Source: an uncultured Bacteroidales bacterium (lineage in GTDB: Bacteria; Bacteroidota; Bacteroidia; Bacteroidales; VadinHA17). From it: a DNA stretch of 64,000 nt. This document shows positions 1 to 64,000 of the stretch, piece by piece (position 1 is the first letter of the stretch; each line of letters begins with the position of its first letter). Under the pieces are notes generated by a model. That model searched no databases. It was not told the DNA's origin and saw nothing but the letters and a program-made list of their open reading frames with translations. The stretch spans positions 64,509 through 128,508 of the forward strand of contig CAVTAA010000006.1 in the NCBI GenBank assembly GCA_963732575.1, in the 5' to 3' direction. A program made the translations under genes and the position numbers.

Positions 1-1380
1 GGCTTAAATCTTTCTTCGGTACAGCTCAGGGATGCCTCAACACCTGAGGAGTTCATCAAGAGGCTTGCTGAATTTGCTGCTACCGTTAAACCAGGGACCT
101 GGATCACCGGAGGTGAATGGGATGGCAAAGGATGGGAGACACTGCCTGAAAGAAGCTGGATCGATTCAGTCACACCTGACAACCCTGTCTTTGTCGAGAG
201 GCTCGACGGGCACATGGCTCTGGCCAACTCCCTTGCCATGAAGCTTGCCGGCATTGACAGGAAAGTTAAGGATGTAAAGGGCGGAACCATTGTGCGAAAC
301 AAAGAAGGTGAGCTGACAGGCATTTTCAAGGACAATGCCATGGATTACATTTTCAGCAAGATACCCTCCGCATCGGACGAGCAGGTTGACAAGGCCCTGC
401 TGGCAGCGATGGATTACTTTGCCTCCAACGGGGTGACCTCTGTTCATGCAGTTGATGCTGCCAGCTATGCAGATGCTATTGAGAGAGTGCGAAACGACGG
501 GAAACTAATCACCAGGGTATATATAATGGAGACCATCAGCCGCTGGGAGAAGCTGCAGAAACAGGTTGCCCGCGACGGCAGAGGAGACAAATGGATGAGA
601 ACCGGCGGGCTTAAGGGCTTTATCGACGGATCACTGGGGTCGCACACTGCTGCATTTCTTGAACCGTACACCGACATGATAACGGACTCGGGCCTCCTGG
701 TCAATTCCAGGGAAGACCTCTATACCTGGATCACAAATGCTGACAAGGCTGACTTGCAGGTCGGGATCCATGCGATAGGAGACCGTGCGATCAATACAAT
801 GCTGAATATCTATGAGCAGGTGGGAAATGAGAATGGCATGAAGGACCGGCGATTCAGGATAGAGCATGCACAACACATTGCCCCAGGTGATGTTGAAAGA
901 TATGCAAAGCTGAATGTTGTTGCATGCATGCAGCCTTATCATGCCATCGATGATGGCAGGTGGGCTGAGCCTCTGATCGGTCCTGAACGGGTTAAATCAA
1001 TGTACGTTTTTAAATCGTTGTTTGACGCAGGAGCTGTCGTTGCTTTCGGCAGTGACTGGCCGGTAGCACCGGCAACACCGCTTGAAGGTATTTACGCTGC
1101 CGTCACACGCAGAACCCTTGATGACAAGAACCCTGACGGCTGGGTGCCGGAGCAGAAGATAACAGTGGAACAGGCGCTGAAAGCTTATACAAAAAATGCT
1201 GCTTATGCCTCTTTTGAAGAGAATGTCAAGGGGACGCTGGAACCCGGCATGCTGGCGGATTTTGTGGTGCTGGGTGATGATATCACCGCAATTGATCCGG
1301 TGAAGATCAGGGAAACACAAGTACTGCAGACATGGGTAGGTGGCAGAAAAGTGTTTGATAGTGAAGGGCTTTTTTACTGA
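1..1380 (+). CDS. Amidohydrolase family protein (Amidohydro_3 / YtcJ-like metal-dependent hydrolase), 5' end outside window
   Basis: Frame 1 is open from base 1 (GLNLSSVQLRDASTPEEF..WITGGEWDGKGW..VERLDGHMALANS) and runs into listed ORF 214..1380. The motifs HAIGDRA, RIEHAQH and AFGSDWP are typical of this TIM-barrel hydrolase family. Confidence 0.85.
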   Translation, partial: GLNLSSVQLRDASTPEEFIKRLAEFAATVKPGTWITGGEWDGKGWETLPERSWIDSVTPDNPVFVERLDGHMALANSLAMKLAGIDRKVKDVKGGTIVRNKEGELTGIFKDNAMDYIFSKIPSASDEQVDKALLAAMDYFASNGVTSVHAVDAASYADAIERVRNDGKLITRVYIMETISRWEKLQKQVARDGRGDKWMRTGGLKGFIDGSLGSHTAAFLEPYTDMITDSGLLVNSREDLYTWITNADKADLQVGIHAIGDRAINTMLNIYEQVGNENGMKDRRFRIEHAQHIAPGDVERYAKLNVVACMQPYHAIDDGRWAEPLIGPERVKSMYVFKSLFDAGAVVAFGSDWPVAPATPLEGIYAAVTRRTLDDKNPDGWVPEQKITVEQALKAYTKNAAYASFEENVKGTLEPGMLADFVVLGDDITAIDPVKIRETQVLQTWVGGRKVFDSEGLFY

Positions 1381-1437
1381 AAACAAAGTTATCTCTCTCT
1401 TCTGGCCAAATACTCTAAAAAGTAAATAACTTTCTTA

Positions 1438-2172
1438 ATGAACAGCTCTCTGATAATTGTTATTCCATGCTACAATGAATACGAAAGACTGCACACAGGC
1501 AGTTATGAAGCTTTCCTGAAACAGCATAACAATACGAGAATTATCTTTTCCAATGATGGTTCTACAGATAAAACAAGTGAAAAGCTGAGTGAAATTAGGA
1601 GCTTAAGCCCGGATAAAGTGTTCATCTGTTCACTTGAAAAGAATAAAGGAAAAGCTGAAGCTATCCGGGAAGGGGTAATGTATTGTTTTGCCAATAACTT
1701 GCAGTTCGACAGAATTGCATATCTCGATGCCGATGGCGCAACTTCACTTGAGGAGTGCCAGTCAATAAGCCAGTATATAAATGAAAGTGTGATATTTGCA
1801 TTCGGGTCAAGAATACTGAAGATTGACAGCAACATTGTAAGAAAGCACTATCGTCACATAATTGGCAGGATTCTGGCTACGGTTATTTCCGGTCAGCTGA
1901 AAATTCACGTATACGATACTCAATGCGGATGTAAGGTATTCAGGTCGGACCTCGCCAAAAATGTTTTCAACGAAAAGTTTATTTCAAAATGGCTGTTTGA
2001 TGTTGAAATATTTCACAGGATAATCAGACAGTACGGAAAAGAAAAAATGCAGCAGATCTGTCGCGAAATACCTTTACAAAACTGGATAGACACTGCCAAT
2101 TCTAAAGTCAGCTTTGCTTATTCTTTCAGGATTTGGTATGACGTACTCAGAATAAGAAGGAAATACAGATGA
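1438..2172 (+). CDS. Family 2 glycosyltransferase, polyprenyl-phosphate sugar synthase-like
   Basis: The 244-aa ORF carries IVIPCYNE, SNDGSTDKT and YLDADGAT, the GT-A/GT2 signature. Its stop overlaps the next start (ATGA at 2169), which suggests translational coupling with the GT39-like gene. Confidence 0.85.
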   Translation: MNSSLIIVIPCYNEYERLHTGSYEAFLKQHNNTRIIFSNDGSTDKTSEKLSEIRSLSPDKVFICSLEKNKGKAEAIREGVMYCFANNLQFDRIAYLDADGATSLEECQSISQYINESVIFAFGSRILKIDSNIVRKHYRHIIGRILATVISGQLKIHVYDTQCGCKVFRSDLAKNVFNEKFISKWLFDVEIFHRIIRQYGKEKMQQICREIPLQNWIDTANSKVSFAYSFRIWYDVLRIRRKYR

Positions 2173-3584
2173 AATACAACCTTAAAAGTATACTTCAACA
2201 TCGCCATTTTTATCTCTGGGCATGTCTTGCAATTATTCTGTTAAGACTTATACTTAACGCCTTCGTTCCTTTAATGGATAAGACAGAGGCAAGATATGCC
2301 GAGATAGCCAGGATTATGGTTGAGACAAATAACTGGGTTACGCCCCAGATTGATTATGGAGTCCCATTCTGGGCAAAACCTGTTTTATCAACCTGGTTAT
2401 CAGCATTAAGCATGAAGGTATTGGGTGTCAATGAATTTGCTGTCAGACTGCCTTCGCTTCTCCTTAGCTTACTGATGGTGTTCATGGTGAACAGGTTTGC
2501 CGGAAAGAAAGAAGTGCCTTTTTACTTCGCAGGTTTTGTAATCATAACCTTACCGGAATTTTTGTTACATATGGGAGTTGTCTCCACAGACATAACATTG
2601 TCATTAAGTGTGGCGATGATAATGCTGTCTTTTTGGAAGTCAGTCAGTGAGAATCAAAAATCTGTCTGGAATTATCTGTTTTTTGCCGGCATCGGTCTTG
2701 GCATGCTGGCTAAAGGCCCGATTGCACTGATCTTAACCTTCCCTCCTCTCTTCATCTGGATTGTCTGGTTTAAGGAATATAAAAAGGTATTAAGGGCAAT
2801 GCCATGGCTCACAGGTTCTCTGCTGGCTATTCTTATAGCTGTACCATGGTACTGGATGGCAGAGATAAAATCACCTGGCTTTCTGAACTATTTCATTATT
2901 GGCGAACATTTTAAACGTTTCTTTGATTCCGGATGGAATGGTGACCTGTATGGTTTCCCCAAGCAGATGCCATATGGCATAATCTGGCTTTTCCTTGTTG
3001 CAGGAACTCTTCCTTGGATTATCACAGTCGTCAACAGGACATGGATAAACAGGTCTGATATATTAAAGAATAAGTGGATCGGTTTCTTATTGTTGTGGTT
3101 ATTATGGACACCTCTGTTCTTCACCGTATCAAAAAGCCTGATCCACACCTATGTTCTTCCGGTAATGATACCAGTGGCGTTGCTTGTAACATACTGGTGG
3201 GCCGATATAAGAAATAAGGCTGCGCTTGTGTATACAAGCCTGATACTACCATCCGTGTTTCTGATCGTATTTTTTGCCGGAATGACCGGCAACCGAATTG
3301 AGCAATACAGTAATACTGATAAGTATCTCATATTAAATCAATCCGATACTGAAATTACTGATTTGTATTATCTTAATAAAAAGAGTTATTCAAGTCAGTT
3401 TTATAGTCGCGGTAAGGTAAGACCTTTGTCGCAGGCAGAACTGACTGAAAAGTTGAACGGACAAGGGCCTTTCAGGATTATCATTCTGAATAAACATCTG
3501 AAAAAGCTGGGTGAAAACGAAACGGGAAAGCTTCGGCTTATTGATTCAAATTATAACAGGGGATTATATGAATTTCGAAACTGA
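2169..3584 (+). CDS. ArnT/PMT-like (GT39/GT83-type) membrane glycosyltransferase
   Basis: The 471-aa polytopic membrane protein has an N-terminal DKTEARYAEIARIM..PFWAKPVL motif, as in polyprenyl-phosphate-sugar dependent transferases (ArnT, PMT_2). Confidence 0.85.
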   Translation: MKYNLKSILQHRHFYLWACLAIILLRLILNAFVPLMDKTEARYAEIARIMVETNNWVTPQIDYGVPFWAKPVLSTWLSALSMKVLGVNEFAVRLPSLLLSLLMVFMVNRFAGKKEVPFYFAGFVIITLPEFLLHMGVVSTDITLSLSVAMIMLSFWKSVSENQKSVWNYLFFAGIGLGMLAKGPIALILTFPPLFIWIVWFKEYKKVLRAMPWLTGSLLAILIAVPWYWMAEIKSPGFLNYFIIGEHFKRFFDSGWNGDLYGFPKQMPYGIIWLFLVAGTLPWIITVVNRTWINRSDILKNKWIGFLLLWLLWTPLFFTVSKSLIHTYVLPVMIPVALLVTYWWADIRNKAALVYTSLILPSVFLIVFFAGMTGNRIEQYSNTDKYLILNQSDTEITDLYYLNKKSYSSQFYSRGKVRPLSQAELTEKLNGQGPFRIIILNKHLKKLGENETGKLRLIDSNYNRGLYEFRN

Positions 3585-3655
3585 AAATCAAGAATTAAGC
3601 AAAGATGAGTTTGAAATACTCACTTCCATGAATTAGGTTAATGCAAACAATACAG

Positions 3656-3690
3656 GACCCTGAGGCTGCCTTGCCTCAGGGTCTTTTTTT
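3656..3690 (+). terminator. Rho-independent terminator after the GT2-GT39 pair
   Basis: A perfect 11-bp stem (GACCCTGAGGC at 3656-3666 pairing with GCCTCAGGGTC at 3673-3683) encloses a 6-nt loop and is followed by T7 at 3684-3690. Confidence 0.7.
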
Positions 3691-3987
3691 ACAGGGGATA
3701 AACTCCGATATATACCAGTCCGGATTTCAGAATCAGATTACCTGTGCGGCAGGTTCCGCCGGAAGGCTGGGCTCCGGCAGGTAAAATAAGAATGAAACTA
3801 AGCATCAAAACAATTATTACACGGAAAAAACAAGTTAACTTTAACGAATGGTCAGGATTTATATCTGTACTGTTTAAAATTATGCCTTTTGCATGAAATT
3901 ATTAAACTACTGTAGCGGCTAAATAAACTTATCAGAACAATAGGTCAGCGACGTTGTTTGACTTTAAGAACCATACTATTAAACAAA

Positions 3988-4569
3988 ATGAGCTATACAC
4001 TTGAACCCGGTCAAAAAGCTATTGATTTCAGTCTGCCCTCAACGGAAGGCCGCGATTACAGCTTGTCTGATTTTGATGATTACCCTTACCTGGTGCTGTT
4101 TTTTACCTGCAACCATTGTCCCTACGTCATTGGCTCCGATGAGGTGACCCGTGCCACAGCAGAAAAATACCGTCCTGCAGGGGTGGTCTTTGTCGGCATA
4201 AACTCAAATAGTGAACACACATATGAGGAAGACAGCTTCCCGAACATGGTGGCGCGAATGGAAAAATATAAGTTCCCCTGGAAATACCTTTATGATGCTG
4301 ACCAGTCTCTGGCAAGGGAATACGGTGCACTGAAAACGCCCCATTTTTTCGTCTTCAATAAAGAGAGAGAACTTGTTTATACCGGCAGAGGTGTTGATTC
4401 ACCGCGAGATACCTCCCGCATGACCGTAAATGATCTTGACAGTGCGCTCAGCGAACTGACTTCGGGGAAACCTGTAACGGTAGCTAAAACCAATCCCATC
4501 GGGTGCAATATCAAATGGGAAGGAAAAGATGCTCACTGGATGCCACCGGAAGCCTGTGACCTGGTATGA
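3988..4569 (+). CDS. Thioredoxin-fold redoxin (AhpC/TSA / TlpA-like family)
   Basis: The motif [10 protein letters not shown] (CxxC-like active site) sits in a roughly 190-aa thioredoxin-like ORF. I prefer ATG 3988 ([14 protein letters not shown]) over the TTG at 3958 used by the ORF track. Confidence 0.8.
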
Positions 4570-5348
4570 ACCCTGTCATGGTAAGTTCCATTATCACATC
4601 GGCAAGGGAAAAAGCCGGAAACCTGTGGCTTGAGATCTTATCGCGCCGGAGGAAGAGCCGGATACGCCGGCAGACTGATCCGGCCACCTTCAGCCATCTT
4701 AAACCTTCTGTTACGGTTAATTGCAAATGGTATGGTACGAGCTACGGTGGTTTTTATGTCATTCCGGAGCTGCTTAGTGAATCTTCCATCGTTTATTCAT
4801 TTGGAACAGGCAGGGACATCTCATTTGATACTGCCTGCATCAGAAGGCACGGATCAGTGGTCCATGCTTTTGACCCTACCCCGAAGTCGATAGAGTGGAT
4901 ACAAAGCCGGAAGCTTCCCGGGAAATTCCACTTCCACCCTTATGGAATAAGTGCTTCGGTAAGCGGGCCGGCTGAATTTTTTCTTCCCGTTAACCCAAGA
5001 GCCATTTCCGGAAGCATGGTGAAGCATAAAGAGGTTGATACCGCAAAGTCAGTAAAAGTTTTGATGAAGACATTTGAAGATATCACCCGTGAGCTTAATC
5101 ACACCCATATTGACGTTCTTAAGATGGATATTGAAGGGTCTGAATATGAGGTTATTGACACCATCCTTGCATCTCCTGTCACAGTAGACCAGATCCTTGT
5201 GGAGTTTCACGACCGTGATTTCAGCCTTTCAGAACCCAGGTCGAAAGAGGCAGTTAAAAAACTCACTGAAAAGGATTTCCTGATCTACGGCTGTTCCGGA
5301 TCATATGAAGAACTTTCCCTCATACACAAAAGCAAAATCAGGCCGTAA
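4566..5348 (+). CDS. FkbM family methyltransferase
   Basis: [14 protein letters not shown] and the surrounding pattern are typical of Methyltransf_21/FkbM enzymes. The start overlaps the redoxin stop (ATGA). Confidence 0.8.
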
Positions 5349-5395
5349 ATGTGTGCAAATATCCGAAACTGAATATAAGCAAGTGATAATCCCAT

Positions 5396-6284
5396 ATGAG
5401 TGCAACAATAATTGATATCAGAGATCTGACAAAAATCTATGGGAAGGACAGAGGGATTGAGGGCGTTAATCTTGAGGTGGAGGAAGGTGAGATATTCGGA
5501 TTCATTGGTCCAAACGGCTCAGGCAAATCAACCACTATCAGGGTTTTGCTGAACCTGATATTCCCAAGTGCCGGCAATGCAAAGATAATGGGTTTAGACG
5601 TGGTCAGAGATTCAAAAAAGATCAGGTCGCGCACCGGGTATGTTCCTTCTGATGCAAACCTGTATCGACATATGGATATAGGTGAATTTCTTGACTATTG
5701 CCTTGGCTTTTATCAGACCCATGAACGGCGAAAAAAGGATTTCAGAGCTTACTGAATTATTTGAGCTTGACCGGAAGAGGAAGATCTCTGATCTGTCGAT
5801 GGGGAACCGCAAGAAGGTTTCCATTATTCAAAGTCTCCTGCATAATCCGGAACTCCTTATCCTTGATGAACCGACCATGGGTCTCGATCCGCTGATGCAG
5901 GCAAGGTTCTTTGAACTGCTCAGAACAGAGAACCGGAAAGGAATGACAGTCTTTTTTTCATCGCACACACTGAGTGAAGTGCAGCTGTTGTGCAGGCGCG
6001 TAGCCATCATCAAGGAAGGAAGGATCATCAGGGTAGAGGATATTGAAACTCTGAGGAAGAGACAACTCAGAAAAATAAGTATTGAATTTGACGGGCAGAC
6101 AGACAAGGAGTTTACTGGCCTTCAGGGTATAGAAGATATACCTCTCATTACCGGCAGTACAATGCAGTTTATGTACTCCGGCGATATCAATGACCTAATC
6201 GCAAAACTCAGAGGCACGAAAATAATCGATATGACAATCGAGGAGCCATCCCTGGAAGAAATATTCATGCATTACTACAATTAA
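5396..6284 (+). pseudogene. ABC transporter ATP-binding protein, one +1 frameshift as sequenced
   Basis: Fragments 5396..5755 (Walker A GPNGSGKST) and 5682..6284 (signature LSMGNRKKV, Walker B LLILDEP) lie in adjacent frames. Removing one T from the T4 run at 5708-5711 joins them as ..CLGFIRPMNGEKRISEL.. Confidence 0.85.
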
Positions 6285-6299
6285 TTCAGAATTGGCCAA

Positions 6300-7109
6300 A
6301 TGAATAAAAACCTTTTTCTGAGAGAATTGAAAGGAAATGCATTCAGCCTGCTGATCTGGACTATCGTCATTACGACACTGATATCGGTAACAATGTCGGT
6401 ATACGGGACTTTCCTGGAAAACAATTCAAAGATCCTGGCAATGATCAGTATACTGCCTGAAGGTGCATTGCAGTTCAAGGGAATTTCGAACATTGACGAT
6501 CTGTTTTCGGTATTGGGCTTTTATACCGCCAATAATGTGATTTATATGCTGGTGCTTGGCAGCATTTATGCAATCGTACTATCATCAAATATCCTGCTCA
6601 AAGAAGAATACAATAAAACCGCAGAATTCCTTCTTACCTGGCCACTGACACGCAGCGAGGTCTTTAATAGCAAAGCGGCAGTTGTCTTTCTGAATGTGGT
6701 TTTACTGAACCTGGTCACTGCCCTGGCTGGTTTTATCAGCATGGAGATCGCTCAGAGAGAACCTTACAGTGTAAATGCTTTTCTTATACTGTCACTCTAT
6801 ACCCTGTTGCTGAATCTTTTCTTCGGAGCAGTTGGATTATTCATGTCAACCCTGGTAAAAAGGGCTAAGCCGATAACCACGCTCAGTATAGGCCTGGTGC
6901 TAATTCTCTATTTTATTCATACTCTCTCAAAAATAACTGACAGTCTTTCAAAATTAGGCTATATAAGTCCATTCAAATATGTCAATGTTGATACCTTAAA
7001 TCCTGAATACAGGCTTGAATTCCGGAATTTGCTATATTTCACTGCAGTATCACTGCTTCTGATTTTTTTGTCTTACCGGTTATATAAGCGTAAGGACGTA
7101 TATTTATAA
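6300..7109 (+). CDS. ABC-2 type transporter permease
   Basis: This 269-aa protein has about six hydrophobic helices and lies directly downstream of the ABC ATPase. That is the typical ABC-2 exporter architecture. Confidence 0.7.
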   Translation: MNKNLFLRELKGNAFSLLIWTIVITTLISVTMSVYGTFLENNSKILAMISILPEGALQFKGISNIDDLFSVLGFYTANNVIYMLVLGSIYAIVLSSNILLKEEYNKTAEFLLTWPLTRSEVFNSKAAVVFLNVVLLNLVTALAGFISMEIAQREPYSVNAFLILSLYTLLLNLFFGAVGLFMSTLVKRAKPITTLSIGLVLILYFIHTLSKITDSLSKLGYISPFKYVNVDTLNPEYRLEFRNLLYFTAVSLLLIFLSYRLYKRKDVYL

Positions 7110-7203
7110 CTTAAGAAATTGGAGTTTTAAGCAGATGTAATGGCTTTTTCACTGCGGATGCCAGAAGCAATTGCCTTGTTAAAGTTAACAATTTAACTTG
7201 AAA

Positions 7204-8796
7204 ATGGTAGAAAAATATTCATCATCTCCATGGCGGTAACAGCATTAATATCATTCCCTGTCTTTGCACAGGACTATTCAAAAAGTCTCTTCGACGGGCA
7301 GCTCGGATGTTGGGGCTTGCAAACTAAAAGGAGACCTGATCTACAATCCATCAGACCAGGACTATGTTATTTCCGGATCAGGCGACAACATCTGGTTCAC
7401 CAGCGACCAGTTCCATTTTGCATGGAAGAAGCTGAAAGGAGATTTTATCCTGACAGCTGATGTTCAGTTCTCCGGTGAGGGCAGTCACCTGCACCGCAAG
7501 GCCGGATGGATGATACGTCAGAGCCTTGATCCTGGTTCGGCACACATCAGCGCTACCGTGCATGGAGACGGACTTACGTCACTGCAATACCGTCCGGCTC
7601 AGGAGCGGAGATGTCAGAAAGGAAATCGCTGGTGGCAGTGTCACCTGATGTGATACAGCTGGAACGAAAGGGGAATAAATTCACTTGTCATGTGCTGTCA
7701 GGGAGTAATCTTTTTGACACTGTCATGATCACTGACCCTGCATTGACCGGGGAGGTTTACGCCGGGCTGTTCATCTGCTCTCACGACAATAATGTGGTTG
7801 AAAAAGCGCGATTTAGTAATGTACGCATCACCGTACCTGCAAAGGATGACTTTGTGCCTTACAGGGATTTTATCGGCAGCAACCTGGAAGTTATGGATGT
7901 TGAGACCGGAATGAGGAAGGTAATTTACCAGTCGCCCGCATCGATCCAGGCACCCAACTGGTCTGTAGACGGCAAGTATCTCATTTACAACGGCGACGGC
8001 CTGCTTTATAAATTTGACCTTGAGAAGGGAGAACCGGAAGCAATAAACAGCGGTTTCGCCACAAGCAATAACAATGATCATGTTCTGTCATTCGACGGAA
8101 AGATGCTGGGCATCAGCCATCACGTTGCTGAAGAGGAAGGCAAATCCATCATCTTTACCCTGCCGGTTGAAGGCGGCACACCCAAAAGAATCACATCGCT
8201 CGGTCCCTCCTATCTTCACGGATGGTCTCCCGACGGGAAGTACCTGACCTACACTGCTGGACGGAACGAGAATTTCGACATTTATAAAATATCCGTCAAA
8301 AAGAAGAAGGAGATCAGGCTGACGGATGCTTCCGGACTGGATGACGGCCCGGAATATTCACCTGACGGAAAGTACATTTACTTCAACTCAGCCAGAACCG
8401 GCACCATGCAGATCTGGAGGATGAAGGCCGACGGATCGACAACAGGAACAGATGACTTTTGATGAGTACAACGACTGGTTCCCGCATGTTTCACCTGACG
8501 GGAAGTGGATCGTGTTCCTCTCTTTCCCTCCGGAAATAAAGGCTGATGATCATCCCTTCTATAAACATGTGTATATCAGGCTGATGCCCGTCGATGGCGG
8601 GACACCCAGGGTCATCGCTTATCTTTATGGAGGACAGGGTACAATCAACGTTCCAAGCTGGTCACCTGACAGTAAAAGAATAGCTTTTGTCAGCACTCGG
8701 ACCTCGAATTGCCCTGATGGCCGGGAAACTAAAAGTATATTTGTACAGTTTGACAACCAAGCTGGTGACACTGGAGTAAGACGTACTGCCGGCTAA
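7204..8796 (+). pseudogene. TolB-like WD40/PD40 beta-propeller protein with N-terminal LamG/concanavalin-like domain, at least 4 frameshifts
   Basis: Pieces 7204.., 7230.., 7264..7653, 7611..8462 and 8452..8796 make up the gene. PD40-type repeats are present ([57 protein letters not shown]). The signal peptide is M..KIFIISMAVTALISFPVFAQ. Shifts localise to the A5 run at 7211-7215, GGG at 7296-7298 and GG at 7602-7603. Confidence 0.7.
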
Positions 8797-8805
8797 GATG
8801 AACAG

Positions 8806-10773
8806 ATGAAAACCTATAAGCATTTCTTGTAATGTGCAGGTATTATGTCAGCCCTTTTATCATGTAATCAACATGACGATATGATCCTGGAAAGTCCGGG
8901 AGGGGATATCCGAGTAACCTGGATGTTATCAATGAAGGGAAGGCTGTTTTTCTCTGTTTCTTACCGTGAGCTTCCGGTGATTGAGAACTTCATCGCTCGG
9001 AATCATCAGGGAAGATGGTGATTTTTCCTCAGGGATGAAACTGGTTTCAGTTTCCGGAGTGACAACCGTTCAGGAAAGATTACTCCCTCTGTACGGTAAG
9101 ACGAAAGAAGCCAGATTACGAAGCCAACCAGGCGAGTTTTCCACCTTTCAAATGCGGCAGGCGGACAAGATGGATGTGATTTTCCAGGTGTCAGATGACG
9201 GCGTCGCATTTTGTTACTCTTTTCCCGGGGTACTCTGATGAGGTAAAAAAGATTACTTCCGAAATGACAGGCTTCAATTTTGTCGCGGGAACCACAGGCT
9301 GGATCCAGCCGCGTGCAGCATCAAAGTCAGGATGGAATCAGTGTAACCCGTCATATGAGGAGCATTATCTTGAAGAAGTCCTCCTTGACAGTATCATCCT
9401 GATAATAACGGCTGGGTCTTTCCCGGCGTTGTTCCATACGAAAAACTGCTGGGTAAATCTGACCGAGAGCTGGCCTGACCGTAATTATTGCGGCAGCCAT
9501 CTTAACAAGGGTAAGGGAGCACTGTGAGATGGTCATTGCATTTCCTGAACCAACGGAAGGATTCACCGGCGGTGCAGTGTATCCGCAGTCAACCCTGCCC
9601 TGGACCACCCCATGGCGCATTATAACTATGGGCAGTACTCCCGGGGTAATTGTTGAATCAACGCATGGCACTGACCTTGCCAGACCGTCTGTAGATGGCG
9701 ACTTCTCGTATGTCACGCCGGGAAGGGCCTCATGGAGCTGGGCATTGATGAAAGATGCTTCGGTGAATTACGAGGTGCAGAAAGACTTTATCAATTACGC
9801 TTCAGAGATGGGATGGGAATACTGCCTTGTGGATGTCAACTGGGATACGACAATAGGATGGGACAAACTGGCTGAACTGTCACGCCTGGCAGCTGAGAAG
9901 AATGTAGGCCTGATAGTCTGGTACAACTCGGCCGGCGACTGGAATACCGTGCCTTACCACCCCAAGGACAAACTGCTGACACATGAAAGCAGGGAGGCTG
10001 GAATTCACCAGGCTTGAACAGATGGGTATCAAAGGCATCAAGGTCGATTTCTTCGGAGGCGACGGACAATCGATGATGGATTATTACCAGGATATCCTTG
10101 CAGATGCACATAAGCATCATCTTGTGGTGAACTGCCATGGCTCAACATTGCCGAGAGGCCTGCACCGCACCTGGCCCAACCTGGTATCAATGGAGGCTAT
10201 ACGAGGCCTCGAATACGCAACATTTGACCAGGAGAGTGCAGATAAGGTCCCGTCAAAAGCAACCACACTGGCATTCATACGCAATGCTTTCGACCCGATG
10301 GATTTCACACCGGTATGCTTTACTGCCTATGACAATTTCGAAAGGGTGACAGGCAACGGTGCTGAGCTGGCCATGGCAGTTCTGTTTCTTGTCAGGAGTG
10401 CAGCATTATGCAGAGACACCACGTGGAATGGCCGTGATGCCGGATTATGTAAGAAACATGATGAGTGCAATACCGGTTTCGTGGGATGAGACAAGATTCA
10501 TTGACGGCTTCCCCGGAAAATTCCTGGTGATAGCAAGACGAACAGGTGACGTGTGGTACGTGGCAGGCATCAATGCAGGCAAAGAGCCAATGGAACTGAA
10601 CTAAAGCTTCCGTTCATTGATCAGGCAAATGGCATTCTTATTACGGAAGCCGATACCCCAAGATCATTTGCACATAAGAAAAATGACTCTTGAAGGGGAA
10701 AAGTCAGCAACGGTTACCCTCAGATCCTAACGGTGGATTTGTCATGAGATTTGATCCGTCAGAAAGCAATTAA
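8806..10773 (+). pseudogene. Glycoside hydrolase family 97 (SusB-like alpha-glucosidase), many frameshifts
   Basis: Fragments 8981..9238, 9195..9527, 9529..10017, 9983..10489 and 10359..10604, plus head and tail pieces, form the gene. The stretch GIKGIKVDFFGGDGQSMMDYYQDILADAHKHHLVVNCHGSTLPRGLHRTWPNLVSMEAIRGLE is characteristic of GH97. The listed fragments step 2,0,1,2,0 in frame, a +1 shift each time. Confidence 0.8.
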
Positions 10774-10781
10774 ACCTGAAA

Positions 10782-13134
10782 ATGAATAAAAAATACTGTT
10801 ATTCTGCTGATTATAATCTTATTACTGTTGTCCGGATGCGACTCCGGCCATAAAACAACACATGGAAATATGTAATGTGGTACGACACTCCTGCAGGGGA
10901 ATGGACCGAAGCTCTTCCCATAGGCAACGGCCGGCTCGGGGGAATGCTTTTCGGGAACCCTGCTGCTGAAAGATTACAGGTTAACGAAGAGTCGCTCTGG
11001 GGCGGGATGAATATTCCCAACAACAATCCCGGAGCTCTTGCACACATGCCTGAAATACGCAAGCTGATTCTTGACGGCAGGATACCCGAGGCTTTTGATC
11101 TTTCGGAAAAATACGTTGCCGGCATACCCGGAAAGATCAGGTCATACCAGACACTCGGAGAGATTTGCTTTCAATTTGCCGACACCGACCGGCAAGATCA
11201 CCGACTACCGCCGGGAGCTTAATCTCAGGACCGGCATTGCTAAAGTAAGTTTCAAGAGGGACGGAAACAAAATAGAGTACGAGGTTTACTCATCGGCACC
11301 GGATAATGTACTGGTCATTTCGATGCGATCGAAGAAGGAAGGTGGCCTTGACATGTCAATCTCACTGCAGCGGCAGCAGGATGCTGTCATCAGTGTCATG
11401 GACGGCCGCATAGACATGGAGGGACAGGTGATTGACAGTGACGACCCGGCCCTGGGGCCGGGCGGAGCTCACATGAAGTTCTTTGCCTCCCTCCTTCCAA
11501 CAGCATACGACGGTAAGCTGACACATGACAATAAATCACTGAAATATACCGGAGGAACCGAGCTGGTAATGTTCTTCAATGCAGCTACTGATTATAATGT
11601 TGACAGTCTGAATTTCGACCGCACGATCGATCCGCGAAGGAAGTGCACCGATGCCATCAGCACAGCTTCCTGGAAATCATTTGAGCGTCTGAAGAAAAGT
11701 CATATCGATGAACACTCTTCAATGTTTGACAGGGTCAGCCTGCAAATTGGAAATGACAACAAAGCTGATACCATACCCACTGACGAGCGTCTCAGGAGGT
11801 TCCAGGCAGGCGGAGATGACCCGGGACTCGATCGCACTCTATTTTCAGTACGGACGATACCTGCTGATGGGCTCGTCGCAGACATCCTGCACAGCTCCCT
11901 GCGAACCTCCAGGGTATCTGGAACAAGGATTACTTGGCTCCGTGGGGCTCTGACTACCATGTCAACATCAACCTGCAGATGAATTACTGGCCCGCGGAGG
12001 TATGCAATCTCAGCGAGACTGTCGATCCGGTGGTAACATTTCATGGAAGAGCTTACAGTTCCGGGAAGTGTCACTGCCCGTGAGATGTACGGTGCGAAGG
12101 GATGGACAATGCATCATACCACGGATGTATTCGGCAAGACGGCCGTGATAGACGGCGTTTACTGGGGCATGTTCCCGCTGGGAGGAGCATGGATGACACT
12201 GCCTCTGTGGGAACACTATGAGTTCACAAATGACACCTCCTATCCTGCGTGAGAGAGCTTACCCGGTCATGAAGGGAGCAGCCGACTTTATCAGGACTTT
12301 TCTTTTCACAGATAAAGAGGGGTATCTTGTTACAGCTCCTACTTACTCACCGGAAAACAGTTATATCGATCCGGTCTCCGGTAAAGAATTCAAGCTTACC
12401 TATGCCCCGACAATGGATAACCAGATCATACGGGAGGTTCTCACAAACTGCCAGAAAGCTGCTCAGATACTTAACACTGACACCGGATGGGCTGACAGCC
12501 TTCAGCAGACGCTGGACAAGCTCCCTCCTGTCAGGATTGCTTCCAACGGCACTATAATGGAGTGGATCAGAGGAATATGAAGAGGCTGAGCCCGGTCACA
12601 GGCACATGTCGCATCTCTTCGGGCTGCACCCGGGCACGCAGATCACACCGGATACACCTGATCTCTATGCCGCAGCACGTAAAACGCTTGAACACCGGTT
12701 AGAGAACGGCGGCGGACATACCGGCTGGAGCAGGGCATGGATCATCAATTTCTATGCCCGCCTCCATGACGGAAATGAGAGTTACAAACACCTCAGGCTG
12801 CTGCTTGAAAAATCGACCCTGCCAAATCTCTTTGACAACCACCCGCCATTCCAGATTGACGGAAACTTCGGCGGCACGGCAGGCATAGCCGAGATGCTGC
12901 TGCAGAGTCAAAACGGTGTGGTGAACATACTGCCTGCCCTGCCTGATGCCTGGCCTGCAGGGCTCTGTGACAGGATTGAAAGCCAGGGGTAATTTTGAAG
13001 TTGACATTGAATGGGAAGCAAGGAGAATGAAAGGAAGTCGTGATCAGGTCTTTCTCCGGAGCGCCTCTGACATTGGTCTGCCGAGGTAATAAGGTTTTCA
13101 TGGAGACAGTAAAGGTGTCAACGTACAGGTTTGA
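10782..13134 (+). pseudogene. Glycoside hydrolase family 95 (alpha-L-fucosidase-like) lipoprotein, about 10 frameshifts
   Basis: MWYDTPAGEWTEALPIGNGRLGGMLFG..ERLQVNEESLWGG is the GH95 N-terminus. Further GH95 stretches lie in shifting frames: LYFQYGRYLLMGSS, LPANLQGIWNKDYLAPWGSDYHVNINLQMNYWPAE and [23 protein letters not shown] lipoprotein signal peptide (..LLLLSGC) lies upstream, after the A6 run at 10788-10793. Confidence 0.85.
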
Positions 13135-13146
13135 TAAAGAATTGAA

Positions 13147-13705
13147 ATGGATAAAGTAATTCTTGTTTATTGCACTTAGCCTGCCCGTCATTTACCTTTC
13201 AAAACGGACCCTTTTTGATATAAAAAGTCACGGTTTCCCGCGTTTTTTCAGCTGGGAATGCATTATCGCACTCATCGTGGCAAACTACAAATTCTGGTTT
13301 GTTGAGCCGCTTGTCGGTAAAACAGGTCATTTCGTGGTTACTGCTTGCGATTTCTGTTTACATGGTGATCGCAGGTGTCTTGCTTCTCAGAAGAGCCCGT
13401 AAACCCGGAATAGTAAGGGTAGATGATAAGCTCTTTAAATTTGAGAAGACCACAGAGCTTGTAACTACCGGAATCTTTAAGTATGTAAGGCATCCGCTCT
13501 ACTCGTTCACTGCTGTTTCTTACCTGGGGTATATTACTTCAAGCACCCGACAGTCATCATGACTTTAGTGGCCCTGCTCTCATCGGTCCTTCTCTGGTTT
13601 ACTGCAGTGGGAGACGAAAAGGAGTGTATTGCTTATTTCGGCGACAGCTACAGGGACTATATGAAAGCGAACAAAAAGATTTATACCTTTTGTTATCTGA
13701 AATAA
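13147..13705 (+). pseudogene. Isoprenylcysteine carboxyl methyltransferase (ICMT)/phospholipid methyltransferase family membrane protein, at least 3 frameshifts
   Basis: GIFKYVRHPLYS is the family hallmark, and hydrophobic segments are spread over three frames. The tail ..DEKECIAYFGDSYRDYMKANKK ends at TAA 13703-13705. Confidence 0.65.
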
Positions 13706-13707
13706 GA

Positions 13708-14944
13708 TCAGTACAGCATCCTTACCCGTATTGTTCCTTCAATTGACCGCAGTTCCCTGATGATGCTGCTGTCAAGCGTGCTCTCGGTGTCAATTATCAC
13801 ATAGCCTACTTCAGCGTCAGTCTGAAGATATTCAGCATGCAATGTTTATTCCTTTGGAAGTGAACACATAGTTCACCTCTTTCAGCACCCCCGGTTCATT
13901 CTTATGAATATGGAGGAACCGTTGGGCATTGCAGTTAGGCTGAAGGGATATCTGCACAAAGTTCGTGGCGCCGATCGTGTCTCCGGTGTCGCTGTACCTC
14001 ACCAGCTTCTCAGCCACTTCAGTGCCAATGTTTTCCTGGGCTTCGGTGGTGCTCCCTCCCACATGAGGCGACAGTATGACATTTTCAAACATGCGCAGGT
14101 CCGAGACAAACGTATCTCCGCTTGAAGCCGGTTCATCAGGAAAGACATCAAGAGCAGCTCCCAGGATATGCTCTTCCCTGAGGGCAGATACCAGGGCAGG
14201 GATGTTGACCACCGAACCCCTTGACGCATTGATAAGGCATGACCCTTTCCTCATCAGGCTGATCTCCTTTTTACCTATCATGTCCCGCGTCAGCGGTGTC
14301 TCGGGAACATGGAGAGTGACAACATGAGCAACAGACAGACAGTTCGGCAAGAGAGCCACAGGCGACTGCCTTGCCAAGGCTGAGCTTCTTCACAATATCA
14401 TAATAATAGACATTCATGCCAAGAGCTTCTGCCAGAATCGATACCTGTGATCCAATATGACCGTATCCTATTATACCCAAGGTTCTTACCCCGTACTTCG
14501 ATATGAATTACTTGCTGATTTAAGCCATTTGCCCATGTGAGCCGCAGCATTCTTTGCCGGAATATTACGCATGAGAAGGATGCATTCGGCAATGACAAGC
14601 TCCGCTACCGAGCGTGTGTTGGAAAAAGGAGCATTAAAAACCGGGATGCCCCTGAGCCTGGCAGCACGACCGTCAACCTGGTTGGTGCCAATACTGAAGC
14701 AGCCAATTGCGAAGAGCTTGTCAGCCATGCTCAGCACTTCTTCGGTAATCTCAGTTCGTGAGCGGATCCCGATAATATTTATATTCTTTATTTTATCCTT
14801 CAGCGCAGCATCATCAAGTGAACCTGAACAGGTTTCAATATTTGTGTATCCGTTGGCTGTGAAGAATTCAACTGCACTTTGATGAATTCCTTCCAGTAAC
14901 AGAACTTTAATCTTGTTCTTATCAAGTGAAAACTTCTGAGACAT
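13708..14944 (-). pseudogene. serA: D-3-phosphoglycerate dehydrogenase, 3 frameshifts as sequenced
   Basis: The N-terminal piece 14486..14944 contains IKVLLLEGIHQSAVEFF..GCFSIGTNQVD..IPVFNAPFSNTRSVAELV and is near-colinear with E. coli SerA. The middle pieces contain GIIGYGHIGSQ and NASRGSVV..PHVGGSTTEAQENIG. The ACT-domain tail AEYLQTDAEVGYVIIDTE..GTIRVRMLY lies in a fourth frame and ends at 13708. Confidence 0.9.
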
Positions 14945-15062
14945 CGATGAATGAATTTAAGAGATACCGCCAGATTGATGCCGGAAACAAACCAGGCTGG
15001 AAATGTAATCAAAAGTGTCACTCATTATGTGAGAGTTGATTTAATGTTAATAAATTAGCAAT

Positions 15063-16409
15063 ATGTTTGAGTGGCTAAGACACTGGCGCTACGGTGACCA
15101 GTATGGTTATGAAACTTTCTTCAGAAAGCAGGACAAAAGAACTGTTGGCAAGCCAGGTATCATCCTGGCTGACCTGGGAATGCCCGAAGCCTATGATGCT
15201 GAGTTCTATACCAAATTCATGGGTCATGTTTTTGCATATTCCCTGCCTCTCTTTCTTCATAAGCTCATTCTGGCTGACAGGGGTATAGCATTGATTGATC
15301 CGTCTAATCCTCTTGCCCGGGAACCGTTCAGTCCCAGCCAGCTGATTGACATGTATGGCTCATTTGTAAACAAGGCAGGTATTCCGTACATAAACTGCAA
15401 AGTAAAATGGTGCCCACCCGGAATGAAAAGGAACCCTTCAGACCATGGATATTTTCTTTATACCGCAGATGGCAGGGGCGGCGCCCCCGAGGTATGCCAG
15501 AAGACGGCTGCAAAAGTCGCCGGCTGGTACTACGGACATCTCCTTCCTGAGAAAAAAGTAGCATGGGAGCATCAGTGCAGGTGCATCTATGATGAAACAG
15601 TTGCGGTACTCAGGAGCGAATTTCCGGGGACAGAATTTTGCCATGCACGTTATACCTATGAGGAATCAGTACTGCAGGCGGTGGAGGAGCTCCTGTCAAA
15701 AGGATGCGAGACTATCATTTATCAATGTTTCTGTAATCCTGTTTACTCTGACTTCGAGGACTATGCTTATGCCCTGCCGATGGTTCACCGTCTAGTCGGT
15801 AAAAGAGCAAAAGTCATCTGTGCCGATCAGCCTGGCAGTCAGCCGGCGATGCGTGAGGCCTATGTGCAGATCGTGCGTGACCGGTTGATGCAAATCCCTG
15901 GCAATCAGAGCATCCTGCTTATCCTCTCAAAGCATGGTCATCCTTTCAGAAAAGATACTATGGATTCAAGGGGGGCTGAGTATCGTGTGCCCCTTGAGAC
16001 AGGGATGAAGCGAGCCCTTGATCAATGGGGAGGAAGATGGAATCTGGTCTGGAGCCAGGATGAATATGCGGATGAATACTGGGATCCCCGTAACAGGAAA
16101 ATTTCAACCTATTCAGCTTACCGAAAAGCTATCGATGAGGGATACGATTATACTATTGAGGTGCCAACCGACTTCATAGCGGAGAACACTGACCTGATGG
16201 TCCTTCATGCATTGAAAAAGTTCACGGCGTTCAAAGTGTATGACCCCTTTGCACCTATTCCTTACACGAATTGGGAAGAACCTCTTGTAAGAACCTTCCA
16301 GGAAGGAAAAACAACTGGAATTTATACTGGCTGCCCGGTTGGCAGGTATCGCCACCATGTGGTCGAAGCAGTCAGCGCTTCCATATCAGAAATTCTGAAG
16401 AATGCATAA
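15063..16409 (+). CDS. Divergent ferrochelatase-fold (class II chelatase-like) protein, function unknown
   Basis: This is an intact 448-aa ORF. GIILADLGMPEAYD..FYTKF resembles the HemH N-terminus (gvLLvNLGtPd). ILLILSKHGHPF aligns with the SAHSLP catalytic-His motif. EVPTDFIAENTDLMVL aligns with PvGFvaDHlEvL. The protein is about 100 aa longer than typical HemH. Confidence 0.55.
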   Translation: MFEWLRHWRYGDQYGYETFFRKQDKRTVGKPGIILADLGMPEAYDAEFYTKFMGHVFAYSLPLFLHKLILADRGIALIDPSNPLAREPFSPSQLIDMYGSFVNKAGIPYINCKVKWCPPGMKRNPSDHGYFLYTADGRGGAPEVCQKTAAKVAGWYYGHLLPEKKVAWEHQCRCIYDETVAVLRSEFPGTEFCHARYTYEESVLQAVEELLSKGCETIIYQCFCNPVYSDFEDYAYALPMVHRLVGKRAKVICADQPGSQPAMREAYVQIVRDRLMQIPGNQSILLILSKHGHPFRKDTMDSRGAEYRVPLETGMKRALDQWGGRWNLVWSQDEYADEYWDPRNRKISTYSAYRKAIDEGYDYTIEVPTDFIAENTDLMVLHALKKFTAFKVYDPFAPIPYTNWEEPLVRTFQEGKTTGIYTGCPVGRYRHHVVEAVSASISEILKNA

Positions 16410-16455
16410 TTAAAGTCGGAAAATATATGACATGTAATAATATAAAACAGCCGAA

Positions 16456-17874
16456 ATGAAAATACTGCTTACCGGGGCGACCGGGTATATCGCTAAAAGA
16501 CTTCTGCCGGTGCTGCTTGCAGAGGGACATCATGTTGTGTGCTGCGTCAGGGATGCTAAAAGATTTAAAACCTCCGGATTAAGAAATGATAACCTGGAAG
16601 TAATTGAGGTTAACTTCCTCGAAAGGTCAACACTTGAACGAATCCCTGAAGATATTGATGCCGCATACTATCTCATCCATTCAATGTCAGCCTCAACGGC
16701 CGATTTTGATTCAATGGAAAAGACGTCTGCAGTTAACTTCAGGGACAGGATCAATAATACACAGGTCAGACAGGTTATCTATCTGAGCGGAATCGTCAAC
16801 ACCGACAAGTTGTCAAAGCACCTGGCATCTCGCAAGGCTGTGGAGGAGGAACTGACCGGGGGCAAATATCATCTCACAACCCTCAGGGCAGGAATAATTC
16901 TTGGTTCAGGCAGCGCCTCCTTTGAAATAATCAGGGATCTTGTTGAAAAACTTCCTGTCATGGTTGCTCCCCGGTGGCTGAATACCAAATCGCAGCCTAT
17001 TGCTATTCAGAACGTCATTGAATATCTCAGCGGCGTGTTGCTCAGGGAAAGTACATTCGATAAAAGCTTTGATATCGGCGGTCCGGATATTATGACTTAC
17101 AAAGAGATGCTCCTGAGATTTGCGGCAGTAAGAAATCTCAGACGCAGGGTGTATGTCGTTCCGGTAATGACACCCAAGCTTTCTTCATACTGGCTCTATT
17201 TTGTCACATCAACATCTTACAAGCTTGCCATCAATCTTGTTGACAGCATGAAAGTTGAGGTCATCTGCCGTGAAAACGATCTCCAGCAGCAACTGAAAAT
17301 CAAGCTGTTGAGTTTTGACGAAGCCGTCAGGGTGGCATTTGAAAAAATCGAAAATCACAATGTAACATCAAGCTGGACCGATGCCCTGTCGACCGCCACT
17401 CTTGAAAAAGGGATTTCAGACCTGATTAAAGTCCCTGAATACGGTTGCCTTTTTGACAGAAGATCCAAAACAATTACTGATGAAGAACTGGTTCTGAACA
17501 GACTGTGGTCCATCGGCGGTAAGACAGGCTGGTATTATGCCAACTGGCTGTGGGGAATAAGGGGTTTTATGGATAAACTGAACGGCGGGGTAGGCCTTCG
17601 CAGGGGCAGAAAGAATGATACCCAGATCGAACCAGGCGATGCACTCGATTTCTGGAGAGTGCTTGTTGCTGACAGAACAGCGAAGAGACTCCTGCTCTAT
17701 GCGGAGATGAAACTTCCGGGAGAGGCATGGCTTGAGTTTAAGATCGAAAATAACACGCTTATCCAGACAGCCACTTTCAGGCCGCTAGGTCTGAAGGGCA
17801 GACTGTACTGGTACTCTGTGATGCCATTTCATGAACTGGTGTTCAGAGGAATGATTAATCGTATAACTGCTTGA
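16456..17874 (+). CDS. NAD(P)H-binding SDR-like protein with C-terminal DUF2867-like domain
   Basis: MKILLTGATGYIAKRLL is a Rossmann GxxGxxG motif. At 472 aa, the C-terminal roughly 170 aa (..WYYANWLWGIRGFMDKLNGGVGLRRGR..) match my recollection of DUF2867. This needs HMM confirmation. Confidence 0.75.
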   Translation: MKILLTGATGYIAKRLLPVLLAEGHHVVCCVRDAKRFKTSGLRNDNLEVIEVNFLERSTLERIPEDIDAAYYLIHSMSASTADFDSMEKTSAVNFRDRINNTQVRQVIYLSGIVNTDKLSKHLASRKAVEEELTGGKYHLTTLRAGIILGSGSASFEIIRDLVEKLPVMVAPRWLNTKSQPIAIQNVIEYLSGVLLRESTFDKSFDIGGPDIMTYKEMLLRFAAVRNLRRRVYVVPVMTPKLSSYWLYFVTSTSYKLAINLVDSMKVEVICRENDLQQQLKIKLLSFDEAVRVAFEKIENHNVTSSWTDALSTATLEKGISDLIKVPEYGCLFDRRSKTITDEELVLNRLWSIGGKTGWYYANWLWGIRGFMDKLNGGVGLRRGRKNDTQIEPGDALDFWRVLVADRTAKRLLLYAEMKLPGEAWLEFKIENNTLIQTATFRPLGLKGRLYWYSVMPFHELVFRGMINRITA

Positions 17875-17972
17875 AATTATCAGATCAAATATTATTTTTG
17901 TTTAATGTGAAAGCCATTATGTTCTGCTGTTAATGCCTCAGCAGGGCAAATCCGGACAGTTAACCACAGATA

Positions 17973-20312
17973 ATGGTACACGGAATGAAGCACCAGCCAT
18001 CAATAAAAAGACTGAGAGCAGGGCTCAAGTCGGACGAGACAGGTAACAAGGCTAATTCGCTGATATTTCTTCACAGATACGGTTTTAATATCCCACTTAC
18101 TTTTCTTGTCAGCACATATGCTCATGACAGATTCCTTAAGGAGGGTGCGGATTTTCTTGATGAGCTCAGAAATGAGGTATCCGCTCTCCCCGATAAAGTT
18201 TATGCTGTCCGCTCTTCAACAACTGCTGAAGATTCTCCGGAGTATAGTTTTGCCGGGCAGTTTCAGACCCTGATTAACATAAGCGGCACTGAAAAAATTC
18301 TTGAAGCGATAAAGACTGTCTGGGCATCTGCCTCATTGTTGAATGATAACGAATATCTAAAGAGAACCAGGATCTCCTCGCTCAGATGCGCAGTCATAAT
18401 TCAGGAAATGATACCCGCCGTACTGGCCGGCGTCAGCTTCAGCCGCAATCCCGTTACAAACCAGAATGAGATAGTTATTGAAGCTGTTGAGGGTGCCGGT
18501 GAGGATCTGGTGCAGAAGGGCTACACCCCTCTGCGATGGAGGATCAGAAAGGACTTAATCTTTGAAGGGAACGGCCAATACCCTCTCTTTTCAGTCATCA
18601 GGCAGGTATCGGCAGACACAGCCCGGCTCAGACGTTACTATGGCAATCATATTGACATAGAATGGGTGTATGACGGGAAACAGCTCTATTATCTGCAGCT
18701 GCGCCAGATAACAGGCAGAAAGGAGATGCAGATCTATTCGAACAAGATGGCCAAGGAGATGCTGCCCGGTCAGATCAAGCCGCTGGTATGGTCTGTCAAC
18801 ATCCCGATGGTGAACGGCACCTGGATACAACTGCTTGAAGAGATTACCGGACCCCTGGAAATAAAACCTGAAGATCTGGTAAAACAATTCTACTATCAAA
18901 TGTACCTCAACACTGCCGCACTGGGGAAAATATTCAGTGAGTTCGGAATGTCAGCTGACAGCCTTGAGCAGCTCATGATCAGAGATGAAAAGTCAAGCCA
19001 TTCGTTCAAACCCGGTCTGAAAACCCTGAGGCATACATTCAGGATAATTAAGTTCGTGGCTGCAAAGATGCGTTTTGAAAAGATATTCCTGGCTGAATAC
19101 TCTGAGCTTAAAGCGAAATCCACCTTTTATGATGGAATGCTGAGAAAAGATTTGTCCATTGACTCTTATCCTGAAATCTATTCGATGCTTTTTAATACCG
19201 GAAAGAGGCTGGCATATCTGAATATAGTGGCGCCGATGCTGATGACAATGCACCACAAGAGACTGAAGAGCAAACTGAAAGAGCTTCATCTTGATTATGA
19301 CAAGATTGATTTCAGACCAGATTTCCCTGAATTGACATCCTTCTCCCCTGTTCCGCTCATTGACAGTATAAGGAAAGAGATCGGGAAGCTGCCGCCTGTG
19401 ATCAGAGAGCAATGCACAACTCTTGAAAAGCTCAGATCCTTCAGGGAAGCAGACAACATAAGCAGCAGTATTGACAGGTTAATTAAGGATTTCGGCCATC
19501 TCAGCGAAAGCGGCAATGATTTTTCATATCCCAAATGGGAAGAGGATCACGAAATGGTTTTCCATTTAATCAGGTCATCTTCTGAACATGAATCAAAATC
19601 AGAACTTGACAGCCTTGATAAAATCCGCCGGAGAGGTGTAAAGATCGCTCCTTCCTTGTATAAGAGCTATATGAAAGCCGGCAGATACAAAGTGTATCGC
19701 GAACAGATCAGCTCTTTATATATTTACGGTTACGGCCTTTTCCGAAGGCTCTTCCTGTACCTGGGAAAGGAGTTTGCCGCCAGGCGGATCATCAATAACG
19801 AAAATGACATCTTTTACCTGAAAAAAGAGGAAATAGACAGCATCCTTGAGAATTTTTCCAAGCCTGACATTACCTGTTATAATGATGTTATACAACAGCG
19901 GAAGTCAGAGATGGAAGAGACAAAAGACATCGTACTTCCTCCGGTTATCTATGGTGATGACGCTCCACTCCCTGCAAATGACAAGTCTAAGAATCATTCC
20001 GGGACAGGGACTTCTCCGGGAACCTACACGGGGAAGACAAGGGTGGTGAAAAGCATCAGTGATTTCGATGCCGTCACCAATGGTGATGTTCTGCTTATCC
20101 CCTTTTCAGATGTGAGCTGGACCCCGGTGCTGGCCAGGGCCGGTGCAATTGTCTCAGAAACAGGCGGAATGCTCTCACACTGTTCTATCATAGCCAGGGA
20201 GATGGGGATACCTGCACTTGTTTCCGTACCTAACGCATGCATTATAGGTAACGGAATGAAAGTTACAGTCAACGGATCAAATGGAATATTAACCCTGCAC
20301 GATTATGAATGA
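17973..20312 (+). CDS. PEP/pyruvate-binding (PPDK_N ATP-grasp) protein with C-terminal PEP-utilising swivel-His domain; PEP synthase / rifampicin-phosphotransferase-like architecture
   Basis: The ORF is 779 aa. The N-terminus reads GNKANSL..VRSSTTAEDSPEYSFAGQFQT and the C-terminus reads GDVLLIPFSDVSWTPVL..ETGGMLSHCSIIAREMGIPALV (phospho-histidine motif). There is no C-terminal TIM-barrel PEP-binding domain. Confidence 0.85.
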   Translation: MVHGMKHQPSIKRLRAGLKSDETGNKANSLIFLHRYGFNIPLTFLVSTYAHDRFLKEGADFLDELRNEVSALPDKVYAVRSSTTAEDSPEYSFAGQFQTLINISGTEKILEAIKTVWASASLLNDNEYLKRTRISSLRCAVIIQEMIPAVLAGVSFSRNPVTNQNEIVIEAVEGAGEDLVQKGYTPLRWRIRKDLIFEGNGQYPLFSVIRQVSADTARLRRYYGNHIDIEWVYDGKQLYYLQLRQITGRKEMQIYSNKMAKEMLPGQIKPLVWSVNIPMVNGTWIQLLEEITGPLEIKPEDLVKQFYYQMYLNTAALGKIFSEFGMSADSLEQLMIRDEKSSHSFKPGLKTLRHTFRIIKFVAAKMRFEKIFLAEYSELKAKSTFYDGMLRKDLSIDSYPEIYSMLFNTGKRLAYLNIVAPMLMTMHHKRLKSKLKELHLDYDKIDFRPDFPELTSFSPVPLIDSIRKEIGKLPPVIREQCTTLEKLRSFREADNISSSIDRLIKDFGHLSESGNDFSYPKWEEDHEMVFHLIRSSSEHESKSELDSLDKIRRRGVKIAPSLYKSYMKAGRYKVYREQISSLYIYGYGLFRRLFLYLGKEFAARRIINNENDIFYLKKEEIDSILENFSKPDITCYNDVIQQRKSEMEETKDIVLPPVIYGDDAPLPANDKSKNHSGTGTSPGTYTGKTRVVKSISDFDAVTNGDVLLIPFSDVSWTPVLARAGAIVSETGGMLSHCSIIAREMGIPALVSVPNACIIGNGMKVTVNGSNGILTLHDYE

Positions 20313-21081
20313 GGTAACAGCATTTCTTGAAAGCCACCCGCTGCTGCTTGTCCTTATTTGCAGCCTGATCGGCTACCTGCTTGGATCAATCTCCTTTGCC
20401 AGAATTGTATATCGTAACGTGACGAAGGGCAAGGATCTTGAATTCTACTCTGAACCGATTGAAGGCACTGATGAAAAATTCGATTCTGACTTTGTAAGCG
20501 CAACACTCGTTAATAAACGGATAGGCGCAAAGTACGGCTGCCTGACCTCACTTGCAGATATGCTCAAAGTCGCACTGCCCACTCTGATCGCAAAACTTGC
20601 TTTCACATCAGAACCGTATTTTCTTATCATCCCCATTTTTGGAATACTTGGCCACTACCTACCTGTGTATCATAACTTTATCGGAGGAAGGGGTGAGACA
20701 ATCATGATGGGTGCAATGTTTGTTGTGAATTGGCTCGGAACGATCATCGTCTTTGCTGTCTCAACCATTCTGGGATTTGTCACCGGCAGTGTGATAGTGC
20801 TCCGTTATGCAGGCTATTTCCTGATGATATTCTGGCTTTGGCATCACTATGGTGACTACCGTTACGGTCTGTTTATGTTCATTCTGTACGGGCTTTTTTG
20901 GTTTTCCATGCGAAAGGAAATCGCTTTGCTGATTACGCTTCGTAAAAAAGGGCTATGGAATGATACCAACGAGCAGCTTTCAGAAAAGATGTATATGGGA
21001 AGAGATATTGGAAGAGCTATTGACAATTACAGCATTCCGTCCCTGTACAAAAAGCTCAAAGCAGGTAAAAAATCGCACTGA
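20305..21081 (+). CDS. PlsY-like (G3P acyltransferase family) integral membrane protein, divergent
   Basis: The 258-aa membrane protein has GYLLGSISFARIV and GHYLPVYHNFIGGRGETI, which parallel the PlsY motifs GYLLGSIPF and GHiFPvflgFkGGKGvAT. The SGNxGATN-type motif is not recognisable. The gene overlaps the upstream dikinase-like gene by 8 nt. Confidence 0.55.
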   Translation: MNEVTAFLESHPLLLVLICSLIGYLLGSISFARIVYRNVTKGKDLEFYSEPIEGTDEKFDSDFVSATLVNKRIGAKYGCLTSLADMLKVALPTLIAKLAFTSEPYFLIIPIFGILGHYLPVYHNFIGGRGETIMMGAMFVVNWLGTIIVFAVSTILGFVTGSVIVLRYAGYFLMIFWLWHHYGDYRYGLFMFILYGLFWFSMRKEIALLITLRKKGLWNDTNEQLSEKMYMGRDIGRAIDNYSIPSLYKKLKAGKKSH

Positions 21082-21086
21082 AACAG

Positions 21087-22238
21087 ATGAAAAGAATTGT
21101 CCCGGTCCTTCTGTTATTCCTGTTGTGCAGCTCTCAGCACATTACAGCACAAAAAGCCGGTATCAGCCTTGATAACCAGATCAGTACCTGGCTGGGAATG
21201 AATTATGTCGACAAGGTCTACTGGCAGGCAGGCGCCAGATATATACCGACATTAAACCCCTTCCTGAATCTCAACAAGAAAAGCAAAATTGATGCTGAAC
21301 TTTCTCTCAATACTTACGGTAACCTGCTATTCACCGAAGCAGACTATGACACTGTTCTTTATGACCTGAAACCTTATCGTCTATGGCTCAGATATTCTGC
21401 ATCAAACCTGGAAATAAGGGCCGGGCTTCAAAAGATTACCTTCGGTTCTGCAACGATTATGAGACCGCTGATGTGGTTTGACAATATTGACGTGAGGGAC
21501 CCGCTCCAGCTCACGGAAGGTGTCTATTCCCTGCTCGGACGCTATTATTTCAATAATAATATAAATATCTGGCTGTGGACCCTTTACGGAAACAAAAACA
21601 AAAAAGGATGGGAAGTTGTCCCCTCTGTTTATGAAATACCCGAGTTTGGCGGGAGACTGCAGCTTCCTGTGCCGAAAGGTGAAATGGGTTTTAGTTACCA
21701 TCACCGGATTGCTGATTATTCAGAATTGTATGCCGGCAACCCCCTTATCACCGAAACAGATTTTTCAGAACAGATGATAGGTCTTGACGGCAAATGGGAT
21801 ATCGGACCCGGTATATGGTTCGAGGGAGTCGTAAAACTGAATGATAAGGATAATCAGACTCTAAACAGGTGGGAGACATATTACACAATAGGCATCGACT
21901 ATACCTTTGCTATCGGCAACGGACTTAACGTTGCTTCCGAGTTTTTTCATTATTCGAACAATATCGATGATGAACAGCTGAGGGCCACACAGAACTTCTC
22001 AACACTGTCGCTGAACTACCCTCTCTTTCTTTCTCACAGTCTGTCATGCCTTGTATATTACAACTGGGACGCGGAGGAATGGTACAGGATGTTAAACCTC
22101 CAGCTTAAGTACAATTATGTAAGTTTGAACCTTATGGCATTCTGGAATCCCGATAAATTTACAATATTCACCGGAGAAAGCGACAGCAATACCTTCGCCG
22201 GGAAAGGGTTTCAGCTTATGCTTGTTGTTGACATATAA
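21087..22238 (+). CDS. Putative outer-membrane beta-barrel protein (signal peptide), unknown family
   Basis: The signal peptide is MKRIVPVLLLFLLCSSQHITAQ. The 383-aa protein is rich in alternating aromatic/polar stretches (RLWLRYSASNLEIRAGLQKITFG, ETYYTIGIDYTFAIGNGLNVASEFFHY). I recognise no family. Confidence 0.45.
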   Translation: MKRIVPVLLLFLLCSSQHITAQKAGISLDNQISTWLGMNYVDKVYWQAGARYIPTLNPFLNLNKKSKIDAELSLNTYGNLLFTEADYDTVLYDLKPYRLWLRYSASNLEIRAGLQKITFGSATIMRPLMWFDNIDVRDPLQLTEGVYSLLGRYYFNNNINIWLWTLYGNKNKKGWEVVPSVYEIPEFGGRLQLPVPKGEMGFSYHHRIADYSELYAGNPLITETDFSEQMIGLDGKWDIGPGIWFEGVVKLNDKDNQTLNRWETYYTIGIDYTFAIGNGLNVASEFFHYSNNIDDEQLRATQNFSTLSLNYPLFLSHSLSCLVYYNWDAEEWYRMLNLQLKYNYVSLNLMAFWNPDKFTIFTGESDSNTFAGKGFQLMLVVDI

Positions 22239-22254
22239 GTTAAATATCACACAA

Positions 22255-22956
22255 ATGGATAGCGAAAAGATCATCACAATTGAAGGCCTTAAGAAGCATT
22301 TCCCGATGGGCAGCGGAACATTCACCGCGCTGAACGGCATTGATCTGAATTTTGGCCGGGGTGAATTTGCCGGCATTATCGGCCCGAGTGGTTCGGGAAA
22401 GACAACCCTACTGAACATAATAGGTTCGCTTGACGTGCCGTCAGAGGGAAAAGCAGTGATCCTGAATCAGTCAGTCGGAAGCCTGAGCCCGGCAGCCTCT
22501 GCCTCACTGCGCAAAACGCAGCTTGGTTTTATTTTCCAGACATATAATCTCTTCCAGGTGTACACCGTATTTGAAAATGTGGAATTTCCTCTCCTGCTGC
22601 AGGGAATAGAAACGTCAAAGAGAAAACAGATGGTGCTCGACGCGCTTGAATGGGTCGGCCTGACGGATAAAATCAAGTCCCGCCCGGCCCAGCTCTCCGG
22701 CGGGGAGTGCCAGAGGGTGGCAATCGCCCGGGCCATGGTCAAGAAACCTGCTGTTGTCCTGGCTGATGAGCCGACAGCTAACCTTGACGCTGCCAACTCG
22801 CATCATATACTTAAAACCATGGAGAAGCTCAACCGCGAGCTTAATACAACTTTCATTTTTGCAACCCATGATGAAAAGGTGATCAGCTATGTCAGAAGGA
22901 AAATCTACCTCGCAGACGGCAGAGTGGCAAAAGATGAGATAATTGAAAAAAACTGA
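22255..22956 (+). CDS. ABC transporter ATP-binding protein, LolD/MacB-type
   Basis: Walker [11 protein letters not shown]-loop FIFQTYNL, signature [14 protein letters not shown] and Walker B VVLADEPT are present. I prefer ATG 22255 ([12 protein letters not shown]) to the TTG at 22222. Confidence 0.9.
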
Positions 22957-22971
22957 GCGGAGGACAAGAAT

Positions 22972-24144
22972 ATGCTCGCTTTTAAACTTGCACTGAGAAA
23001 CCTCCTGGGAGCAGGATTACGCACATGGCTTAATGTCATAGTACTTTCCTTCTCATTTATAATCATCATTTGGACCAAAGGACTGCTGGAAGGATGGGAC
23101 CGGCAGGCAAAGAATGATATGATCAGCTGGGAGGTGGCAGGAGGTCAGTACTGGCACCAAAACTATGACCCCTATGATCCTTTCACTCTTTCTGACAGCC
23201 ACGGACCGGTGCCGCAGGAATTATCGACCCGGGTAAGTGATTCTTCTGTTATCCCCGTACTTATCACCCAGGGAACCATTTATCCTCAGGGAAGAATGCA
23301 CTCCGTGATTATCAAAGGCATTGCGCCGGAACAGAAAGTTGTAGAGCTGCCGACTGCAATGATGAAGGCTGAGGAAGGAGAGATACCTGCAATTATTGGC
23401 AAGGCGATGGCTCAGAGTACAGGATTAAAGGTAGATGATTATGTCACGCTCAGATGGAGAGACAGGAACGGGACTTTTGATGCCACAGAGATCAGGATTG
23501 CTCACGTTTTTGAAACAACTGTACCTACAGCTGATGTTGGCCAGGTGTGGCTTCCTGTTGAAGATCTGCGCAAGATGATGCTGATGCCGGGAGAGGCGAC
23601 TTTATTCATTGCATCTGAAGACCTTGCCGGTGCTCCTGTAACGACGGAGTGGATCTATAAAGACCAGAAAACTCTGCTGTCTGACCTGGAGAAGATAATC
23701 AAATCAAAAAGCGCGGTTGGCGTTATTATCTGGGGCATTATGCTTCTGATGGCCATGCTTGCAGTATTTGATACTCAGGTTTTGTCAATCTTCAGAAGAC
23801 AGAAGGAGATAGGGACCTATGTGGCCCTCGGAATGACAAGAGGCCAGGTTGTGGGATTGTTCACACTGGAAGGAGCCATGCATTCAGTGCTTGCAGCTCT
23901 GGTAGGAGCCGTCTATGGGATCCCTCTTTTGATGCTTCAGTCTGCCAGGGGAGTCAAAATACCTCTGAGCAGCAGCGACTTCGGAATATCCATGGCTGAG
24001 AGGCTGTACCCGGTATACAGCCTGGCGCTTATTACAGGAACTGTTGCCATCGTGTTCCTCGTAACAACCCTTGTCAGTTACTGGCCGTCACGAAAAATAG
24101 CTAAAATGAATCCAACAGAAGCGTTGAGAGGGAGGATACAATGA
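22972..24144 (+). CDS. FtsX/MacB-like ABC permease (first of two)
   Basis: The 390-aa protein has an N-terminal TM helix, a large periplasmic domain and a C-terminal FtsX-type 3-TM bundle ending ..SYWPSRKIAKMNPTEALRG. Confidence 0.8.
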   Translation: MLAFKLALRNLLGAGLRTWLNVIVLSFSFIIIIWTKGLLEGWDRQAKNDMISWEVAGGQYWHQNYDPYDPFTLSDSHGPVPQELSTRVSDSSVIPVLITQGTIYPQGRMHSVIIKGIAPEQKVVELPTAMMKAEEGEIPAIIGKAMAQSTGLKVDDYVTLRWRDRNGTFDATEIRIAHVFETTVPTADVGQVWLPVEDLRKMMLMPGEATLFIASEDLAGAPVTTEWIYKDQKTLLSDLEKIIKSKSAVGVIIWGIMLLMAMLAVFDTQVLSIFRRQKEIGTYVALGMTRGQVVGLFTLEGAMHSVLAALVGAVYGIPLLMLQSARGVKIPLSSSDFGISMAERLYPVYSLALITGTVAIVFLVTTLVSYWPSRKIAKMNPTEALRGRIQ

Positions 24145-25415
24145 TCAGATTTCTCTTTAAAGGACTCATCAGGGACAAGCACAGAAGCCTTATCCCGTTT
24201 CTCGTTACCGCTTCGGGAGTAATGCTTACTGTTATATTCCACGCATGGATGACAGGAGTAATTGGCAACAGTATTGAGTTTAATGCACGCTTTTCTGCCG
24301 GGCATGTTAAAATCATGACCAGGGCGTACGCCGAAAATGCCACCCAATCACCTAACGATCTTGCCATCCTGGGAACTGACACACTCACAGGCATAATAGC
24401 ATCTAAATGGCCGGAGATGGAGTTTGCAGAGCGTATTTACTTCGCCGGCATTGTTGACGTACCCGATCAGTCGGGGGAGACAAAAGCACAGGGACCCGCT
24501 ATGGGCTTCGGGATTGACATGCTGTCAGGCAGTATGGCTGAAACGAACCGCCTCAATATCCCTTCATCGCTTAAGACCGGCAGGCTGCCGGAGAAAAATG
24601 ATGAAGTCCTTCTGAGCAAAGAATTCGCTGATAAGCTGGGCCTCAATCCCGGTGACAAGATAACACTTGTGGGCTCAAGCATGTATGGTGAACTTACAAT
24701 GCATAATTTCATTCTGAGCGGTACTGTGGAATTCGGTACCACGGCTCTTGACAGGGGTACCATCATCGCAGATATTGAAGATGTCAGAGAGGCACTTAAT
24801 ATGTATGATGCCTCTGGCGAAATACTCGGATTCTTCCGCGCAGGAACATATGATGATGAACAGGCCAGGGCAATAACAACAAGCTTCAACCAATTGTTTT
24901 CATTTGAATCAGATGAGTTCTCTCCTGTAATGAGGAGTCTGTCACAGGACAAAACAATGGGATTCCTGGTTGAATACTCCGGTAAGCTGCAGGGCCTGCT
25001 GGTTGCTGTTTTTATTATTTCCATGTCGCTCATACTGTGGAATGCAGGCCTTCTCGGAGGACTGAGAAGATACGGGGAGTTCGGAATGCGGCTGGCAATC
25101 GGTGAAGAAAAAGGTCATGTTTACAGGACAATGATGATGGAATCTTTCCTGATCGGATTGTTCGGATCAATTGCAGGTGTCGCCGGCGGGATTATAGTGG
25201 CATTGTATCTCCAAAATCACGGAGTTGACCTGGGCTTTATGATGAAGAATGCTTCCATTATGATGCCCCGCGTGTTCAGAGCACATATTACTCCTGAAAC
25301 ATGGTATATTGGTTTAATCCCAGGTTTCGTTTCAACACAGCTTGGCACTATGCTTGCAGGTATCGGTATTTATAAACGCCAGACCGCACAACTTTTTAAA
25401 GAACTTGAGGCATGA
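24141..25415 (+). CDS. FtsX/MacB-like ABC permease (second of two)
   Basis: The 424-aa protein has the same topology as the preceding gene, with a 4-nt overlap at each end. Confidence 0.8.
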   Translation: MIRFLFKGLIRDKHRSLIPFLVTASGVMLTVIFHAWMTGVIGNSIEFNARFSAGHVKIMTRAYAENATQSPNDLAILGTDTLTGIIASKWPEMEFAERIYFAGIVDVPDQSGETKAQGPAMGFGIDMLSGSMAETNRLNIPSSLKTGRLPEKNDEVLLSKEFADKLGLNPGDKITLVGSSMYGELTMHNFILSGTVEFGTTALDRGTIIADIEDVREALNMYDASGEILGFFRAGTYDDEQARAITTSFNQLFSFESDEFSPVMRSLSQDKTMGFLVEYSGKLQGLLVAVFIISMSLILWNAGLLGGLRRYGEFGMRLAIGEEKGHVYRTMMMESFLIGLFGSIAGVAGGIIVALYLQNHGVDLGFMMKNASIMMPRVFRAHITPETWYIGLIPGFVSTQLGTMLAGIGIYKRQTAQLFKELEA

Positions 25416-26155
25416 AAAAACTGATTTTCACTTTTATATTGATACTGACCGGGTTCAGCGCTGTCAATGCGCAATACCCCGATGGAAAAGCCATACTGCT
25501 GAAAATTGACCAGAACCTTTCATCGGAGAACCGCATCTTTCTTTCATCCATGATAATTCACGGACGGAGAAGCACACATACTGTGAAAATGAAAACATGG
25601 ACTGCCGGTGAGAAGAGATCATTCACTGAGTATCTTTTTCCGGCACGCGAGCAGGGAACCAAGATGCTGAAGCTTGAAGACCAGATGTGGATCTACTCTC
25701 CGGAAGCCGACCGGATAATTCAGATCGCCGGGCACATGCTGCGCCAGTCGGTAATGGGTTCTGATCTCTCCTATGAGGACCTCATGGAAGACAGCAGGCT
25801 GACAGACCGTTACAACGCAGAAGTGACCGGGACAGAAACTGTTGACGGACGAATCTGCTGGGTTGTTGACCTTAAGGCTTTCGTGCCTGAGATTGCATAC
25901 CAGGGAATGAAAATATGGGTAGACCAGGATCGGAATATTCCTCTTCGCGAAGAGATGTACGCCAAAAGCGGAACACTGCTTAAACGGACCGAACTTTCAA
26001 ATGTTGAACTCATAAACAAGCGGTGGTACCCGAAAAAGATCCTCTTCAAGGATATGCTTAAAGAAGGAATGGGTACTGAGCTGATTGTTGAAGATATTCA
26101 GTTCAATGTGCCTATCGCTGACCACATCTTTTCAAAGGCCAGCCTCAAGAAATAG
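25412..26155 (+). CDS. LolA-like outer membrane lipoprotein-sorting protein family
   Basis: The protein has a signal peptide and a body (..KMKTWTAGEKRSFTEYLFPAREQGTKMLKLEDQMWIYSPEADRIIQI..MGSDLSYEDL..) typical of the LolA_like / outer membrane lipoprotein-sorting proteins that accompany FtsX-type ABC systems. Confidence 0.8.
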   Translation: MKKLIFTFILILTGFSAVNAQYPDGKAILLKIDQNLSSENRIFLSSMIIHGRRSTHTVKMKTWTAGEKRSFTEYLFPAREQGTKMLKLEDQMWIYSPEADRIIQIAGHMLRQSVMGSDLSYEDLMEDSRLTDRYNAEVTGTETVDGRICWVVDLKAFVPEIAYQGMKIWVDQDRNIPLREEMYAKSGTLLKRTELSNVELINKRWYPKKILFKDMLKEGMGTELIVEDIQFNVPIADHIFSKASLKK

Positions 26156-26255
26156 CAAGGGGCATAGAGCAAGGAGCAAGGAGCAAGGAGTAAAGGGCAA
26201 GGAGCCAGACAAGGAACCCTCCTTTGCCAAGGCTTCGGAGGACAAGGCAAGGAAC
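26154..26255. repeat. Imperfect tandem heptamer array, consensus AGCAAGG, in a convergent intergenic gap
   Basis: Units start at 26154, 26161, 26168, 26175, 26182, 26189, 26196, 26203 and 26210. The exact AGCAAGG occurs at 26154, 26168, 26175 and 26182, and GGCAAGG at 26196. More CAAGG copies follow up to about 26253. Confidence 0.6.
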
Positions 26256-26256
26256 A

Positions 26257-27183
26257 TTATTGTTTTTTGTCAACCGGTGCTGAAAGTGGCTTTGACTGAA
26301 TATAGGTTACTGAACTGTCAGTACTAAGGGTCAGGTCAAAGCAGACACCTTCCTCCGTCTCACCCTTAAGAAAATATGCCAGCCACGGGATAAGATACCT
26401 GGTCAGAATACGAAGCTGCTCCTCCCCGCTGATGCCAGGTGTGCAGCGTGCCATCTTTTCTCCCGTTATACACTTTGGATGACTGACACCCATCTGACAA
26501 TGTGTGCCTCCGGTAATCAGTATATATGTTTTATCAGGACTGGCGGAAGCGTTGTATAAAGGAACCTGATGCTTTTCTGCCGGTGTAATGCAGTCATTGC
26601 TGCCGGCAATGATGAGAGTGGGAGCTGTCACTGAGGCTGCTGCCCTGATGGAAGAAGTTCTGGTCTCAAGTGGCGCCAGGCCAACAACTGCGTCGATGTC
26701 CGTATTCATTTCTGCCCCGAGAAACAGTGAACCCCCTCCCATGCTGTGACCCATCAGGCACTTTGCAGTATCAATGCGGTTATACAAAAAGAACGAACTG
26801 TCAGTCCCAAGCCTGCTGATCTCATCCAATGCGAAACATAAATCTTCACCAAGAGTTTTATGAGACGGAAACAACCCGTCCTCACTGTTCGGAAATACCA
26901 ATATATATCCCTGTGGTACAAGAATATCGACAATATGCTGATACCAGACTCCCGACAGAAGATAACCATGGCCAAAACATATAAGCGGATACTTTTCATT
27001 ATTCCGCACTGTATTTGAACTGCTGTCTCCAATGTTCATTTCAGGATAAAAGATCTCCACGGGTATTTTCCGGTTTCTGCGTGAGGTATCCTTAAGAGTA
27101 ATTGAAGAGTGGCCTGCATTGTAACCCTGCGAGGCAATATCCGCGCAGAAAAGCATCGCAGCAATTAGAAATAATCCTCTCAT
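26257..27183 (-). CDS. Secreted alpha/beta hydrolase, dienelactone-hydrolase/cutinase (PETase-like) type
   Basis: This is an intact 308-aa ORF with signal peptide MRGLFLIAAMLFCADIASQ. The nucleophile elbow is MGHSMGGGSLF. VTAPTLIIAGSNDCITP supplies the Asp and ITGGTHCQ supplies the His. The protein is colinear with polyesterase/cutinase-like enzymes. Confidence 0.8.
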   Translation of the reverse strand: MRGLFLIAAMLFCADIASQGYNAGHSSITLKDTSRRNRKIPVEIFYPEMNIGDSSSNTVRNNEKYPLICFGHGYLLSGVWYQHIVDILVPQGYILVFPNSEDGLFPSHKTLGEDLCFALDEISRLGTDSSFFLYNRIDTAKCLMGHSMGGGSLFLGAEMNTDIDAVVGLAPLETRTSSIRAAASVTAPTLIIAGSNDCITPAEKHQVPLYNASASPDKTYILITGGTHCQMGVSHPKCITGEKMARCTPGISGEEQLRILTRYLIPWLAYFLKGETEEGVCFDLTLSTDSSVTYIQSKPLSAPVDKKQ

Positions 27184-27274
27184 AAGTTCATTTACCCGCC
27201 TAATTTAGCCAATAAAATATCCGTTTGAAAGTCATACCTTCTGATTTCAATATTTTACTTGTCAAAATGATCGT

Positions 27275-27282
27275 TACATTTG
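27275..27282 (+). promoter_or_regulatory. Candidate Bacteroidota -7 promoter box (TAnnTTTG)
   Basis: TACATTTG at 27275-27282 ends 18 nt upstream of ATG 27301. I see no clear -33 TTTG element. Confidence 0.3.
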
Positions 27283-27300
27283 ATTGAATTTACATAAACC

Positions 27301-28276
27301 ATGAAAATTGCTGTTACCGGCGCTTCAGGGCATGTGGGCGCCAACCTGTGCAGATTGCTGATTGACCAGGGTCATGAGGTTAAAGCTCTGATACACAATA
27401 GCACAAAAGGCATTGAGGATCTTGGTCTCGAATTTGTTCACGGTGAAATTAACAGTGAAGCTGATCTCAGAAAACTCTGTTCAGGCTGTGAAATAGTATT
27501 TCATCTTGCGGCTTGCATCAGCATCAGGAAAAACGATAATAATTGCCGGAAAATAAATACAGACAGTTGTGTTACCCTGCTCAAAGCAGCAAAGGCTGAA
27601 GGGGTCAGAAAAATAATTCATTTCAGTTCAATACATGCCTATGACCAGGAGCCTCTTGACATTGAACTGGATGAAACACGAAGCCTTGCCCTGGAAGGCG
27701 GGGCATCATATGAAAGATCAAAAGCTCTGGGGCAGAAGATAATGATTGAGGCATCATCACCCGGGCTTGAGGTGGTTGTGCTTAAATCCGACAGCAATAA
27801 TAGGACCTAATGATTTTCAGCCATCCCTGCTCGGTAATGCAATCATCAGGTTCTTCAAAGGCCAGAACCCGAGCCTGCTGCCCGGTGGATATAACTGGGT
27901 TGACGTCAGGGATGTATGCACTGCCGCAATAAATGCCATAGAACTGGGTGTTCCGGGAGAAAGTTATTTACTTGGAGGAAGCTGGCAAAGCCTGAAGACA
28001 ATGGCTGCAACAATTGAAAAACTTGGAGGTCATAAAGCTCCGTGGCTATGTCTGCCGATGTCAATAGCGTATCTTGGCGCGATATTTCTGAACCTCCATG
28101 CCACCGTCACAAAGAGTGTTCCGTTATATACTGCAATGTCGCTTGAAACACTGAAGCAAGGACACAGGAATATCTCAAGCAGAAAGGCGACGAAGGCTCT
28201 TGGCTTCTCACCACGTCCTTTTGAAGAGACCATGGCAGATACATTAAACTGGTTTAAGGAAAACAAATATATCTAA
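27301..28276 (+). pseudogene. NAD-dependent epimerase/dehydratase (dihydroflavonol-4-reductase-like SDR), one frameshift
   Basis: MKIAVTGASGHVGANLCRLL is a Rossmann motif. Fragments 27301..27810 and 27746..28276 join as ..GLEVVVLNPTAIIGPND.. if one A is removed from AAA at 27784-27786. Confidence 0.8.
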
Positions 28277-29038
28277 TGGATAAACCAACTTTCGATCTCC
28301 TGGTATGGATATGGACAGTCATTGCCCTTATCATCTTCCTCGTTCTTCTGTTCGTGACAGCTCCTTACGGGAGGCACTCGAACAAAAACTGGGGAATCAA
28401 CCATCCCCGACAGGATCGGATGGTTCATCATGGAAGTCCCGGCCCTGATAGTTTTCCTTTCTTTTATTTTTACCGGAACTGCTGAGAAAACAGTGACAGT
28501 CTGGATCATAGCACTCTTTATATGTTGCTCACTATCTCAACAGGGCTGTGATCTTTCCCTGGCGGATACGGGTCACCGGCAAGCAGATGCCTCTGATGAT
28601 AGCGCTCATGGCTGTCTTCTTCAATTTGGTTAATGCCGGCTTCCTTGGTTACTATGCAGGTTCAATTACATACCCATTTTACAACAGGCTGGCTAAGAGA
28701 TCCGCGCTTCATCGCCGGGCTGATTATCTTTATTACAGGAATGGCAATAAACATCTCCTCCGATGAGAAGCTGATCCACCTCAGGAAGAAAAGAAACGGT
28801 GACTACCAGATACCGCGCGGAGGATACTTCGAAAAGGTCTCATGTCCGAACTTCTTCGGAGAGATAATCGAATGGGGCGGATACGCCATCCTTTGCTGGT
28901 CTCTGCCGGCGTTTTCCTTTTTCATCTGGACCTTCTGCAACCTGGTGCCGCGTGCACTTGCACATCACAAATGGTACAAGAGCCGGTTTGCCGATTATCC
29001 TAAGGAGACGAAAAGCCATTTTTCCTTATATTTTGTAA
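28276..29038 (+). pseudogene. 3-oxo-5-alpha-steroid 4-dehydrogenase (steroid 5-alpha-reductase/DUF1295-like) membrane protein, at least 4 frameshifts
   Basis: Four overlapping fragments cover the gene. YQIPRGGYFEKVSCPNFFGEIIEWGGYAI..HHKWYKSRFADYPKE is the family C-terminal signature. The predicted true end ..KAIFPYIL lies at TAA 29036-29038. Confidence 0.75.
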
Positions 29039-29062
29039 ATTTAACGGTACATAATTTCAATC

Positions 29063-29786
29063 GTGAAAAACTTTGAGTTCAGAGTTACCAGTCCAGGTTT
29101 TTATGGCTTGCCGTTTTCGCCGTGGCAATGGGCTTCCTGGAAGGTATTGTTGTTATTTACCTCCGGGAATTATATTATCCTCAGGGATTTGATTTTCCGC
29201 TTAAGCTGATGTCGCCTGAGCTGGTCCGTATCGAATGGATCAGGGAGATCTCGACACTGATCATGCTGGCGGCAGTGGGCATCATCGCAGGCAGAAACAA
29301 TCTCCAGAGACTACTGTATTTCCTTGTTTGCATTCGGAGTCTGGGACATCTTTTATTACGTCGCTCTGAAGCATCTGATTGGCTGGCCGGCTTCCCTCCT
29401 CACCTGGGATCTGCTTTTCCTGATTCCATGGTCATGGCTGGGACCTGTTCTGGCTCCGGTAATATGTTCGCGTGACAATGATTTTCGATGGCAGTGTTGA
29501 TAATCAGGAAGAGAGGAAAAAGGTTTTCCAGTTAAACCACAGCCGATTGACTGGATACTGATTATCAGCGGTGCTGCAATTATCTTCTACACCTTTCTGA
29601 TTGATTATCTGAAACTGATCATCGACAGCGGCGTACTTGCCTCAGAGAAACTCACCTGATGCAAGGGACCAGTTGCATTAAAATGATAACAAATTATGTT
29701 CCGGACAGCGTATAACTGGCTGCTCTTCGTAACCGGAGAATTGATTATTATTGCCACTACACTGAAAATACTAATTCAAACATAAT
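29063..29786 (+). pseudogene. Hypothetical multi-pass membrane protein, fragmented
   Basis: Hydrophobic segments lie in shifting frames (..LWLAVFAVAMGFLEGIVVIYLREL.., ..FAFGVWDIFYYVALKHLIGWPASLLTWDLLFLIPWSWLGPVLAPV.., ..NWLLFVTGELIIIATTLKIL..). The boundaries are approximate. Confidence 0.4.
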
Positions 29787-29791
29787 AAAAG

Positions 29792-31898
29792 ATGAAAAGA
29801 ACTACTTTATTCCTTACGCTATGATTATCATATTGCTGTTGCCTGACAGGTTGCGGACCGAGAAAAGAAAAATTCCGCAGAGATGACAGATCCGTATCTC
29901 TGGCTTGAGGAGGTCGATGGAGAGAAAGCTCTCGACTGGGCAAGAGCACAGAATAAGATCTCGGATGAGGCCTTTACCAGCCTGCCTCTGTTCACTGAAC
30001 TAAGAGACAGGTTCCTGACTGTTTTTAATGACAAGGAAAGGGTGATTTATCCTGACATGGTTGGTAACTATGTATATAATCTGTGGCAGGACGAAAAGAA
30101 TGAACGCGGTCTCTGGAGGAGAATGTCAAAAGAAGATTATCTGGATGCGAAAAATGACTGGGAGGTTGTGCTTGACCTAGACAAGCTGTCAGCAGAGGAA
30201 AACAGAAAATGGGTGTTTGCGCGGAGCCAGCCTGGCTGGGTCCGGAGTATAACCTCTGCCTGCTTTACCTCTCTGACGGAGGTAAGGACGAAAGTGTCAT
30301 CAGGGAATTCGATGTATCAAAAAAAACATTTGTGACTGGCGGCTTCACTGTCAGTGAGAGCAAGGGCAGCGCCACATGGATTGATAAGGACAATATTCTT
30401 GTGGCAACAAATTACGGACCCGGCACGGTGACCACCTCGGGGTATCCAACGACTGTAAAACTGTGGAAAAGGGGCGATGATCCGGCCGGGGCAGAAACAC
30501 TGCTTGAAACAGACACCACCACGATGGGTGTTTTTGTCAACGGCATGAACGTAGACGGAAAACAATACACCTTCATAGATGTACAGTAAAGGTTTTTATG
30601 AGACAGACATTTACCTGTATACTGCTGAAGGACTACGCAAGATAGAGGTTCCGTCAGATGTGGAGTATAAAGGAATGCACGGAGACGAAATGCTCCTTTA
30701 TCTTCAGTCAGACTGGGAAACTGAAAATGAAACTTACAAATCCGGAACCTTAGTCAGCTATGATCTTACGGTTTCCTTTCCGGCAAAACAACAGTAAGAA
30801 CTATCTATCAGCCTGAGGAACGGGCAAGCTTTGCTCAGTTTTGTCAGCAAAAGATTTCGTAGTTGTTTCCACGATGGAGAATGTGCAGAGCAAATTGAAG
30901 ATTTTTCGCGACTGAAGGTGATAAAATGGATGGAGAGGCTGTACCTGTACCTGAATTCGGAACAGTCATCGCTTGTCAGTTCAGATGACCAGTCGGATGA
31001 CTATTTCTTTGCTTTCAGTAATCCCGTGACACCATCAACACTTTACTATGGTGACGGTGAAAAAATCACAGCTATTAGGAAGCAGAAAGACTATTTTGAT
31101 GCTTCCGGTCTGATTGTAGAACAGTCTGAGGCAGTTTCGAAAGACGGCACTATAATTCCATACTTCATTGTTCACCCGAAAGATATGGTTTATGACGGTA
31201 AAAATCCGACACTGATATATGGTTATGGAGGATTCAATATTTCCGAACAACCATGGTACAGTTCAGTCACCGGCATAGGATGGCTGGAGCAGGGCGGAGT
31301 TTATGTCATTGCCAATATCCGTGGCGGAGGTGAATTCGGTCCTGCATGGCACCATGCGGCACTGAAAGAAAAACGTCAGAATGCGTACGACGATTTCTTT
31401 GCCGTTGCTGAAGATGTTATTAGCCAAAAGATAACCTCGCCTGAGTACATGGGTGCTTTCGGGTGGAGCAACGGAGGGCTGCTGGCAGGTGTAGCGCTGA
31501 CTCAGAGACCTGATCTGTATAATGCAGTGGTAATTGGTGCGCCTCTTCTTGATATGAAACGCTACTCCCACATGCTTGCAGGTGCCAGCTGGATGGATGA
31601 GTACGGAGATCCTGACAAGCCTGAGGATTGGGCTTTTATAAGCAAGTATTCACCATACCAGAATCTGAGCAAGAAGACAAAATACCCCGAGCCGCTCTTC
31701 ATAACCTCAACCAGGGATGACAGGGTACACCCCGGTCATGCCCGGAAGATGGCGGCAAAAATGATTGATATGGGTCACCCGGTTTACTACCATGAGACGA
31801 TAGAGGGTGGTCACGGCGCTGCTTCCACCAATGCACAGGAGGCTGACATGTGGGCTCTGATCTATTCCTACCTCAATAAAAAGCTGATTATCAAGTAA
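29792..31898 (+). pseudogene. Prolyl oligopeptidase (S9A) family lipoprotein, at least 5 frameshifts
   Basis: MTDPYLWLEEVDGEKALDWARAQN is the S9A N-terminal hallmark. The C-terminal piece 30831..31898 has the catalytic GWSNGGLL, ..TSTRDDRVHP.. and ..GGHGA. A lipobox LTGC lies upstream. Confidence 0.85.
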
Positions 31899-31915
31899 AA
31901 GTCTTAAAATAAGAA

Positions 31916-31941
31916 GACTGCCGGCTTGGGGCCCGGCAGTC
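31916..31941 (+). terminator. Stem-loop after the peptidase gene (possible terminator, no U-tract)
   Basis: A 9-bp stem (GACTGCCGG at 31916-31924 pairing with CCGGCAGTC at 31933-31941) encloses an 8-nt loop, 18 nt after the stop codon. Confidence 0.4.
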
Positions 31942-32210
31942 TCCGGCAATAAAACGGACTTATATAAAGAAAGAAAGAAGTTTTTATGTCCTGAACCTTG
32001 TCCTTAACTTACAAGGCAAAAATATTTTGCAATTATGAAGATTTAATGAAGTTGGAGAAAAATTGTCTTATGGTTTGCCTGCCCGGATGGCTGAAAACTA
32101 AAATACTTTGTACTGAAATATATGATATGTCCCAAGGTGAAATAAAATTTTATACATTTATGGAGCCTGATTGATTGATTTATCATATAACTAACCTAAA
32201 TACCTGAATT

Positions 32211-32558
32211 ATGACCAGTTCAAAACTAACAGCAGGTTTTCTCCTTGGATTGTTGCTGCTCATTTCTTCGTGCGGCGGCGGAAAAACCAGGGAGGCCAAG
32301 GGTGAACCCGCAGCAGCGACAACCACAATTGAATTGACAATCGGAGGAATGACCTGCACGGGATGCGAGAATACAATTCAAACAAATCTGGGTAAAGTAC
32401 CCGGTATAATTTCAGTTACCGCATCACACCTCAAGGGAAATGCCATCATCGAGTATGAGCCCGGCAAAGTTGACACTCTCAAAATAAAAGAGGTGGTTGA
32501 TGGAGTGGGTTATACTGCCCTCAAAGTCTCTCCTGCAGAGACGACGGTTGCCGACTGA
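32211..32558 (+). CDS. Heavy-metal-associated (HMA) domain lipoprotein, copper chaperone-like
   Basis: The protein has a lipoprotein signal (..LLLISSCGGG) and a GMTCTGCENTIQ metal-binding motif in a ferredoxin-like HMA domain. Confidence 0.85.
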   Translation: MTSSKLTAGFLLGLLLLISSCGGGKTREAKGEPAAATTTIELTIGGMTCTGCENTIQTNLGKVPGIISVTASHLKGNAIIEYEPGKVDTLKIKEVVDGVGYTALKVSPAETTVAD

Positions 32559-32601
32559 TTTTATGCTGGTTACTTTTTATTTTCACCTCAATTAATCCGT
32601 T

Positions 32602-33579
32602 ATGTCAAAGGAGAAGCAGGAGAAGAATGATGGAAAGCCTGATCTGGATAAGGTAATCGAGACGTCGAGACGTGATTTTATCCGTAAGGTCACCATCGCC
32701 GGGGCAGTGACAGTCACAGGCGCTGCAGCCGTATATTCCGGTCACCGTTTTGAAAAGGGAAAACACCGGGAAGGAATGGTCAGGGTGCTTACTGAGGACA
32801 ACCGGCTTGTTGAGATACCCATTGAGCAGATGAAGGATTTCAAGCCTGATCTGAAGATGCTGCAGAGCCGGGGCCGTGAGGGCATCAGCGGCCGGAGGTG
32901 GGTCATGGTGATCGATCTTTCAAGATGCAGGAATGCGAGGAAATGTGTGGAGGCATGCCAGAGTGCACATCATCTTCGCCCTTATGAGTATCACATCAAC
33001 ACGCTGGTAATGCAGGAGTCTGTCAATACACCAGCCTATTTCATGCCAAAACAATGCCAGCACTGTGACAACCCGCCATGTGTTTCTGTCTGTCCCGTTG
33101 ATGCCACCTTCAAGAGGCAGGATGGCATCGTGCTTATCGACAACGAGCGTTGCATAGGGTGCCGGTTTTGCATTGCAGCCTGCCCCTACTCGGCCAGGAT
33201 CTTTCACTGGCAGGAGCCTTCGATGGCGGAGGCTGACAAGGAACTGGAGTATGATGTGGAGCTGAACGTGCCCCATAAGAAGGGAACGGTGACCAAGTGC
33301 CTCTTCAGTGCCGACAGGCTCCGTGAAGGAATACTCCCCTACTGCGTCACGGCCTGCCCCAACGGGGTGTATTATTTCGGTGATGAGAACGAAAATGCAG
33401 TCACCAACGGCACCACAAAAGAAACGGTACGTCTGAGCGAGCTGCTGGAACAGAACGGGGCATACAGGCTCATGCCCGAGCTTGGAACAAAACCGAGGAT
33501 ATACTACCTGCCGCCCAAGAACAGGCTGTTCGACTTCGAAAGGGGTGAAAGCAAAGAGTTTAAGGAAGAAACGATTTAA
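32602..33579 (+). CDS. Tat-exported 4Fe-4S ferredoxin-type subunit, NrfC/PsrB/ActB-C-terminal-like
   Basis: The twin-arginine signal is SRRDFIRKVTIAGAV. Cysteine clusters are CQHCDNPPCVSVCP, CIGCRFCIAACP and C..YCVTACP. The protein is 325 aa. Confidence 0.85.
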   Translation: MSKEKQEKNDGKPDLDKVIETSRRDFIRKVTIAGAVTVTGAAAVYSGHRFEKGKHREGMVRVLTEDNRLVEIPIEQMKDFKPDLKMLQSRGREGISGRRWVMVIDLSRCRNARKCVEACQSAHHLRPYEYHINTLVMQESVNTPAYFMPKQCQHCDNPPCVSVCPVDATFKRQDGIVLIDNERCIGCRFCIAACPYSARIFHWQEPSMAEADKELEYDVELNVPHKKGTVTKCLFSADRLREGILPYCVTACPNGVYYFGDENENAVTNGTTKETVRLSELLEQNGAYRLMPELGTKPRIYYLPPKNRLFDFERGESKEFKEETI

Positions 33580-33591
33580 ACAAGCAACATT

Positions 33592-34941
33592 ATGGCTGAA
33601 ACCCGTTTCAACACTCCTGAAGAACAGAGGAAAATTGATTCCATAGCTGCGGATATTTTACGAAATGTGAGAATAAACAAGGGTTTTATACTCTGGATGG
33701 GATTTCTTATCACCCTTCTGGCCCTGTGTCTCCTGGCTTATATTATTCAGCTGAAAAAAGGGCTTGGGGTTACCGGCCTGCGTGACTTCACCAGCTGGGG
33801 CATGTATATCGCCAACTTCGTTTTCTTTGTGGCGACCAGCCTTGTGGGCATGCTGATCAGCTCAGTACTTGGGATGATTGGCTACCAATGGGTCAAACCT
33901 ATTTCACGAATTGCCGAAATTATTGCCATTGCTTTTGCCGCCGTAGCCGGACTGGTGATCGTATCTGACATGGGGCGCCCTGACAGACTGCCCTACGTGT
34001 TTATGTACGGACGCGTTCAGTCACCAATTCTATGGGACGTGACCGTGGTGACCACTTATTTTGTGCTCAGCCTGCTGCTCTGGTTCTTTCCGCTCATACC
34101 TGACCTTGCCATTTCAAAGAGCAGGATGAACGGAAGACCGGCATTCCTTGTGAAGGCGTATGAGATTCTTTCATTCAGATGGGAGCACCATGAGGCACAG
34201 TACAAAATAATGAAACAGGCTGTACGGATACTTCTGATACTCATCATCCCGACGGCATTTGCCATTCACACGGTGACATCATGGCTCTTTGCCGTAACAC
34301 CCCGGACAGGATGGGACAGTACTATCTTCGGGCCCTACTTCATTTCAGGCGCCTTCGTTTCAGGTACGGCAGCGGTGATTATTGCAATGTATTTCTTCAG
34401 GGTAAACTACAGGCTCGAAAAGTACCTCACCGGAGATCATTTCGAAAAGATAGGCAGGGTACTGGTTCTTGTGTCAATAGTTTATCTGTACTTTAACCTG
34501 AATGAGTTCCTCGTTCCCGGTTACAAGCTGAAGACCGGCGATGCAATCCACCTCCGTGAGCTGTTTACCGGTCACTACGCTCCTCTTTTCTGGGGCATTC
34601 AGATCCTGGGATTAATAGTGCCGATTATCCTGCTGCTGTTCAGGAAAATACGCAGGCCGTTGCCCATGCTGGTCATTTCTTTGGTTGTGCTGTGTGCTTC
34701 ATGGCTCAAGAGGCTTATCATCGTCATCCCTCCGCAGGCCCATCCGAACCTGCCGATACAGAATGTTCCACCCGAATGGATCGTTTATAAACCCACACTT
34801 ATTGAGTCCGCCGTAACCCTTGCTTCAATACTGCTTGTACTGATCATCGTGACCATTCTTTCAAAGCTGTTCCCTGTGATACCTATCTGGGAGATGGCTG
34901 AAGACGATAGTAAAAAATCCATTAACATCGAAAACCGGTAA
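33592..34941 (+). CDS. NrfD/PsrC/ActC-like quinone-interacting membrane subunit
   Basis: The 449-aa protein has about 10 TM helices and lies directly after the FeS subunit, which is the standard NrfCD-type pairing. Confidence 0.8.
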   Translation: MAETRFNTPEEQRKIDSIAADILRNVRINKGFILWMGFLITLLALCLLAYIIQLKKGLGVTGLRDFTSWGMYIANFVFFVATSLVGMLISSVLGMIGYQWVKPISRIAEIIAIAFAAVAGLVIVSDMGRPDRLPYVFMYGRVQSPILWDVTVVTTYFVLSLLLWFFPLIPDLAISKSRMNGRPAFLVKAYEILSFRWEHHEAQYKIMKQAVRILLILIIPTAFAIHTVTSWLFAVTPRTGWDSTIFGPYFISGAFVSGTAAVIIAMYFFRVNYRLEKYLTGDHFEKIGRVLVLVSIVYLYFNLNEFLVPGYKLKTGDAIHLRELFTGHYAPLFWGIQILGLIVPIILLLFRKIRRPLPMLVISLVVLCASWLKRLIIVIPPQAHPNLPIQNVPPEWIVYKPTLIESAVTLASILLVLIIVTILSKLFPVIPIWEMAEDDSKKSINIENR

Positions 34942-34953
34942 CAACGCTTGAAT

Positions 34954-35910
34954 ATGAAGAGTGTCATTACGCTTATCTGGTGCCTGATCCTGTTTCCGTC
35001 CTTTACCTGGGGCCAGGAGTGGATAGTACCGGAAGAGAGAAGAGGAAGGCTGAGTACTTTCCCATTTACTGATGAGACACGAAAAGAGGGAGAGAAACTC
35101 TATACCGTAAATTGTTTGTCATGCCACGGTAACCCGGGAAAAGGAAACTACCTGGCCCTGGTGCCTGTGCCCGGTGACCCTGCCACAGAAAAGATCCAGA
35201 GAAACAGCGACGGAGAGATCTTTCATAAAGTTTCTGTGGGAAAAGGACAGATGCCTTCGTTCCGTAGTGTTCTCACCACGGATGACATCTGGAAGACAGT
35301 CTCATATATCAGGAGCTTCAACAAAAGCTATGTTCAGCAGGTCATGCAGGTCATCACCTCATCAGCCTATCCCGGGGCAGTGATAAGCATGAAAATAGCA
35401 TATAACGCCGCGGAACATGCCCTGACGGTTATGGCCCGGGCGGCGGATGAAGAGAAGACTGTACCGGTTACCGGAGCCGGGGTAAAACTTTTTGCTTCAC
35501 GTTATTTCGGCAAGCTGCCCCTGGATGAGGAGAAAATAACCGACAGCAAGGGCAATGCAACCTTCACGATTCCGGCTGACATTCCAGGCGATACAGCCGG
35601 CAATGTCAGCATCAGTGCAAGGTTTACAGATGAAGAGGTATTTGGTGTCGTTTCAAAAGATACTGTCATTAAAGCTGGTGTAATAACCGTTCCTGTAAGC
35701 CTGGTGGCGGAAAGAGCCATGTGGAACAATGTAAGAAAAGCCCCTGTATGGATCATCCTGACCTATACACTGGGTGTTCTTGCTGTATGGGGATTTATCT
35801 TCCTGGTTATGATGAAACTGCGTGATATATATACTATTGGCAGTGCCCTCAGAGGTAAACTTGATGACACCACTGAACCGGAGACAAGCCACAAACAAGC
35901 AGAAATATGA
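34954..35910 (+). CDS. Membrane-anchored monoheme c-type cytochrome (ActE-like) with extra beta-rich domain
   Basis: The protein has a signal peptide, a CLSCHG heme motif with a distal GQMPSF Met ligand, a roughly 130-aa extra domain and a C-terminal TM helix (VWIILTYTLGVLAVWGFIFLVMM). I prefer ATG 34954 over the TTG at 34948. Confidence 0.8.
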   Translation: MKSVITLIWCLILFPSFTWGQEWIVPEERRGRLSTFPFTDETRKEGEKLYTVNCLSCHGNPGKGNYLALVPVPGDPATEKIQRNSDGEIFHKVSVGKGQMPSFRSVLTTDDIWKTVSYIRSFNKSYVQQVMQVITSSAYPGAVISMKIAYNAAEHALTVMARAADEEKTVPVTGAGVKLFASRYFGKLPLDEEKITDSKGNATFTIPADIPGDTAGNVSISARFTDEEVFGVVSKDTVIKAGVITVPVSLVAERAMWNNVRKAPVWIILTYTLGVLAVWGFIFLVMMKLRDIYTIGSALRGKLDDTTEPETSHKQAEI

Positions 35911-36293
35911 AAAACCTTGCACCAATCGGCAGGATCCTCTTCGCCCTGCCATTTGCGATATTCGGGATCAACCATTTCCTGATGATGGATTACTATGTTG
36001 GAATGCTGACCTCATTCATACCACTGGGGGGATATACAATAATTCTGACGGGGCTGATACTCATAGCCGTGAGTATAAGCATCATCACCAAGAAGTTCGT
36101 CAGGCTATCAACACTGGTGCTTGCAGGGCTCTTGCTGATTTTTATTCTTACAATCCATATACCCCATCTGATTAACGGGGCCGACAGACCCCTGATCCTT
36201 ATCGCCTTGCTGAAGGATATCTCGCTGATGGGTGGCTCACTGATGATAGCAGGCATGTCTTCAGACGATAAAAAACAAATAACAGATAAATGA
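35907..36293 (+). CDS. DoxX family membrane protein
   Basis: The 128-aa protein has 4 TM helices (GRILFALPFAIFGINHF..) with a DoxX-like pattern. It overlaps the cytochrome c gene by 4 nt. Confidence 0.7.
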   Translation: MKNLAPIGRILFALPFAIFGINHFLMMDYYVGMLTSFIPLGGYTIILTGLILIAVSISIITKKFVRLSTLVLAGLLLIFILTIHIPHLINGADRPLILIALLKDISLMGGSLMIAGMSSDDKKQITDK

Positions 36294-36321
36294 AAATGAA
36301 ACACTGGTTGCAGCAATACTG

Positions 36322-37071
36322 TTGCTTTCCATCCTTCCGCTGATCACAGCACAGGATATAAAGAAAGCTGATTATCAGTTCAAGGATGTGGAGATTGGTG
36401 TAATCGAACACCTCGGTGACACAATCCCGCTTGACCTCTGGTTTTTCAATGAGGAAAACGAGAAGGTTACTCTGAGAGAGCTGATTGACAAACCTGTAAT
36501 ATTGTGTCTGGTCTATTTTGACTGTCCCAATATATGCAGCCCACTGATGGACGGCGTTGCCGATGTGGTAAGCAAAATGGACATGAGCATAGGAGATGAT
36601 TACAAGATCATCACCATCAGCTTCAACACAAGCGACACTCCCGAAAAAGCCAGGGAGAAGAAAGTGAACTTCGTGCAGCGTATCAGCAAGGAGCACCAGA
36701 AAGACTGGATCTACCTTACCGGAACACAGGAGAATATCACAGCAATAACTGAAGCTGTCGGGTATAAATACAAACCGCAGGGACTTGACTTCGCTCATCC
36801 TGCCGTGATAGCCATACTCAGTCCTGCCGGAAAGATAACACGGTACCTTTACGGCATCACCTATCTTCCCTTTGATGTCAAGATGGCAATCATCGAAGCT
36901 CAGAAAGGTATAGCCCGCCCAACTTCCAACCGGATCCTGGAATATTGTTTCGGATATAATCCTGCCAGCAAGACCTATACGCTGCAGGTCACGAGGATAG
37001 TTGGGGTAATAACAATATTCCTGGCACTGGTGATACTTGTTTTTCTGCTTATCAGGCGAAGGAAAAAATAA
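36322..37071 (+). CDS. SCO1/SenC copper chaperone (start probably disrupted)
   Basis: The thioredoxin fold has the copper-binding motif YFDCPNICSPLMDG and a C-terminal TM segment. The expected signal peptide (MKMK-TLVAAILLLSILPLITAQ) starts at ATG 36290 in another frame. One missing A at AAA 36299-36301 would join them. Confidence 0.85.
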   Translation: MLSILPLITAQDIKKADYQFKDVEIGVIEHLGDTIPLDLWFFNEENEKVTLRELIDKPVILCLVYFDCPNICSPLMDGVADVVSKMDMSIGDDYKIITISFNTSDTPEKAREKKVNFVQRISKEHQKDWIYLTGTQENITAITEAVGYKYKPQGLDFAHPAVIAILSPAGKITRYLYGITYLPFDVKMAIIEAQKGIARPTSNRILEYCFGYNPASKTYTLQVTRIVGVITIFLALVILVFLLIRRRKK

Positions 37072-37083
37072 AAACAGGCATAT

Positions 37084-38701
37084 ATGGCAAATGAAACTCA
37101 GGTAAGCTACCTGGAATACCAGGGCAGGCACAAAGGGATATGGTCATGGCTGCTAAGCACCGATCACAAGCGTATCGGGCTGATGTACCTCTATGCCGTC
37201 ATTGTCTTCTTTTTTGTGGCTGCCGTCCTCGGTGTGCTCATGCGCATAGAACTGATAGCTCCGGGCCGCACTATCATGGAACCGCAGACTTACAACGGTC
37301 TCTTCACGATCCACGGCATCATAATGATATTTGTGATCGTCATCCCGGGCCTGGCGACCGTTTTCGGCAACTTTTTCCTGCCCATCCTTATCGGGGCCAA
37401 AGACGTCGCTTTTCCAAAGCTGAATTTGTTCTCGTGGTATCTGTATATCATCGGGGCCCTATTGGGAGTGCTTTCCCAGTTCCTGGGTAACGGGCCGCCT
37501 GATACAGGCTGGACCTTCTATGTGCCTTACAGCGTGGAGTCGTCAACCAGCGTCATCTGGGCCCTTACTGCCGCTTTCATTCTTGGCTTCTCCTCCATTC
37601 TTACAGGGCTTAACTTCATTGTGACAATTCACCGGATGCGCGCACCGGGAATGAAATGGATGCGTATGCCTCTCTTTCCCTGGGCGCTCTATGCCACTGC
37701 ATGGATACAGGTTCTCGCCACCCCCATTGTAGGGATAACCCTCCTTATGGTTATTGCAGAGAGAGTGCTGAATATCGGTTTCTTCGACCCTGCCCTCGGA
37801 GGTGACCCGGTGCTGTTCCAGCATCTTTTCTGGATATATTCTCACCCTGCAGTTTACATAATGATATTGCCCGCCATGGGTGTCGTCACTGAGATATTCC
37901 CAACCTTCAGCCAGAAACCGGTGTTCGGCTACGGCGCCATAGTACTCTCAAGCCTTGCCATTGCCTTTGTCGGATACTTTGTGTGGGGACATCATATGTT
38001 CACATCAGGCATGAGCTACAACGCCAGGTGGTTCTTCTCATTCCTCACATTCATTGTGGCAGTACCCAGCGCAATAAAAGTATTTAATTGGATATCAACG
38101 ATGTACGGAGGGTCAATAGACCTTAAACCTCCCCTGCTGTACGCCATATCATTTATTTTTCTCTTTATGATAGGCGGTTTCACAGGACTGGTTCTGGGAT
38201 CACTTGCAACCAATGTGCAGGCACACGACACTGCATTTGTGGTGGCCCACTTTCACTACATCATCTTCGGGGGCATGGGCTTTGCCTTCTTTGCTGCAAT
38301 ACACTACTGGTTCCCTAAAATGTACGGGAGGATGTACAACAATAAGGTGGCAAACATTGCCTGGGGCTTCAACTTCGTTGGGTTTAACCTTCTCTACTTC
38401 CCTCAGTTTATCATCGGGTTGCAGGGAATGCCAAGACGCTCATATGACTACCTTCCACAGTTCCAGACCGGACACTTCCTTTCAACGATCGGAGCTTTCG
38501 TGCTTTTTGCCGGGCTTATTCTCATGGTCGTATAACCTTCTGGCAGCCAGGCGGCGGGGAGCCATCGCTCCTGCCAATCCATGGCATGGGGTCACGCTGG
38601 AATGGAAGATACCTTCACCCCCTCCCCATGAAAACTTTGAAGAGATACCTGAGATAACATCAAGGCCTTATCTTTTCGGTAAGAAGGAAGAAACCAAATA
38701 G
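37084..38701 (+). pseudogene. ctaD: Cytochrome c oxidase subunit I, one +1 frameshift near the 3' end
   Basis: The first 483 aa are intact (..WFFGHP-type region [32 protein letters not shown]). The last roughly 50 aa ([25 protein letters not shown]..) continue in the next frame after about 38530. Confidence 0.9.
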
Positions 38702-38712
38702 AAGGACTATCT

Positions 38713-39327
38713 ATGGCAGTTCATCATACCCATACGGAGCATACCGACAGTGAGACAGGCAAACTGGGAATGTGGATCTTCCTGTTCACAGAGCTTTTCC
38801 TTTTCGGGGGACTGTTCCTTGTATACGCCATTTTCAGGGCCAGATACTCTGCTGAATTTCACATTGCAGCCGGCGAGCTGAATGCTTACATCGGAACCAT
38901 GAATACTGTATTCCTGCTTGTAAGCAGTATGACAGCAGCCATGGCGCTGACTGCAATGCAAAAAGGTGACAGGCGGCTGACCCTGTTGCTGCTGACGGTT
39001 ACTATTATCCTGGCATCACTGTTTATGCTGAACAAGTACTTCGAGTGGTCGCATAAGTTTGAGTACGGCATCTATCCCGGCTCACCGGTACTGAAGAATA
39101 TGTCACACGGTGAACTCCTGTTCTTCGGCCTCTACTACATGATGACCGGCCTCCATGCCCTGCACGTACTGATTGGAATGGTGCTGCTCTCAATAAATGT
39201 GGTCAGGGTACGGGCAGGCACGGTCAACAGCACACGATTCCTGATGCTTGAGAACAGCGCCCTTTACTGGCACCTGGTTGACCTGATATGGATTTTCCTG
39301 TTTCCTCTCCTTTACCTTATAACCTGA
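38713..39327 (+). CDS. Heme-copper oxidase subunit III
   Basis: The 204-aa protein has [32 protein letters not shown] and [17 protein letters not shown], which are typical subunit III motifs. Confidence 0.9.
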
Positions 39328-39334
39328 GCAAGCC

Positions 39335-39619
39335 ATGAAACACGACGAAACACATATATCATCATATTCATCCCTGGCAATTGTACTGACTATTTTGCTG
39401 GTACTGACCACTATTTCAGTCCTGGCCACAGGTTTTCACCTCGGACCTTTTACCGTTGTCCTGGCGCTTTTAATTGCATGTACAAAGGTTTTTATTGTGA
39501 TTACACAGTTTATGCATCTCAGGTTTGAGAACCTGTTTTTAAAGCTGGCAGTAACAGGAGTGTTCGTGCTATTTGCGCTGGTTGTTATCATTACATTCGT
39601 TGATTATTATTTCAGATAA
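39335..39619 (+). CDS. Bacterial cytochrome c oxidase subunit IV family protein
   Basis: The 94-aa protein has 3 TM helices and the ..TKVFIVITQFMHL motif typical of the small prokaryotic subunit IV (CoxD/CtaF-like). Confidence 0.75.
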   Translation: MKHDETHISSYSSLAIVLTILLVLTTISVLATGFHLGPFTVVLALLIACTKVFIVITQFMHLRFENLFLKLAVTGVFVLFALVVIITFVDYYFR

Positions 39620-39630
39620 AAAGGATAATT

Positions 39631-40561
39631 ATGTTTACAGGAGCATCAAATCTGGCAGAGGGTGTAGACAAGGCATTCCTGTTCATCTTTATAATTTCCT
39701 TCATTTTCATCATAGGGATAACGGCCTTCATTATCTACACCGTGATTCATTTTAACCGGAAAAAAGGGAAAGAAGCCAGGCAATTCACGGGCAGCATGAA
39801 GCTGGAGATCTTATGGACGGTGGTTCCCCTTGTGCTGGTGATGTTAATGTTCTGGGTTGGGTGGAAAGCCTTTGCACCGATGCGTAAGGTGCCGGCTGAT
39901 GCAATGGTCATCAAGGCCATTGGTCGCATGTGGGAGTGGGAATTCATTTACGGCGACAGCCTGAAGTCGAGGGAACTCGTACTGCCGATCAATAAGCCTG
40001 TGAAGCTCGAACTGATCTCGGAAGACGTCAATCACAGCCTGTTTATTCCGGCATTCAGGGTCAAGGAGGATGTGGTTCCCGGATATGACAACTACCTGTG
40101 GTTCACCCCCAATTATATCGGTGATTATGAGATCCTCTGCACAGAGTATTGCGGGTTGTTGCATTCGGCCATGACATCGAAGACACGTATTGTTGAACAG
40201 GAGGAATTCGACAGGTGGTATGAAGAGCTTGCAGCAGCAGCATTTATTCCTGAGCCTGAAGGACTGAAACTGCTCAGAAATACAGGATGCCTGGCATGTC
40301 ACTCGCTTGACGCCTCAAAGCTGGTCGGACCGTCATTCGCGGGTTTGTACGGTTCACAACGTACTGTTATTTCAGGAAACACAGAAACGACAGTAACAGC
40401 GGATGATGCATATATAACCAGTTCGATATACAATCCCAATGATGTCATTGTGGCCGGATATGCAAAGAACCTTATGCAATCATACAGCGAATTGCTTGTC
40501 AGAGGCTGACATAACTGTCATCACCGGGTATCTGAAGACACTCAGCCAGGATGCCAGATAA
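39631..40561 (+). pseudogene. coxB: Cytochrome c oxidase subunit II with fused C-terminal cytochrome c domain (caa3-type), frameshift in the last ~20 codons
   Basis: The CuA site is VNHSLFIP..LCTEYCGLLHSAM and the heme c motif is CLACHS. The true tail ..LSEADITVITGYLKTLSQDAR lies in another frame, ends at 40561 and overlaps the next start. Confidence 0.9.
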
Positions 40562-41423
40562 AAAATCATTTGCAGCGATGGTCGCAGAGCTCATAAAATG
40601 GAAGCTCTCACTGGCAGTCGTTTTCTCAGCAGCTACCGGCTACCTGCTTTCCTCCGGAGGAGCTGACGGTGGCCTGTTGGTGGTGGCAGCAGGCGTCTTT
40701 CTCCTGTCATCCGGCGCTTCAGCGCTTAACCAGTACACAGAGAGGCGCATTGATGCCATTATGGACAGGACTGCAGGCAGGCCTCTGCCTTCGGGACAGA
40801 TGACACCCTTCACTGCTGTTGCTGTCGCCATTGTGCTGCTTGTATCCGGCAGCCTCGTGCTCGGCTTCGTAGGCCTTATGCCATTATTCCTTGGCCTGTT
40901 AAATGTGCTACTGTATAATGTCATCTACACAGGCCTAAAGAAACGGACTACCCTGGCCATTGTCCCCGGGGCGCTGGTTGGAGCCATCCCTCCTCTTATC
41001 GGGTATACAGCGGCGGGAGGTGTAATGACCGATACAGTAATCCTGCTTTTCTCTTTATTTATGTTCCTCTGGCAGATGCCTCATTTCTGGCTGCTTCTGG
41101 TCAGGTACGGCAGTGAATACGAAAAAGCGGGCATAAAAACCCTGTACAGCACAATGGATGCTGAAAAGATAAAACGCCTGGTATTGGTTTGGATCATTGC
41201 ATCATCACTGGCGCTCTGGATCCTTGGCGGCATTTTCATGCCCCTGCCGGCTTATGCCATCGTATCGCTGCTGGGCTTCAATATTGCATTTATTCTTTTA
41301 TTCCGGAAGATCCTGAACCTCCCCGAAACCGGGCAAAGGTCGAAATATGCCTTTATCCTGATAAATTCCTTTTCGATCCTGGTGATGATTATTCTCATCA
41401 CCGTTTCATTATTCGGTCTCTAA
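40551..41423 (+). CDS. cyoE: Protoheme IX farnesyltransferase (heme O synthase)
   Basis: This 290-aa UbiA-family protein has ALNQYTERRIDAIMDRTAGRPLPSG and ..MPHFWLL.. motifs. Confidence 0.9.
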   Translation: MPDKKSFAAMVAELIKWKLSLAVVFSAATGYLLSSGGADGGLLVVAAGVFLLSSGASALNQYTERRIDAIMDRTAGRPLPSGQMTPFTAVAVAIVLLVSGSLVLGFVGLMPLFLGLLNVLLYNVIYTGLKKRTTLAIVPGALVGAIPPLIGYTAAGGVMTDTVILLFSLFMFLWQMPHFWLLLVRYGSEYEKAGIKTLYSTMDAEKIKRLVLVWIIASSLALWILGGIFMPLPAYAIVSLLGFNIAFILLFRKILNLPETGQRSKYAFILINSFSILVMIILITVSLFGL

Positions 41424-41440
41424 TTTTTAAATCGAAACAT

Positions 41441-43010
41441 ATGAAGAATATTCTCTCAACTATGCTGGCGTTGCTGATGGTCATTTCAGCTTACTCACAG
41501 CCAATCACATCTCCTGAAATAGACAGCCTGGTCAACCTGACAATGAAGGTCTTTAACGTACCCGGTATTGCAGTTGCAGTTGTGAAGGATGACAAGGTGA
41601 TCCATATGAAGGGCTACGGCGTCAGCTCGATAGCCACCGGAAAGAAGACGGATGAAAACACCCTCTTTGCCATCGCATCAAATTCCAAGGCATTCACCTC
41701 GGCTGCACTGGGCATTCTGGTCGATGAAGGGAAGCTGACATGGAGCACAAAGGTCATTGACATTATTCCCGAATTCAGGCTATATAACGCTTATGTGACA
41801 GAGGATTTCAATATCAAGGATTTGCTCACCCACAGGAGCGGCATGGGCCTCGGGGCCGGTGATCTGATGATGTGGCCCGACTTCGGCATCATTTTCAAGA
41901 CAGGATATCATTAATAACCTCAGGTATCTCAAACAGACCTCATCATTCCGGACAAAATACGATTATGATAATCTCCTTTATGTTGTCGCGGGAGTGGTTG
42001 TTGAAAGAGTGTCAGGAACCACCTGGGAAGAATTCATCGAGGAAAGGATCATGCAGCCTCTGGGCATGACAATGTCGGCCGCATCGATCAACAGGCTTAA
42101 GGACAAGACAAATATCATTGATGCTCACGTGCCTGTTGACGGAGTCCTTCAGGTTGTAGCAAAACATGAAAGTGATGTGCATAATCCTGCCGGCGGAATA
42201 TTCAGCAGCGTGGCTGACATGAGCAAATGGGCCATCATGCAGATGAACAACGGCAAATACGGCAATAACCTTGAGAAACAAATCTTTTCAGAGGACGTGC
42301 ATACCGAGATGTGGACCCCGCAGACAATCATACCCGTCAGAGGCCGTACAACCTATAACACGCATTTTTCAGGCTACGGACTGGGGTGGGGACTGATTGA
42401 TGCCAGCGGGTACCTGCAGGCATCTCATACAGGAATGCTAATGGGTATAGTGACACAGGTGACGCTCATCCCCGAACTTAAACTTGGAATAATTGTGTTT
42501 ACAAACCAGCAGGAAGGCGCTGCCTTCACAGCAATTACCAATACAATCAAGGACAGTTACTTCGGGATAAAAGGCGTCGACAGGGTCAAGGAGTATAACG
42601 AACGGGTTCAGCGGAACCGGGCTGAGGCAAAGGAAGTCACTGACTTGGTTTGGGCAAAAATTGATGAACAGATGAAGAAAGGAACAACAAACATGAATCC
42701 TGACAGGTTTGCAGGCACCTACACTGACAAATGGTTCGGTGACATCATAATCACATCAGGTAACGGGAAGCTCAGGTTCAATTCAGTTAAATCACCCAGG
42801 CTGCGCGGAGATATGCTCTATTATACGGGCAACACCTATATTGTCAAATGGGATGACAGAGCCCTTGATGCCGATGCATTTGCTGTTTTCGCCCTTGATA
42901 AAGACGGTAAACCATCCTCGATAACGATGGAAGCCATCTCCCCGCTGACCGATTTCAGCTTTGACTTTCAGGATCTGCATTTCACTAAAAAAGAAACAAA
43001 AAATCCGTGA
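41441..43010 (+). pseudogene. Beta-lactamase-family serine hydrolase (class C/PBP-like), one +1 frameshift
   Basis: The protein has a signal peptide and the active site FAIASNSKAF (SxxK). Fragments 41441..41914 and (frame 0)..43010 join as ..MMWPDSASFSRQDIINNLRYL.. if one T is removed at TT 41882-41883. Confidence 0.8.
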
Positions 43011-43080
43011 CCGACATGCCAAAAGAAAAGATGCGACAGTGAAGCCAGGCCTGTGGATACTTCATAAAAATAATACCGAA

Positions 43081-46000
43081 ATGAAGAAGAAATTCCTGTT
43101 AGCGATCACCATTATGATAATTTCTTCAGCGCTGGTCAACAGTCAGTCATTCTTCACTCCTGATGACCACTTGCTTAACGGCTTTACAAGGAAGCTGTCA
43201 GGCCTTGATTTTGAGTATCATTCATGTATTCCCGGACTTCGTGAGAGCATTCTTGTCAGAGCTACCAGCGGCAGGGACATGATGGAGTGGGAGACGTCAC
43301 GTGTACCAGAACAAATTACGGAAAAGTACGCCACGTTTGTCTGGATAGCAGCCCTCGGGTCAAGCCCCGGATCAGCAAGAATGGATCTTTCTATCAATGG
43401 CAGGCAGAGCTTCTCGTTTTACACCGATACCCGTGCTGAGTGGGATGAAACCAGTGAGGACGGCACATCATTAAGTTTCAGGTCCATTATGACTGACCAG
43501 CATGGTGACCACCACGGATACATGATACTGCGCATTCCGTCCGGCTTGGTTCCTAAAGTTCAGCCACTGAGGCTAAGAGTGACAGGGAGTGCAGCAAACC
43601 TCAGTTCCTGGTACATGACCTTCAGGAAACCTGTCGAAACAGGTGTGACACTAAATGCGTTTCCGGCAATATTAAAAAACAATGGTAATCCTCTTCAGCT
43701 TGTTGAAGCAGCCATATTCTACTTCGGCACCCAGACAGGGGCTCAGGTCTATGCCAACGGAAAGCTGATTGAGAGTACAACCCTCAACTTCGGATATAAT
43801 GCTGTCAACCTTGGATTGCCGGAAGTGAAGAGAACATCTAAGGTCAAGCTGAAGGTTGTTACCGGCGACTTTACCCTTTCTGGGACTGTAACACTTGAAC
43901 CGGTACGGAAATGGACGATTCGATTCATCCAGCATGCCCACACTGATATTGGCTATACACGATCACAGACAGAGATACTTGCAGAGCACCTCCGATACAT
44001 TGATTACGCCCTTGATTACTGCGATGCTACTGACAGTTATCCGGACAACGCCAGGTTCCGATGGACATGTGAGGCATCATGGCCTGTTGATGAATATCTT
44101 AAATGCAGGCCTGAAGTGCAGACAGAGCGGCTGATCAGGCGAATAAAAGAAGGGCGAATTGAAGTTACGGGTATGTATTTCAACTTTGACGAAATACCTG
44201 ATGAACAGATACTTGCCGCATCACTACAATCTTTGGGCAGAATCAAAGCGCAGGGTATACCTGTAACTGTGGCAATGCAGAATGATGTAAATGGCATTGG
44301 CTGGTGCCTTAATGATTTCTATGATAAGCTTGGTGTTAAGTACCTTAATATGGGTACGCACGGACACCGGGCCCTGATCTGCTTTGACAAGCCGACGATG
44401 TTCTGGTGGGAATCTCCCTCAGGAAAACGAATGCTTACCTTCAGGGCAGAGCATTACATGACCGGTAACACAGTTATGGAGATACAATCAGGTGACCTTG
44501 ACAAGTTCAAGAACAACCTTCTTAACTACCTCATCCGTCTCAGTTCAAAGGGTTATCCCTATGATGAGATGGCGATCCAGCACTCAGGTTACCTTACAGA
44601 CAACTCCCCTCCCTCAACTTTCATGAGTGAAATGATACTTAAGTGGAATGAAATATTCGAATGGCCGCAGCTGACAACCTCCACTGCCGGAAGTTTCTTT
44701 TCAGAAATGGAAAGAGATCACGGAAATGAATTCCCGGTGATACGCGGAGCCTGGCCTGACTGGTGGACTGATGGCTTCGGGGCATCAGCCCGTGAGGTTG
44801 CAGTTGCACGAACCAGTGCAGCCTCGCTGCTGGCGAACATGACAGGGCTGTCTATGGCTGCCATTGCTGGTCTCAGTCTTCCTGAGGAGACAGGGAGAGA
44901 TATAGATATGGCAAATGAGGCACTGCTATTTTACACGGAACATACTACAGGCTATTCCGAGAGTGTTCGTGAGCCATACAGCCAGCCCACAATGGAACAG
45001 CGAGCGCTCAAAGAGTCCTATGCCTGGGAGGCTTCCCGGAGGACGGCTTCTCTTGGAGAATCAGCTTTGGGACTGCTGCAGAGTATGTTCAGAAAGGAAC
45101 AGGAAGCATCTCTGATCGTTTTTAATACTCTGAACTGGAAGAGATCAGGAGCAGCAATTGTTTATATCGATCACCAGATTATTCCACGCGGCAAAAAAGC
45201 AGGGATTTATGATAATGGCGGAAATCGCTTCGCATCCCAACCGGTATCTTCCAGGTCTGACGGCACTTACTGGGCGATCTGGTTAAATGATATCCCGGCA
45301 TTCGGATACAAGAAATTCCTGATAAGACCGGAAGATGAAGTATCAGTGCCAGTACCGGCACCTTCTGACAACGTTCTGGAAAACGGGTGGTACAGGATAC
45401 TGACAGACAACTCCCGCGGGACGGTTAAATCGCTGTATGATAAGGAGCTTTCACTGGAGCTGGTTGATCAGGATGCACAGTACACACTTGGCGAGTTCAT
45501 CCTTGAACAACTTGGCAACAGGGCACAGATGGAAAGCAAAATGCTTAACGATTTTAAAAGATCACCGCTTGATACTGTCTGGTTTGATTCAGCAACCACC
45601 GGAGAATTATGGAACAGTATCCGGTTTTACGGCGAATCAGAAACATCAATCGGTCCGCGCGGCTACTCATTTGAAATAAGACTTTACAACACGGAAAAAC
45701 GGGTCGAATTGGTATGTTCGATCATCAAAAAGAGTATAACAGAACCTGAAAGCTTCTACATTGCCTTCCCCTTTGCAGTCAGAAATGGCAAACACTACAC
45801 TGAAGTCGCCGGAGGCGTGATCGAAACCGGCAGGGATCAGATCAGGGGTTCGTCGAACGACTGGTACACAGTGCAAAATTTTACAGCCGTGCGCAACGAT
45901 GAGATGCAGGTCGTTTTTGGATGCGGTGAGATGCCCCTGATGCAGTTCGGCGCCATAAATACAGGCAGGTATGAGGCAGGAGCTGTGCCCCAGACAACCC

Positions 46001-46449
46001 ATCTTTATTCATGGCCTATGAACAATTACTGGGTGACCAATTTCAATGCCGACCAGCGCGGAGGGCATTCATGGACATATTACCTGACCTCATCCCGTGA
46101 TAACACTGACATCACAGCTGCACGCTTCGGATGGAGTGCCAGGGTCCCTCTGCTGACACGTATAATTCCCGGTGACGGACCCGGTGATAACCTCTGGGAG
46201 GGATCATTCGTCGAGGGGTGGCCATCAAATATAATATTAATAAGTGCCAGACCTGATGAAGGGGGAAAAACCGTGATCCTCCATCTAAGAGAAACAGGAG
46301 GAGAAGACACGACGCTGGCTCTCACGAACGGCATAACCGGTCAGCGCCTAACAATAACTGAGGTGGACGTTACCGGCAAAACCGTTTCTAATTCTTCAAC
46401 GAAAATAGGCGGGTTTAAGTCAAGGTTTTACAAAATCACGTTACCCTAG
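43081..46449 (+). CDS. Large secreted glycoside hydrolase, GH38 (alpha-mannosidase)-like
   Basis: This is an intact 1122-aa ORF starting at ATG 43081 (MKKKFLLAITIMIISSALVNSQ). FIQHAHTDIGYT resembles the GH38 N-terminal metal-binding HxHxD motif. The size and domain order fit, but the family call needs an HMM check. Confidence 0.6.
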   Translation: MKKKFLLAITIMIISSALVNSQSFFTPDDHLLNGFTRKLSGLDFEYHSCIPGLRESILVRATSGRDMMEWETSRVPEQITEKYATFVWIAALGSSPGSARMDLSINGRQSFSFYTDTRAEWDETSEDGTSLSFRSIMTDQHGDHHGYMILRIPSGLVPKVQPLRLRVTGSAANLSSWYMTFRKPVETGVTLNAFPAILKNNGNPLQLVEAAIFYFGTQTGAQVYANGKLIESTTLNFGYNAVNLGLPEVKRTSKVKLKVVTGDFTLSGTVTLEPVRKWTIRFIQHAHTDIGYTRSQTEILAEHLRYIDYALDYCDATDSYPDNARFRWTCEASWPVDEYLKCRPEVQTERLIRRIKEGRIEVTGMYFNFDEIPDEQILAASLQSLGRIKAQGIPVTVAMQNDVNGIGWCLNDFYDKLGVKYLNMGTHGHRALICFDKPTMFWWESPSGKRMLTFRAEHYMTGNTVMEIQSGDLDKFKNNLLNYLIRLSSKGYPYDEMAIQHSGYLTDNSPPSTFMSEMILKWNEIFEWPQLTTSTAGSFFSEMERDHGNEFPVIRGAWPDWWTDGFGASAREVAVARTSAASLLANMTGLSMAAIAGLSLPEETGRDIDMANEALLFYTEHTTGYSESVREPYSQPTMEQRALKESYAWEASRRTASLGESALGLLQSMFRKEQEASLIVFNTLNWKRSGAAIVYIDHQIIPRGKKAGIYDNGGNRFASQPVSSRSDGTYWAIWLNDIPAFGYKKFLIRPEDEVSVPVPAPSDNVLENGWYRILTDNSRGTVKSLYDKELSLELVDQDAQYTLGEFILEQLGNRAQMESKMLNDFKRSPLDTVWFDSATTGELWNSIRFYGESETSIGPRGYSFEIRLYNTEKRVELVCSIIKKSITEPESFYIAFPFAVRNGKHYTEVAGGVIETGRDQIRGSSNDWYTVQNFTAVRNDEMQVVFGCGEMPLMQFGAINTGRYEAGAVPQTTHLYSWPMNNYWVTNFNADQRGGHSWTYYLTSSRDNTDITAARFGWSARVPLLTRIIPGDGPGDNLWEGSFVEGWPSNIILISARPDEGGKTVILHLRETGGEDTTLALTNGITGQRLTITEVDVTGKTVSNSSTKIGGFKSRFYKITLP

Positions 46450-46658
46450 ACCATTGTTTAACATTCAGGTAACCGTAAGCTCGCAATAAATCAATCAGGA
46501 GACAAGGAAATCTGCCGGAACCGCCGTTCCGACAACAAATGAATCCCTGGGGAGGCCTTTCAGTCCTGCGCTTGCTGCTTCCCATGGTGAGTATATTTAT
46601 GACTTGCATTGTTAAAAGAGATTACAATTTACACAAAATTATCACGACGGGAAAATTA

Positions 46659-46666
46659 TATCTTTG
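46659..46666 (+). promoter_or_regulatory. Candidate -7 promoter box (TAnnTTTG) for the nagA operon
   Basis: TATCTTTG at 46659-46666 starts 46 nt upstream of ATG 46705. It is followed by the perfect 10-bp palindrome AGTTGCAACT at 46673-46682. Confidence 0.3.
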
Positions 46667-46704
46667 GGGGGCAGTTGCAACTTTTTTTAAAGCCGCCTTT
46701 TAAT

Positions 46705-47818
46705 ATGCACACAGCCTTAATCAATGCGACCTTCTTCACCAGCAGAGAGATGATAAGTGACAGGGCACTCCTTATCTCGGGTGACAGGATCACAGGATTT
46801 TCTGATTTATCATCATTGTCTCCCGATGTAAAGACTGTTGACTGCAGGGGCTTCTGGTTGCACCCGGTCATATCGATCTGCAGATTGCAGGTGGTGGCGG
46901 ATATCTTTTTTCAGCCAATACCTCACCCGAGGCCCTGGAGGCCATCACAGCGGCTATCCTCAGCAGTGGTACGACCGGCTTCCTCCTGGCTCTTCCGACA
47001 AATACCGATGAAGTCATGAGCAGTGCATTCAAAACCATCAGGGAGAATCCTCACCCGGCGGTCATGGGGCTGCATCTCGAAGGTCCGTACATAAGTATCG
47101 CAAAGAGAGGCGCTCATGTCAGAGAGCTTATCAGGCGCCCGACAGTATCAGGGTTGACGGCGCTCCTTAAAGGAGGCTAGACGGCATCATTAAAATGATG
47201 ACAGTGGCTCCTGAAGTATGCACCCCTGAGATAATCAGCATACTCAGGGATCATGGGGTGACTGTTGCCGCAGGCCACAGTAATGCCACCTTCAGGGAGG
47301 CCACTGACGGGTTCATCCATGGCATCGAGACAACCACGCATCTCTTTAATGCCATGTCGCCACTGCATCACCGTGACCCCGGTCTCCCGGGTGCGGTCTT
47401 CAACTCTGATAAAGCCTGTGCAAGCATCATTGCCGATGGCATTCATGTGGACTACACAGTGCTGACAATGGCCAAGAAGATCATGAAGGAGAGGCTCTTC
47501 CTGATCTCGGATGCCGTTGAAGAAAATGATCACGGTGCTTATCAGCATGTGAGACAAAATGATCGCTACACGTTGCCTGACGGAACACTCTCAGGCTCAA
47601 AGCTGACAATGCACACAGCTGTAAAAAACTGCATCACTCACGCCGGCATCTCATCTGAAGAGGCGTTAAGGATGGCCTCCCTCTACCCTGCACAGCTGAT
47701 CAAGGCATCTGACCGCGGTGTTATCTCTCCAGGAGCCAGGGCCGATCTCATCGTGATGGACAGTGATCTTGACCTGAAAGGGATATTTTTTAATGAGAAA
47801 ATGACATTAATAAACTGA
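46705..47818 (+). pseudogene. nagA: N-acetylglucosamine-6-phosphate deacetylase, two -1 frameshifts
   Basis: Three frames carry ..CRGF / LVAPGHIDLQIAGGGGYLFS..GLHLEGPYIS / ..MMTVAPE..AAGHSNAT..THLFNAMS..IADGIHV..LISDA, which is colinear with E. coli-type NagA (IDVQLNGCGG variant). The shifts lie at TT 46852-46853 and near 47175. Confidence 0.85.
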
Positions 47819-47822
47819 TATT

Positions 47823-48790
47823 ATGGCACTGCTGGGAATAGACCTCGGAGGAACAAAAACAGCGTTTGCACTTGTTGACAACGCAGGCAATATTATTGCA
47901 AAAGAGACGCTTGCCATCGGCAACCGAAGGGGAACGGAGGTCGGCAATCTGATTACTGTCACTGCAGCCCTGTTGCTGGCGCAGGCAGGCAGACATGGTG
48001 ACCCTGTGGAGGCAATCGGCATTTCAGTACCCGGTATAAGCCGCCAGGAAAAGGGGACAGTATGGGCGCCCAATATACCCGGATGGGATGACTACCCTCT
48101 GATGAAAGAAGTAAGAACCGTGGCTGAGCAATTGCCTGTTTTAATCGCAAGTGACAGGGCGTGCTATATCTCGGGTGAGGTATGGAAAGGAAATGCCCGC
48201 GGATGCAAGGATGCGATATACCTGGCTATAGGCACGGGAATAGGCGCGGGTATCCTGGTCAACGGGGAGGTACTCCGCGGAGCAGACAATATTGCAGGCG
48301 CCATTGGATGGATGGCGCTGAACAGACCTTTTAAGAGCAGGTATGCCGTCTGTGGCTGTTTTGAATATTATGCATCAGGTGAGGGTATTGCCAGGCAAGC
48401 AACCGAGTATCTCCAGAAACATATTGCCTACGAAGGTGAGATGAGGGCAGATGACGCAGGGAAGGTAACAACACAGGATGTCTTTTCTGCATATCATACC
48501 GGTGATTCGGTTGCCGCCGAAATAATACAGCAGGCTGTAGAGTACTGGGGTATGGCTGCAGCCAACCTTGTCAGCCTGTTCAATCCTGAAAAGATAATCT
48601 TCGGAGGCGGAGTGTTCGGACCGGCCTCAGAGCTTATTCCCGACATAAGACATGAAGCAGAGAAATGGGCTCAGCCGATAAGCATGAAAAAGGTGAGCTT
48701 TCGAAGCGTCAGCGCTGGCAGGTGATGCCGGCGTTTATGGGGCCGGTTTCCTCGCAAAGAAATTTCTTGACGATCTTAAACAGAATAAAT
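47823..48790 (+). pseudogene. ROK family sugar kinase (GlcNAc/glucose kinase-like), frameshift in the last ~25 codons
   Basis: LLGIDLGGTKTAFALVD is the ATPase motif and CGCFEYYASG is the ROK zinc motif region. The tail ..ALAGDAGVYGAGFLAKKFLDDLKQNK lies in another frame and ends at 48790. Confidence 0.8.
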
Positions 48791-49961
48791 GACCAGGGTA
48801 TATAACCGCAGACCGGTCTTCTGGTCAGCATGTCTCGGCATGCTTCTCTTTGGCATTGCCCTGCTTACCCTGGGCTCCGTGCTGCCGGACCTTATGGTCA
48901 AACATTCCCTCGATGCCGTTGAGGCAGGAACGCTGTTCTCAATCATGCCCCTGGGAATAATCGGAGGGTCGCTGCTCTTCGGGCCGGTCTGCGACAGGTA
49001 CGGATACAAACCCCTGCTTGTCATTTCTTCGCTGTTGATGTTTACCGGTTTTGAGGGACTGGCTCTTACAGGGACTACGGGGCTACTGATCATCTCCGTT
49101 CTGCTTATAGGGCTGGGTGGCGGAGCCATCAACGGGGCCACCAATGCCGTCGTGGCGGACATAAGCACTACCGGCAAGGGCGCTGACCTGAGCCTCCTCG
49201 GGGTGTTCTTCGGGATAGGGGCTCTGGGGATGCCGCTGTTGCTGAGCATCCTTGAGAGATCAGTTGGTTTTGAAGTTATTATATCTGCTACCGGATTCCT
49301 TGCCCTGTTGGCTGGACTTATCTTCTTCGTCGTTGTCTTCCCTCCTGCCAAGCAGTCCGGGGGCATCTCAATGAAAATGATAAAAGAGCTTCTCAGGGAC
49401 AGGGTGATCCTGCTGATTGCCTCCTTCCTATTCTTCCAGAGCGCATTCGAAGGTCTCATCAACAACTGGACAACCACCTATCTTATTGACCAGCTCTCTG
49501 TTTCACAAAGCAGCGCCCTTATAGCGCTGTCATCGTATGTTGCCGGGATGACAGTCATGAGATTGGTCATCGGCAGCGTAATCAGGAATGTGCCTGAGCA
49601 GAAATTGCTTTTTACATCATTCCTGATAATATTTGTGGCGTTGGTCATCTTAAGCCTCAGCAGCTCAATAGGTATGGCAGCAGCTGCCTTTGCTCTGCTT
49701 GGGACTGGTCTCGCCGCCGGTTTTCCGACCATGCTCGGGATTGTGGGAAACAGGTATCCTGACATCTCCGGCACCGCTTTCAGCTTCGTTATGGCCGTCG
49801 CCCTCATCGGGAATATACTGGTAAACTATTCTATGGGTCAGGTGGCAGAGAACTACGGCATTAGCCACCTCACCACCTTTACATTTGCTGAGGTGGCTGT
49901 GCTTGTGATCCTCGCCCTGCTGATCTTCAGAAAATCGAAATACTATCAATATAAATCATAA
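48789..49961 (+). CDS. MFS transporter (sugar permease-like)
   Basis: The 390-aa protein has about 12 TM helices and the FGPVCDRYGYKP loop motif between TM2 and TM3. Its start overlaps the ROK stop. Confidence 0.8.
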   Translation: MTRVYNRRPVFWSACLGMLLFGIALLTLGSVLPDLMVKHSLDAVEAGTLFSIMPLGIIGGSLLFGPVCDRYGYKPLLVISSLLMFTGFEGLALTGTTGLLIISVLLIGLGGGAINGATNAVVADISTTGKGADLSLLGVFFGIGALGMPLLLSILERSVGFEVIISATGFLALLAGLIFFVVVFPPAKQSGGISMKMIKELLRDRVILLIASFLFFQSAFEGLINNWTTTYLIDQLSVSQSSALIALSSYVAGMTVMRLVIGSVIRNVPEQKLLFTSFLIIFVALVILSLSSSIGMAAAAFALLGTGLAAGFPTMLGIVGNRYPDISGTAFSFVMAVALIGNILVNYSMGQVAENYGISHLTTFTFAEVAVLVILALLIFRKSKYYQYKS

Positions 49962-49973
49962 TATTTAGAAAGC

Positions 49974-50735
49974 ATGTTAGCAAATGAATGGCTGAAGAAT
50001 ACCAGGGATGTCATGTCCCGGATTGAAGAAACGCAGATGGAGAATATTCAAAAGGCGGCTGCCGTGATGGCTGATACAATTGAGTGCGGCAGGTGGGTTC
50101 ATACTTTTGGCTGCGGTCACGCCACCCTGCCCATCGAGGAGATGTATCCGCGGATCGGCGGGTTTGTAGGGTTTCATCCGATGATAGAGATCCCCCTGAG
50201 TTTCTTCACTCACATAACGGGTGAGATGGGAGTGCATCAGTTCGTCTTCCTTGAGAGGGTTGAAGGTTACGGCGTGGAGATCATGAAGGGTTACACCTTC
50301 GACAGTCGCGATACCATGTGGCTCTTCTCCCATTCCGGGATTAACAATGTGAATATTGACATAGCCCTTGAGTCGAAGAAAAAAGGAATGAAGGTTGTCG
50401 TATTTGGTTCCGCGGCAGCAGCCACTGGGAAGAAGACAAGGCACTCCTCAGGCAAGACCATTTTTGATATAGCGGATATTGTGGTTGACACCTGTGCCCC
50501 TGCTGAGGATGCTTCAGTCAGGCTTAAGAATCATCAGGACAAGATAGGTCCCGTTTCGACCATGGCCTTCGTCACATGCGTCTGGATGACGATAACAACA
50601 GTGGCTGAGATACTTGCCGACAGGGGAGTGAAGCTTTATATTCATCCTTCACATAATGTGCCGGGAGACACCACGGCAAGGGAACGGCTTGACGAGGCGC
50701 TGGCGGAGTACAAGCAGAGAATTGCCGGAGTGTAA
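49974..50735 (+). CDS. Single SIS (sugar isomerase) domain protein, UPF0309-like
   Basis: The 253-aa protein has ..VHTFGCGHA.. and ..WLFSHSGINNVNID.. in a flavodoxin-like SIS pattern. The family name is from memory and is not a search result. Confidence 0.65.
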   Translation: MLANEWLKNTRDVMSRIEETQMENIQKAAAVMADTIECGRWVHTFGCGHATLPIEEMYPRIGGFVGFHPMIEIPLSFFTHITGEMGVHQFVFLERVEGYGVEIMKGYTFDSRDTMWLFSHSGINNVNIDIALESKKKGMKVVVFGSAAAATGKKTRHSSGKTIFDIADIVVDTCAPAEDASVRLKNHQDKIGPVSTMAFVTCVWMTITTVAEILADRGVKLYIHPSHNVPGDTTARERLDEALAEYKQRIAGV

Positions 50736-50750
50736 TTACCAGCAGACGCT

Positions 50751-51767
50751 ATGAACTCACTCAACAGAACCATTGATTTCATAGAGGGCAGAAAGGCGGA
50801 CAAGGTGCCCTTCCACCCCATAATGATGCGCTTTGCTGCCGCCTATGCCGGAGTGAGATACAAGGACTTCTGCCTCAGCGCCAGGCATAAATGCAGCGCT
50901 AATATTCTTTGCGCCACAGATTTTCAGTCAGACTGGGTAAATACAATGTCTGATGCTTATGCAGAGGCTGAAGCCTTTGGCACAGTGCTGTCATACCCCG
51001 AAGATGACCTGCCCAGGGTACAGCAATATGCAATAAAAGACATAAATGATATCGACCGTCTTACTGTCAGGAAAACGTCTGACCACGCCCGGATGAAAGA
51101 GCGTGTCAGTGAGCTGGAAGAGTACAGGCAACCGGCCTCAGGCGGTTTCTTCATCGCCGGATGGGTGGAGGGCCCCCTGGCAGAGTACTGCGACATAAGA
51201 GACATTAATCTTGCCCTTACAGACCTTTACGAGTATCCGCAGATGGTGCATAAAGCCCTTGATGTTATAACTGAAAGCGCTGTCAGCTTCATCACAGCAC
51301 AGGTAAAGGCTGGCGCTCACTGTATAGGTATAGGCAATTCCGTTTGTTCACTTATTTCACCGGACCTTTACAGAGAATTCTGTTTCAGTCGTGAAAAGGC
51401 ACTTGTAGACCATATACACGACTGCGGAGCATATGCAAAAATTCATATCTGTGGAAATATTTCGGCAATACTTAATGATGTCATCCGGACAGGCACTGAT
51501 ATTATTGACATTGATCACCGGACAGGTTCTGTCGCTGAGGCTTTGACACTGTTGTCAGGAAAACAGGTTTTTTCAGGCAAGAGCGACCCTGTGTCTGTCA
51601 TACAGGATGGAGATGAGATCATGATCCGCGAAAGCACCCTTGCATTCTTTGAGGAAGCCGGCAGGCGTGCGATAATTTCTGCAGGCTGTGAGATTACTCC
51701 CGGGACAGGTATCGGGAATATGAAAATCTTCAGTGCCGCCACAAGGGAACTGAAACAAGGATATTAA
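50751..51767 (+). CDS. Uroporphyrinogen decarboxylase (URO-D) family protein, MtaA/CmuA-like
   Basis: The 338-aa protein has an N-terminal ..KADKVPFHPIMMRFAA.. and ..HICGNISAILNDVIRTGTDIIDIDH.., which is the typical URO-D/methyltransferase TIM barrel pattern. Confidence 0.7.
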   Translation: MNSLNRTIDFIEGRKADKVPFHPIMMRFAAAYAGVRYKDFCLSARHKCSANILCATDFQSDWVNTMSDAYAEAEAFGTVLSYPEDDLPRVQQYAIKDINDIDRLTVRKTSDHARMKERVSELEEYRQPASGGFFIAGWVEGPLAEYCDIRDINLALTDLYEYPQMVHKALDVITESAVSFITAQVKAGAHCIGIGNSVCSLISPDLYREFCFSREKALVDHIHDCGAYAKIHICGNISAILNDVIRTGTDIIDIDHRTGSVAEALTLLSGKQVFSGKSDPVSVIQDGDEIMIRESTLAFFEEAGRRAIISAGCEITPGTGIGNMKIFSAATRELKQGY

Positions 51768-51782
51768 TCTGAATTAACCGGT

Positions 51783-52679
51783 ATGGCCATGAATTTGAAA
51801 AAGGATATTGCTTTGGTTCTTTCCAGCGGGGGAGCAAGAGGATTTGCCCATATAGGCGCTATCAAAGTACTGGAACAGCAGGGATTATAACATTACTTCT
51901 GTAGCCGGCACTTCAATGGGTGCACTGGTCGGGGGAATTTATGCATCAGGACAATTGCAGCAGTTCGAAGAGTGGGTGACCACACTTGATATGATGGAAG
52001 TACTCAGGCTGACAGATATAACCATCAGCAGCAGGGGGCTGGTGAAGGGGAAAAAGATAATAGAAAAGTTAAAGGAGATTGTTCCGAAAAGTACATTGAA
52101 GATCTCCGGATACCTTACTGTGCAGTGGCCACGGACATTCACACAGGAAGAGAGAAAGTCTTTACTGAAGGGGATCTGTATGATGCCATCCGGGCTTCCA
52201 TTTCTATCCCGACCTTTTTCCAGCCCTTTCAGGATAGGACGAAGCTTATTATGTTGACGGAGGGTTGGTAAACCCTGTACCCATCAACAGAATTAAACGT
52301 CATGAAAATGACCTCCTTGCAATTGTCAACGTCAATGCCGATATACCTCCTGAACCGAAAACGAAACAGGAAGAAAAACCGGTTGACAACAAATATCTGA
52401 GAAAGATCAGAAGCATTCAGGCCAAGCTGGTCAGGCGAGATTCCGGAAAGCCACAAGGACAGGATTGGTATTTTCAATCTGAGCAACCGCAGCATCGGCA
52501 TAATGCTGAGGCAGATTGCTGATCTTACACTGATGAACCACCAGATAGACATAACGATTAATGTATCGAGGGAGTCTTTCGAAATTTATGACTTCTACAA
52601 GGCCGGAGAGATCATTAAGGAAGGTGAAATTGCCACTCTGAAAGCACTCAGCCTGATCAAGGCATTAAAACAGGTTTAA
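51783..52679 (+). pseudogene. Patatin-like phospholipase (RssA/NTE type), at least 4 frameshifts
   Basis: LVLSSGGARGFAHIGAIKVLE is the oxyanion GGxRG motif, GTSMGALVGGIYA is the GxSxG nucleophile and YYVDGGLVNPVPI is the catalytic DGG motif. They lie in different frames. The first break is at TT 51885-51886. Confidence 0.8.
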
Positions 52680-52758
52680 ATCCAAGATTCTGATCGCTTT
52701 ATTTGGAGTTTTTCAGGAATAACGTTACCTTTCGCTGATAACTAAACTAAATTTAGTA

Positions 52759-53658
52759 ATGAAGAAATTTTACCTCATTTTTTGTCTGGCACTAGTGCTT
52801 CCGGCGTTGGTTTTGCGTGCTCAGAAACCAATAACCATTATGGAAGACAGCCTTCTTGTTGGCAAATACATGCACCCAGGGATCAGTGTTACGATCCCTG
52901 AAGCAAATTACGACAAGACGTTAAAGAGCTGGATAAAACAGATTGAAGCCGGCACCAAGTCAAAAGTCGTAACAGAAGACGGTATGATGACACTGTTCGG
53001 TGCAATGTTGAAAAAAATATCTCCGAATCCGGTGAATATGTACAGCAAGCTCTTCAACCAGGATACGCTCAACAAATTAATGGTCTGCATTGAGCTGAAA
53101 AAAGACGAGTACCTTGAACCGGCTTTTGGTGATGCGCAGATGATGGTAGCCAGAGATTACCTTAAAGCGTTTGCAAAGGATCAGTATATAGAATTCATCA
53201 AGGAGGAGGTAGCGGTCGAGGAAAAGAAACTAAAAGACCTGAAGGGTCAACTGACCAGCCTGGAGAACAACTATGCAAAAACCCAGAAGAAGGCCGGGTC
53301 AAGCAGATCAACAATCTCCAGTGAACAGGAAAAGCTGGCGTTGATGAACAGTCAACTCAGTCAGTTGTCCACAGATGTCAACAGGGAAAACAATAACATG
53401 ATCAGTATGGATGCAGGTCCGGAAAAAGAGGCACAGGCAGCCCGGGTCAAGGAGTTGGATAAGAATAGAAAGAAATTGCAGAAAAATATCAGCAAAACGG
53501 AAAAGAAAATCAAAAAAGCTGAATCGTCAATTGCACAGGCAGATGAATCAATACCCCTGAATGAGAACGAGCAGACTGTGATGAAACAGAAGATTGATGA
53601 ACAGACTGCTGTCCTCCAGAAATACATCGATAAACTTAATACTGTCAAACTTTATTAA
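52759..53658 (+). CDS. Hypothetical secreted protein with long C-terminal coiled coil
   Basis: The signal peptide is MKKFYLIFCLALVLPALVLRAQ. The C-terminal roughly 150 aa are K/E/Q-rich heptad-like sequence. I recognise no family. Confidence 0.55.
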   Translation: MKKFYLIFCLALVLPALVLRAQKPITIMEDSLLVGKYMHPGISVTIPEANYDKTLKSWIKQIEAGTKSKVVTEDGMMTLFGAMLKKISPNPVNMYSKLFNQDTLNKLMVCIELKKDEYLEPAFGDAQMMVARDYLKAFAKDQYIEFIKEEVAVEEKKLKDLKGQLTSLENNYAKTQKKAGSSRSTISSEQEKLALMNSQLSQLSTDVNRENNNMISMDAGPEKEAQAARVKELDKNRKKLQKNISKTEKKIKKAESSIAQADESIPLNENEQTVMKQKIDEQTAVLQKYIDKLNTVKLY

Positions 53659-53709
53659 AACATAAGTATCAGATTTTTTAACAACAACCATTTATTAACA
53701 CTTAAGATC

Positions 53710-54030
53710 ATGGAAAACCAGGAACAGAAAGAAAATTATCAGCAGAAAATTGAGTCTCAGCTTGATGAGTGGAGGGCTGACATTGACAGGCTAAGGGAAA
53801 AAGCCAAAGGTGCAAAAGAAGAAACCAAATTAAAATATCAGGAAAGCATAGATAAACTCGAGCTCAAAATGGATGAAGGGAAATCGAGGCTCAAAGACCT
53901 TAAGGAATCAGGAGCAGATGCATGGGATGCAGTAAAGGACGGTGCAGATTCAATCTGGGACACCATGAAAGCCACATTCAAGGAGGTAAAGGAAAAATTC
54001 AGGGACGACGACGACGAAGTCAAGGAATAA
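53710..54030 (+). CDS. Hypothetical small acidic coiled-coil protein
   Basis: The 106-aa protein is highly charged (..LDEWRADIDRLREKAKGAKEE..DDDDEVKE) and has no signal peptide. I recognise no family. Confidence 0.45.
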   Translation: MENQEQKENYQQKIESQLDEWRADIDRLREKAKGAKEETKLKYQESIDKLELKMDEGKSRLKDLKESGADAWDAVKDGADSIWDTMKATFKEVKEKFRDDDDEVKE

Positions 54031-54218
54031 TTGCAATTAACCTGTCAGGGAAGCCCTCAGTTTCTGAGGAATGTTATCTGTCATGAGGCTGCATTACCCG
54101 GATGAAATAAAACGGGAGTATATGTATATTGGTTGAAAACAGAGCTGTCCATCAGGTTGATCGAAGGCGTTATTCTTCAGGTAATCAATAATTTTCTGAC
54201 AAACTAAAACTATTGACT

Positions 54219-54623
54219 ATGAAAAAAGGACTTAAGATCGGAGTTTTTTTATTACTGATAGTAGTTGCCGCTCTGTTTTGGTGGCGTCATTACTTTGTAT
54301 TTGGCGAAGGAGTAAAAGCGGGCGATCTGAATTACCTGGTCAGGAAAGGATACATATTCAAGACCTGGGAAGGCAAATTGATTCAGACAGGATTCAAGAC
54401 ACCTGCTCCGGGTGCGATGCAAAGCAATGAATTTGAATTCAGTATTGTTAATGACAGCATTGCATCAACACTTGAGAGAGCCAGTGGAAAATTTGTTGAA
54501 GTAAGGTACAAGGAATATATCAGACCCCTTCCGTGGAGAGGCATGAGCAAATATGTTGTCATTGAGATCCTCGAGATAAAGGATAACGAGACCGAGTCTA
54601 TTTTGCCTTATCAGACGCTGTGA
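54219..54623 (+). CDS. Hypothetical N-terminally anchored small protein
   Basis: ATG 54219 (MKKGLKIGVFLLLIVVAALFWW) gives a single TM or signal anchor followed by a roughly 110-aa soluble domain. Confidence 0.5.
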   Translation: MKKGLKIGVFLLLIVVAALFWWRHYFVFGEGVKAGDLNYLVRKGYIFKTWEGKLIQTGFKTPAPGAMQSNEFEFSIVNDSIASTLERASGKFVEVRYKEYIRPLPWRGMSKYVVIEILEIKDNETESILPYQTL

Positions 54624-54651
54624 TTTATCAGTTATACGTGATCTTTAAAAC

Positions 54652-55408
54652 ATGAAATACAGAATAGCTGCTATTATTCTGCCGGTTTTCCTGTTTACTG
54701 GCTGCGCTGAGCTTACAAAGATGCTGCAGACCGCGTCAACAGTGCAGGAACTCACCGAGGCTGATGTAATAACGGGACTGAAAGAAGCCCTGGTTGTGGG
54801 TGCAAAAAATGCAGCCGGAGTACTGTCATCAGAAGGCGGTTATTACAATGACCTGGCCGTGAAGATTCCCCTGCCTGATGAAGCCAAGAGCAATAATTGA
54901 AAATGTCAGTAAGATCCCTGGCGGCGAGAAGCTGATAGAGGATGTTGTACTTAGCATAAACAGGGCAGCAGAGGATGCTGCGAAGGAAGTAGCTCCGATT
55001 TTCGTCAACTCGGTGACGCAGATGACTGTTACCGATGCTTTCGGCATACTCAGGGGCGCTGACAATGCTGCGACTCAATATTTGATAAATACCACTTACA
55101 GTGAGCTCTACAACCTGTACAGGCCAAAGATAAGCGCCTCGACCAACAAAGAGATCGTCGCCGGAATTTCCGCACAGGAATCCTGGACAACACTTACGGG
55201 TAGATGGAATACCGTTGCGAACAGCATTGCAGGCAGACTGGCCGGATTTAAACCTGTTACGACCGATCTTGATGACTTCCTGACAAAGAAGGCGCTTGAC
55301 GGAATGTTCCTGAAAGTGGAGGGTGAGGAACTGAAGATAAGAAAAGTAGTCTCGGCAAGAGTCACTCCTATCCTTCAGAAAGTGTTCGGAAGTCTTGATA
55401 ATCAATAG
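54652..55408 (+). pseudogene. DUF4197 family lipoprotein, one +1 frameshift
   Basis: The lipobox is LFTGC. LKEALVVGAKNAAGVLS..IPLPDEAK / AIIENVSK..SINRAAEDAAKEVAPIF..MTVTDAFGILRGADNAATQYL..FLTKKALDGMFLKVEGEELKIRK follows the DUF4197 pattern as I recall it. The break is near 54885. Confidence 0.7.
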
Positions 55409-55434
55409 AATAGTTAATAAATAAAAGTTTGTTA

Positions 55435-56349
55435 ATGATGAAAAAAATTGTAATTGTATTTGCAGCATTCTTTACTTTTGCAGTCTTTAATAGTCAGGCA
55501 CAGGATCAGGTCACTGACACAGTCTGGCGCACAGGAGGGATCTTCTCACTCAACCTGGGTCAGAGCTCGTTCACAAACTGGGCCGCCGGTGGACAAAACT
55601 CCTACAGTTTAAACGGACTGGTCAACCTGACTGCCAACTACAAGAAAGATAAGTCTGCCTGGGACAATGGCCTTATTCTCGGCTACGGCATGATGCGCTT
55701 AAAAGATGGTACCCCGGAGTGGACCAAGACCGATGACAGGATAGACTTTCAGTCAAAGTACGGCAGGAAGGCCTCAGAAAAGTGGTACTATTCTGCACTT
55801 ATGAGCTTCAAGACACAGATGTCAGACGGTTATAACTATCCCGATACAGAGAATAAGATCTCAGATTTGCTTTCCCCTGCTTACCTGTTGTTCGCCCTTG
55901 GTATGGATTATAAGCCCATACCTGAATTCTCAGCTTTCCTGTCCCCGGTGACATCCAAAAATACTATTGTCACTGACCAGGGTCTTTCTGACGCCGGCGC
56001 CTTTGGTGTTGACCCGGGGAAAAAGTTCAGGGGTGAATTAGGGGCTTATGCCAACCTGGTGTATAAAAAAGATGAGATATTCAAGAATACAGGCTTTGCG
56101 ACAAGGCTTGACCTCTTCTCAAATTATCTCCATAATCCGCAAAATATTGATATCAACTGGGAGACAATGCTTATTCTGAAGGTCAATGAGTTCTTATCTG
56201 CAACAGTAAACACCCTCCTGATTTATGATGATGATGTTCTCATTAAGGTTGACGAAGGCAATGAGGGCGAACCAATTATGGGTAAACGCACTCAATTCAA
56301 GGAAGTTATTGGCGTAGGCCTTACTTACAGGTTTGCGAAATTCAGGTAA
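55435..56349 (+). CDS. DUF3078 family outer-membrane protein
   Basis: The protein has a signal peptide, and WRTGGIFSLNLGQSSFTNWAAGGQNSYSLNGLVNLTANYKKDKSAWDN is typical of DUF3078. Confidence 0.7.
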   Translation: MMKKIVIVFAAFFTFAVFNSQAQDQVTDTVWRTGGIFSLNLGQSSFTNWAAGGQNSYSLNGLVNLTANYKKDKSAWDNGLILGYGMMRLKDGTPEWTKTDDRIDFQSKYGRKASEKWYYSALMSFKTQMSDGYNYPDTENKISDLLSPAYLLFALGMDYKPIPEFSAFLSPVTSKNTIVTDQGLSDAGAFGVDPGKKFRGELGAYANLVYKKDEIFKNTGFATRLDLFSNYLHNPQNIDINWETMLILKVNEFLSATVNTLLIYDDDVLIKVDEGNEGEPIMGKRTQFKEVIGVGLTYRFAKFR

Positions 56350-56416
56350 GGTATCTTGTCTGTAACGGATCTTATGCTTTCTGAAACCCTATTTCTGACA
56401 GGTCAATGATCAGACT

Positions 56417-57037
56417 ATGCTGAAACTTATCAATCACCCGCTGATTACTCACAAGTTGTCGCTTATCAGGAGAAAAGAGACAGGAACCAGGGATTTCAGA
56501 CAAAACATAAGTGAGATTGCAGGCCTGATGGCCTACGAGATAACTCGTGATCTGCCACTGCGCCAGGTTACAATTGACACGCCTGTCTCTTCATGCACCA
56601 CCTCGGAGCTGTCAAAGGACATTGTACTTGTTCCGGTTCTGAGGGCAGGACTTGGTATGGTTGACGGGATTACCAATCTCATACCTACGGCGAAGGTAGG
56701 CCATATCGGACTTTACCGTGACCATGAGACACTGGCTCCTACGGAGTACTTTGCGAAATTTCCGTCCAATCTTGCAGAGGCTGTGGTCATGGTTCTTGAT
56801 CCCATGCTTGCCACGGGAGGCAGCGCCAGTGCAGCAATCAATGCACTTAAAAACAGAGGTGCTGCAACTATAAAGCTGGTATGTATCGTAGGTGCGCCCG
56901 AAGGTGTGGCGCTAGTGGAAAAAGACCACCCTGAAGTGGATATTTACCTGGCGGCACTTGACAGTCACCTTAACAGCAAAGGATATATTGTACCCGGTCT
57001 CGGTGACGCCGGTGACAGACTTTTCGGGACTAAATAA
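56417..57037 (+). CDS. upp: Uracil phosphoribosyltransferase
   Basis: The 206-aa protein has [22 protein letters not shown], the PRPP loop [12 protein letters not shown] and [16 protein letters not shown]. Confidence 0.95.
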
Positions 57038-57060
57038 CTGATATTTTAAACAATCGTAAA

Positions 57061-58314
57061 ATGGGGCTCAAGAACCGGTTAATCATAATGAATTTCCTCC
57101 AGTTCTTTATCTGGGGGTCATGGCTGCTCACCATCGGTGCATACTGGTTTCAGAACAAGAACTGGTCAGGTACTGAATTCGGCGCTATTTTTTCAACCAT
57201 GGGCCTTGCATCGCTTTTCATGCCGGCCATAGCAGGTATCATTGCTGACAGGTGGGTCAATGCCGAAAGGCTCTACGGTATCTTTCATATCTGCGGTGCA
57301 GTGATGCTCTCGCTCCTGCCGGCTGTAAAAAGTCCTGACACCTTTTTCTGGGTAATGCTTCTCACAATGATGTTCTATATGCCCACCATCGCGCTGGCAA
57401 TTACAGTGGCATACAGTTCGATGAAGAACAAGGGTATGGACATCATCAAGGATTACCCCCCGATCAGGGTCTGGGGCACCATAGGATTTATTGTGGCATT
57501 GTGGGTTGTGAGCCTCTCCGGCTTCGAGACCTCGTCATTGCAGTTCTATGTAGCTGCGGCTGCATCATTCGGTCTGGGCATTTATGCATTCACCCTGCCC
57601 AAATGCCCTCCGCTCGGTGGAGGTCACAAGAAGAGCCTGGTTGAGACAATGGGGCTTAACGCCTTCAAGCTCTTCAGGAGCACCAAGATGGCACTCTTCT
57701 TCATTTTTGCCATGCTGCTCGGTGCAGCACTGCAACTGACCAACGCCTACGGAGACACCTTCCTGCACGATTTTGCAGATATTCCTGCTTATAAGGATCT
57801 CATTGCAGTGAAATACCCGGCAATAATAATGTCAATATCACAGATATCCGAAACGCTTTTCATTCTTACAATTCCGTTTTTTCTCAAACGGTTCGGGATA
57901 AAAAAAGTCATGCTGATGAGTATGGTAGCCTGGATCCTTCGTTTCGGGCTCTTCGGTCTCGGTAATCCCGCCGAAGGACTGTGGATGATTGTGTTGTCAT
58001 GCATAATCTACGGCATGGCATTCGATTTTTTCAATATATCAGGTTCGCTCTTTGTGGAAACGCAGAGTGCACCCGAGATCAGGGCCAGTGCCCAGGGGCT
58101 GTTCATGATGATGACCAACGGCTTCGGTGCATTCCTTGGAAGCCGTATCAGCGGGATAGTCATCGATAAGTTCTTTATACTTGAGAGCGGCGCTTTTGAC
58201 TGGAAGGGAATATGGTTTGCTTTTGCAGGGTACTCACTTGTAGTGGCAATACTCTTTGCCTTGCTCTTCAGGCATAAGCATGAGCCCGAGGCAGTTAAGA
58301 ATATTTCACACTGA
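57061..58314 (+). CDS. Nucleoside:H+ symporter family MFS permease (NupG-like)
   Basis: The 417-aa, 12-TM protein starts LKNRLIIMNFLQFFIWGSWL and has ..IAGIIADRW.., as in the Nuc_H_symport family. It sits next to upp. Confidence 0.8.
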   Translation: MGLKNRLIIMNFLQFFIWGSWLLTIGAYWFQNKNWSGTEFGAIFSTMGLASLFMPAIAGIIADRWVNAERLYGIFHICGAVMLSLLPAVKSPDTFFWVMLLTMMFYMPTIALAITVAYSSMKNKGMDIIKDYPPIRVWGTIGFIVALWVVSLSGFETSSLQFYVAAAASFGLGIYAFTLPKCPPLGGGHKKSLVETMGLNAFKLFRSTKMALFFIFAMLLGAALQLTNAYGDTFLHDFADIPAYKDLIAVKYPAIIMSISQISETLFILTIPFFLKRFGIKKVMLMSMVAWILRFGLFGLGNPAEGLWMIVLSCIIYGMAFDFFNISGSLFVETQSAPEIRASAQGLFMMMTNGFGAFLGSRISGIVIDKFFILESGAFDWKGIWFAFAGYSLVVAILFALLFRHKHEPEAVKNISH

Positions 58315-58356
58315 CTTCAATTCTGCTGGTAAGGTGACTGGAGGCTGATCAGGGAT

Positions 58357-59226
58357 TTATTTCAGAAGGATAAGACTGATCCCTATCACAATAATACCGC
58401 TTATCAGACCATAGATGGCAACGTGATGCTTTCCATACTTGTGGGCTGCCGGTAAAAGCTCATCGAATGATATATAAATCATTATCCCGGCCACCATCGC
58501 AAATACAAAACCCAGAATAATATCACTTTTAAACAGTGACAGGATGAAATACCCGGCCAATGCTCCCACAGGTTCGGAAAACCCTGACATGACTGACCAT
58601 AACAGAGCTTTCTTCTTTGACCCGGTTGCATAATAGACAGGCACTGAAACAGCAATACCTTCAGGGATGTTATGGATGGCCACAGCCACTGCGATGCTTA
58701 TACCTATTGTAACGTCAGACATTGCAGCCATGAATGTGGCTATCCCTTCAGGGAAGTTATGCACTCCGATGGCAATCGCGGTGAAGGTGCCTATCCTCAT
58801 CAGCTTGCGGTCCCTGCCACCATGATAACCATGGCCCTCTTGTTTGCCTCCCTTGCATTCAGGTTTATCAGGATTGCGGCTTCCCGGATTCATCTGCTCC
58901 ACCCTCTTCAGTTCATGGGGATTGCCTTCTGACGGAAGGATCTTGTCTACTACAGCTGATAAGGCTATACCGGCAATAAATGCTACGAAAGTAACCCATG
59001 CAGCAGTATCCTGACCGTAAAAAAGCTGCAGCCGCTCACCGGCCTGTGTCAGAATCTCAGTGAACGAGATAAAAATCATCACTCCGGCAGAAAAGCCAAG
59101 TGAGAAGGCCAGAAACGTTGTTTTTGTCCTTTTGGCAAAAAAGGCTATCATGCCTCCTATTCCGGTGGCAAGTCCGGCAAAAAGTGTTAAACCAAAAGCA
59201 AACAGTAAATGAGAATCGGCCATCAA
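58357..59226 (-). CDS. zupT: ZIP family zinc transporter ZupT
   Basis: The 289-aa protein has a His-rich cytoplasmic loop (GHGYHGG) and HNFPEGIA / HNIPEGIAV motifs. Confidence 0.85.
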   Translation of the reverse strand: MMADSHLLFAFGLTLFAGLATGIGGMIAFFAKRTKTTFLAFSLGFSAGVMIFISFTEILTQAGERLQLFYGQDTAAWVTFVAFIAGIALSAVVDKILPSEGNPHELKRVEQMNPGSRNPDKPECKGGKQEGHGYHGGRDRKLMRIGTFTAIAIGVHNFPEGIATFMAAMSDVTIGISIAVAVAIHNIPEGIAVSVPVYYATGSKKKALLWSVMSGFSEPVGALAGYFILSLFKSDIILGFVFAMVAGIMIYISFDELLPAAHKYGKHHVAIYGLISGIIVIGISLILLK

Positions 59227-59340
59227 GAGGCTTATTTAGATTCATTATAAACTGCAAAATTAGAATAATCAGGAAAAAAACAAAGCCTTAAATGGAATCG
59301 GTGGATAAAAAAACCTTATTTAGTAATTCCAATCAGGCAA

Positions 59341-59934
59341 ATGAATCTTTGGGATTATTATAAAGTTCTCGGCGTCAGGCAGGGAGCAACCGATGACGAG
59401 ATCAGGAAGGCATACCGGCGCAAGGCCATGGAGTACCATCCTGACCGCAATCATACGGCAGAGGCTCAGGAAATGTTTATCACCATCACCGAGGCTTACG
59501 AATATCTCACATCACACCCGAACGGACGTAATATCACGCAGGCAGAGGTCAGGAAGAATTACGAGGCCTGGGTACAGTACAGGCAGGCTGAAGCCAGGAA
59601 GAGAGCCGAAGAGTATGCAAAGACCACTTACAGTAATTTTACGAAGAGCCCTTTGTACCAGAGCACTACTGTGATTGACGGAACAATGGTTTTTCTTGGC
59701 CTTGGACTTGCCGCCACCGTAATATTCATGACGGTCTTCGGTTACTTCTACCGGCACAGGATGGCTACCAATGCGGACGAGGAGCCATCGGTCTCGCTGG
59801 CCATCATTACGCTTGCTGTCGGAATTTGTTACCTGGTGATATCGATATTCTACATGAGTTCCTGGCTGGCGCGGAGAAAGAAAAGAAAAAGAAAAAATGA
59901 TGATGCAGAGAAGAAAGATCAGGAATCCGTTTGA
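59341..59934 (+). CDS. J-domain (DnaJ-like) membrane protein
   Basis: The N-terminus is [32 protein letters not shown] (HPD motif). Two C-terminal TM helices and a basic tail follow. Confidence 0.8.
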
Positions 59935-60385
59935 CCCCGGGCAGAATCTCTGTTTCGGATGCGGACCGGCAAATCCGGCAGGACTGAAACTCACATTCGA
60001 GGAAGATGATGAGAAGCTATATGCTGTATGGCAGCCGTCAGTTCATTTCCAGGGTTATTCAAACGTGCTTCACGGTGGAATAATTGCCACCCTGCTTGAC
60101 GAAGCGGGGGCATGGTGCATCTACGTCAAGGCAGGCACGTCAGGAGTGACATCCTCAATGACCGTGAGGTATCTTAAACCTGTTTACATAAGCAAGGGTG
60201 CTGTCACCATTGATGCCTGTCTTATAAGCCGTGAAGAAAAAAGCGTCAAGCTGCTATGCCATCTATTTGACGGTGAAGGCAGGAAGTGCGCCGAAGCAGA
60301 CCTTGACTATTTCATTTATCCGGAAGATGTTGCCAGGAAACGTTATTTCTACCCGGGCATGGAGGCTTTTCAAAGCAAACCCTGA
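59897..60385 (+). CDS. Hotdog-fold (PaaI-like) thioesterase
   Basis: [33 protein letters not shown] is typical of PaaI/DUF4442-type thioesterases. As listed, the ORF overlaps the J-domain gene by 38 nt. Confidence 0.7.
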
Positions 60386-60394
60386 GAGTTGCAT

Positions 60395-61415
60395 TTACAT
60401 CCGTGCCTGCGGGACCACACTGTGATCAGCAAATTCAGACCTGAGGTATTTGTAATAGGCGGTCACACCAATCATTGCTGCATTATCAGTGGTGTAGCGA
60501 AGCTCAGGCAGAAAGAGGTTCCACCCGCGCTTGTCTGCCTCCTTCTGTACGGCTTTTCTCAGTCCTGTGTTCGCTGATACACCGCCCGCAATCCCAATCT
60601 CTGTTATGCCTGTCTCTTTGGAGGCTTTCACAAGTTTTGCGACAAGTATTTCAATTATTGTGTGTTGCAGCGAGGCTGCGATGTCATTAATGTTCGCAGC
60701 AATAAAGTTCTCATCCTCCCTGACCCTGTCACGCAGGAAATAGAGGAAACTTGTCTTGAGGCCCGAAAAGCTGAAGTCCAGCCCTTTGATTCGCGGTTTG
60801 GCAAAGAGAAAAGCATGTGGATTACCTTCCTGTGCCAGCCTGTCAATGACCGGGCCGCCGGGGTATGGAAGCCCGGTAACTTTGGCGCATTTATCGAAAG
60901 CCTCTCCGGCAGCGTCATCAATTGTGTTTCCGATAAGCTCCATAGACAGGTGGTCATGCATCACTATCAGCTGCGTATGTCCGCCTGATACCAGCAGGCA
61001 AAGGAACGGAAATTCCGGGTGTACGGTTATCCCTGCCTGGTTCGAGTGCAAAATGCGCCATCACATGAGCCTGCAGGTGATTGACTTCGATTAGTGGCAG
61101 ACCGCGGACGAGGGCAAAACCCTTGGCAAAGGAGGTGCCTACAAGCAATGACCCCAGCAGGCCCGGTCCCCTGGTGAACGCCACCGCACTGATATCGTCA
61201 CGGCTTATGCCTGCTTTCGACAGTGCCTGATCGACAACGGGTATTATGTTAGCCTGGTGTGCCCTTGATGCCAGTTCCGGAACCACTCCGCCATATGCTT
61301 TATGTATATCCTGGTTGGCAATGAGATTTGAGAGCACATAACCATCACTGATAACAGCAGCAGAGGTATCATCACAGGATGATTCTATCGCCAGGATCGT
61401 TATGCCAGGTGCCAT
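60395..61415 (-). pseudogene. tsaD: tRNA N6-adenosine threonylcarbamoyltransferase, one frameshift as sequenced
   Basis: The N-terminal piece 60954..61415 reads ILAIESSCDDTSAAV..GVVPELASRAHQ..FTRGPGLLGSLLVG. The C-terminal piece 60395..61051 reads FPFLCLLVSGGHTQ..DDAAGEAFDK..IAGGVSAN. Removing one base from GGG 61027-61029 (CCC on the coding strand) joins them as ..RTPEFPFLCLL.. Confidence 0.9.
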
Positions 61416-61468
61416 TTTTAATATGTCCTTTTTTATTAACTTCGCCTGCAGCAGGAATATCAGCAGGG

Positions 61469-64000
61469 ATGGCCAAAATTATTAAAAAAATCGGCAGGAT
61501 AATTCTCATAATCTTAACGGTGATTATTTTGATACCGGCAGTCTCCTTTTTGCTGGCACAGACCCCCAGGGTCCAGGACTTTCTTGTTAGTTATCTTACC
61601 GGGACCCTGTCAAAAAAGACCGGGGCTGAGGTCCGCATCGGAAAAGCCTCTTACACCATTTTCAACAAGGTCGTGCTTAATGACGCACTCTTTCTCGATC
61701 ACAACGGCGACACCCTCCTTGCCGTACGGAAGATTGATCTGAGGCTGAGGGAGTTTAATCCATCGGCAAAAGTGTTCAGGTTTGGCAGGGCTGATCTCTA
61801 TGACCCTGACTTCAGGCTGATAACAGACACGGCAGGGGTGATGAATCTTACCCGTTACATCGATGCAATTCGGAGCGACAAGGCGGGTGATACCACAAGC
61901 AGTGTGGAAGTCAGTTTTTCGAATATTGAAGTTTATAACGGCTCCTTTACACTTTTAAACAGGAATGATACGATCGGGTCACAGAATGGAAAGGTTAACT
62001 TTAAAGATCTGAGAGTAAGTGCTATAAACACAAATATCAGGGACCTCAGCGTTGTATCTGATTCAGTATCCATGAACATCAGGAACCTGGCTTTCATCGA
62101 ATCCGGCGGTTTCTATTGCAAAAGGCTTAATATGAGTGCCACAGTCGGCAGTGACGGCCTCGCTTTCAGGCAGGTTGATATTCTGACAGATTCCAGTACA
62201 ATTGTGGCCGAGAGGATAATTCTGCGGCCACATAGCGAGACGGGATACTCTGACTTTGTCAATAAGGTCAGGTTTAATTTTGTGTTTGAAGATTCGTGGC
62301 TCCATTCAGGCGATCTTGCACAGTTTGTGTGGCCCCTTGCAGGCGTCACCGAATTTGTCAGCCTTTCAGGCCGTGTAAGCGGCACTGTGGCAGAAATGAA
62401 AGGACGCAACATCAGAATTGAGTATGCCGGTTCAACAAGGCTGGGATTTGACTTCGATATTTCAGGACTGCCGTCTGTCAGTGACAGCTACCTCCACATA
62501 GTATTCAATGAAATGCAGACCACGGCGGAGGATCTTGAGCAGATTGGTCTGCCTGGCTCAAGAGTGATAAAGTTACCTGTGATAGCGCATGATCTTGGGT
62601 TGATTTCATACGATGGCAGTTTCACCGGCTTCACCACCGATTTCGTCAGTTTCGGTACCCTGACAACTGAAATTGGAAGCTTCAATACTGACCTGTCACT
62701 AAGGCCTGACGGAAAGGAAATGTTCAACTTCAAAGGCCTGCTAAAGGCAAAAGATGTAAACCTTGGCTATATAACACGGAACAGTGAGATGTTCGGGGAC
62801 TTATCTCTTCACGGGAATGTTGAAGGTTCTATGAAGTCATTCAAGCACCTTTCAGCGAAGATCAACGGCACTGTTGACAGCGTGGAGATAAACAATTACC
62901 TCTACCGCAATATCTCTCTCGAAGGAACTTATATCGACAAGATCTGGGACGGCGCTGTTACTGTAAGGGACAAAAACATTAACATGGACATCCTTGGAAG
63001 GTTTGATATTCACAAGACCATGCCTGAGTTTGATTTCACGATGAACATCGCCCATGCTGACCTCTACAGGCTTAATCTGATTGAAAGTGATACTGTCTTC
63101 AGGGCAACAGCCCTTCTCACCGCATCTTTCAGAGGCACAGGGATAGATAACATTGACGGAGACCTGAGGCTGATAAACTCGACTTTGCAGAATTCAAACG
63201 GACGGATTAACATATATGATTTCCTTATAACCTCAGTCAGGGACAGAGGCGTACCGGTGCTTTCCCTGAAATCAGATTTTGCAGATGCAGAGGTGAGGGG
63301 TGTCTTTTCTCCTGATGATATAAAGAATACTGCCCGTTTGGTTCTCTCGGAACTCTTTCCGTCAAAGTATCCGGAGCCGTTAAATAAAACGGCGGGAGAT
63401 TTGCCGGCCAGTGATTTCACTTTTGATGCGCGCATCAAAAAGATCGACAGGCTGAATGAATTCTTCGCTACCGGGCTGAGCATCGCAGAAGGAAGCCGTC
63501 TGAGCGGTCGCTTCATGTCTGAGCCTGCGGAGACCGTTGCACAGTTCAGGTCAGGGTCTGTTGAATATGCCGGGGTAAGGATGGGGAACTTGCAGCTTAA
63601 CAGCTCGGTCAGCCATGACAGAATAGCCCTTTCATTAAACGCAGACACAGTTCTCCTGCCTGACAAGTCAGAGATGGAAAACTTTATTCTTGAAGCAACC
63701 GGCTACAGAGATACGATTGATCTCGGTATTAAATGGGATAATAAAGACGCTGACCGCACGCTGGGCGACATCAGGGCCAAAGGATTTTTCAGCATCAACA
63801 ACCTTAACAAACCCGTCCTTGTTATTGGGGTACTCCCGGCACTTTTCAATGTCAATCATGTTGAGTGGGCGATAAGCCCGGCACGTATTGTCGTTGATTC
63901 AACCAGCGCCCATTTCGACAATCTCCTCATTAACAGCAAAACCAACTTTATCAGACTTGACGGCAGGCTTTCCCCTGATGAGGATGACAAACTGACCCTG
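61469..64000 (+). CDS. TamB/AsmA-like translocation and assembly module protein, 3' end outside window
   Basis: This ORF is not in the supplied track because it has no stop in the window. By my manual translation, the frame starting at ATG 61469 (MAKIIKKIGRIILIILTVIILIPAVSFLLAQTPRVQDFLVSYLTG..) is open for 844 codons to base 64000. It has an N-terminal anchor, a long beta-rich repetitive body, and lies divergent from tsaD. Confidence 0.7.
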   Translation, partial: MAKIIKKIGRIILIILTVIILIPAVSFLLAQTPRVQDFLVSYLTGTLSKKTGAEVRIGKASYTIFNKVVLNDALFLDHNGDTLLAVRKIDLRLREFNPSAKVFRFGRADLYDPDFRLITDTAGVMNLTRYIDAIRSDKAGDTTSSVEVSFSNIEVYNGSFTLLNRNDTIGSQNGKVNFKDLRVSAINTNIRDLSVVSDSVSMNIRNLAFIESGGFYCKRLNMSATVGSDGLAFRQVDILTDSSTIVAERIILRPHSETGYSDFVNKVRFNFVFEDSWLHSGDLAQFVWPLAGVTEFVSLSGRVSGTVAEMKGRNIRIEYAGSTRLGFDFDISGLPSVSDSYLHIVFNEMQTTAEDLEQIGLPGSRVIKLPVIAHDLGLISYDGSFTGFTTDFVSFGTLTTEIGSFNTDLSLRPDGKEMFNFKGLLKAKDVNLGYITRNSEMFGDLSLHGNVEGSMKSFKHLSAKINGTVDSVEINNYLYRNISLEGTYIDKIWDGAVTVRDKNINMDILGRFDIHKTMPEFDFTMNIAHADLYRLNLIESDTVFRATALLTASFRGTGIDNIDGDLRLINSTLQNSNGRINIYDFLITSVRDRGVPVLSLKSDFADAEVRGVFSPDDIKNTARLVLSELFPSKYPEPLNKTAGDLPASDFTFDARIKKIDRLNEFFATGLSIAEGSRLSGRFMSEPAETVAQFRSGSVEYAGVRMGNLQLNSSVSHDRIALSLNADTVLLPDKSEMENFILEATGYRDTIDLGIKWDNKDADRTLGDIRAKGFFSINNLNKPVLVIGVLPALFNVNHVEWAISPARIVVDSTSAHFDNLLINSKTNFIRLDGRLSPDEDDKLTL

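Follow-up and report, generated by a model that had tools for sequence, protein, structure and literature searches.

The window analysed here, a 64,000-nt stretch from an uncultured Bacteroidales bacterium (GCA_963732575.1 CAVTAA010000006.1:64509-128508), contains nine open reading frames between positions 15063 and 26155, all of them on the + strand. The genes, named g1 to g9 in order, are separated by 46, 98, -8, 5, 16, 15, -4, and -4 nt when ATG 22255 is taken as the start of the ATPase gene g6. A preliminary description of the locus had spoken of ten co-directional genes; however, its eight gaps, all of which are reproduced exactly, and its list of nine products also imply nine. Furthermore, its boundaries stopped short of a syntenic convergent gene, g10 (26257-27183, - strand), which encodes an exported esterase and is also part of the set. 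The domain assignments that it gave were verified for all nine proteins by Pfam, NCBIfam, and AlphaFold2/Foldseek. The window also codes for subunit I of a heme-copper oxidase.

The block had been described as free of frameshifts and its flanks as riddled with them, and the comparison with homologues bears this out. There are about 19-21 frame switches in approximately 9.6 kb of flanking sequence (8.8-14.9 kb and 27.3-30.3 kb) and zero in positions 15063-27183. At about two switches per kb, the Poisson probability of finding none in 12 kb is about e^-24. Topology prediction assigns neither a signal peptide nor a membrane-anchor segment to g1, g2, g3, and g6, whereas g4, g7, and g8 are predicted to be polytopic, and g5, g9, and g10 are predicted to carry signal peptides.

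The core gene g3 encodes an ATP-dependent phosphotransferase similar to Rph, PigC, and PEP synthase. It was first called at 17973-20312; however, its true start is probably at 17985, because the g3 homologues are 775 residues long. The protein is composed of an ATP-grasp domain (PPDK_N, E=9e-38), a family-specific central domain, and a phospho-histidine swivel domain (PEP-utilizers, E=5e-19), and contains one internal hydrophobic 19-mer at residues 135-153. A PEP/pyruvate-binding C-terminal domain was not found by Pfam. The best match among PDB sequences is the rifampin phosphotransferase of Listeria (5FBS/5HV1, E 3e-60). The architecture shared with that enzyme and the swivel histidine motif, in combination with the missing PEP/pyruvate-binding domain, indicate that g3 is a substrate kinase and not a PEP synthase. 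The scores against the NCBIfam PEP-synthase, PigC, RedH, and Rph models are about 180-215 bits, far under the cut-off of every equivalog in that collection; the Rph models give 178 and 112 bits, compared with cut-offs of 999 and 1700. Within the g3 family, the motif GGMLSHCSIIAREMGIP does not vary; 284 of 185,579 species genomes contain relatives.

The second core gene, g4 (20305-21081), the start of which overlaps the end of g3 by 8 nt, encodes a polytopic membrane protein of the PlsY family with an altered acceptor site (PF02660, E=7e-19; TIGR00023, 63.6 bits against a cut-off of 137.2). The substrate of PlsY is acyl-phosphate. The g4 protein can be aligned to the PlsY of Aquifex (PDB: 5XJ5), in which residues that hold the acyl-phosphate and residues that clamp glycerol-3-phosphate have been distinguished (PMC5700162). 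In 20 members of the g4 family from three phyla, the counterparts of His92 and of the Gly102-Gly103-x-Gly105 loop do not vary, and the position of Thr41 is occupied by threonine or serine. In contrast, the glycerol-3-phosphate-clamp residues Ser35, Arg45, Lys104, His177, and Asn180 are not conserved, and neither is the equivalent of Asn37. As judged from the aligned residues, g4 has retained the "phosphate hole" for acyl-phosphate of PlsY and has lost all residues of the glycerol-3-phosphate clamp. The subfamily is rare, with 183 clusters at E<=1e-10 among 1.84 billion representatives.

The cytoplasmic g1 protein (15063-16409, 448 residues) is a frequent, yet not universal, partner of the core. 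Its sequence matches to ferrochelatases are weak (PF00762, E=0.005; hemH equivalog TIGR00109, 21.7 bits against a cut-off of 124.6), and a transmembrane segment was looked for and not found. The AlphaFold2 model, with a pLDDT of 89.6, has a class II chelatase (ferrochelatase) fold, and its best Foldseek matches in the PDB are the ferrochelatase/CpfC proteins of B. subtilis and Listeria (E 1e-10, target TM-score 0.68-0.72). His291, part of an SKHGHPF motif that is invariant, corresponds in the alignment to the catalytic histidine of CpfC. The modelled fold hints at a tetrapyrrole. The g1-type chelatase, chelA, is present in 21 of 32 long Bacteroidota loci, and in five others it is replaced by a second chelatase-like type, chelB; the two never occur together. 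chelB scores 36.4 bits against PF00762, above the cut-off of 27, also matches CbiX, and has N-terminal hydrophobic helices. The fold and the frequency of the chelatase gene as an operon member are thus confirmed, but its universal presence is not, since the fetched region lacks it in six of the 32 Bacteroidota and four of the eight Chloroflexota loci (10/40 long loci).

Similarly, the domain assignment of g2 (16456-17874) holds, whereas its status as a constant member of the operon does not. The protein combines an NAD(P)-binding short-chain dehydrogenase/reductase (SDR) domain (NAD_binding_10, E=5e-11) with a DUF2867 region (E=5e-31), is YbjT-like, and has an NDUFA9-like epimerase/dehydratase subunit as its closest PDB sequence. 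It is an accessory gene found in 18/32 long Bacteroidota loci; it is missing, for example, from L001 and L002, and a g2-type gene is located near the core in L055 and L057. A possible further accessory group at positions 27301-29782 (+ strand) is frameshifted in the window, where it shows frame switches relative to intact homologues. It comprises an SDR of the 3-beta-HSD/epimerase type, a membrane protein of the steroid-5-alpha-reductase family, and a 247-residue protein without an assigned family; the intact homologues match Epimerase/3Beta_HSD and Steroid_dh (E=2e-51) in Pfam. Homologues of the group occur in 12-15 of the 32 Bacteroidota loci, and their linkage to the core may reflect mere kinship of those genomes.

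The remaining genes of the operon encode a transport arm. The g5 protein (21087-22238) has an N-terminal signal peptide and no match in Pfam or NCBIfam. Its AlphaFold2 model (pLDDT 81) is a porin-like outer-membrane beta-barrel of about 18 strands, which is matched by Foldseek to porins of the OmpF/OmpC type and to AlgE (E about 5e-9). The ABC ATPase g6 (22255-22956, with 22222 as the alternative start) is of the LolD/MacB/FtsE type (ABC_tran, E=3e-33), and its top NCBIfam match is LolD (TIGR02211), at 226 bits against a cut-off of 307.75. The permeases g7 (22972-24144) and g8 (24141-25415) are of the FtsX/MacB type found in type VII ABC transporters. g7 matches FtsX with E=2.5e-14 and the lolCE model TIGR02212 with 52 bits, and g8 matches FtsX with E=1.2e-13, MacB_PCD weakly, and the LolCE model with 34 bits; the cut-off of that model is 362. 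The hydropathy of g7 indicates TM1, a loop of about 200 residues, and TM2-4, and that of g8 indicates TM1, a loop of about 240 residues, and C-terminal TM segments. The last gene, g9 (25412-26155), encodes a predicted periplasmic LolA-like carrier (PF17131, E=4e-57) with a type I signal peptide that lacks a lipobox cysteine. Its PDB relatives 9TP6, 3BUU, 4Z48, and 3BK5 are all uncharacterised proteins of the LolA superfamily, and it scores under the cut-offs of the Bacteroidota LolA1 and LolA3 models (LolA1_Flavo, 19 bits against 100). The predicted topology fits the layout proposed previously, leading from the cytoplasm through the inner membrane, a type VII ABC transporter, and a periplasmic carrier to an outer-membrane barrel.

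The convergent g10 protein has a signal peptide and is a serine esterase similar to cutinases, PETases, and chlorophyllases (PETase, E=5.5e-21; Chlorophyllase, E=1.6e-7), with the nucleophile motif GHSMGG. Its PDB matches are PET hydrolases and cutinases, with E about 8e-20. It is present in 28/32 Bacteroidota loci and can be replaced by non-homologous exported or adjacent esterases: L057, L064, and L073 have an alpha/beta hydrolase, and L055 has a GDSL lipase to which a T9SS tail is attached. The recurrence of three unrelated esterase types beside the core points to an ester bond that is handled outside the cytoplasm.

The loci with this gene set come from numerous uncultured members of Bacteroidota, Chloroflexota, and Ignavibacteria. 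Among 56 informative loci, with at least 1.5 kb on both sides, g3 and g4 are adjacent, that is within 1.6 kb, in 54 (Bacteroidota 38/39, Chloroflexota 15/15, others 1/2). Across phyla, this pair is repeatedly accompanied by genes for an exported esterase, a protein of the ferrochelatase fold, and an ABC transporter of type VII (FtsX/MacB). In 29/32 long Bacteroidota loci and in an Ignavibacteria metagenome-assembled genome, the genes run g3-g4-g5-g6-g7-g8-g9 with g10 converging on them, an order that persists at protein identities down to 37-60%. Because many genomes, related and unrelated alike, show this synteny, the adjacency is neither unique to this contig nor due to chance. Gene order varies between phyla, which means that the pairing of g3 and g4 cannot be put down to inherited synteny. 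A type VII ABC transporter goes with the pair in two independent architectures: a split permease pair in Bacteroidota (29/32), and, in 5/8 Chloroflexota loci, a fused permease of about 861 residues with two MacB_PCD and two FtsX regions, which replaces g7 and g8. The carrier and the barrel occur in 29/32 Bacteroidota loci and in the Ignavibacteria locus L076 and in none of the eight Chloroflexota loci. The Anaerolineae loci, for which no outer membrane is expected, lack both but keep the ABC part. This confinement to diderm lineages fits a role in the periplasm and outer membrane. Neither searches of NCBIfam, Pfam, PDB sequences, and folds nor the literature searched gave a match to a characterised cluster, be it for a pigment, lipid A, a lipoprotein, or something else, in agreement with the earlier statement that no such pathway was known. 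The subfamilies of g1, g3, g4, g5, and g9 have no characterised member.

The explanation that we tentatively prefer, and hold to be possible rather than probable, is that the genes encode a conserved pathway in which a hydrophobic, ester-linked envelope molecule, perhaps a lipid or a cofactor, is made by acyl-phosphate-type chemistry and passed to a dedicated Lol/MacB-like export line. In the cytoplasm, g3 would draw on ATP and, by way of its swivel domain, phosphorylate a substrate that is small or lipidic; an acyl phosphate formed from a carboxylate would be the most economical product. Phosphorylation of a carboxylate by a phospho-histidine has a precedent in succinyl-CoA synthetase, with its succinyl-phosphate intermediate. 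To our knowledge, however, the characterised enzymes of the Rph, PigC, and phenylphosphate-synthase type phosphorylate hydroxyl or enol oxygens and not carboxylates. Therefore, the donor made by g3 may be a phosphate ester, for which we know of no precedent in PlsY-type transfer chemistry. The translationally coupled g4 would then bind the phosphate in its conserved hole and move the activated group, in the membrane, to an acceptor other than glycerol-3-phosphate. g1, together with g2 where present, may supply or tailor one of the two substrates, which could be a tetrapyrrole or another metal chelate; this role of g1 is the weakest link of the model. Subsequently, the g6-g7-g8 transporter would lift the product out of the inner membrane, from its outer leaflet, in the way that type VII ABC systems pull hydrophobic cargo out of that membrane (YbbAP-TesA, PMC12646458). 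In diderm lineages, g9 would carry it across the periplasm to the g5 barrel and so to the outer membrane, and there the exported esterase g10 may finally hydrolyse or remodel the ester.

An explanation that overlaps with this one, and differs from it mainly in naming the cargo and the purpose, is the handling of tetrapyrrole or heme, which we regard as unlikely. g1 would insert or remove the metal of a porphyrin, g3 and g4 would modify a propionate side chain, and the MacB-type transporter, carrier, and barrel would clear the tetrapyrrole from the membrane for detoxification or surface display. The ferrochelatase fold and catalytic histidine of g1, the above-cut-off match of chelB, and the mutual exclusion of chelA and chelB as core partners argue for it, as do TonB-dependent receptors that directly adjoin the trio g1, g3, and g4 in L053 and L076. 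The oxidase gene of the window means that the organism uses heme, and one pump of the MacB type, HrtBA, removes heme from the membrane. However, a chelatase gene is missing from a quarter of the long loci, and neither another tetrapyrrole gene nor a cobalamin riboswitch was found among the neighbouring genes. A TspO-like membrane protein upstream of the core in L056, L057, and L059 would fit, but the match is under the cut-off (E=0.0017). In addition, the acidic metal ligand of ferrochelatases is, on inspection of the sequence, seemingly Asp and not Glu, and a PlsY-type enzyme that acts on a porphyrin has no rationale.

The association of the trio with the transport arm could instead be that of two unrelated neighbours, the second being a general type VII ABC/LolA-like/barrel module, for example for lipoprotein or peptide export, with the adjacency kept in Bacteroidales by vertical inheritance alone. 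The trio does occur without a nearby ABC transporter in L053, L055, and L063, and in four of the eight Chloroflexota loci. Furthermore, the barrel family yields 4579 database hits and g3 yields 579 scored hits, counts that are not strictly comparable; the module probably has a wider distribution than the trio, and a family of this size means that it may serve other cargo too. Nevertheless, we consider this separation quite improbable: the halves are joined by the short gaps and overlaps from g4 to g9, the ABC association recurs in Chloroflexota with another permease architecture and gene order, it recurs in Ignavibacteria with the transport module upstream rather than downstream, and in a distant lineage the read-through ORF P0368 (37% identical to g4) joins a PlsY-like protein and a barrel. 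The top PDB match of g3 would agree with a resistance cassette in which a xenobiotic or antibiotic is inactivated by phosphorylation, like rifampin by its phosphotransferase, and expelled by the MacB-like pump, and MacB-family pumps export antibiotics and peptides. Such a function is very improbable given the low Rph scores, the PlsY-like, chelatase-fold, LolA-like, barrel, and esterase proteins that it leaves without a role, the chromosomal location and conservation of the cluster in environmental metagenome-assembled genomes, and the lack of mobile-element features among the annotated neighbouring genes. The Pfam memberships and the LolD match of g6 would also allow g4 to be an ordinary PlsY and g6-g9 to be the Lol lipoprotein-sorting system of the cell. 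This reading is scarcely credible and is already contradicted by the lost glycerol-3-phosphate residues, the widely missed equivalog cut-offs, and the rarity of the g3 and g4 subfamilies, near-universal presence being expected of housekeeping genes.

Under the preferred explanation, of a dedicated pathway for an envelope molecule, we rate the locus as a genuine variant, not yet described, of systems devoted to the export of envelope lipids, and its parts resemble known systems. As in the synthesis of phosphatidic acid by PlsX/PlsY and FakAB/PlsY, a PlsY-family protein that retains the histidine and the glycine loop for holding the acyl-phosphate's phosphate is preceded by a dedicated partner, which could supply the phosphorylated donor as PlsX or FakA does. 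Unlike in those systems, the partner is an enzyme of the Rph/PEP-synthase type, the clamp is not conserved, and the subfamily is not universal. Additionally, about 15 residues are inserted in g4 behind TM1, and about 50 extend its C-terminus. g3 shares its three-part architecture with Rph, the condensing enzymes PigC and RedH, and PEP synthase of the PPDK superfamily, and differs from them in its equivalog scores, its central domain, its missing PEP/pyruvate-binding domain, and its linkage to a PlsY-like gene, which is not known for any characterised member. The model of g1 superposes on CpfC, and g1 and chelB share the catalytic histidine position and family matches, respectively, with the HemH/CpfC and CbiX/CbiK class II chelatases. 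However, the identity is just 12-16%, and g1 is about 140 residues longer with a Cys-rich insertion and lies in a genomic context without tetrapyrrole biosynthesis genes.

The transport arm resembles LolCDE-LolA-LolB in that an ATPase and a pair of permeases of the FtsX type are combined with a LolA-superfamily carrier that is soluble and periplasmic. Nevertheless, g9 belongs to PF17131 (TP_0789-like) and not to the canonical LolA family, LolB is absent and a porin-like barrel takes its position, g6-g9 miss all Lol equivalog cut-offs, and the genes are embedded in a biosynthetic operon, with Chloroflexota having the ABC part without the carrier. YbbAP-TesA is approached by the Chloroflexota versions, with their YbbP-like fused double permease, and by L055, with its GDSL (TesA-type) lipase. 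In contrast, the window has a split permease and an esterase with an alpha/beta fold rather than SGNH, and its operon adds the carrier, the barrel, and the biosynthetic arm. The flexirubin pigment locus of Flavobacterium johnsoniae carries LolA2/LolB2, the role of which is still hypothetical, and is likewise a Bacteroidota biosynthetic locus with a LolA-like carrier for a hydrophobic molecule thought to reside in the outer membrane (PMC11885536). That locus contains polyketide and aryl-polyene genes where the window has Rph-like, PlsY-like, and chelatase-like genes, and has LolB2 in the place of the barrel; the passages considered mention no type VII ABC transporter in it (PMC11885536).

The window carries nine plus-strand open reading frames between positions 15063 and 26155, which encode a ferrochelatase-fold protein (g1, 448 aa), an SDR-DUF2867 protein (g2, 472 aa), a phosphotransferase resembling rifampin phosphotransferase (Rph) and PEP synthase (g3, 779 aa), a PlsY-like membrane protein (g4, 258 aa), a porin-like barrel (g5, 383 aa), a LolD-like ATPase (g6, 244 aa), two FtsX permeases (g7, 390 aa; g8, 424 aa), and a LolA-like carrier (g9, 247 aa, PF17131). 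When counted from a conserved start at 17985, g3 has 775 residues, and g6 has 233 from the ATG at 22255. The spacings of 46, 98, -8, 5, 16, 15, -4, and -4 nt given in the preliminary description were reproduced exactly, and Pfam and NCBIfam bore out all of its domain calls for g1–g4 and g6–g9, with g5 having no match to a family in either collection. The operon of ten genes that it proposed is one of nine, which is also the number implied by the eight gaps and nine products of its own list. A tenth gene, g10, converges on the operon from the minus strand (26257–27183); its product contains a signal peptide and a GHSMGG motif, and matches the cutinase, PETase, and chlorophyllase families. Scanning for sigma-70 promoters and terminators was uninformative: terminator-like sites were as frequent as expected from shuffled sequence, and the 32 promoter-like matches (20.5 expected, s.d. 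4.7) were scattered inside genes on both strands. Bacteroidota promoters are unlike the sigma-70 pattern.

The reading frames were checked by tblastn comparison of intact homologues from related loci with the window. The ten genes in 15063–27183 are each in a single frame from end to end, whereas the flanks contain about 19–21 frame switches in approximately 9.6 kb, as had been described. The switches are concentrated in two patches, 8800–14950 and 27300–30330, which directly flank the operon and have about two switches per kb relative to the homologues. The upstream patch affects the genes of a 657-aa protein (8.8–10.7 kb), a GH95 protein (10.8–13.2 kb), a PEMT/ICMT/ERG4-like membrane protein (13.2–13.7 kb; 13163–13697), and a 2-hydroxyacid dehydrogenase (13.7–14.9 kb). 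Downstream, the genes of a 3-beta-HSD-like SDR, a steroid-5-alpha-reductase-like protein, and a 247-aa protein are interrupted (27.3–29.8 kb; 27301–29782). Errors of assembly or polishing seem a more likely cause of these switches than pseudogenization by recent decay. The amino-acid divergence of the frameshifted genes is no greater than that of the intact ones, and split genes are present also in related nanopore-derived MAGs. In the HSD gene, in which one indel was checked, the indel is not common to the closest relative, locus L003, the indel of which is at a different position. An independent short-read contig of 8.7 kb has g2–g7 in the same order as the window and encodes an identical g3 product.

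Two other regions of the window may contain interrupted genes. In the segment 5390–6284, the gene of another ABC ATPase, which has no relation to the operon, seems to be broken into two ORFs (5390 and 5682), which looks like a further frameshift outside the dense patches. The segment 32602–38701 encodes Fe-S (Fer4_11) and NrfD-type subunits that are alternative complex III-like, beside subunit I of a heme-copper oxidase (COX1, E=2e-150), and the Bacteroidales-like organism therefore uses heme proteins in respiration. Another frameshift is suggested by the overlap of ORFs 37084–38535 and 38204–38701.

The cluster is real, conserved, and distributed over several phyla. An alignment of g3 homologues was used as a query against 185,579 species-representative genomes, and relatives of g3 were found in 284 of them. 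Eighty loci were fetched and compared by tblastn, by clustering their ORFs all against all, and with HMMs of the resulting clusters. All of the fetched loci are from MAGs, which belong to Bacteroidales/Rikenellaceae, to Anaerolineae and other Chloroflexota, and, with one locus each, to Ignavibacteria, KSB1, Thermodesulfobacteriota, and a 'delta proteobacterium'. The genes g3 and g4 are at most 1.6 kb apart in 54 of the 56 loci with at least 1.5 kb of sequence on each side, and the set recurs in multiple phyla, so that the synteny check proposed in the preliminary description showed an arrangement not unique to one contig. The long-flank loci from Bacteroidota number 32, of which 29 have the genes of the barrel, the LolA-like carrier, and the two permeases, 28 that of the convergent esterase, 27 that of the ATPase, and 18 that of the SDR-DUF2867 protein. 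A chelatase-like gene is present in 26 of these loci, 21 with the g1 type (chelA) and five with a second type (chelB), never both. All eight long-flank loci from Chloroflexota contain the PlsY-like gene, four chelB, four the ATPase, and five a fused permease, about 861 aa long, in which MacB_PCD and FtsX regions are each present twice; the barrel and the LolA-like gene are in none of the eight. The set is complete at L076, from Ignavibacteria, where the transport module lies upstream rather than downstream. The gene order varies among phyla, which argues that the linkage around g3 and g4 is functional and not inherited.

The genes of the 3-beta-HSD-type SDR, the steroid-reductase-family protein, and the 247-aa protein lie 3' of the cluster in 12–15 of the 32 Bacteroidota loci. 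DegV, GTP cyclohydrolase I, Fasciclin, and TonB-dependent receptors were considered as core members and rejected, each occurring in just 1–3 loci. The MAG MFD00032.bin.3.335 contains the whole cluster on each of three contigs (L028, CAVRBS010000018; L036, ...02; L043, ...01), the g3 products of which are 76%, 80%, and 68% identical to that of the window, respectively. These are either true paralogous copies or the result of a bin of mixed related strains. The g1-type proteins P0160 and P0169 from Anaerolineae MAGs are 66–67% identical to the Bacteroidales g1 of the window. This identity is unusually high for a comparison across phyla and suggests either horizontal transfer or mis-binning.

The phosphotransferase g3 has the three-part layout of Rph, in which an ATP-grasp domain and a substrate domain are combined with a swivel domain of the phospho-His type. 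Pfam identified PPDK_N (E=9e-38) and the PEP-utilizers swivel domain (E=5e-19), which ends the protein at residue 775–779, and found no C-terminal PEP/pyruvate-binding TIM-barrel domain in g3. The motif GGMLSHCSIIAREMGIP and the SH of the swivel motif are invariant in the alignment of homologues. The closest relative with a solved structure is the rifampin phosphotransferase of Listeria (PDB: 5FBS, E 3e-60), and the precomputed annotation of g3 homologues includes the Rph_4th Pfam domain. The NCBIfam scores of g3 are below all equivalog cut-offs, including those of PEP synthase (165 bits, cut-off 740), PigC, RedH, and Rph (NF041857, 178.6, cut-off 999; NF000283, 111.7, cut-off 1700). g3 is not a PEP synthase and does not appear to be an Rph at the equivalog level. 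At locus L070 from an Anaerolineae MAG (8525–12181), the Rph-like ORF is preceded in-frame by about 430 aa consisting of a signal peptide and repeated Gly/Tyr-rich modules. This addition could be an artefact of ORF calling or a real fusion.

PlsY is regarded as a single-function, near-universal enzyme and an antibiotic target. The membrane protein g4 belongs to the same Pfam family (PF02660, 69 bits, gathering score 24.1) and can be aligned to Aquifex PlsY (PDB: 5XJ5, E=1e-8); its score for the PlsY equivalog TIGR00023 is 63.6 bits versus a cut-off of 137.2. The roles of PlsY residues in the acyl-phosphate 'phosphate hole' and in the clamp that holds glycerol-3-phosphate (G3P) were assigned from the crystal structure (PMC5700162). 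His117, Gly127, Gly128, and Gly130 of g4, the equivalents of PlsY His92 and Gly102-Gly103-x-Gly105, are invariant in 21 aligned sequences (20 family members, three phyla), and the position of Thr41 is occupied by threonine or serine. The phosphate hole is thus retained in the g4 family. The G3P clamp is lost: Ser35 is variable, Arg45 is replaced by lysine, glutamine, or other residues, Lys104 by arginine, serine, glycine, or tryptophan, His177 by arginine, and Asn180 by isoleucine. Asn37 is also changed, to phenylalanine or leucine. g4 is a PlsY-family protein without the defining G3P clamp. The subfamily is rare: of 1.84 billion cluster representatives, 637 match at E<=1e-3, a number that falls to 183 with a threshold of 1e-10 and to 32 with one of 1e-30.

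Two predicted proteins, P0368 (622 aa) and P0366 (381 aa), have a PlsY-like N-terminus joined to a g5-like barrel, with a signal-peptide-like stretch in between, and most likely represent read-through of neighbouring genes. P0368, which has an internal signal peptide, was rejected as a genuine PlsY-barrel fusion of the Rosetta-stone kind and is taken solely as further evidence of adjacency. The two sequences place the PlsY-like and barrel genes side by side in a lineage that is just 37–38% identical to g4.

The AlphaFold2 model of g1 (pLDDT 89.6) has the two-lobed chelatase fold, and its best 43 Foldseek matches in the PDB are all ferrochelatases, headed by the ferrochelatase/CpfC enzymes of B. 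subtilis and Listeria (E 1e-10, target TM-score ~0.7). The HMM scores of g1 are below the cut-offs (PF00762, 16.4 versus 27; TIGR00109, 21.7 versus 124.6). In the alignment, the catalytic histidine (B. subtilis His183) is matched by the invariant His291 of g1, and the invariant Asp377 was placed at the acidic metal ligand (Glu264) purely by eye on motif similarity. The latter is part of the motif FIAENTDLM, in which Phe371, Ala373–Asp377, and Met379 are invariant. The model assigns the ferrochelatase fold to g1, and its chelatase activity is putative. ChelB passes the PF00762 ferrochelatase cut-off, matches CbiX too, and has a hydrophobic N-terminal region. Many cysteines are conserved in these chelatase-like proteins. 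Comparison of chelA with chelB using hhalign did not detect homology (probability 11.6%); therefore, the two are treated as analogous chelatase-resembling partners rather than as established orthologues.

The transport arm starts with g5, which has a signal peptide and is predicted by AlphaFold2 to form a closed antiparallel barrel of about 18 strands, matching OmpF, OmpC, and AlgE in Foldseek (E ~5e-9, TM-scores ~0.5). The ATPase g6 contains an ABC_tran domain (E=3e-33) and scores 226 for the LolD equivalog, the cut-off of which is 308. Both permeases contain FtsX domains (g7, E=2.5e-14; g8, E=1.2e-13) and have hydropathy profiles of the MacB/FtsX pattern: TM1 is followed by a loop of 200 aa and three C-terminal segment groups in g7, and by a loop of 240 aa and two resolved C-terminal segments in g8. 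The FtsX domains, large TM1–TM2 loops, and separate ATPase assign g6–g8 to the type VII ABC transporters. The PDB relatives of g9 are exclusively uncharacterized proteins of the LolA superfamily. Scores for other Lol equivalogs are also below the cut-offs (lolCE, 52 and 34 versus 362; LolA1_Flavo, 19 versus 100; LolA3, 16 versus 83), and no LolB match was found among the nine genes or the immediate flank genes examined. Esterases of three unrelated types adjoin the core according to lineage: the cutinase-like g10 with an alpha/beta fold in Bacteroidales, an Abhydrolase_1/PGAP1-like esterase in L057, L064, and L073, and, in L055, a GDSL lipase carrying a tail for T9SS sorting.

What is established for the cluster is its gene content, the folds and topology of its products, their conserved residues, and the linkage of the genes. 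The most economical model is built on g3 and g4, which are invariably paired. In it, g3 would use ATP to make a phosphorylated donor, which may be an acyl phosphate or a phosphoester. An acyl phosphate is chemically plausible since the phospho-His of succinyl-CoA synthetase phosphorylates succinate; to our knowledge, acyl-phosphate formation is without precedent in the PPDK-type superfamily to which g3 belongs. With its phosphate-binding site kept and its G3P site lost, g4 would move the activated group to another acceptor, probably associated with the membrane. The type VII ABC transporter would then pull the product out of the inner membrane, the direction in which members of this family extract cargo in LolCDE and YbbAP-TesA (PMC12646458). 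Delivery to the outer membrane would be finished, in diderm lineages, by the LolA-like carrier together with the barrel, and the exported esterase would work on the ester. We infer a role in the pathway for the chelatase-fold protein.

The sole clue to the cargo is the predicted chelatase fold, which suggests a tetrapyrrole or a metal chelate. TonB-dependent receptors adjoin the trio of the chelatase-like gene, g3, and g4 in L053 and L076, and a TspO-like protein with a sub-threshold match is encoded nearby in Chloroflexota; these neighbours side weakly with a tetrapyrrole. Other, partially linked neighbours hint that the cargo may be a polycyclic or isoprenoid, sterol-like lipid. They comprise the 3-beta-HSD-like SDR, steroid-5-alpha-reductase-family, PEMT/ICMT/ERG4-like, and DUF1295 membrane proteins, and the SDR-DUF2867 protein. 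The steroid-5-alpha-reductase-family homologue matches Steroid_dh with E=2e-51, intact homologues of the three genes at 27301–29782 are present at L005:19156–21673, and in Chloroflexota a DUF1295 protein is encoded upstream of the Rph-like gene. No Rfam RNA or riboswitch was detected at gathering thresholds in the window and four loci, or at E<=1 in 14800–18100. A bolder reading, which we regard as improbable, is a new route that anchors a metallated tetrapyrrole or metal-chelate cofactor to the membrane: g3 would convert a side-chain carboxylate to an acyl phosphate, g4 would esterify it to a membrane alcohol, the ABC, LolA-like, and porin line would carry the product to the outer membrane, and the esterase would release it. 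If a cofactor were anchored in this manner, no PlsY-family enzyme before g4 would have used an acceptor different from glycerol-3-phosphate, and g3 would be the first member of the PPDK superfamily to act as an acyl-phosphate synthetase. Uncultured Bacteroidales and Ignavibacteria, and also Anaerolineae, in which the outer-membrane leg is missing, would then have a cofactor of a new, surface-exposed kind.

A rare PlsY paralogue in which the acyl-phosphate site is retained and the G3P site lost, and which always has an Rph-type enzyme as its partner, points to unexplored acyl-phosphate chemistry at the membrane. Anaerolineae, in which the core lacks the outer-membrane leg that accompanies it in diderms, provide a natural comparison, and the compact genes and clear in-vitro assays make the question directly testable. 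The carriers are so far all uncultured, and the product may be an unrecognized lipid or biomarker of Bacteroidales from sediment, soil, and digesters. The architectural reading in the preliminary description, a synthesis-and-delivery line for a hydrophobic molecule, was largely right, with corrections needed to its gene count and core membership.

No description of the cluster or of its subfamilies was found in the literature searched. With the transporter, carrier, barrel, and esterase, Lol, Mla, Lpt, and YbbAP-TesA would be joined by a further envelope delivery route, specific to one cargo. The cluster resembles Lol, YbbAP-TesA, and the flexirubin LolA2/LolB2 system in apparently being a dedicated export line for envelope lipids. 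It differs from Lol in missing all Lol equivalog cut-offs and in having a barrel in place of LolB. The hydrolase of YbbAP-TesA is of the SGNH (TesA) type and docks on the permease, whereas g10 is a cutinase/PETase-like alpha/beta protein, and a GDSL enzyme occurs only in L055. The LolA2/LolB2 pair at the flexirubin locus is hypothesized to act on flexirubin (PMC11885536), and the biosynthetic genes of that locus are unrelated to those of the cluster. On the basis of these sequence comparisons, the cluster belongs to none of the three systems: its biosynthetic front end is unprecedented, and is joined to a type of envelope export that is known already.

Follow-up and report, generated by a model that had tools for sequence, protein, structure and literature searches.

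In the 64,000-nucleotide window analysed here, which originates from an uncultured Bacteroidales bacterium, an operon couples a kinase of the rifampicin phosphotransferase (Rph) type, a ferrochelatase-shaped protein and a PlsY-like membrane protein beside a Lol-like exporter. What the operon makes and exports is probably an envelope lipid. As the leading reading we propose, with a probability of roughly one in three, a third route to acyl-phosphate, which would feed an acyl transfer to an acceptor other than glycerol-3-phosphate (G3P), followed by export, and would thereby build a specialised envelope lipid. The initial annotation had viewed the kinase and the PlsY-like protein as a two-gene unit. 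Comparison with 79 related independent genome loci, all MAG-derived, revealed instead that the pair belongs to a conserved nine- to ten-gene system, which adds the ferrochelatase fold, an ABC transporter, a LolA-like carrier, a secreted 383-aa protein and an esterase. The genes are compact, a literature search found no publication on the kinase/PlsY-like pairing, and the operon is undescribed.

The kinase gene (17973..20312, + strand) and the PlsY-like gene (20305..21081, + strand) are both present as initially annotated, including the 8-nt stop/start overlap: within ATGAATGA the ATG of the PlsY-like gene lies at 20305 and the TGA of the kinase gene at 20310-20312. The identical overlap is common to 33 loci. 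Whether the adjacency holds in relatives had been raised at the outset, and it is conserved across phyla: a kinase homologue occurs within 10 kb of the PlsY-like gene in 68 of the 79 loci, and the two lie side by side in 50, representing at least two phyla; the kinase immediately precedes the PlsY-like gene in 38 of 39 Bacteroidota loci and in 11 Chloroflexota loci. Such an adjacency far exceeds what chance would give. No kinase lies within 10 kb in eight loci of Chloroflexota and Acidimicrobiia, which count against the proposed relay.

The kinase combines an ATP-grasp domain (PF01326 PPDK_N, 130.8 bits), a central substrate-binding domain and a swivel-His domain (PF00391 PEP-utilizers, 68.1 bits). 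The PF02896 TIM barrel gave no match in the Pfam scan and the chain stops right after the swivel domain, which bears out the architecture originally assigned, ATP-grasp plus swivel His without TIM barrel. The open reading frame of 779 aa exists as annotated, but the protein probably comprises 775 aa and starts at ATG 17985, since all of the ~120 close homologues have 775 aa. The nearest solved structures are those of Listeria rifampicin phosphotransferase (5FBS/5HV1); in the alignment to these, GGMLSHCSIIAREMGIPALV of the kinase pairs with a 20-residue stretch, and the swivel His, H736 (nt 20178), aligns with the swivel-domain motif His of 5FBS (numbered H825). Furthermore, PF27448 (Rph_4th) appears in the precomputed annotation of kinase homologues, and the central-domain motifs YSNKMAKEMLPGQIKPLVWSVNIP and FGHLSESGNDFS.PKWEE are kept from Bacteroidota to Chloroflexota.

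Orthology with Rph, PigC/RedH or PEP synthase was rejected, as all equivalog scores lie far under the respective cut-offs: 178.6 vs 999 (NF041857) and 111.7 vs 1700 (NF000283) for Rph, 196.6 vs 1300 and 197.6 vs 1350 for the PigC/RedH prodiginine ligases, and 165.5 vs 739.75 (TIGR01418) and 55.7 vs 843 (TIGR01828) for PEP synthase/PPDK. This disposes of the concern that the kinase might be the orthologue of a characterised antibiotic phosphotransferase. Among the cluster proteins, all scanned with Pfam, none has the Dak2/DegV domains of FakA/FakB; the likeness of the pair to the FakA/FakB system is functional only. The oxygens on which characterised kinases of the PPDK_N/swivel-His family act are those of enols, phenols, alcohols or aldehydes. 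We know of none that phosphorylates a carboxylate, and literature searches gave none, a lack of precedent that argues against the relay. That the dikinase acts on a carboxylate, the central claim of the initial annotation, is an inference.

The PlsY-like protein (258 aa) matches PF02660 with 69.0 bits (gathering cut-off 24.1). Its AlphaFold2 (AF2) model (pLDDT 90.2) displays the seven-helix PlsY fold, and the best five PDB matches in Foldseek are Aquifex PlsY (5XJ5-5XJ8) with a probability of 1.0 and target-normalised TM-scores (TMt) of 0.70-0.76. HMM and fold thus corroborate its assignment to the PlsY superfamily; its score in the PlsY equivalog TIGR00023, 63.6, is below the cut-off of 137.2. 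In Aquifex PlsY the acyl-phosphate is contacted by T41 and A40 (carbonyl binding), H92 and loop 3 (the GGKG phosphate hole), N37 is proposed to stabilise the oxyanion during acyl transfer, and mutation of G3P-contact residues removed >90% of the activity (PMC5700162). Mapping of the residues onto the Aquifex structure revealed that the acyl-phosphate half-site is retained, namely A66/T67, H117 and G127-G130 (GGRG). In the family alignment H117 and G127/G128/G130 are invariant and A66 nearly so; at the T67 position nearly every member has Thr or Ser, and a few distant ones have Asn. The G3P pocket was assessed as the phosphate clamp S35, R45, K104 and N180 together with S142 and H177 (Aquifex numbering). 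S35, R45, H177 and N180 are missing, i.e. four of the six G3P-contact residues, and N37 and N42 are absent as well. Across the family the S35 position is variable, R45 is replaced by K, M, V or L, S142 by Tyr or Trp, H177 by R203 or a hydrophobic residue and N180 by I206 or another hydrophobic residue. The K104 position is Arg in the window protein and variable in distant members (GGYG or GGSG).

With respect to motif 1, SGNVGATNVTR reads SDFVSATLVNK in the window protein (family consensus D.VSAT.V). The initial annotation had described SGNxGATN as lacking; the canonical motif, including the oxyanion residue N37, is indeed not found, but the motif is degenerate rather than absent. The accompanying guess that acceptor or donor may differ is strengthened by the kept acyl-phosphate half-site and the lost G3P half-site. 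The protein additionally has a beta-hairpin inserted at about residues 41-62 and an amphipathic extension at its C-terminus. At the nucleotide level, the closest relatives are 80-90% identical, a figure that drops to 51-68% exactly across the PlsY-like gene; the allele has been replaced within a conserved operon. In one MAG (L087) a canonical-type PlsY C-terminus (WKHRED) lies a few kb away, and the PlsY-like gene is therefore an extra paralogue; one MAG contains two complete copies of the module (L011 and L030).

The third conserved partner, FCH448 (15063..16409, + strand, 448 aa), is cytoplasmic and has no signal peptide. Its AF2 model (pLDDT 87) shows the two-domain fold of class II chelatases, and the top 41 PDB matches in Foldseek are all ferrochelatases (CpfC/HemH; TMt about 0.7, E 1e-10 to 4e-07). 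Taking H183 and E264 of the B. subtilis enzyme as catalytic reference, SKH291GHPF pairs with the ferrochelatase SAHS motif, H291 being the invariant SAHS His, and FIAENTD377 pairs with FVxEHLE, which by motif places the invariant Asp D377 at the E264 position. Both residues are kept even in FCH410, a second type with ~17% identity that occupies the same slot elsewhere; in total a gene of this fold occurs in 37 of the 79 loci. FCH448 itself scores below the ferrochelatase cut-offs (PF00762, 16.4 vs 27; TIGR00109, 21.7 vs 124.6), the FCH410 relative in L085 passes PF00762 (42.6), and CbiX and the nickel chelatase CfbA are further matches of FCH410. A plain fatty-acid model leaves this partner without explanation. 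The next gene, an NAD(P)-binding SDR fused to DUF2867 (16456..17874, + strand, 472 aa; PF13460/PF01370/PF05368 and PF11066, the latter with 108 bits), is accessory and occurs in 16 loci, a subset of the Bacteroidales loci.

Downstream of the PlsY-like gene follows the secreted 383-aa protein (21087..22238, + strand), which carries a signal peptide and is a possible outer-membrane component. Even with a family profile it gave no match in Pfam, NCBIfam or PDB. Its gene occurs in 32 loci, in Bacteroidota always after the PlsY-like gene, and in P0366 it is read through from a PlsY-like gene. The LolD/MacB-like ABC ATPase (22222..22956, + strand, PF00005; probable start ATG 22255, 233 aa) reaches 226 bits in TIGR02211 LolD (cut-off 307.75). 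It is followed by two FtsX-domain permeases, the first of the MacB/LolC type (22972..24144, + strand, PF02687 53.8 bits) and the second (24141..25415, + strand, PF02687 51.6 bits) overlapping the genes on both sides by 4 nt; in TIGR02212 they score 52 and 34, respectively, vs a cut-off of 362. The periplasmic LolA-like carrier with signal peptide (25412..26155, + strand) matches PF17131 with 193 bits and does not pass the LolA1 and LolA3 models. Convergent with the operon lies a secreted alpha/beta hydrolase (26257..27183, - strand), a PETase/chlorophyllase/PAF-AH-like esterase (PF12740 75.6 bits, PF07224 30.9 bits), whose position is conserved in 29 loci and which is replaced elsewhere by a PGAP1/Palm_thioest-like hydrolase or a GDSL lipase with a T9SS tail.

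Within the proposed relay, the cytoplasmic dikinase would convert ATP to AMP and Pi and, via its swivelling phospho-His736, phosphorylate a membrane-associated acid on its carboxylate. The simplest substrate would be a free fatty acid, possibly freed by the co-encoded esterase. FakB presents fatty acid to FakA, and the ferrochelatase-fold protein may hold or present the acid in a similar style. The translationally coupled PlsY-like protein would then take the acyl-phosphate at its H117/GGRG phosphate hole and A66/T67 carbonyl site, a step that the mapped residues show in part, and would acylate something other than G3P, since the clamp for G3P has been lost, largely to hydrophobic residues. 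Finally, judged by homology, the MacB/LolCDE-type ABC transporter could pull the product out of the inner membrane and hand it to the LolA-like carrier and on to the 383-aa protein at the outer membrane; in Chloroflexota, MacB and an HlyD-type adaptor may substitute for the LolA-like route.

What is established in this model are the folds, the pattern of residues and the conserved gene linkage. The model is supported by the conserved overlap with the upstream kinase, by the PlsY fold with its kept acyl-phosphate and lost G3P contacts, and by a PlsY-like gene that lies below the TIGR00023 cut-off and is an extra paralogue. Further arguments are the three-domain Rph/HapC architecture, which is used on hydrophobic small molecules, in a kinase below every equivalog cut-off, and the recurrence beside the pair of esterases from three different families, of MacB-type ABC genes (48 loci) and of the LolA-like gene (28 loci). 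On the other side, the oxyanion stabiliser N37 is absent, K104 is not kept in distant members, a fatty-acid relay gives no reason for a ferrochelatase fold with an intact His/acid pair as third conserved partner, and MacB-type transporters export, whereas secreted esterases would suit scavenging better.

To our knowledge, acyl-phosphate is made in just two ways, by PlsX or by fatty acid kinase, and PlsY is regarded as a one-job enzyme. If true, the relay would contribute a third, dikinase-based route, the first PlsY-family member with a non-G3P acceptor and the first carboxylate-directed Rph/PPDK kinase. With its ferrochelatase-fold partner and Lol-like export module, the system hints at a novel lipid of the envelope, or a lipid-linked cofactor, among the abundant uncultured Bacteroidales and Chloroflexota of soils and sediments.

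The missing N37 would fit a non-acyl reaction. Here the kinase, in line with the characterised members of its family, would phosphorylate a hydroxyl, on a hydrophobic alcohol (e.g. polyprenol, phytol, a sterol-like or glycolipid alcohol), and the PlsY-like protein, no longer an acyltransferase, would serve as a flippase-like carrier or would use or relay the phosphoester via its phosphate hole, e.g. by transferring an alkyl or phosphoryl group. Oxygens of alcohols, phenols, aldehydes or enols are the targets of Rph, HapC/PigC, HpeHI, phenylphosphate synthase and glucan water dikinase alike, and steroid-5-alpha-reductase-family, HpnA/SdmB-like and PEMT/ICMT-like membrane enzymes neighbour some Bacteroidales loci. 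These isoprenoid-type neighbours are, however, confined to close relatives and decayed in this window, the residues that bind the acyl carbonyl in PlsY (T41/A40) are kept, and alkyl phosphates are poor group donors. We know of no PlsY-family member with alkyl- or phosphoryl-transfer chemistry and consider this alternative unlikely, albeit worth weighing.

The conservation of H291 and the acidic D377 across two families with ~17% identity lends some plausibility to a tetrapyrrole substrate, an alternative we rate as less likely again. Here the ferrochelatase-fold protein would bind, and perhaps metalate or demetalate, a membrane-located molecule of the porphyrin type, one of whose propionate side chains the dikinase would phosphorylate; the PlsY-like enzyme would esterify this propionyl-phosphate to a lipid or alcohol acceptor; the product would be an exported lipid-anchored tetrapyrrole, whose ester the esterases could reverse. 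Besides the CbiX and CfbA matches of FCH410, this is favoured by a PucC (bacteriochlorophyll-delivery) MFS in four Anaerolineales loci, by a B12-radical-SAM neighbour with BchE as best match (196 bits), by URO-D near one member, by the chlorophyllase-like esterase and by the pyrrole-handling PigC/RedH among the best-scoring characterised relatives of the kinase. The activation also has precedent, as tetrapyrrole carboxylates are activated through acyl-phosphates in the amidation and cyclisation of cobalamin and F430. Yet the accessory genes are lineage-restricted and below equivalog cut-offs (BchE 196 vs 481), hydrolases of PF12740 act as generic esterases, the host MAGs are of a non-phototrophic, anaerobe type from which we know of no such lipid-linked tetrapyrrole, and no porphyrin-binding residues could be mapped. 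More speculative still is a trio pathway in which the chelatase-like protein would hold a metallo-tetrapyrrole or similar planar carboxylic acid at the membrane, the dikinase would form the acyl-phosphate, the PlsY-family enzyme would esterify it to a lipid and the Lol-like machine would place the product on the surface. If true, non-phototrophic Bacteroidales and Chloroflexota would display a lipid-anchored cofactor or pigment, made by an acyl-phosphate-based counterpart of chlorophyll tail attachment.

Rifampicin phosphotransferase being the closest solved structure, MacB pumps exporting macrolides and the esterases being secreted, the locus could be read as a resistance island, in which a hydrophobic antibiotic is inactivated by the kinase, hydrolysed by the esterase and expelled by MacB with the PlsY-like gene as bystander; given the kinase score far below the Rph cut-off, a translational coupling conserved across phyla, the likewise conserved ferrochelatase-fold partner and two complete copies in one MAG, we regard this as very improbable. 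A divergent PlsX-fed G3P acyltransferase with a functionally meaningless kinase neighbour agrees with PF02660 membership and the public annotation as PlsY, but is the least probable reading of all in view of the four lost G3P contacts, whose mutation costs Aquifex PlsY >90% of its activity, the unreached TIGR00023 cut-off, the co-resident canonical-type PlsY in L087, duplicate modules per genome and the allele replacement inside a conserved operon.

Compared with known systems, the PlsY-like protein shares with PlsY of the PlsX/PlsY and FakAB/PlsY pathways (5XJ5-5XJ9) the seven-helix fold, the GYLxGS N-terminus, D..LK, H92, the P....F.GG.G loop and the A40/T41 site, and the joint encoding of soluble kinase and membrane acyltransferase recalls the Fak system. 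In contrast, where those pathways have FakA (Dak2) or PlsX, the kinase here is of the ATP-grasp/swivel-His dikinase type, and the PlsY-like protein differs from canonical PlsY in the loss of the G3P clamp (S35, R45, N180, H177) and N37/N42, in its extra beta-hairpin and C-terminal extension, in its sub-threshold equivalog score and in residing in an export operon instead of a housekeeping context. With RPH-Lm (5FBS/5HV1) and PigC/RedH/HapC, whose known members act on hydrophobic substrates, the kinase has in common the ATP-grasp, the helical substrate domain, the C-terminal swivel His with the catalytic motif GGxxSH and the lack of a TIM barrel, but it differs in score (179 vs 999 and 197 vs 1300), central-domain motifs and its wholly other neighbourhood, and the proposed carboxylate substrate would be new for the family. 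FCH448 resembles CpfC/HemH and the CbiX/CfbA chelatases in whole-protein fold (TMt about 0.7), SAHS His and, by motif, an acidic residue where E264 sits; unlike CpfC/HemH it possesses ~140 extra residues, Asp in place of E264 and scores under the PF00762/TIGR00109 cut-offs, and its gene keeps company with those of a dikinase and a PlsY-like protein, not with heme or cobalamin genes. Finally, the export module follows the inner-membrane extraction logic of LolCDE-LolA and the MacB type VII exporters (HrtBA, DevCA, PvdRT), with an ATPase, two FtsX-domain permeases, a LolA-fold carrier and an outer-membrane component, and departs from LolCDE-LolA in its sub-threshold LolD and LolCE equivalog scores, its carrier of the PF17131/TP_0789 type, the 383-aa family as last component and a cargo presumed to be lipid, not lipoprotein.

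Both reading frames described in the initial annotation, the kinase at 17973..20312 (+) and the PlsY-like membrane protein at 20305..21081 (+), were found at the same positions, and their junction ATGAATGA is an 8-nt overlap, confirming the observation of the coupled pair. The 258-residue membrane protein belongs to the PlsY family (PF02660, 69 bits versus a gathering score of 24.1). Its AlphaFold2 model, which was built from 31 homologues with a pLDDT of 90.2, gave five Aquifex aeolicus PlsY entries as the sole significant matches in the PDB (probability 1.0, target-normalised TM-score 0.70–0.76). By its predicted fold the protein is a PlsY.

Family residues were mapped on the Aquifex and E. 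coli enzymes by sequence alignments and the predicted model, with the residue roles in Aquifex PlsY taken from the structure paper (PMC5700162). The acyl-phosphate half-site is kept, as H92 corresponds to the invariant H117, the GGKG phosphate-hole loop to GGRG at 127–130 (GGYG or GGSG in more distant members) and A40/T41 to A66/T67. The G3P half-site is gone: S35 is variable, R45 is replaced by K, M, V or L, S142 by Tyr or Trp, H177 by R203 or a hydrophobic residue and N180 by I206 or another hydrophobic residue. Also missing are N42 and N37, the latter proposed to stabilise the oxyanion. In Aquifex PlsY, alanine at the clamp residues S35, R45, K104 and N180 costs more than 92% of the activity, and R45K more than 90% (PMC5700162). 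Furthermore, the PlsY equivalog model TIGR00023 gives the protein 63.6 bits, where its cut-off is 137.2 bits. Judged by the function-defining residues predicted from alignment and model, it is not a PlsY. An exhaustive profile search returned 156 clusters (50% identity) at E≤1e-30 versus 8,285 at E≤1e-3, which makes the subfamily a small branch of the PlsY superfamily. L087, from a Chloroflexota MAG, also has a canonical-type PlsY C-terminus (WKHRED) a few kb away from its PlsY-like gene, making the latter an extra paralogue in that case. Two apparent fusions, P0366 (622 aa) and P0367 (381 aa), proved to be read-throughs into the downstream gene for a 383-aa protein, leaving no informative domain fusion.

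The kinase was likewise recognized correctly as PPDK-like without a TIM barrel: its 779-aa product carries PPDK_N (130.8 bits) and a PEP-utilizers mobile domain (68.1 bits) and no TIM-barrel domain. Translation probably starts at the second ATG (17985), because the close homologues all have 775 aa; one homologue, P0241, is 100% identical to the window kinase. Among solved structures, its best relatives are 5FBS and 5HV1 of Listeria rifampicin phosphotransferase; their swivel-His motif aligns with GGMLSHCSIIARE of the kinase, whose swivel histidine is H736 (nt 20178). The family is well conserved across phyla, with central-domain motifs including YSNKMAKEMLPGQIKPLVWSVNIP and FGHLSESGNDFS.PKWEE. 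It scores far too low to reach the Rph, PigC/RedH or PEP synthase cut-offs, and the kinase is therefore no orthologue of a characterised enzyme; orthology to a characterised antibiotic phosphotransferase, which would have spoken against the initial annotation, was not borne out.

Scanning a single genome from each species turned up 435 relatives, of which the best 80 loci were taken, all from metagenome-assembled genomes of Bacteroidales/Rikenellaceae, Chloroflexota/Anaerolineae, KSB1, Acidimicrobiia and one bin labelled Thermotogae. Searching the 79 non-redundant loci by tblastn with the window proteins located a kinase homologue in 68 and placed it immediately upstream of the PlsY-like gene in 50, so that the adjacency holds in relatives. 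The kinase takes this position in 38 of the 39 Bacteroidota loci, and the identical 8-nt overlap occurs in 33 of all 79. Among the Chloroflexota loci, 11 have it directly upstream and another 16 have it within 10 kb; in only 8 loci with adequate flanks was no kinase found. Since simple ORF calling gave rise to antisense artefacts in GC-rich loci of Chloroflexota (clusters c17, c19, c20), the counts there come from tblastn and not from gene calls.

While the pair itself stood, the initial annotation had missed that it lies in a tightly packed nine-gene operon (15063..26155), accompanied by a convergent hydrolase (26257..27183, −). The operon opens with its most notable additional component, a 448-aa protein (15063..16409, +) that sequence models hardly see (Ferrochelatase, E=0.005). 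A single-sequence search of the PDB gave no match, whereas the family profile and the predicted fold do match: in its AlphaFold2 model (pLDDT 87), 41 ferrochelatase structures rank ahead of any other match. The profile aligns SKH291G with the ferrochelatase SAHS motif and FIAE with FVCE, placing the invariant D377, by motif, at the putative catalytic Glu position. Longer homologues yielded no informative extra domain. Elsewhere the slot holds a second family of about 410 aa with Ferrochelatase/CbiX/CfbA matches, which has only about 17% identity with the first and nevertheless shares H291, G292, P294 and D377. Of the 79 loci, 37 contain one type or the other, in the order chelatase-kinase-PlsY-like or kinase-chelatase-PlsY-like, which makes the conserved unit a trio. 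The 448-aa protein is 66–68% identical between Bacteroidales and Anaerolineae (L068 3401..4744; P0160, P0169) while kinase and PlsY-like reach only about 26–40%, a contrast that suggests constraint of unusual strength, horizontal transfer or mis-binning.

Around the trio, esterases of three unrelated families recur (PETase/chlorophyllase-like, PGAP1/Palm_thioest-like and a GDSL lipase with a T9SS tail), as does a MacB-type ABC transporter, found in Bacteroidota with a LolA-like carrier and the 383-aa secreted protein (window genes at 22222..26155 and 21087..22238, both +) and in Chloroflexota with an HlyD-type adaptor. The 383-aa protein matched nothing in Pfam, NCBIfam or the PDB, by single sequence or family profile; it forms a well-conserved family in the window and 32 related loci with the motif RAGLQKI.FGSA..(L/M)RPLMWFD..D.RDPLQLT.G. 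Lineage-specific extras are an SDR-DUF2867 protein, a PucC-family MFS protein and a BchE-like B12 radical-SAM protein. The latter two, PucC being a bacteriochlorophyll-delivery family, adjoin the kinase/PlsY-like genes in L069–L072 and in L056, L075, L078, L080 and L083, whose hosts are non-phototroph-type Chloroflexota MAGs. An Amino_oxidase neighbour in L087, considered as a protoporphyrinogen oxidase, is a CrtD/CrtI carotenoid desaturase and was dropped as tetrapyrrole evidence; together with a GT2 glycosyltransferase and the canonical-type PlsY C-terminus it forms a divergent row (7492..10383, minus strand) adjoining the kinase-chelatase-PlsY-like-ABC cluster. A scan for sigma-70 promoters and terminators was uninformative, as expected in Bacteroidota.

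Compared with its closest relatives, L012 and L030, the window shows 80–90% nucleotide identity over the whole operon and 51–68% exactly over the PlsY-like gene (20250..21150). Its PlsY-like protein is 65–73% identical to the counterparts in L005–L010, whose kinases are only 54–65% identical. From these sequence comparisons it looks like the PlsY-like allele was replaced by recombination within a conserved operon, and the replaced protein may be the specificity-determining part. Single MAGs can also carry two PlsY-like loci with different alleles: L011/L030 (MFD00032.bin.3.335), both complete operons, L045/L076 and L059/L062. A kinase homologue is present in each of the first four and was looked for without success in L059 and L062. 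Such duplicates suggest paralogous systems with differing specificities. Outside the intact 11-kb operon, genes at 10761..14944 and 27301..31898 are disrupted, carrying frameshifts or internal stops (GH95 glycosidase, PEMT/ICMT-like, SerA-like dehydrogenase, HpnA-like epimerase, steroid-5-alpha-reductase-family, a 247-aa protein without assigned family and S9 peptidase), reflecting either real decay round a cluster under selection or an assembly of uneven quality.

Directly supported are a PlsY fold with an acyl-phosphate site and without a G3P site, a translationally coupled Rph-type dikinase, and a conserved chelatase-fold partner with an export module. The simplest chemistry to draw on every retained PlsY feature is an acyl-phosphate relay. 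The dikinase would make a carboxylic-phosphoric anhydride, the PlsY-like protein would then acylate an acceptor that is not G3P, probably a hydrophobic one since many clamp positions are now hydrophobic, and the MacB/LolA-like system would afterwards export the product. For the fatty-acid version of this relay we tentatively give a probability of about 0.35. The main alternative, to which we give a fairly low chance, would have the kinase phosphorylate a hydroxyl, the target of every characterised relative; the loss of N37 would fit, but the carbonyl-binding A40/T41 are retained. Slightly more doubtful still is a relay in which the chelatase-fold protein would hold a tetrapyrrole propionate as the acid; this version would account for the third member of the trio and for several accessory genes, although these genes are lineage-restricted and under family cut-offs. 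With the G3P site gone and the kinase outside the Rph orthologues, a merely divergent PlsY and a resistance island are both unlikely.

Literature searches returned nothing relevant on PlsY paired with PEP-utilizing, LolA or ferrochelatase proteins, on "PlsY-like" or on Rph/PigC homologues, and no description of the kinase/PlsY-like pairing or of a non-G3P PlsY relative; the carriers found are all uncultured. There is, in our view, a minority probability of a more unusual system than a new combination of known families. Compared with known systems, the component families are already familiar; their combination and the inferred chemistry are not.

Follow-up and report, generated by a model that had tools for sequence, protein, structure and literature searches.

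The respiratory operon

We analyzed a window of 64 kb, which is the whole stretch of DNA under study, and found an operon of 11 co-directional, closely packed genes from positions 32211 to 41423 on the plus strand; all ORFs are located as listed in Table 1. The co-directional organization, the order of the genes and the gaps of at most 43 nt reported in the first-pass annotation were all confirmed on ORFs and domain matches. However, instead of the several overlaps mentioned there, only one was found, of 4 nt between the cytochrome c and DoxX-like genes. The gaps are 43 nt (HMA/FeS), 12 nt (FeS/NrfD), 28 nt (DoxX-like/SCO1), 12 nt (SCO1/CoxI), 11 nt (CoxI/CoxIII), 7 nt (CoxIII/CoxIV), 11 nt (CoxIV/CoxII) and 41 nt (CoxII/CyoE). 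The cytochrome c ORF opens at a TTG codon (34948), 6 nt after the NrfD gene, and we favored the ATG codon at 34954 (12 nt), with homologues being mostly 318 aa in length. As 60 related loci show this gene order too, it is not due to chance.

Table 1. Genes of the operon, with positions in the window and supporting matches
Product	Position	Strand	Length and match
HMA (heavy-metal-associated) lipoprotein	32211..32558	+	115 aa; PF00403 5e-12
FeS subunit, Tat-exported, NrfC/PsrB/DsrO-like	32602..33579	+	325 aa; Fer4_11 1e-23
NrfD-family integral membrane subunit	33592..34941	+	449 aa; PF03916 1.8e-32
Monoheme class I cytochrome c, C-terminal anchor	34954..35910	+	318 aa; PF13442 1.4e-12
Weak DoxX-like small membrane protein	35907..36293	+	128 aa; PF07681 E=0.014
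SCO1/SenC-type copper chaperone	36322..37071	+	249 aa; PF02630 2.9e-9
CoxI, A-type heme-copper oxidase subunit I, broken frame	37084..38701	+	PF00115 1.7e-150; TIGR02891 615.8 bits
CoxIII, oxidase subunit III	38713..39327	+	204 aa; PF00510 2.5e-19
CoxIV, caa3-type subunit IV	39335..39619	+	94 aa; TIGR02229; PF03626 2.8e-10
CoxII + C-terminal cytochrome c domain	39631..40509	+	TIGR02866; COX2, COX2_TM domains
Heme O synthase (CyoE/CtaB)	40551..41423	+	290 aa; PF01040 1e-47

The oxidase genes encode an A-type heme-copper oxidase with caa3 architecture, in which CoxI, a CoxII with CuA and a fused cytochrome c, CoxIII and a caa3-type subunit IV are present. CoxII matched TIGR02866 with 171 bits (cut-off 147.7) and carries a C-terminal CLACH motif, as in the caa3-type architecture; CoxIV matched TIGR02229 with 54.6 bits (cut-off 37.25) and the COX4_pro domain. 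CtaA was not seen in the operon, and 'caa3' here denotes the gene architecture, which does not tell heme a from heme o or b. Alignment with four relatives (L002, L004, L008 and L013) revealed an extra base near position 38530 that breaks the CoxI frame: the ORF extends from 37084 to 38535, and the remaining C-terminal piece lies in frame 2 and ends at 38701. Because the window has several further split genes, this 1-nt insertion is probably an assembly error.

The HMA lipoprotein contains a lipobox (LISSC) and a metal motif (MTCTGC), and its matches to CopZ/MerP-type NCBIfam models were all under their cut-offs. Its gene was detected by tblastn in 29 of the 80 related loci, and a periplasmic copper chaperone for oxidase assembly is its probable role. 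SCO1, whose position is conserved among caa3-linked loci, has the motif CPNIC and, at residues 226-244, a C-terminal TM helix. Heme O synthase scored 188.9 bits with TIGR01473, just below the cut-off of 210.3 and far ahead of other matches. These three proteins (HMA, SCO1 and CyoE) would act as copper and heme maturation factors of the oxidase, co-transcribed with the FeS, NrfD-like and cytochrome c genes (hereafter, the module). A protein is indeed encoded at the place assigned to DoxX, but this identity is below threshold (PF07681, 16.5 versus a cut-off of 23.6 bits). Approximately four TM helices are predicted for it, the gene occurs in 53 of the 80 loci, and a search of NCBIfam with this protein returned no match.

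The FeS, NrfD-like and cytochrome c subunits

The FeS protein has a Tat motif (SRRDFIR), and its only domains are Fer4 domains. It had been described as a four-cluster protein; four ferredoxin-type motifs are present, but not a full set of Cys, as the protein contains 14, all of which are invariant among 68 family members. Motifs I and IV are without the second Cys (Ala112 and Ser236), leaving the two membrane-distal clusters with three Cys each, and motif III is complete (CIGCRFCIAACP), where ActB of locus L060 has CIGTRYC. Judging from these motifs, the distal three-Cys clusters are probably [3Fe-4S] clusters with a higher potential than the rest, although [4Fe-4S] clusters completed by a ligand other than Cys, for example Ser236, could occupy these sites instead. 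In alternative complex III (ACIII), the potential of the [3Fe-4S] cluster is +140 mV (PMC5928083). The top match among PDB sequences was PsrB (2vpw_B, 2.6e-32), and the C-terminus of ActB gave 5e-18; PsrB, ArrB and DsrO all matched with higher scores than ActB. The score with the NCBIfam model of DsrO was 181.8 bits, under the cut-off of 200.

The NrfD-like protein (PF03916, 113.7 bits versus a cut-off of 25.8) has approximately 10 hydrophobic segments or TM helices. Its only significant matches in the PDB were ActC chains of ACIII (1e-43 to 1e-39), and residues 38-440 aligned to 6BTM_C with ~30% identity across 400 residues. The PF03916 match and this full-length alignment place it in the 10-helix subgroup of the NrfD/PsrC family. 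Among NCBIfam models, DsrP scored 126.4 bits (cut-off 350) and QrcD 57 bits (cut-off 570); DsrO and DsrP were the top matches of the FeS and NrfD-like proteins, and weak matches to QrcC and QrcD were also returned for the module.

We compared the residues lining the quinol pocket of R. marinus ActC (PMC5928083) with those of the NrfD-like subunit, and found that W82, I86, F89 and D169 align with W69, I73, F76 and D149, respectively, and L166 with the conservative I146. Among 75 family sequences, W69, F76, I146 and D149 are invariant, with 71 of the sequences having Ile and 4 having Leu at position 73. Asp126 (SDMGRP), also invariant in the 75 sequences, takes the place of the quinol-site His of ActC (HxGRP; His139 in R. 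marinus). A menadiol site resolved in DsrP by cryo-EM is lined by the corresponding Asp (bioRxiv 10.64898/2026.08.25.746951). The predicted menaquinol site comprises W69, I73, F76, D126, I146 and D149. Several putative proton-path residues of ActC are also conserved. In a NJ tree, the kind of phylogeny proposed earlier as a check, the family formed a separate 'DxGRP' clade outside the ActC clade, every sequence of which is 'HxGRP'.

The cytochrome c contains a single CxxCH motif (CLSCH) and a Met in GQMPSF, to which a beta-sandwich of the Ig-like type and a TM anchor at the C-terminus (helix at about residues 265-290) are fused. C54, C57, H58 and M100 are conserved in alignment A1, that is, the CxxCH motif and the Met are invariant. 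Among PDB sequences, it matched cytochrome c552 (3e-11) and, less well, ActE (about 3e-6 to 5e-6), the latter with a different architecture. The AF2 model places the Ig-like domain at residues 143-240 (block-mean pLDDT 80-94) and the TM helix at 265-306, and is poor for the cytochrome domain. In distant relatives, the Ig/TM tail is either a separate protein (L082, L083 and L088; E 2e-17 to 1e-7) or is fused to NrfD (P0124, P0129, P0139 and P0158; E 6e-10 to 9e-5), and this distribution argues for the FeS, NrfD-like and cytochrome subunits forming one physical complex. In P0141, NrfD is fused to the FeS protein.

Gene context in related loci

We surveyed the synteny of the module next to oxidase genes, as the first-pass annotation had suggested, and found that the linkage recurs: of the 73 informative loci, 72 have an oxidase operon immediately after the module. 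Among the 80 related loci, the downstream oxidase is caa3-type in 60 and cbb3-type in 12; seven loci are ended by a contig edge and one has no oxidase. For example, the module of Marinifilum flexuosum is followed by ccoI-ccoS-ccoNO-ccoP-ccoG-ccoH (cbb3, Pfam-confirmed), and that of a 56%-identical relative, after a gap of 6 nt, by ccoS-ccoNO-ccoQ-ccoP-ccoG-ccoH. A single 25-kb island of Ancylomarina euxinus contains the module together with cbb3, caa3 and an entire ACIII, consisting of ActA (377 aa), ActB (982 aa), ActC, ActD, ActF and ActE. ActC is also present in Marinifilum and Labilibaculum species. Because a complete ACIII (A. euxinus) or ActC (Marinifilum and Labilibaculum) coexists with it, the module is not required as the sole complex III in these organisms.

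ActA, the molybdopterin-like domain of ActB, ActD and ActF are absent from the operon, as had been noted from the outset, and from the entire window. The only CxxCH-encoding genes in the 64 kb are those of the monoheme cytochrome and CoxII, and tblastn searches with ActD and ActF of L060 returned nothing in the window except the NrfD gene of the module itself; PF11821 was likewise not found there. Genes for a catalytic Mo subunit or a multiheme subunit are missing around the module, both in the window and within ±10 kb at the 80 loci, and Dsr genes, including dsrMK, are absent from the window and the 80 loci. The same holds, in the window and in the module neighborhood of the 80 loci, for catalytic genes of the CISM type (Mo-bisPGD subunit, NrfA; Psr/Phs, Ttr, Nrf, Arr). 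The main finding named earlier as speaking against the original proposal was a nearby gene for the catalytic subunit of a polysulfide, tetrathionate or nitrite reductase; because none lies beside the module in the 80 loci, this objection falls away. We found no published description of the module in the literature.

Proposed function and known systems

Our favored reading, which we hold to be reasonably probable, is that the module forms one membrane complex and serves as a compact menaquinol:cytochrome c oxidoreductase feeding the neighboring heme-copper oxidase, with a function like that of bc1 or ACIII but an origin separate from theirs. The strict linkage to oxidase operons of both types fits this role, which the first-pass annotation had already raised as a possibility. 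Menaquinol would bind in a periplasm-facing pocket of the NrfD-like subunit (W69, I73, F76, D126, D149), its protons being released to the periplasm, and the first electron acceptor would be the [4Fe-4S] cluster nearest the membrane in the Tat-exported FeS subunit. From there, electrons would travel through the wire of four clusters as far as the two distal three-Cys clusters, probably higher-potential [3Fe-4S], and on to the His/Met heme of the cytochrome, which the Ig-like domain and C-terminal helix may keep at the complex. The next acceptor would be the cytochrome c domain of CoxII, or CcoO/CcoP in relatives linked to cbb3, and the last one O2. We infer this direction of electron flow and a direct docking to the oxidase, and leave open whether the module additionally translocates protons, as its conserved ActC-like polar residues might allow. 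More distant relatives of the module (L081, L082, L083, L085 and L088) do not adjoin oxidase genes, an observation that counts against the oxidoreductase reading, as does the presence of a full ACIII alongside the module in A. euxinus and of ActC in Marinifilum and Labilibaculum species.

Copper genes recur near the module, which lies between the HMA lipoprotein and SCO1 genes here, is directly followed by the Cu-ATPase gene ccoI and ccoS in Marinifilum, and in L081, which has no oxidase close by, comes after genes for a Cu-ATPase and a small HMA protein. These genes leave room for a device for oxidase maturation, in which quinol electrons would keep periplasmic Cu(I) or HMA/SCO1 thiols reduced for CuA/CuB insertion, rather than for a bulk respiratory donor, and the coexistence of a full ACIII in Marinifilaceae is consistent with it. 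However, copper genes are expected beside oxidase genes anyway, none accompany the module in L082, L083, L085 and L088, and the invariant His/Met cytochrome of class I and the channel residues like those of ActC are typical of electron-transport complexes. Known assembly reductases (CcoG, TlpA, ScoI) are also far simpler, and we consider such a device unlikely. It also seems improbable that the module is the quinol-oxidizing anchor of a reductase or extracellular electron-transfer route, with its terminal partner (for instance a multiheme cytochrome or a reductase of sulfur or nitrogen oxyanions) encoded elsewhere and the oxidase linkage incidental. NrfCD-type modules of Melioribacter roseus and MBNT15 have been proposed to feed periplasmic multiheme cytochromes (PMC3534657, PMC9386147), L082 has a gene for a multiheme cytochrome ~3.5 kb downstream of its module, and DsrO and DsrP lead the NCBIfam matches; against this stand the position immediately upstream of operons for two oxidase types, the DsrO/DsrP scores under the family cut-offs, and the lack of multiheme cytochrome, Mo enzyme and Dsr genes in the window and the flanks surveyed.

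Operation in reverse, from periplasmic cytochrome c to menaquinone and the quinone pool, is the direction of Qrc, itself an NrfCD-type module (PMC6303296). The weak matches to QrcC and QrcD would agree with this, but that to QrcD is far under its cut-off, no periplasmic dehydrogenase, hydrogenase or c3-type cytochrome lies nearby, and the oxidase synteny points the opposite way. Cytochromes of class I with His/Met ligation normally have too high a potential for menaquinone reduction, and we judge reverse operation very unlikely. The module had also been described as a stripped-down form of ACIII standing in its place. A degenerate remnant, in which ActA, ActD, ActF and the ActB1 domain had been lost, would be in line with the finding of significant PDB matches of the NrfD subunit to ActC alone, the weak resemblance of the cytochrome domain to ActE, and the presence of ACIII in 76% of Bacteroidota species (PMC8076601). 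However, the NrfD-like subunit is not part of the ActC clade and carries Asp for His, Cys are missing from motif III in ActB versus motifs I and IV in the module, the FeS protein is closer by score to PsrB, ArrB and DsrO, an intact ACIII shares a gene island with the module in A. euxinus, and homologous four-part modules are widespread in other gene contexts. We therefore rejected a cut-down ACIII, and a remnant of this kind is extremely unlikely.

The module, read as a menaquinol:cytochrome c oxidoreductase, resembles ACIII (structures 6BTM, 6F0K, 6LOD and 8K9E) in its periplasmic FeS wire on a 10-helix, cofactor-less, quinol-binding subunit of the NrfD family, for which ActC is the best solved-structure match, in its monoheme class I cytochrome c, and in the clustering with caa3-type oxidase genes. 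In contrast to ActB (~1000 aa, with a molybdopterin-like B1 and an FeS B2 domain), its FeS protein of 325 aa has no B1 domain, and the module is without pentaheme (or hexaheme) ActA, ActD and a second NrfD-like subunit, ActF. Asp replaces the quinol-site His in what is a separate clade, and the cytochrome has an Ig-like domain and a C-terminal anchor. The proximal cluster of ACIII is [3Fe-4S], the second Cys of motif III being missing, whereas in the module it is the distal pair of clusters that lacks Cys. In ACIII, ActA is the way out for electrons from the proximal cluster, and ActE is dispensable (PMC5928083, PMC8552683), whereas the single heme would be the only electron exit of the module.

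A 'TMH1-DsrOhPh-tetrahaem' complex of cable bacteria has been speculated to be a candidate ACIII (PMC13047784, bioRxiv 10.64898/2026.08.25.746951). Like this complex and the DsrJOP part of DsrMKJOP, the module combines a DsrO-like FeS protein, a DsrP-like membrane protein and a c-type cytochrome without a catalytic subunit, and includes a small single-helix accessory element; it also shares with DsrP the Asp at the quinol site. Unlike DsrJOP, it is below the DsrO/DsrP NCBIfam cut-offs, is linked to oxidase operons and has no DsrMK genes. Its cytochrome is monoheme with His/Met ligation, compared with the triheme DsrJ or the tetraheme cytochrome of cable bacteria, the DsrOhPh complex being compared by its published description.

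The Cbc complexes of Geobacter are NrfCD-type modules with cytochromes and without a catalytic subunit. Modules of this type in M. roseus (Mros1571-1572) and MBNT15, also without a catalytic subunit, have been proposed as donors to periplasmic multiheme cytochromes (PMC3534657, PMC9386147). The module has in common with all of these the pair of FeS and NrfD-like proteins and a proposed role as a quinol:acceptor oxidoreductase giving electrons to periplasmic cytochromes; unlike them, with their multiheme cytochromes and metal reduction, it has one heme of the high-potential type, an Ig/TM anchor and strict oxidase synteny. The membrane-anchored cytochromes cy and c552 link complex III to oxidases, have an N-terminal anchor with a flexible linker, and work with bc1. 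The module likewise has a monoheme cytochrome of class I fixed to the membrane, which would serve aa3- or cbb3-type oxidases, but the anchor of this cytochrome is at the C-terminus, behind an Ig-like domain, and has homologues that are a subunit or fusion partner of NrfD proteins.

Operon layout and the CoxI interruption

The operon consists of eleven co-directional ORFs separated by gaps of 43 nt or less, as the first-pass annotation had stated. We found a single 4-nt overlap where it had described several, and the small protein that it had named DoxX was DoxX-like only below the threshold of the profile search. The genes for an FeS protein, an NrfD-like membrane subunit and an anchored monoheme cytochrome c (collectively, the module) lie upstream of the oxidase genes.

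Features of the operon and its surroundings in the window
Feature	Position	Strand	Basis
Operon of eleven ORFs	32211-41423	+	
HMA lipoprotein	within operon	+	profile search
FeS protein, 325 aa, Tat signal	within operon	+	profile search
NrfD-family protein, 449 aa	within operon	+	profile search
Monoheme cytochrome c with C-terminal helix	within operon	+	profile search
Small 4-TM protein	within operon	+	profile search, DoxX-like below threshold
SCO1	36322-37071	+	profile search
CoxI, CoxIII, caa3-type CoxIV, CoxII with fused cytochrome c	within operon	+	profile search
Heme O synthase	within operon	+	profile search
Extra base in CoxI	near 38530 (38525-38535)		alignment
GC-rich hairpin	31913-31944		
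NAD-epimerase, two ORFs	27301-28276		
Prolyl oligopeptidase, two ORFs	29883-31898		
Beta-lactamase/DUF3471 protein, two ORFs	41189-43010		

Compared with four related loci (L002, L004, L008 and L013), the CoxI gene contains one extra base, which shifts the frame approximately 55 codons ahead of the gene end, and the C-terminus runs on in another frame to 38701. The splitting of three neighbouring genes into two ORFs each suggests that the (long-read) assembly is prone to frameshifts and that these are not true pseudogenes. Because these genes are also split, the CoxI interruption is most likely an assembly error, and we dropped the interpretation of CoxI as a biological pseudogene.

The gap of 312 nt upstream of the HMA gene contains a strong 12-bp hairpin with T tracts on either side, which is likely to be the terminator of the preceding peptidase gene and to mark the 5' boundary of the operon. 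A scan for sigma-70 promoters, whose model does not cover those of Bacteroidota, yielded 17 sites compared with 15.3 expected, that is, the background level. The SCO1 homologue lacks an N-terminal anchor; instead, a strongly hydrophobic helix lies at its C-terminus (residues 226-244), opposite to the topology that Sco proteins usually have.

Conservation of the module beside terminal oxidases

We scanned a genome collection and obtained 227 stretches with close relatives, from which 80 loci were kept for analysis. The closest genomes were those of uncultured Bacteroidales MAGs, with NrfD protein identities of up to 96%. The FeS gene preceded the NrfD gene in 78 of the 80 loci, and a cytochrome match was found in 79 (tblastn). 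Downstream of the module, 60 loci carried a SCO1-CoxI-III-IV-II-CyoE operon, and 12 loci, belonging to Marinifilum, Ancylomarina and Labilibaculum, carried a cbb3 operon; seven others end short of the oxidase position. For example, in Marinifilum flexuosum DSM 21950, ccoI-ccoS-ccoNO-ccoP-ccoG-ccoH immediately follow the module (Pfam), and in a relative with 56% identity only 6 nt separate the module from ccoS-ccoNO-ccoQ-ccoP-ccoG-ccoH. The synteny survey proposed earlier thus revealed a constant module beside an oxidase of variable type (caa3-type or cbb3), an arrangement that is hard to explain without a joint function of both. In total, the module lies beside an oxidase in at least 72 species-level genomes of Bacteroidales, and at least 227 genomes contain a close relative.

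One of the 80 loci (L030, UBA4788) has lost the oxidase genes. At positions 11194-12487 of this locus, an apparently truncated cytochrome gene runs straight into CyoE, and neither DoxX, SCO1 nor any of the four oxidase genes is present; this gap reflects either a deletion or a misassembly.

Sequence features of the subunits

We searched for relatives of the NrfD subunit among solved structures, and the only significant matches were ActC chains of alternative complex III (ACIII; 1e-43 to 1e-39). PsrC gave no match even at E <= 1 in this PDB sequence search, and no DsrP chain was among the matches. Published ActC positions of R. marinus (PMC5928083) were transferred through a phmmer alignment. 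Of the residues of the quinol pocket, W82, I86, F89 and D169 are preserved in the window protein, and L166 is conservatively replaced by Ile; the pocket is invariant in 75 family sequences, except for Ile73 (Leu in 4/75). Many proposed proton-path residues of ActC are also invariant in the family, including an Arg matching R395. ActC His139 is replaced by an invariant Asp (SDMGRP), and Asp253 by Leu. DsrP also has Asp at the His139 position, and a cryo-EM structure shows it lining a menadiol site (bioRxiv 10.64898/2026.08.25.746951).

An exhaustive search of representative sequences yielded 3441 relatives of the NrfD subunit at E <= 1e-3, of which 250 also passed E <= 1e-30. In a neighbour-joining tree, constructed without support values, the His-type ActC sequences, among them 6BTM, 6F0K and one from Marinifilum, all grouped in a separate clade, and the window family fell within a larger cluster of mostly DxGRP sequences. 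Ten sampled members of the DxGRP clade scored 82-149 bits against the DsrP model, and none reached the cut-off of 350. Because of the separate ActC clade and these scores, the subunit is classified here as neither ActC nor DsrP and would represent an unnamed lineage within the 10-helix NrfD group; its placement relative to DsrP and DsrPh relies solely on the Asp signature and on HMM scores. One representative relative (P0149, 557 aa) carries a C-terminal MshE-type cyclic-di-GMP-binding domain (NF053729, 5e-26), a regulatory domain that is unexpected in a subunit binding quinol.

The FeS protein is closest to PsrB (2.6e-32), ArrB and DsrO (181.8 bits, under the cut-off of 200), and the C-terminus of ActB is more remote (5e-18). 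It contains exactly 14 Cys residues, all invariant across 68 sequences; alignment to PsrB indicated that the second Cys is missing from ferredoxin-type motifs I (Ala112) and IV (Ser236). In four-cluster subunits of this type, the standard wiring, as in NarH, places the two clusters formed by motifs I and IV remote from the membrane. On this basis, both clusters close to the quinol site are predicted to be [4Fe-4S], and the two at the exit to have three Cys each and probably to be [3Fe-4S]. ActB lacks the motif III Cys, in agreement with the standard wiring, and its [3Fe-4S] cluster is located at the membrane (PMC5928083). All 16 Cys are present in the distant relatives L081, L085 and P0141, the motif I Cys alone is missing in L082 and L083, and both are absent from the oxidase-linked Bacteroidales proteins. 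The potential may rise toward the cytochrome end of the FeS wire, which is a reasonable inference.

The cytochrome subunit comprises a signal peptide and a class I domain in which CxxCH and Met are invariant. An Ig-like beta-sandwich and a TM helix at the C-terminus complete the protein; AF2 modelled these two parts with moderate to good confidence and the heme domain poorly, and a Foldseek search with this model returned only generic Ig/FN3 matches. In the distant relatives L082, L083 and L088, the Ig/TM part is encoded by a gene of its own, with NrfD on one side and a small cytochrome c on the other; in P0124, P0129, P0139 and P0158 it is joined to the NrfD C-terminus, and P0141 combines NrfD and the FeS protein in a single chain. 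Such joined and split arrangements indicate that the FeS protein, NrfD, Ig/TM anchor and monoheme c would be four conserved elements of one complex. L088 (7812-16380) contains two tandem units of small protein, FeS, NrfD and Ig/TM (280/287 aa) separated by DUF5777 and ending in a single small cytochrome c; an oxidase was not seen near these units.

Proposed function and comparison with known systems

The simplest reading is that the module is a compact menaquinol:cytochrome c oxidoreductase feeding the oxidase, which we consider probable, because its sole redox endpoints are a quinol site and one heme of high-potential type, and an oxidase operon nearly always follows it. Three other roles, namely a reductase for copper maturation of the oxidase, an anchor serving an acceptor whose gene lies elsewhere and a Qrc-like reverse reaction, are less well supported than this oxidoreductase. 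An anchor of a polysulfide, tetrathionate or nitrite reductase was rejected, as no catalytic gene is present in the window or beside the module in the 80 loci.

Derivation from ACIII also fares less well. The first-pass annotation suggested that the module, standing in for a full ACIII, could be a stripped-down quinol:cytochrome c oxidoreductase, and the 64-kb window indeed contains no other Act-like genes, multiheme cytochromes or Rieske motif. However, the tree, one of the checks it had called for, places the family outside the ActC clade, and module and complete act operon coexist in Ancylomarina euxinus, so that there is no family-wide replacement. On QQWG01000005.1 (L067/L091) of this species, a respiratory island of ~25 kb (~107-132 kb) carries on one strand the module, a cbb3 operon with ccoGHIS and the caa3 genes SCO1-CoxI-III-IV-II, and on the opposite strand a complete actABCDFE operon convergent on them. 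We accordingly rejected a degenerate ACIII, given the separate ActC clade and an intact ACIII in the same island. Further species of Marinifilum, Ancylomarina and Labilibaculum also have ActC; among the best 120 ActC matches listed (>=78% identity), none could be assigned to a contig of a caa3-linked genome. In one Marinifilum chromosome (L060), act genes lie just upstream of the module, separated from it by a DDE transposase (5800-6885), suggesting that the island was rearranged recently.

To our knowledge, the established links from quinol to cytochrome c oxidase are of two enzyme types only, bc1/b6f and ACIII. We tentatively raise the possibility, with considerable reserve, that the module is a third, independently evolved class of 'complex III'. 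Such an enzyme of three or four subunits (the FeS protein carrying two [3Fe-4S] clusters, a membrane subunit resembling DsrP/ActC, the Ig/TM anchor and monoheme c) might alone connect heme-copper oxidases to the quinone pool in many Bacteroidales of soil and sediment and conserve energy via a single NrfD-type subunit. If the module does pass electrons from quinol to the oxidase, this would explain how Bacteroidales lineages usually held to be anaerobes could use caa3 or cbb3 oxidases, and would correct a widespread misannotation, as these genes now carry labels such as 'polysulfide reductase NrfD', 'hydrogenase' or 'molybdopterin oxidoreductase membrane subunit'. It would also offer a minimal system to ask whether one NrfD-type subunit couples quinol oxidation to proton translocation, a question that, as far as we know, is unresolved for ACIII. 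The case is built entirely on comparative sequence evidence, and the idea is directly testable because cultured carriers exist (Marinifilum, Ancylomarina and Labilibaculum).

The module architecture is absent from the NrfD reviews and papers PMC8076601, PMC6303296 and PMC13059093, and we found no literature description of the monoheme oxidase-linked Bacteroidales module, its Cys pattern or the Ig/TM element, an earlier mention in the NrfD-family review of Duarte et al. 2021 (BBA 1862:148416) being possible. NrfCD-type modules with cytochromes and no catalytic subunit are already a known concept (PMC3534657, PMC9386147), and in cable bacteria a complex of DsrOP-like proteins with a tetraheme cytochrome has been termed a candidate ACIII (PMC13047784).
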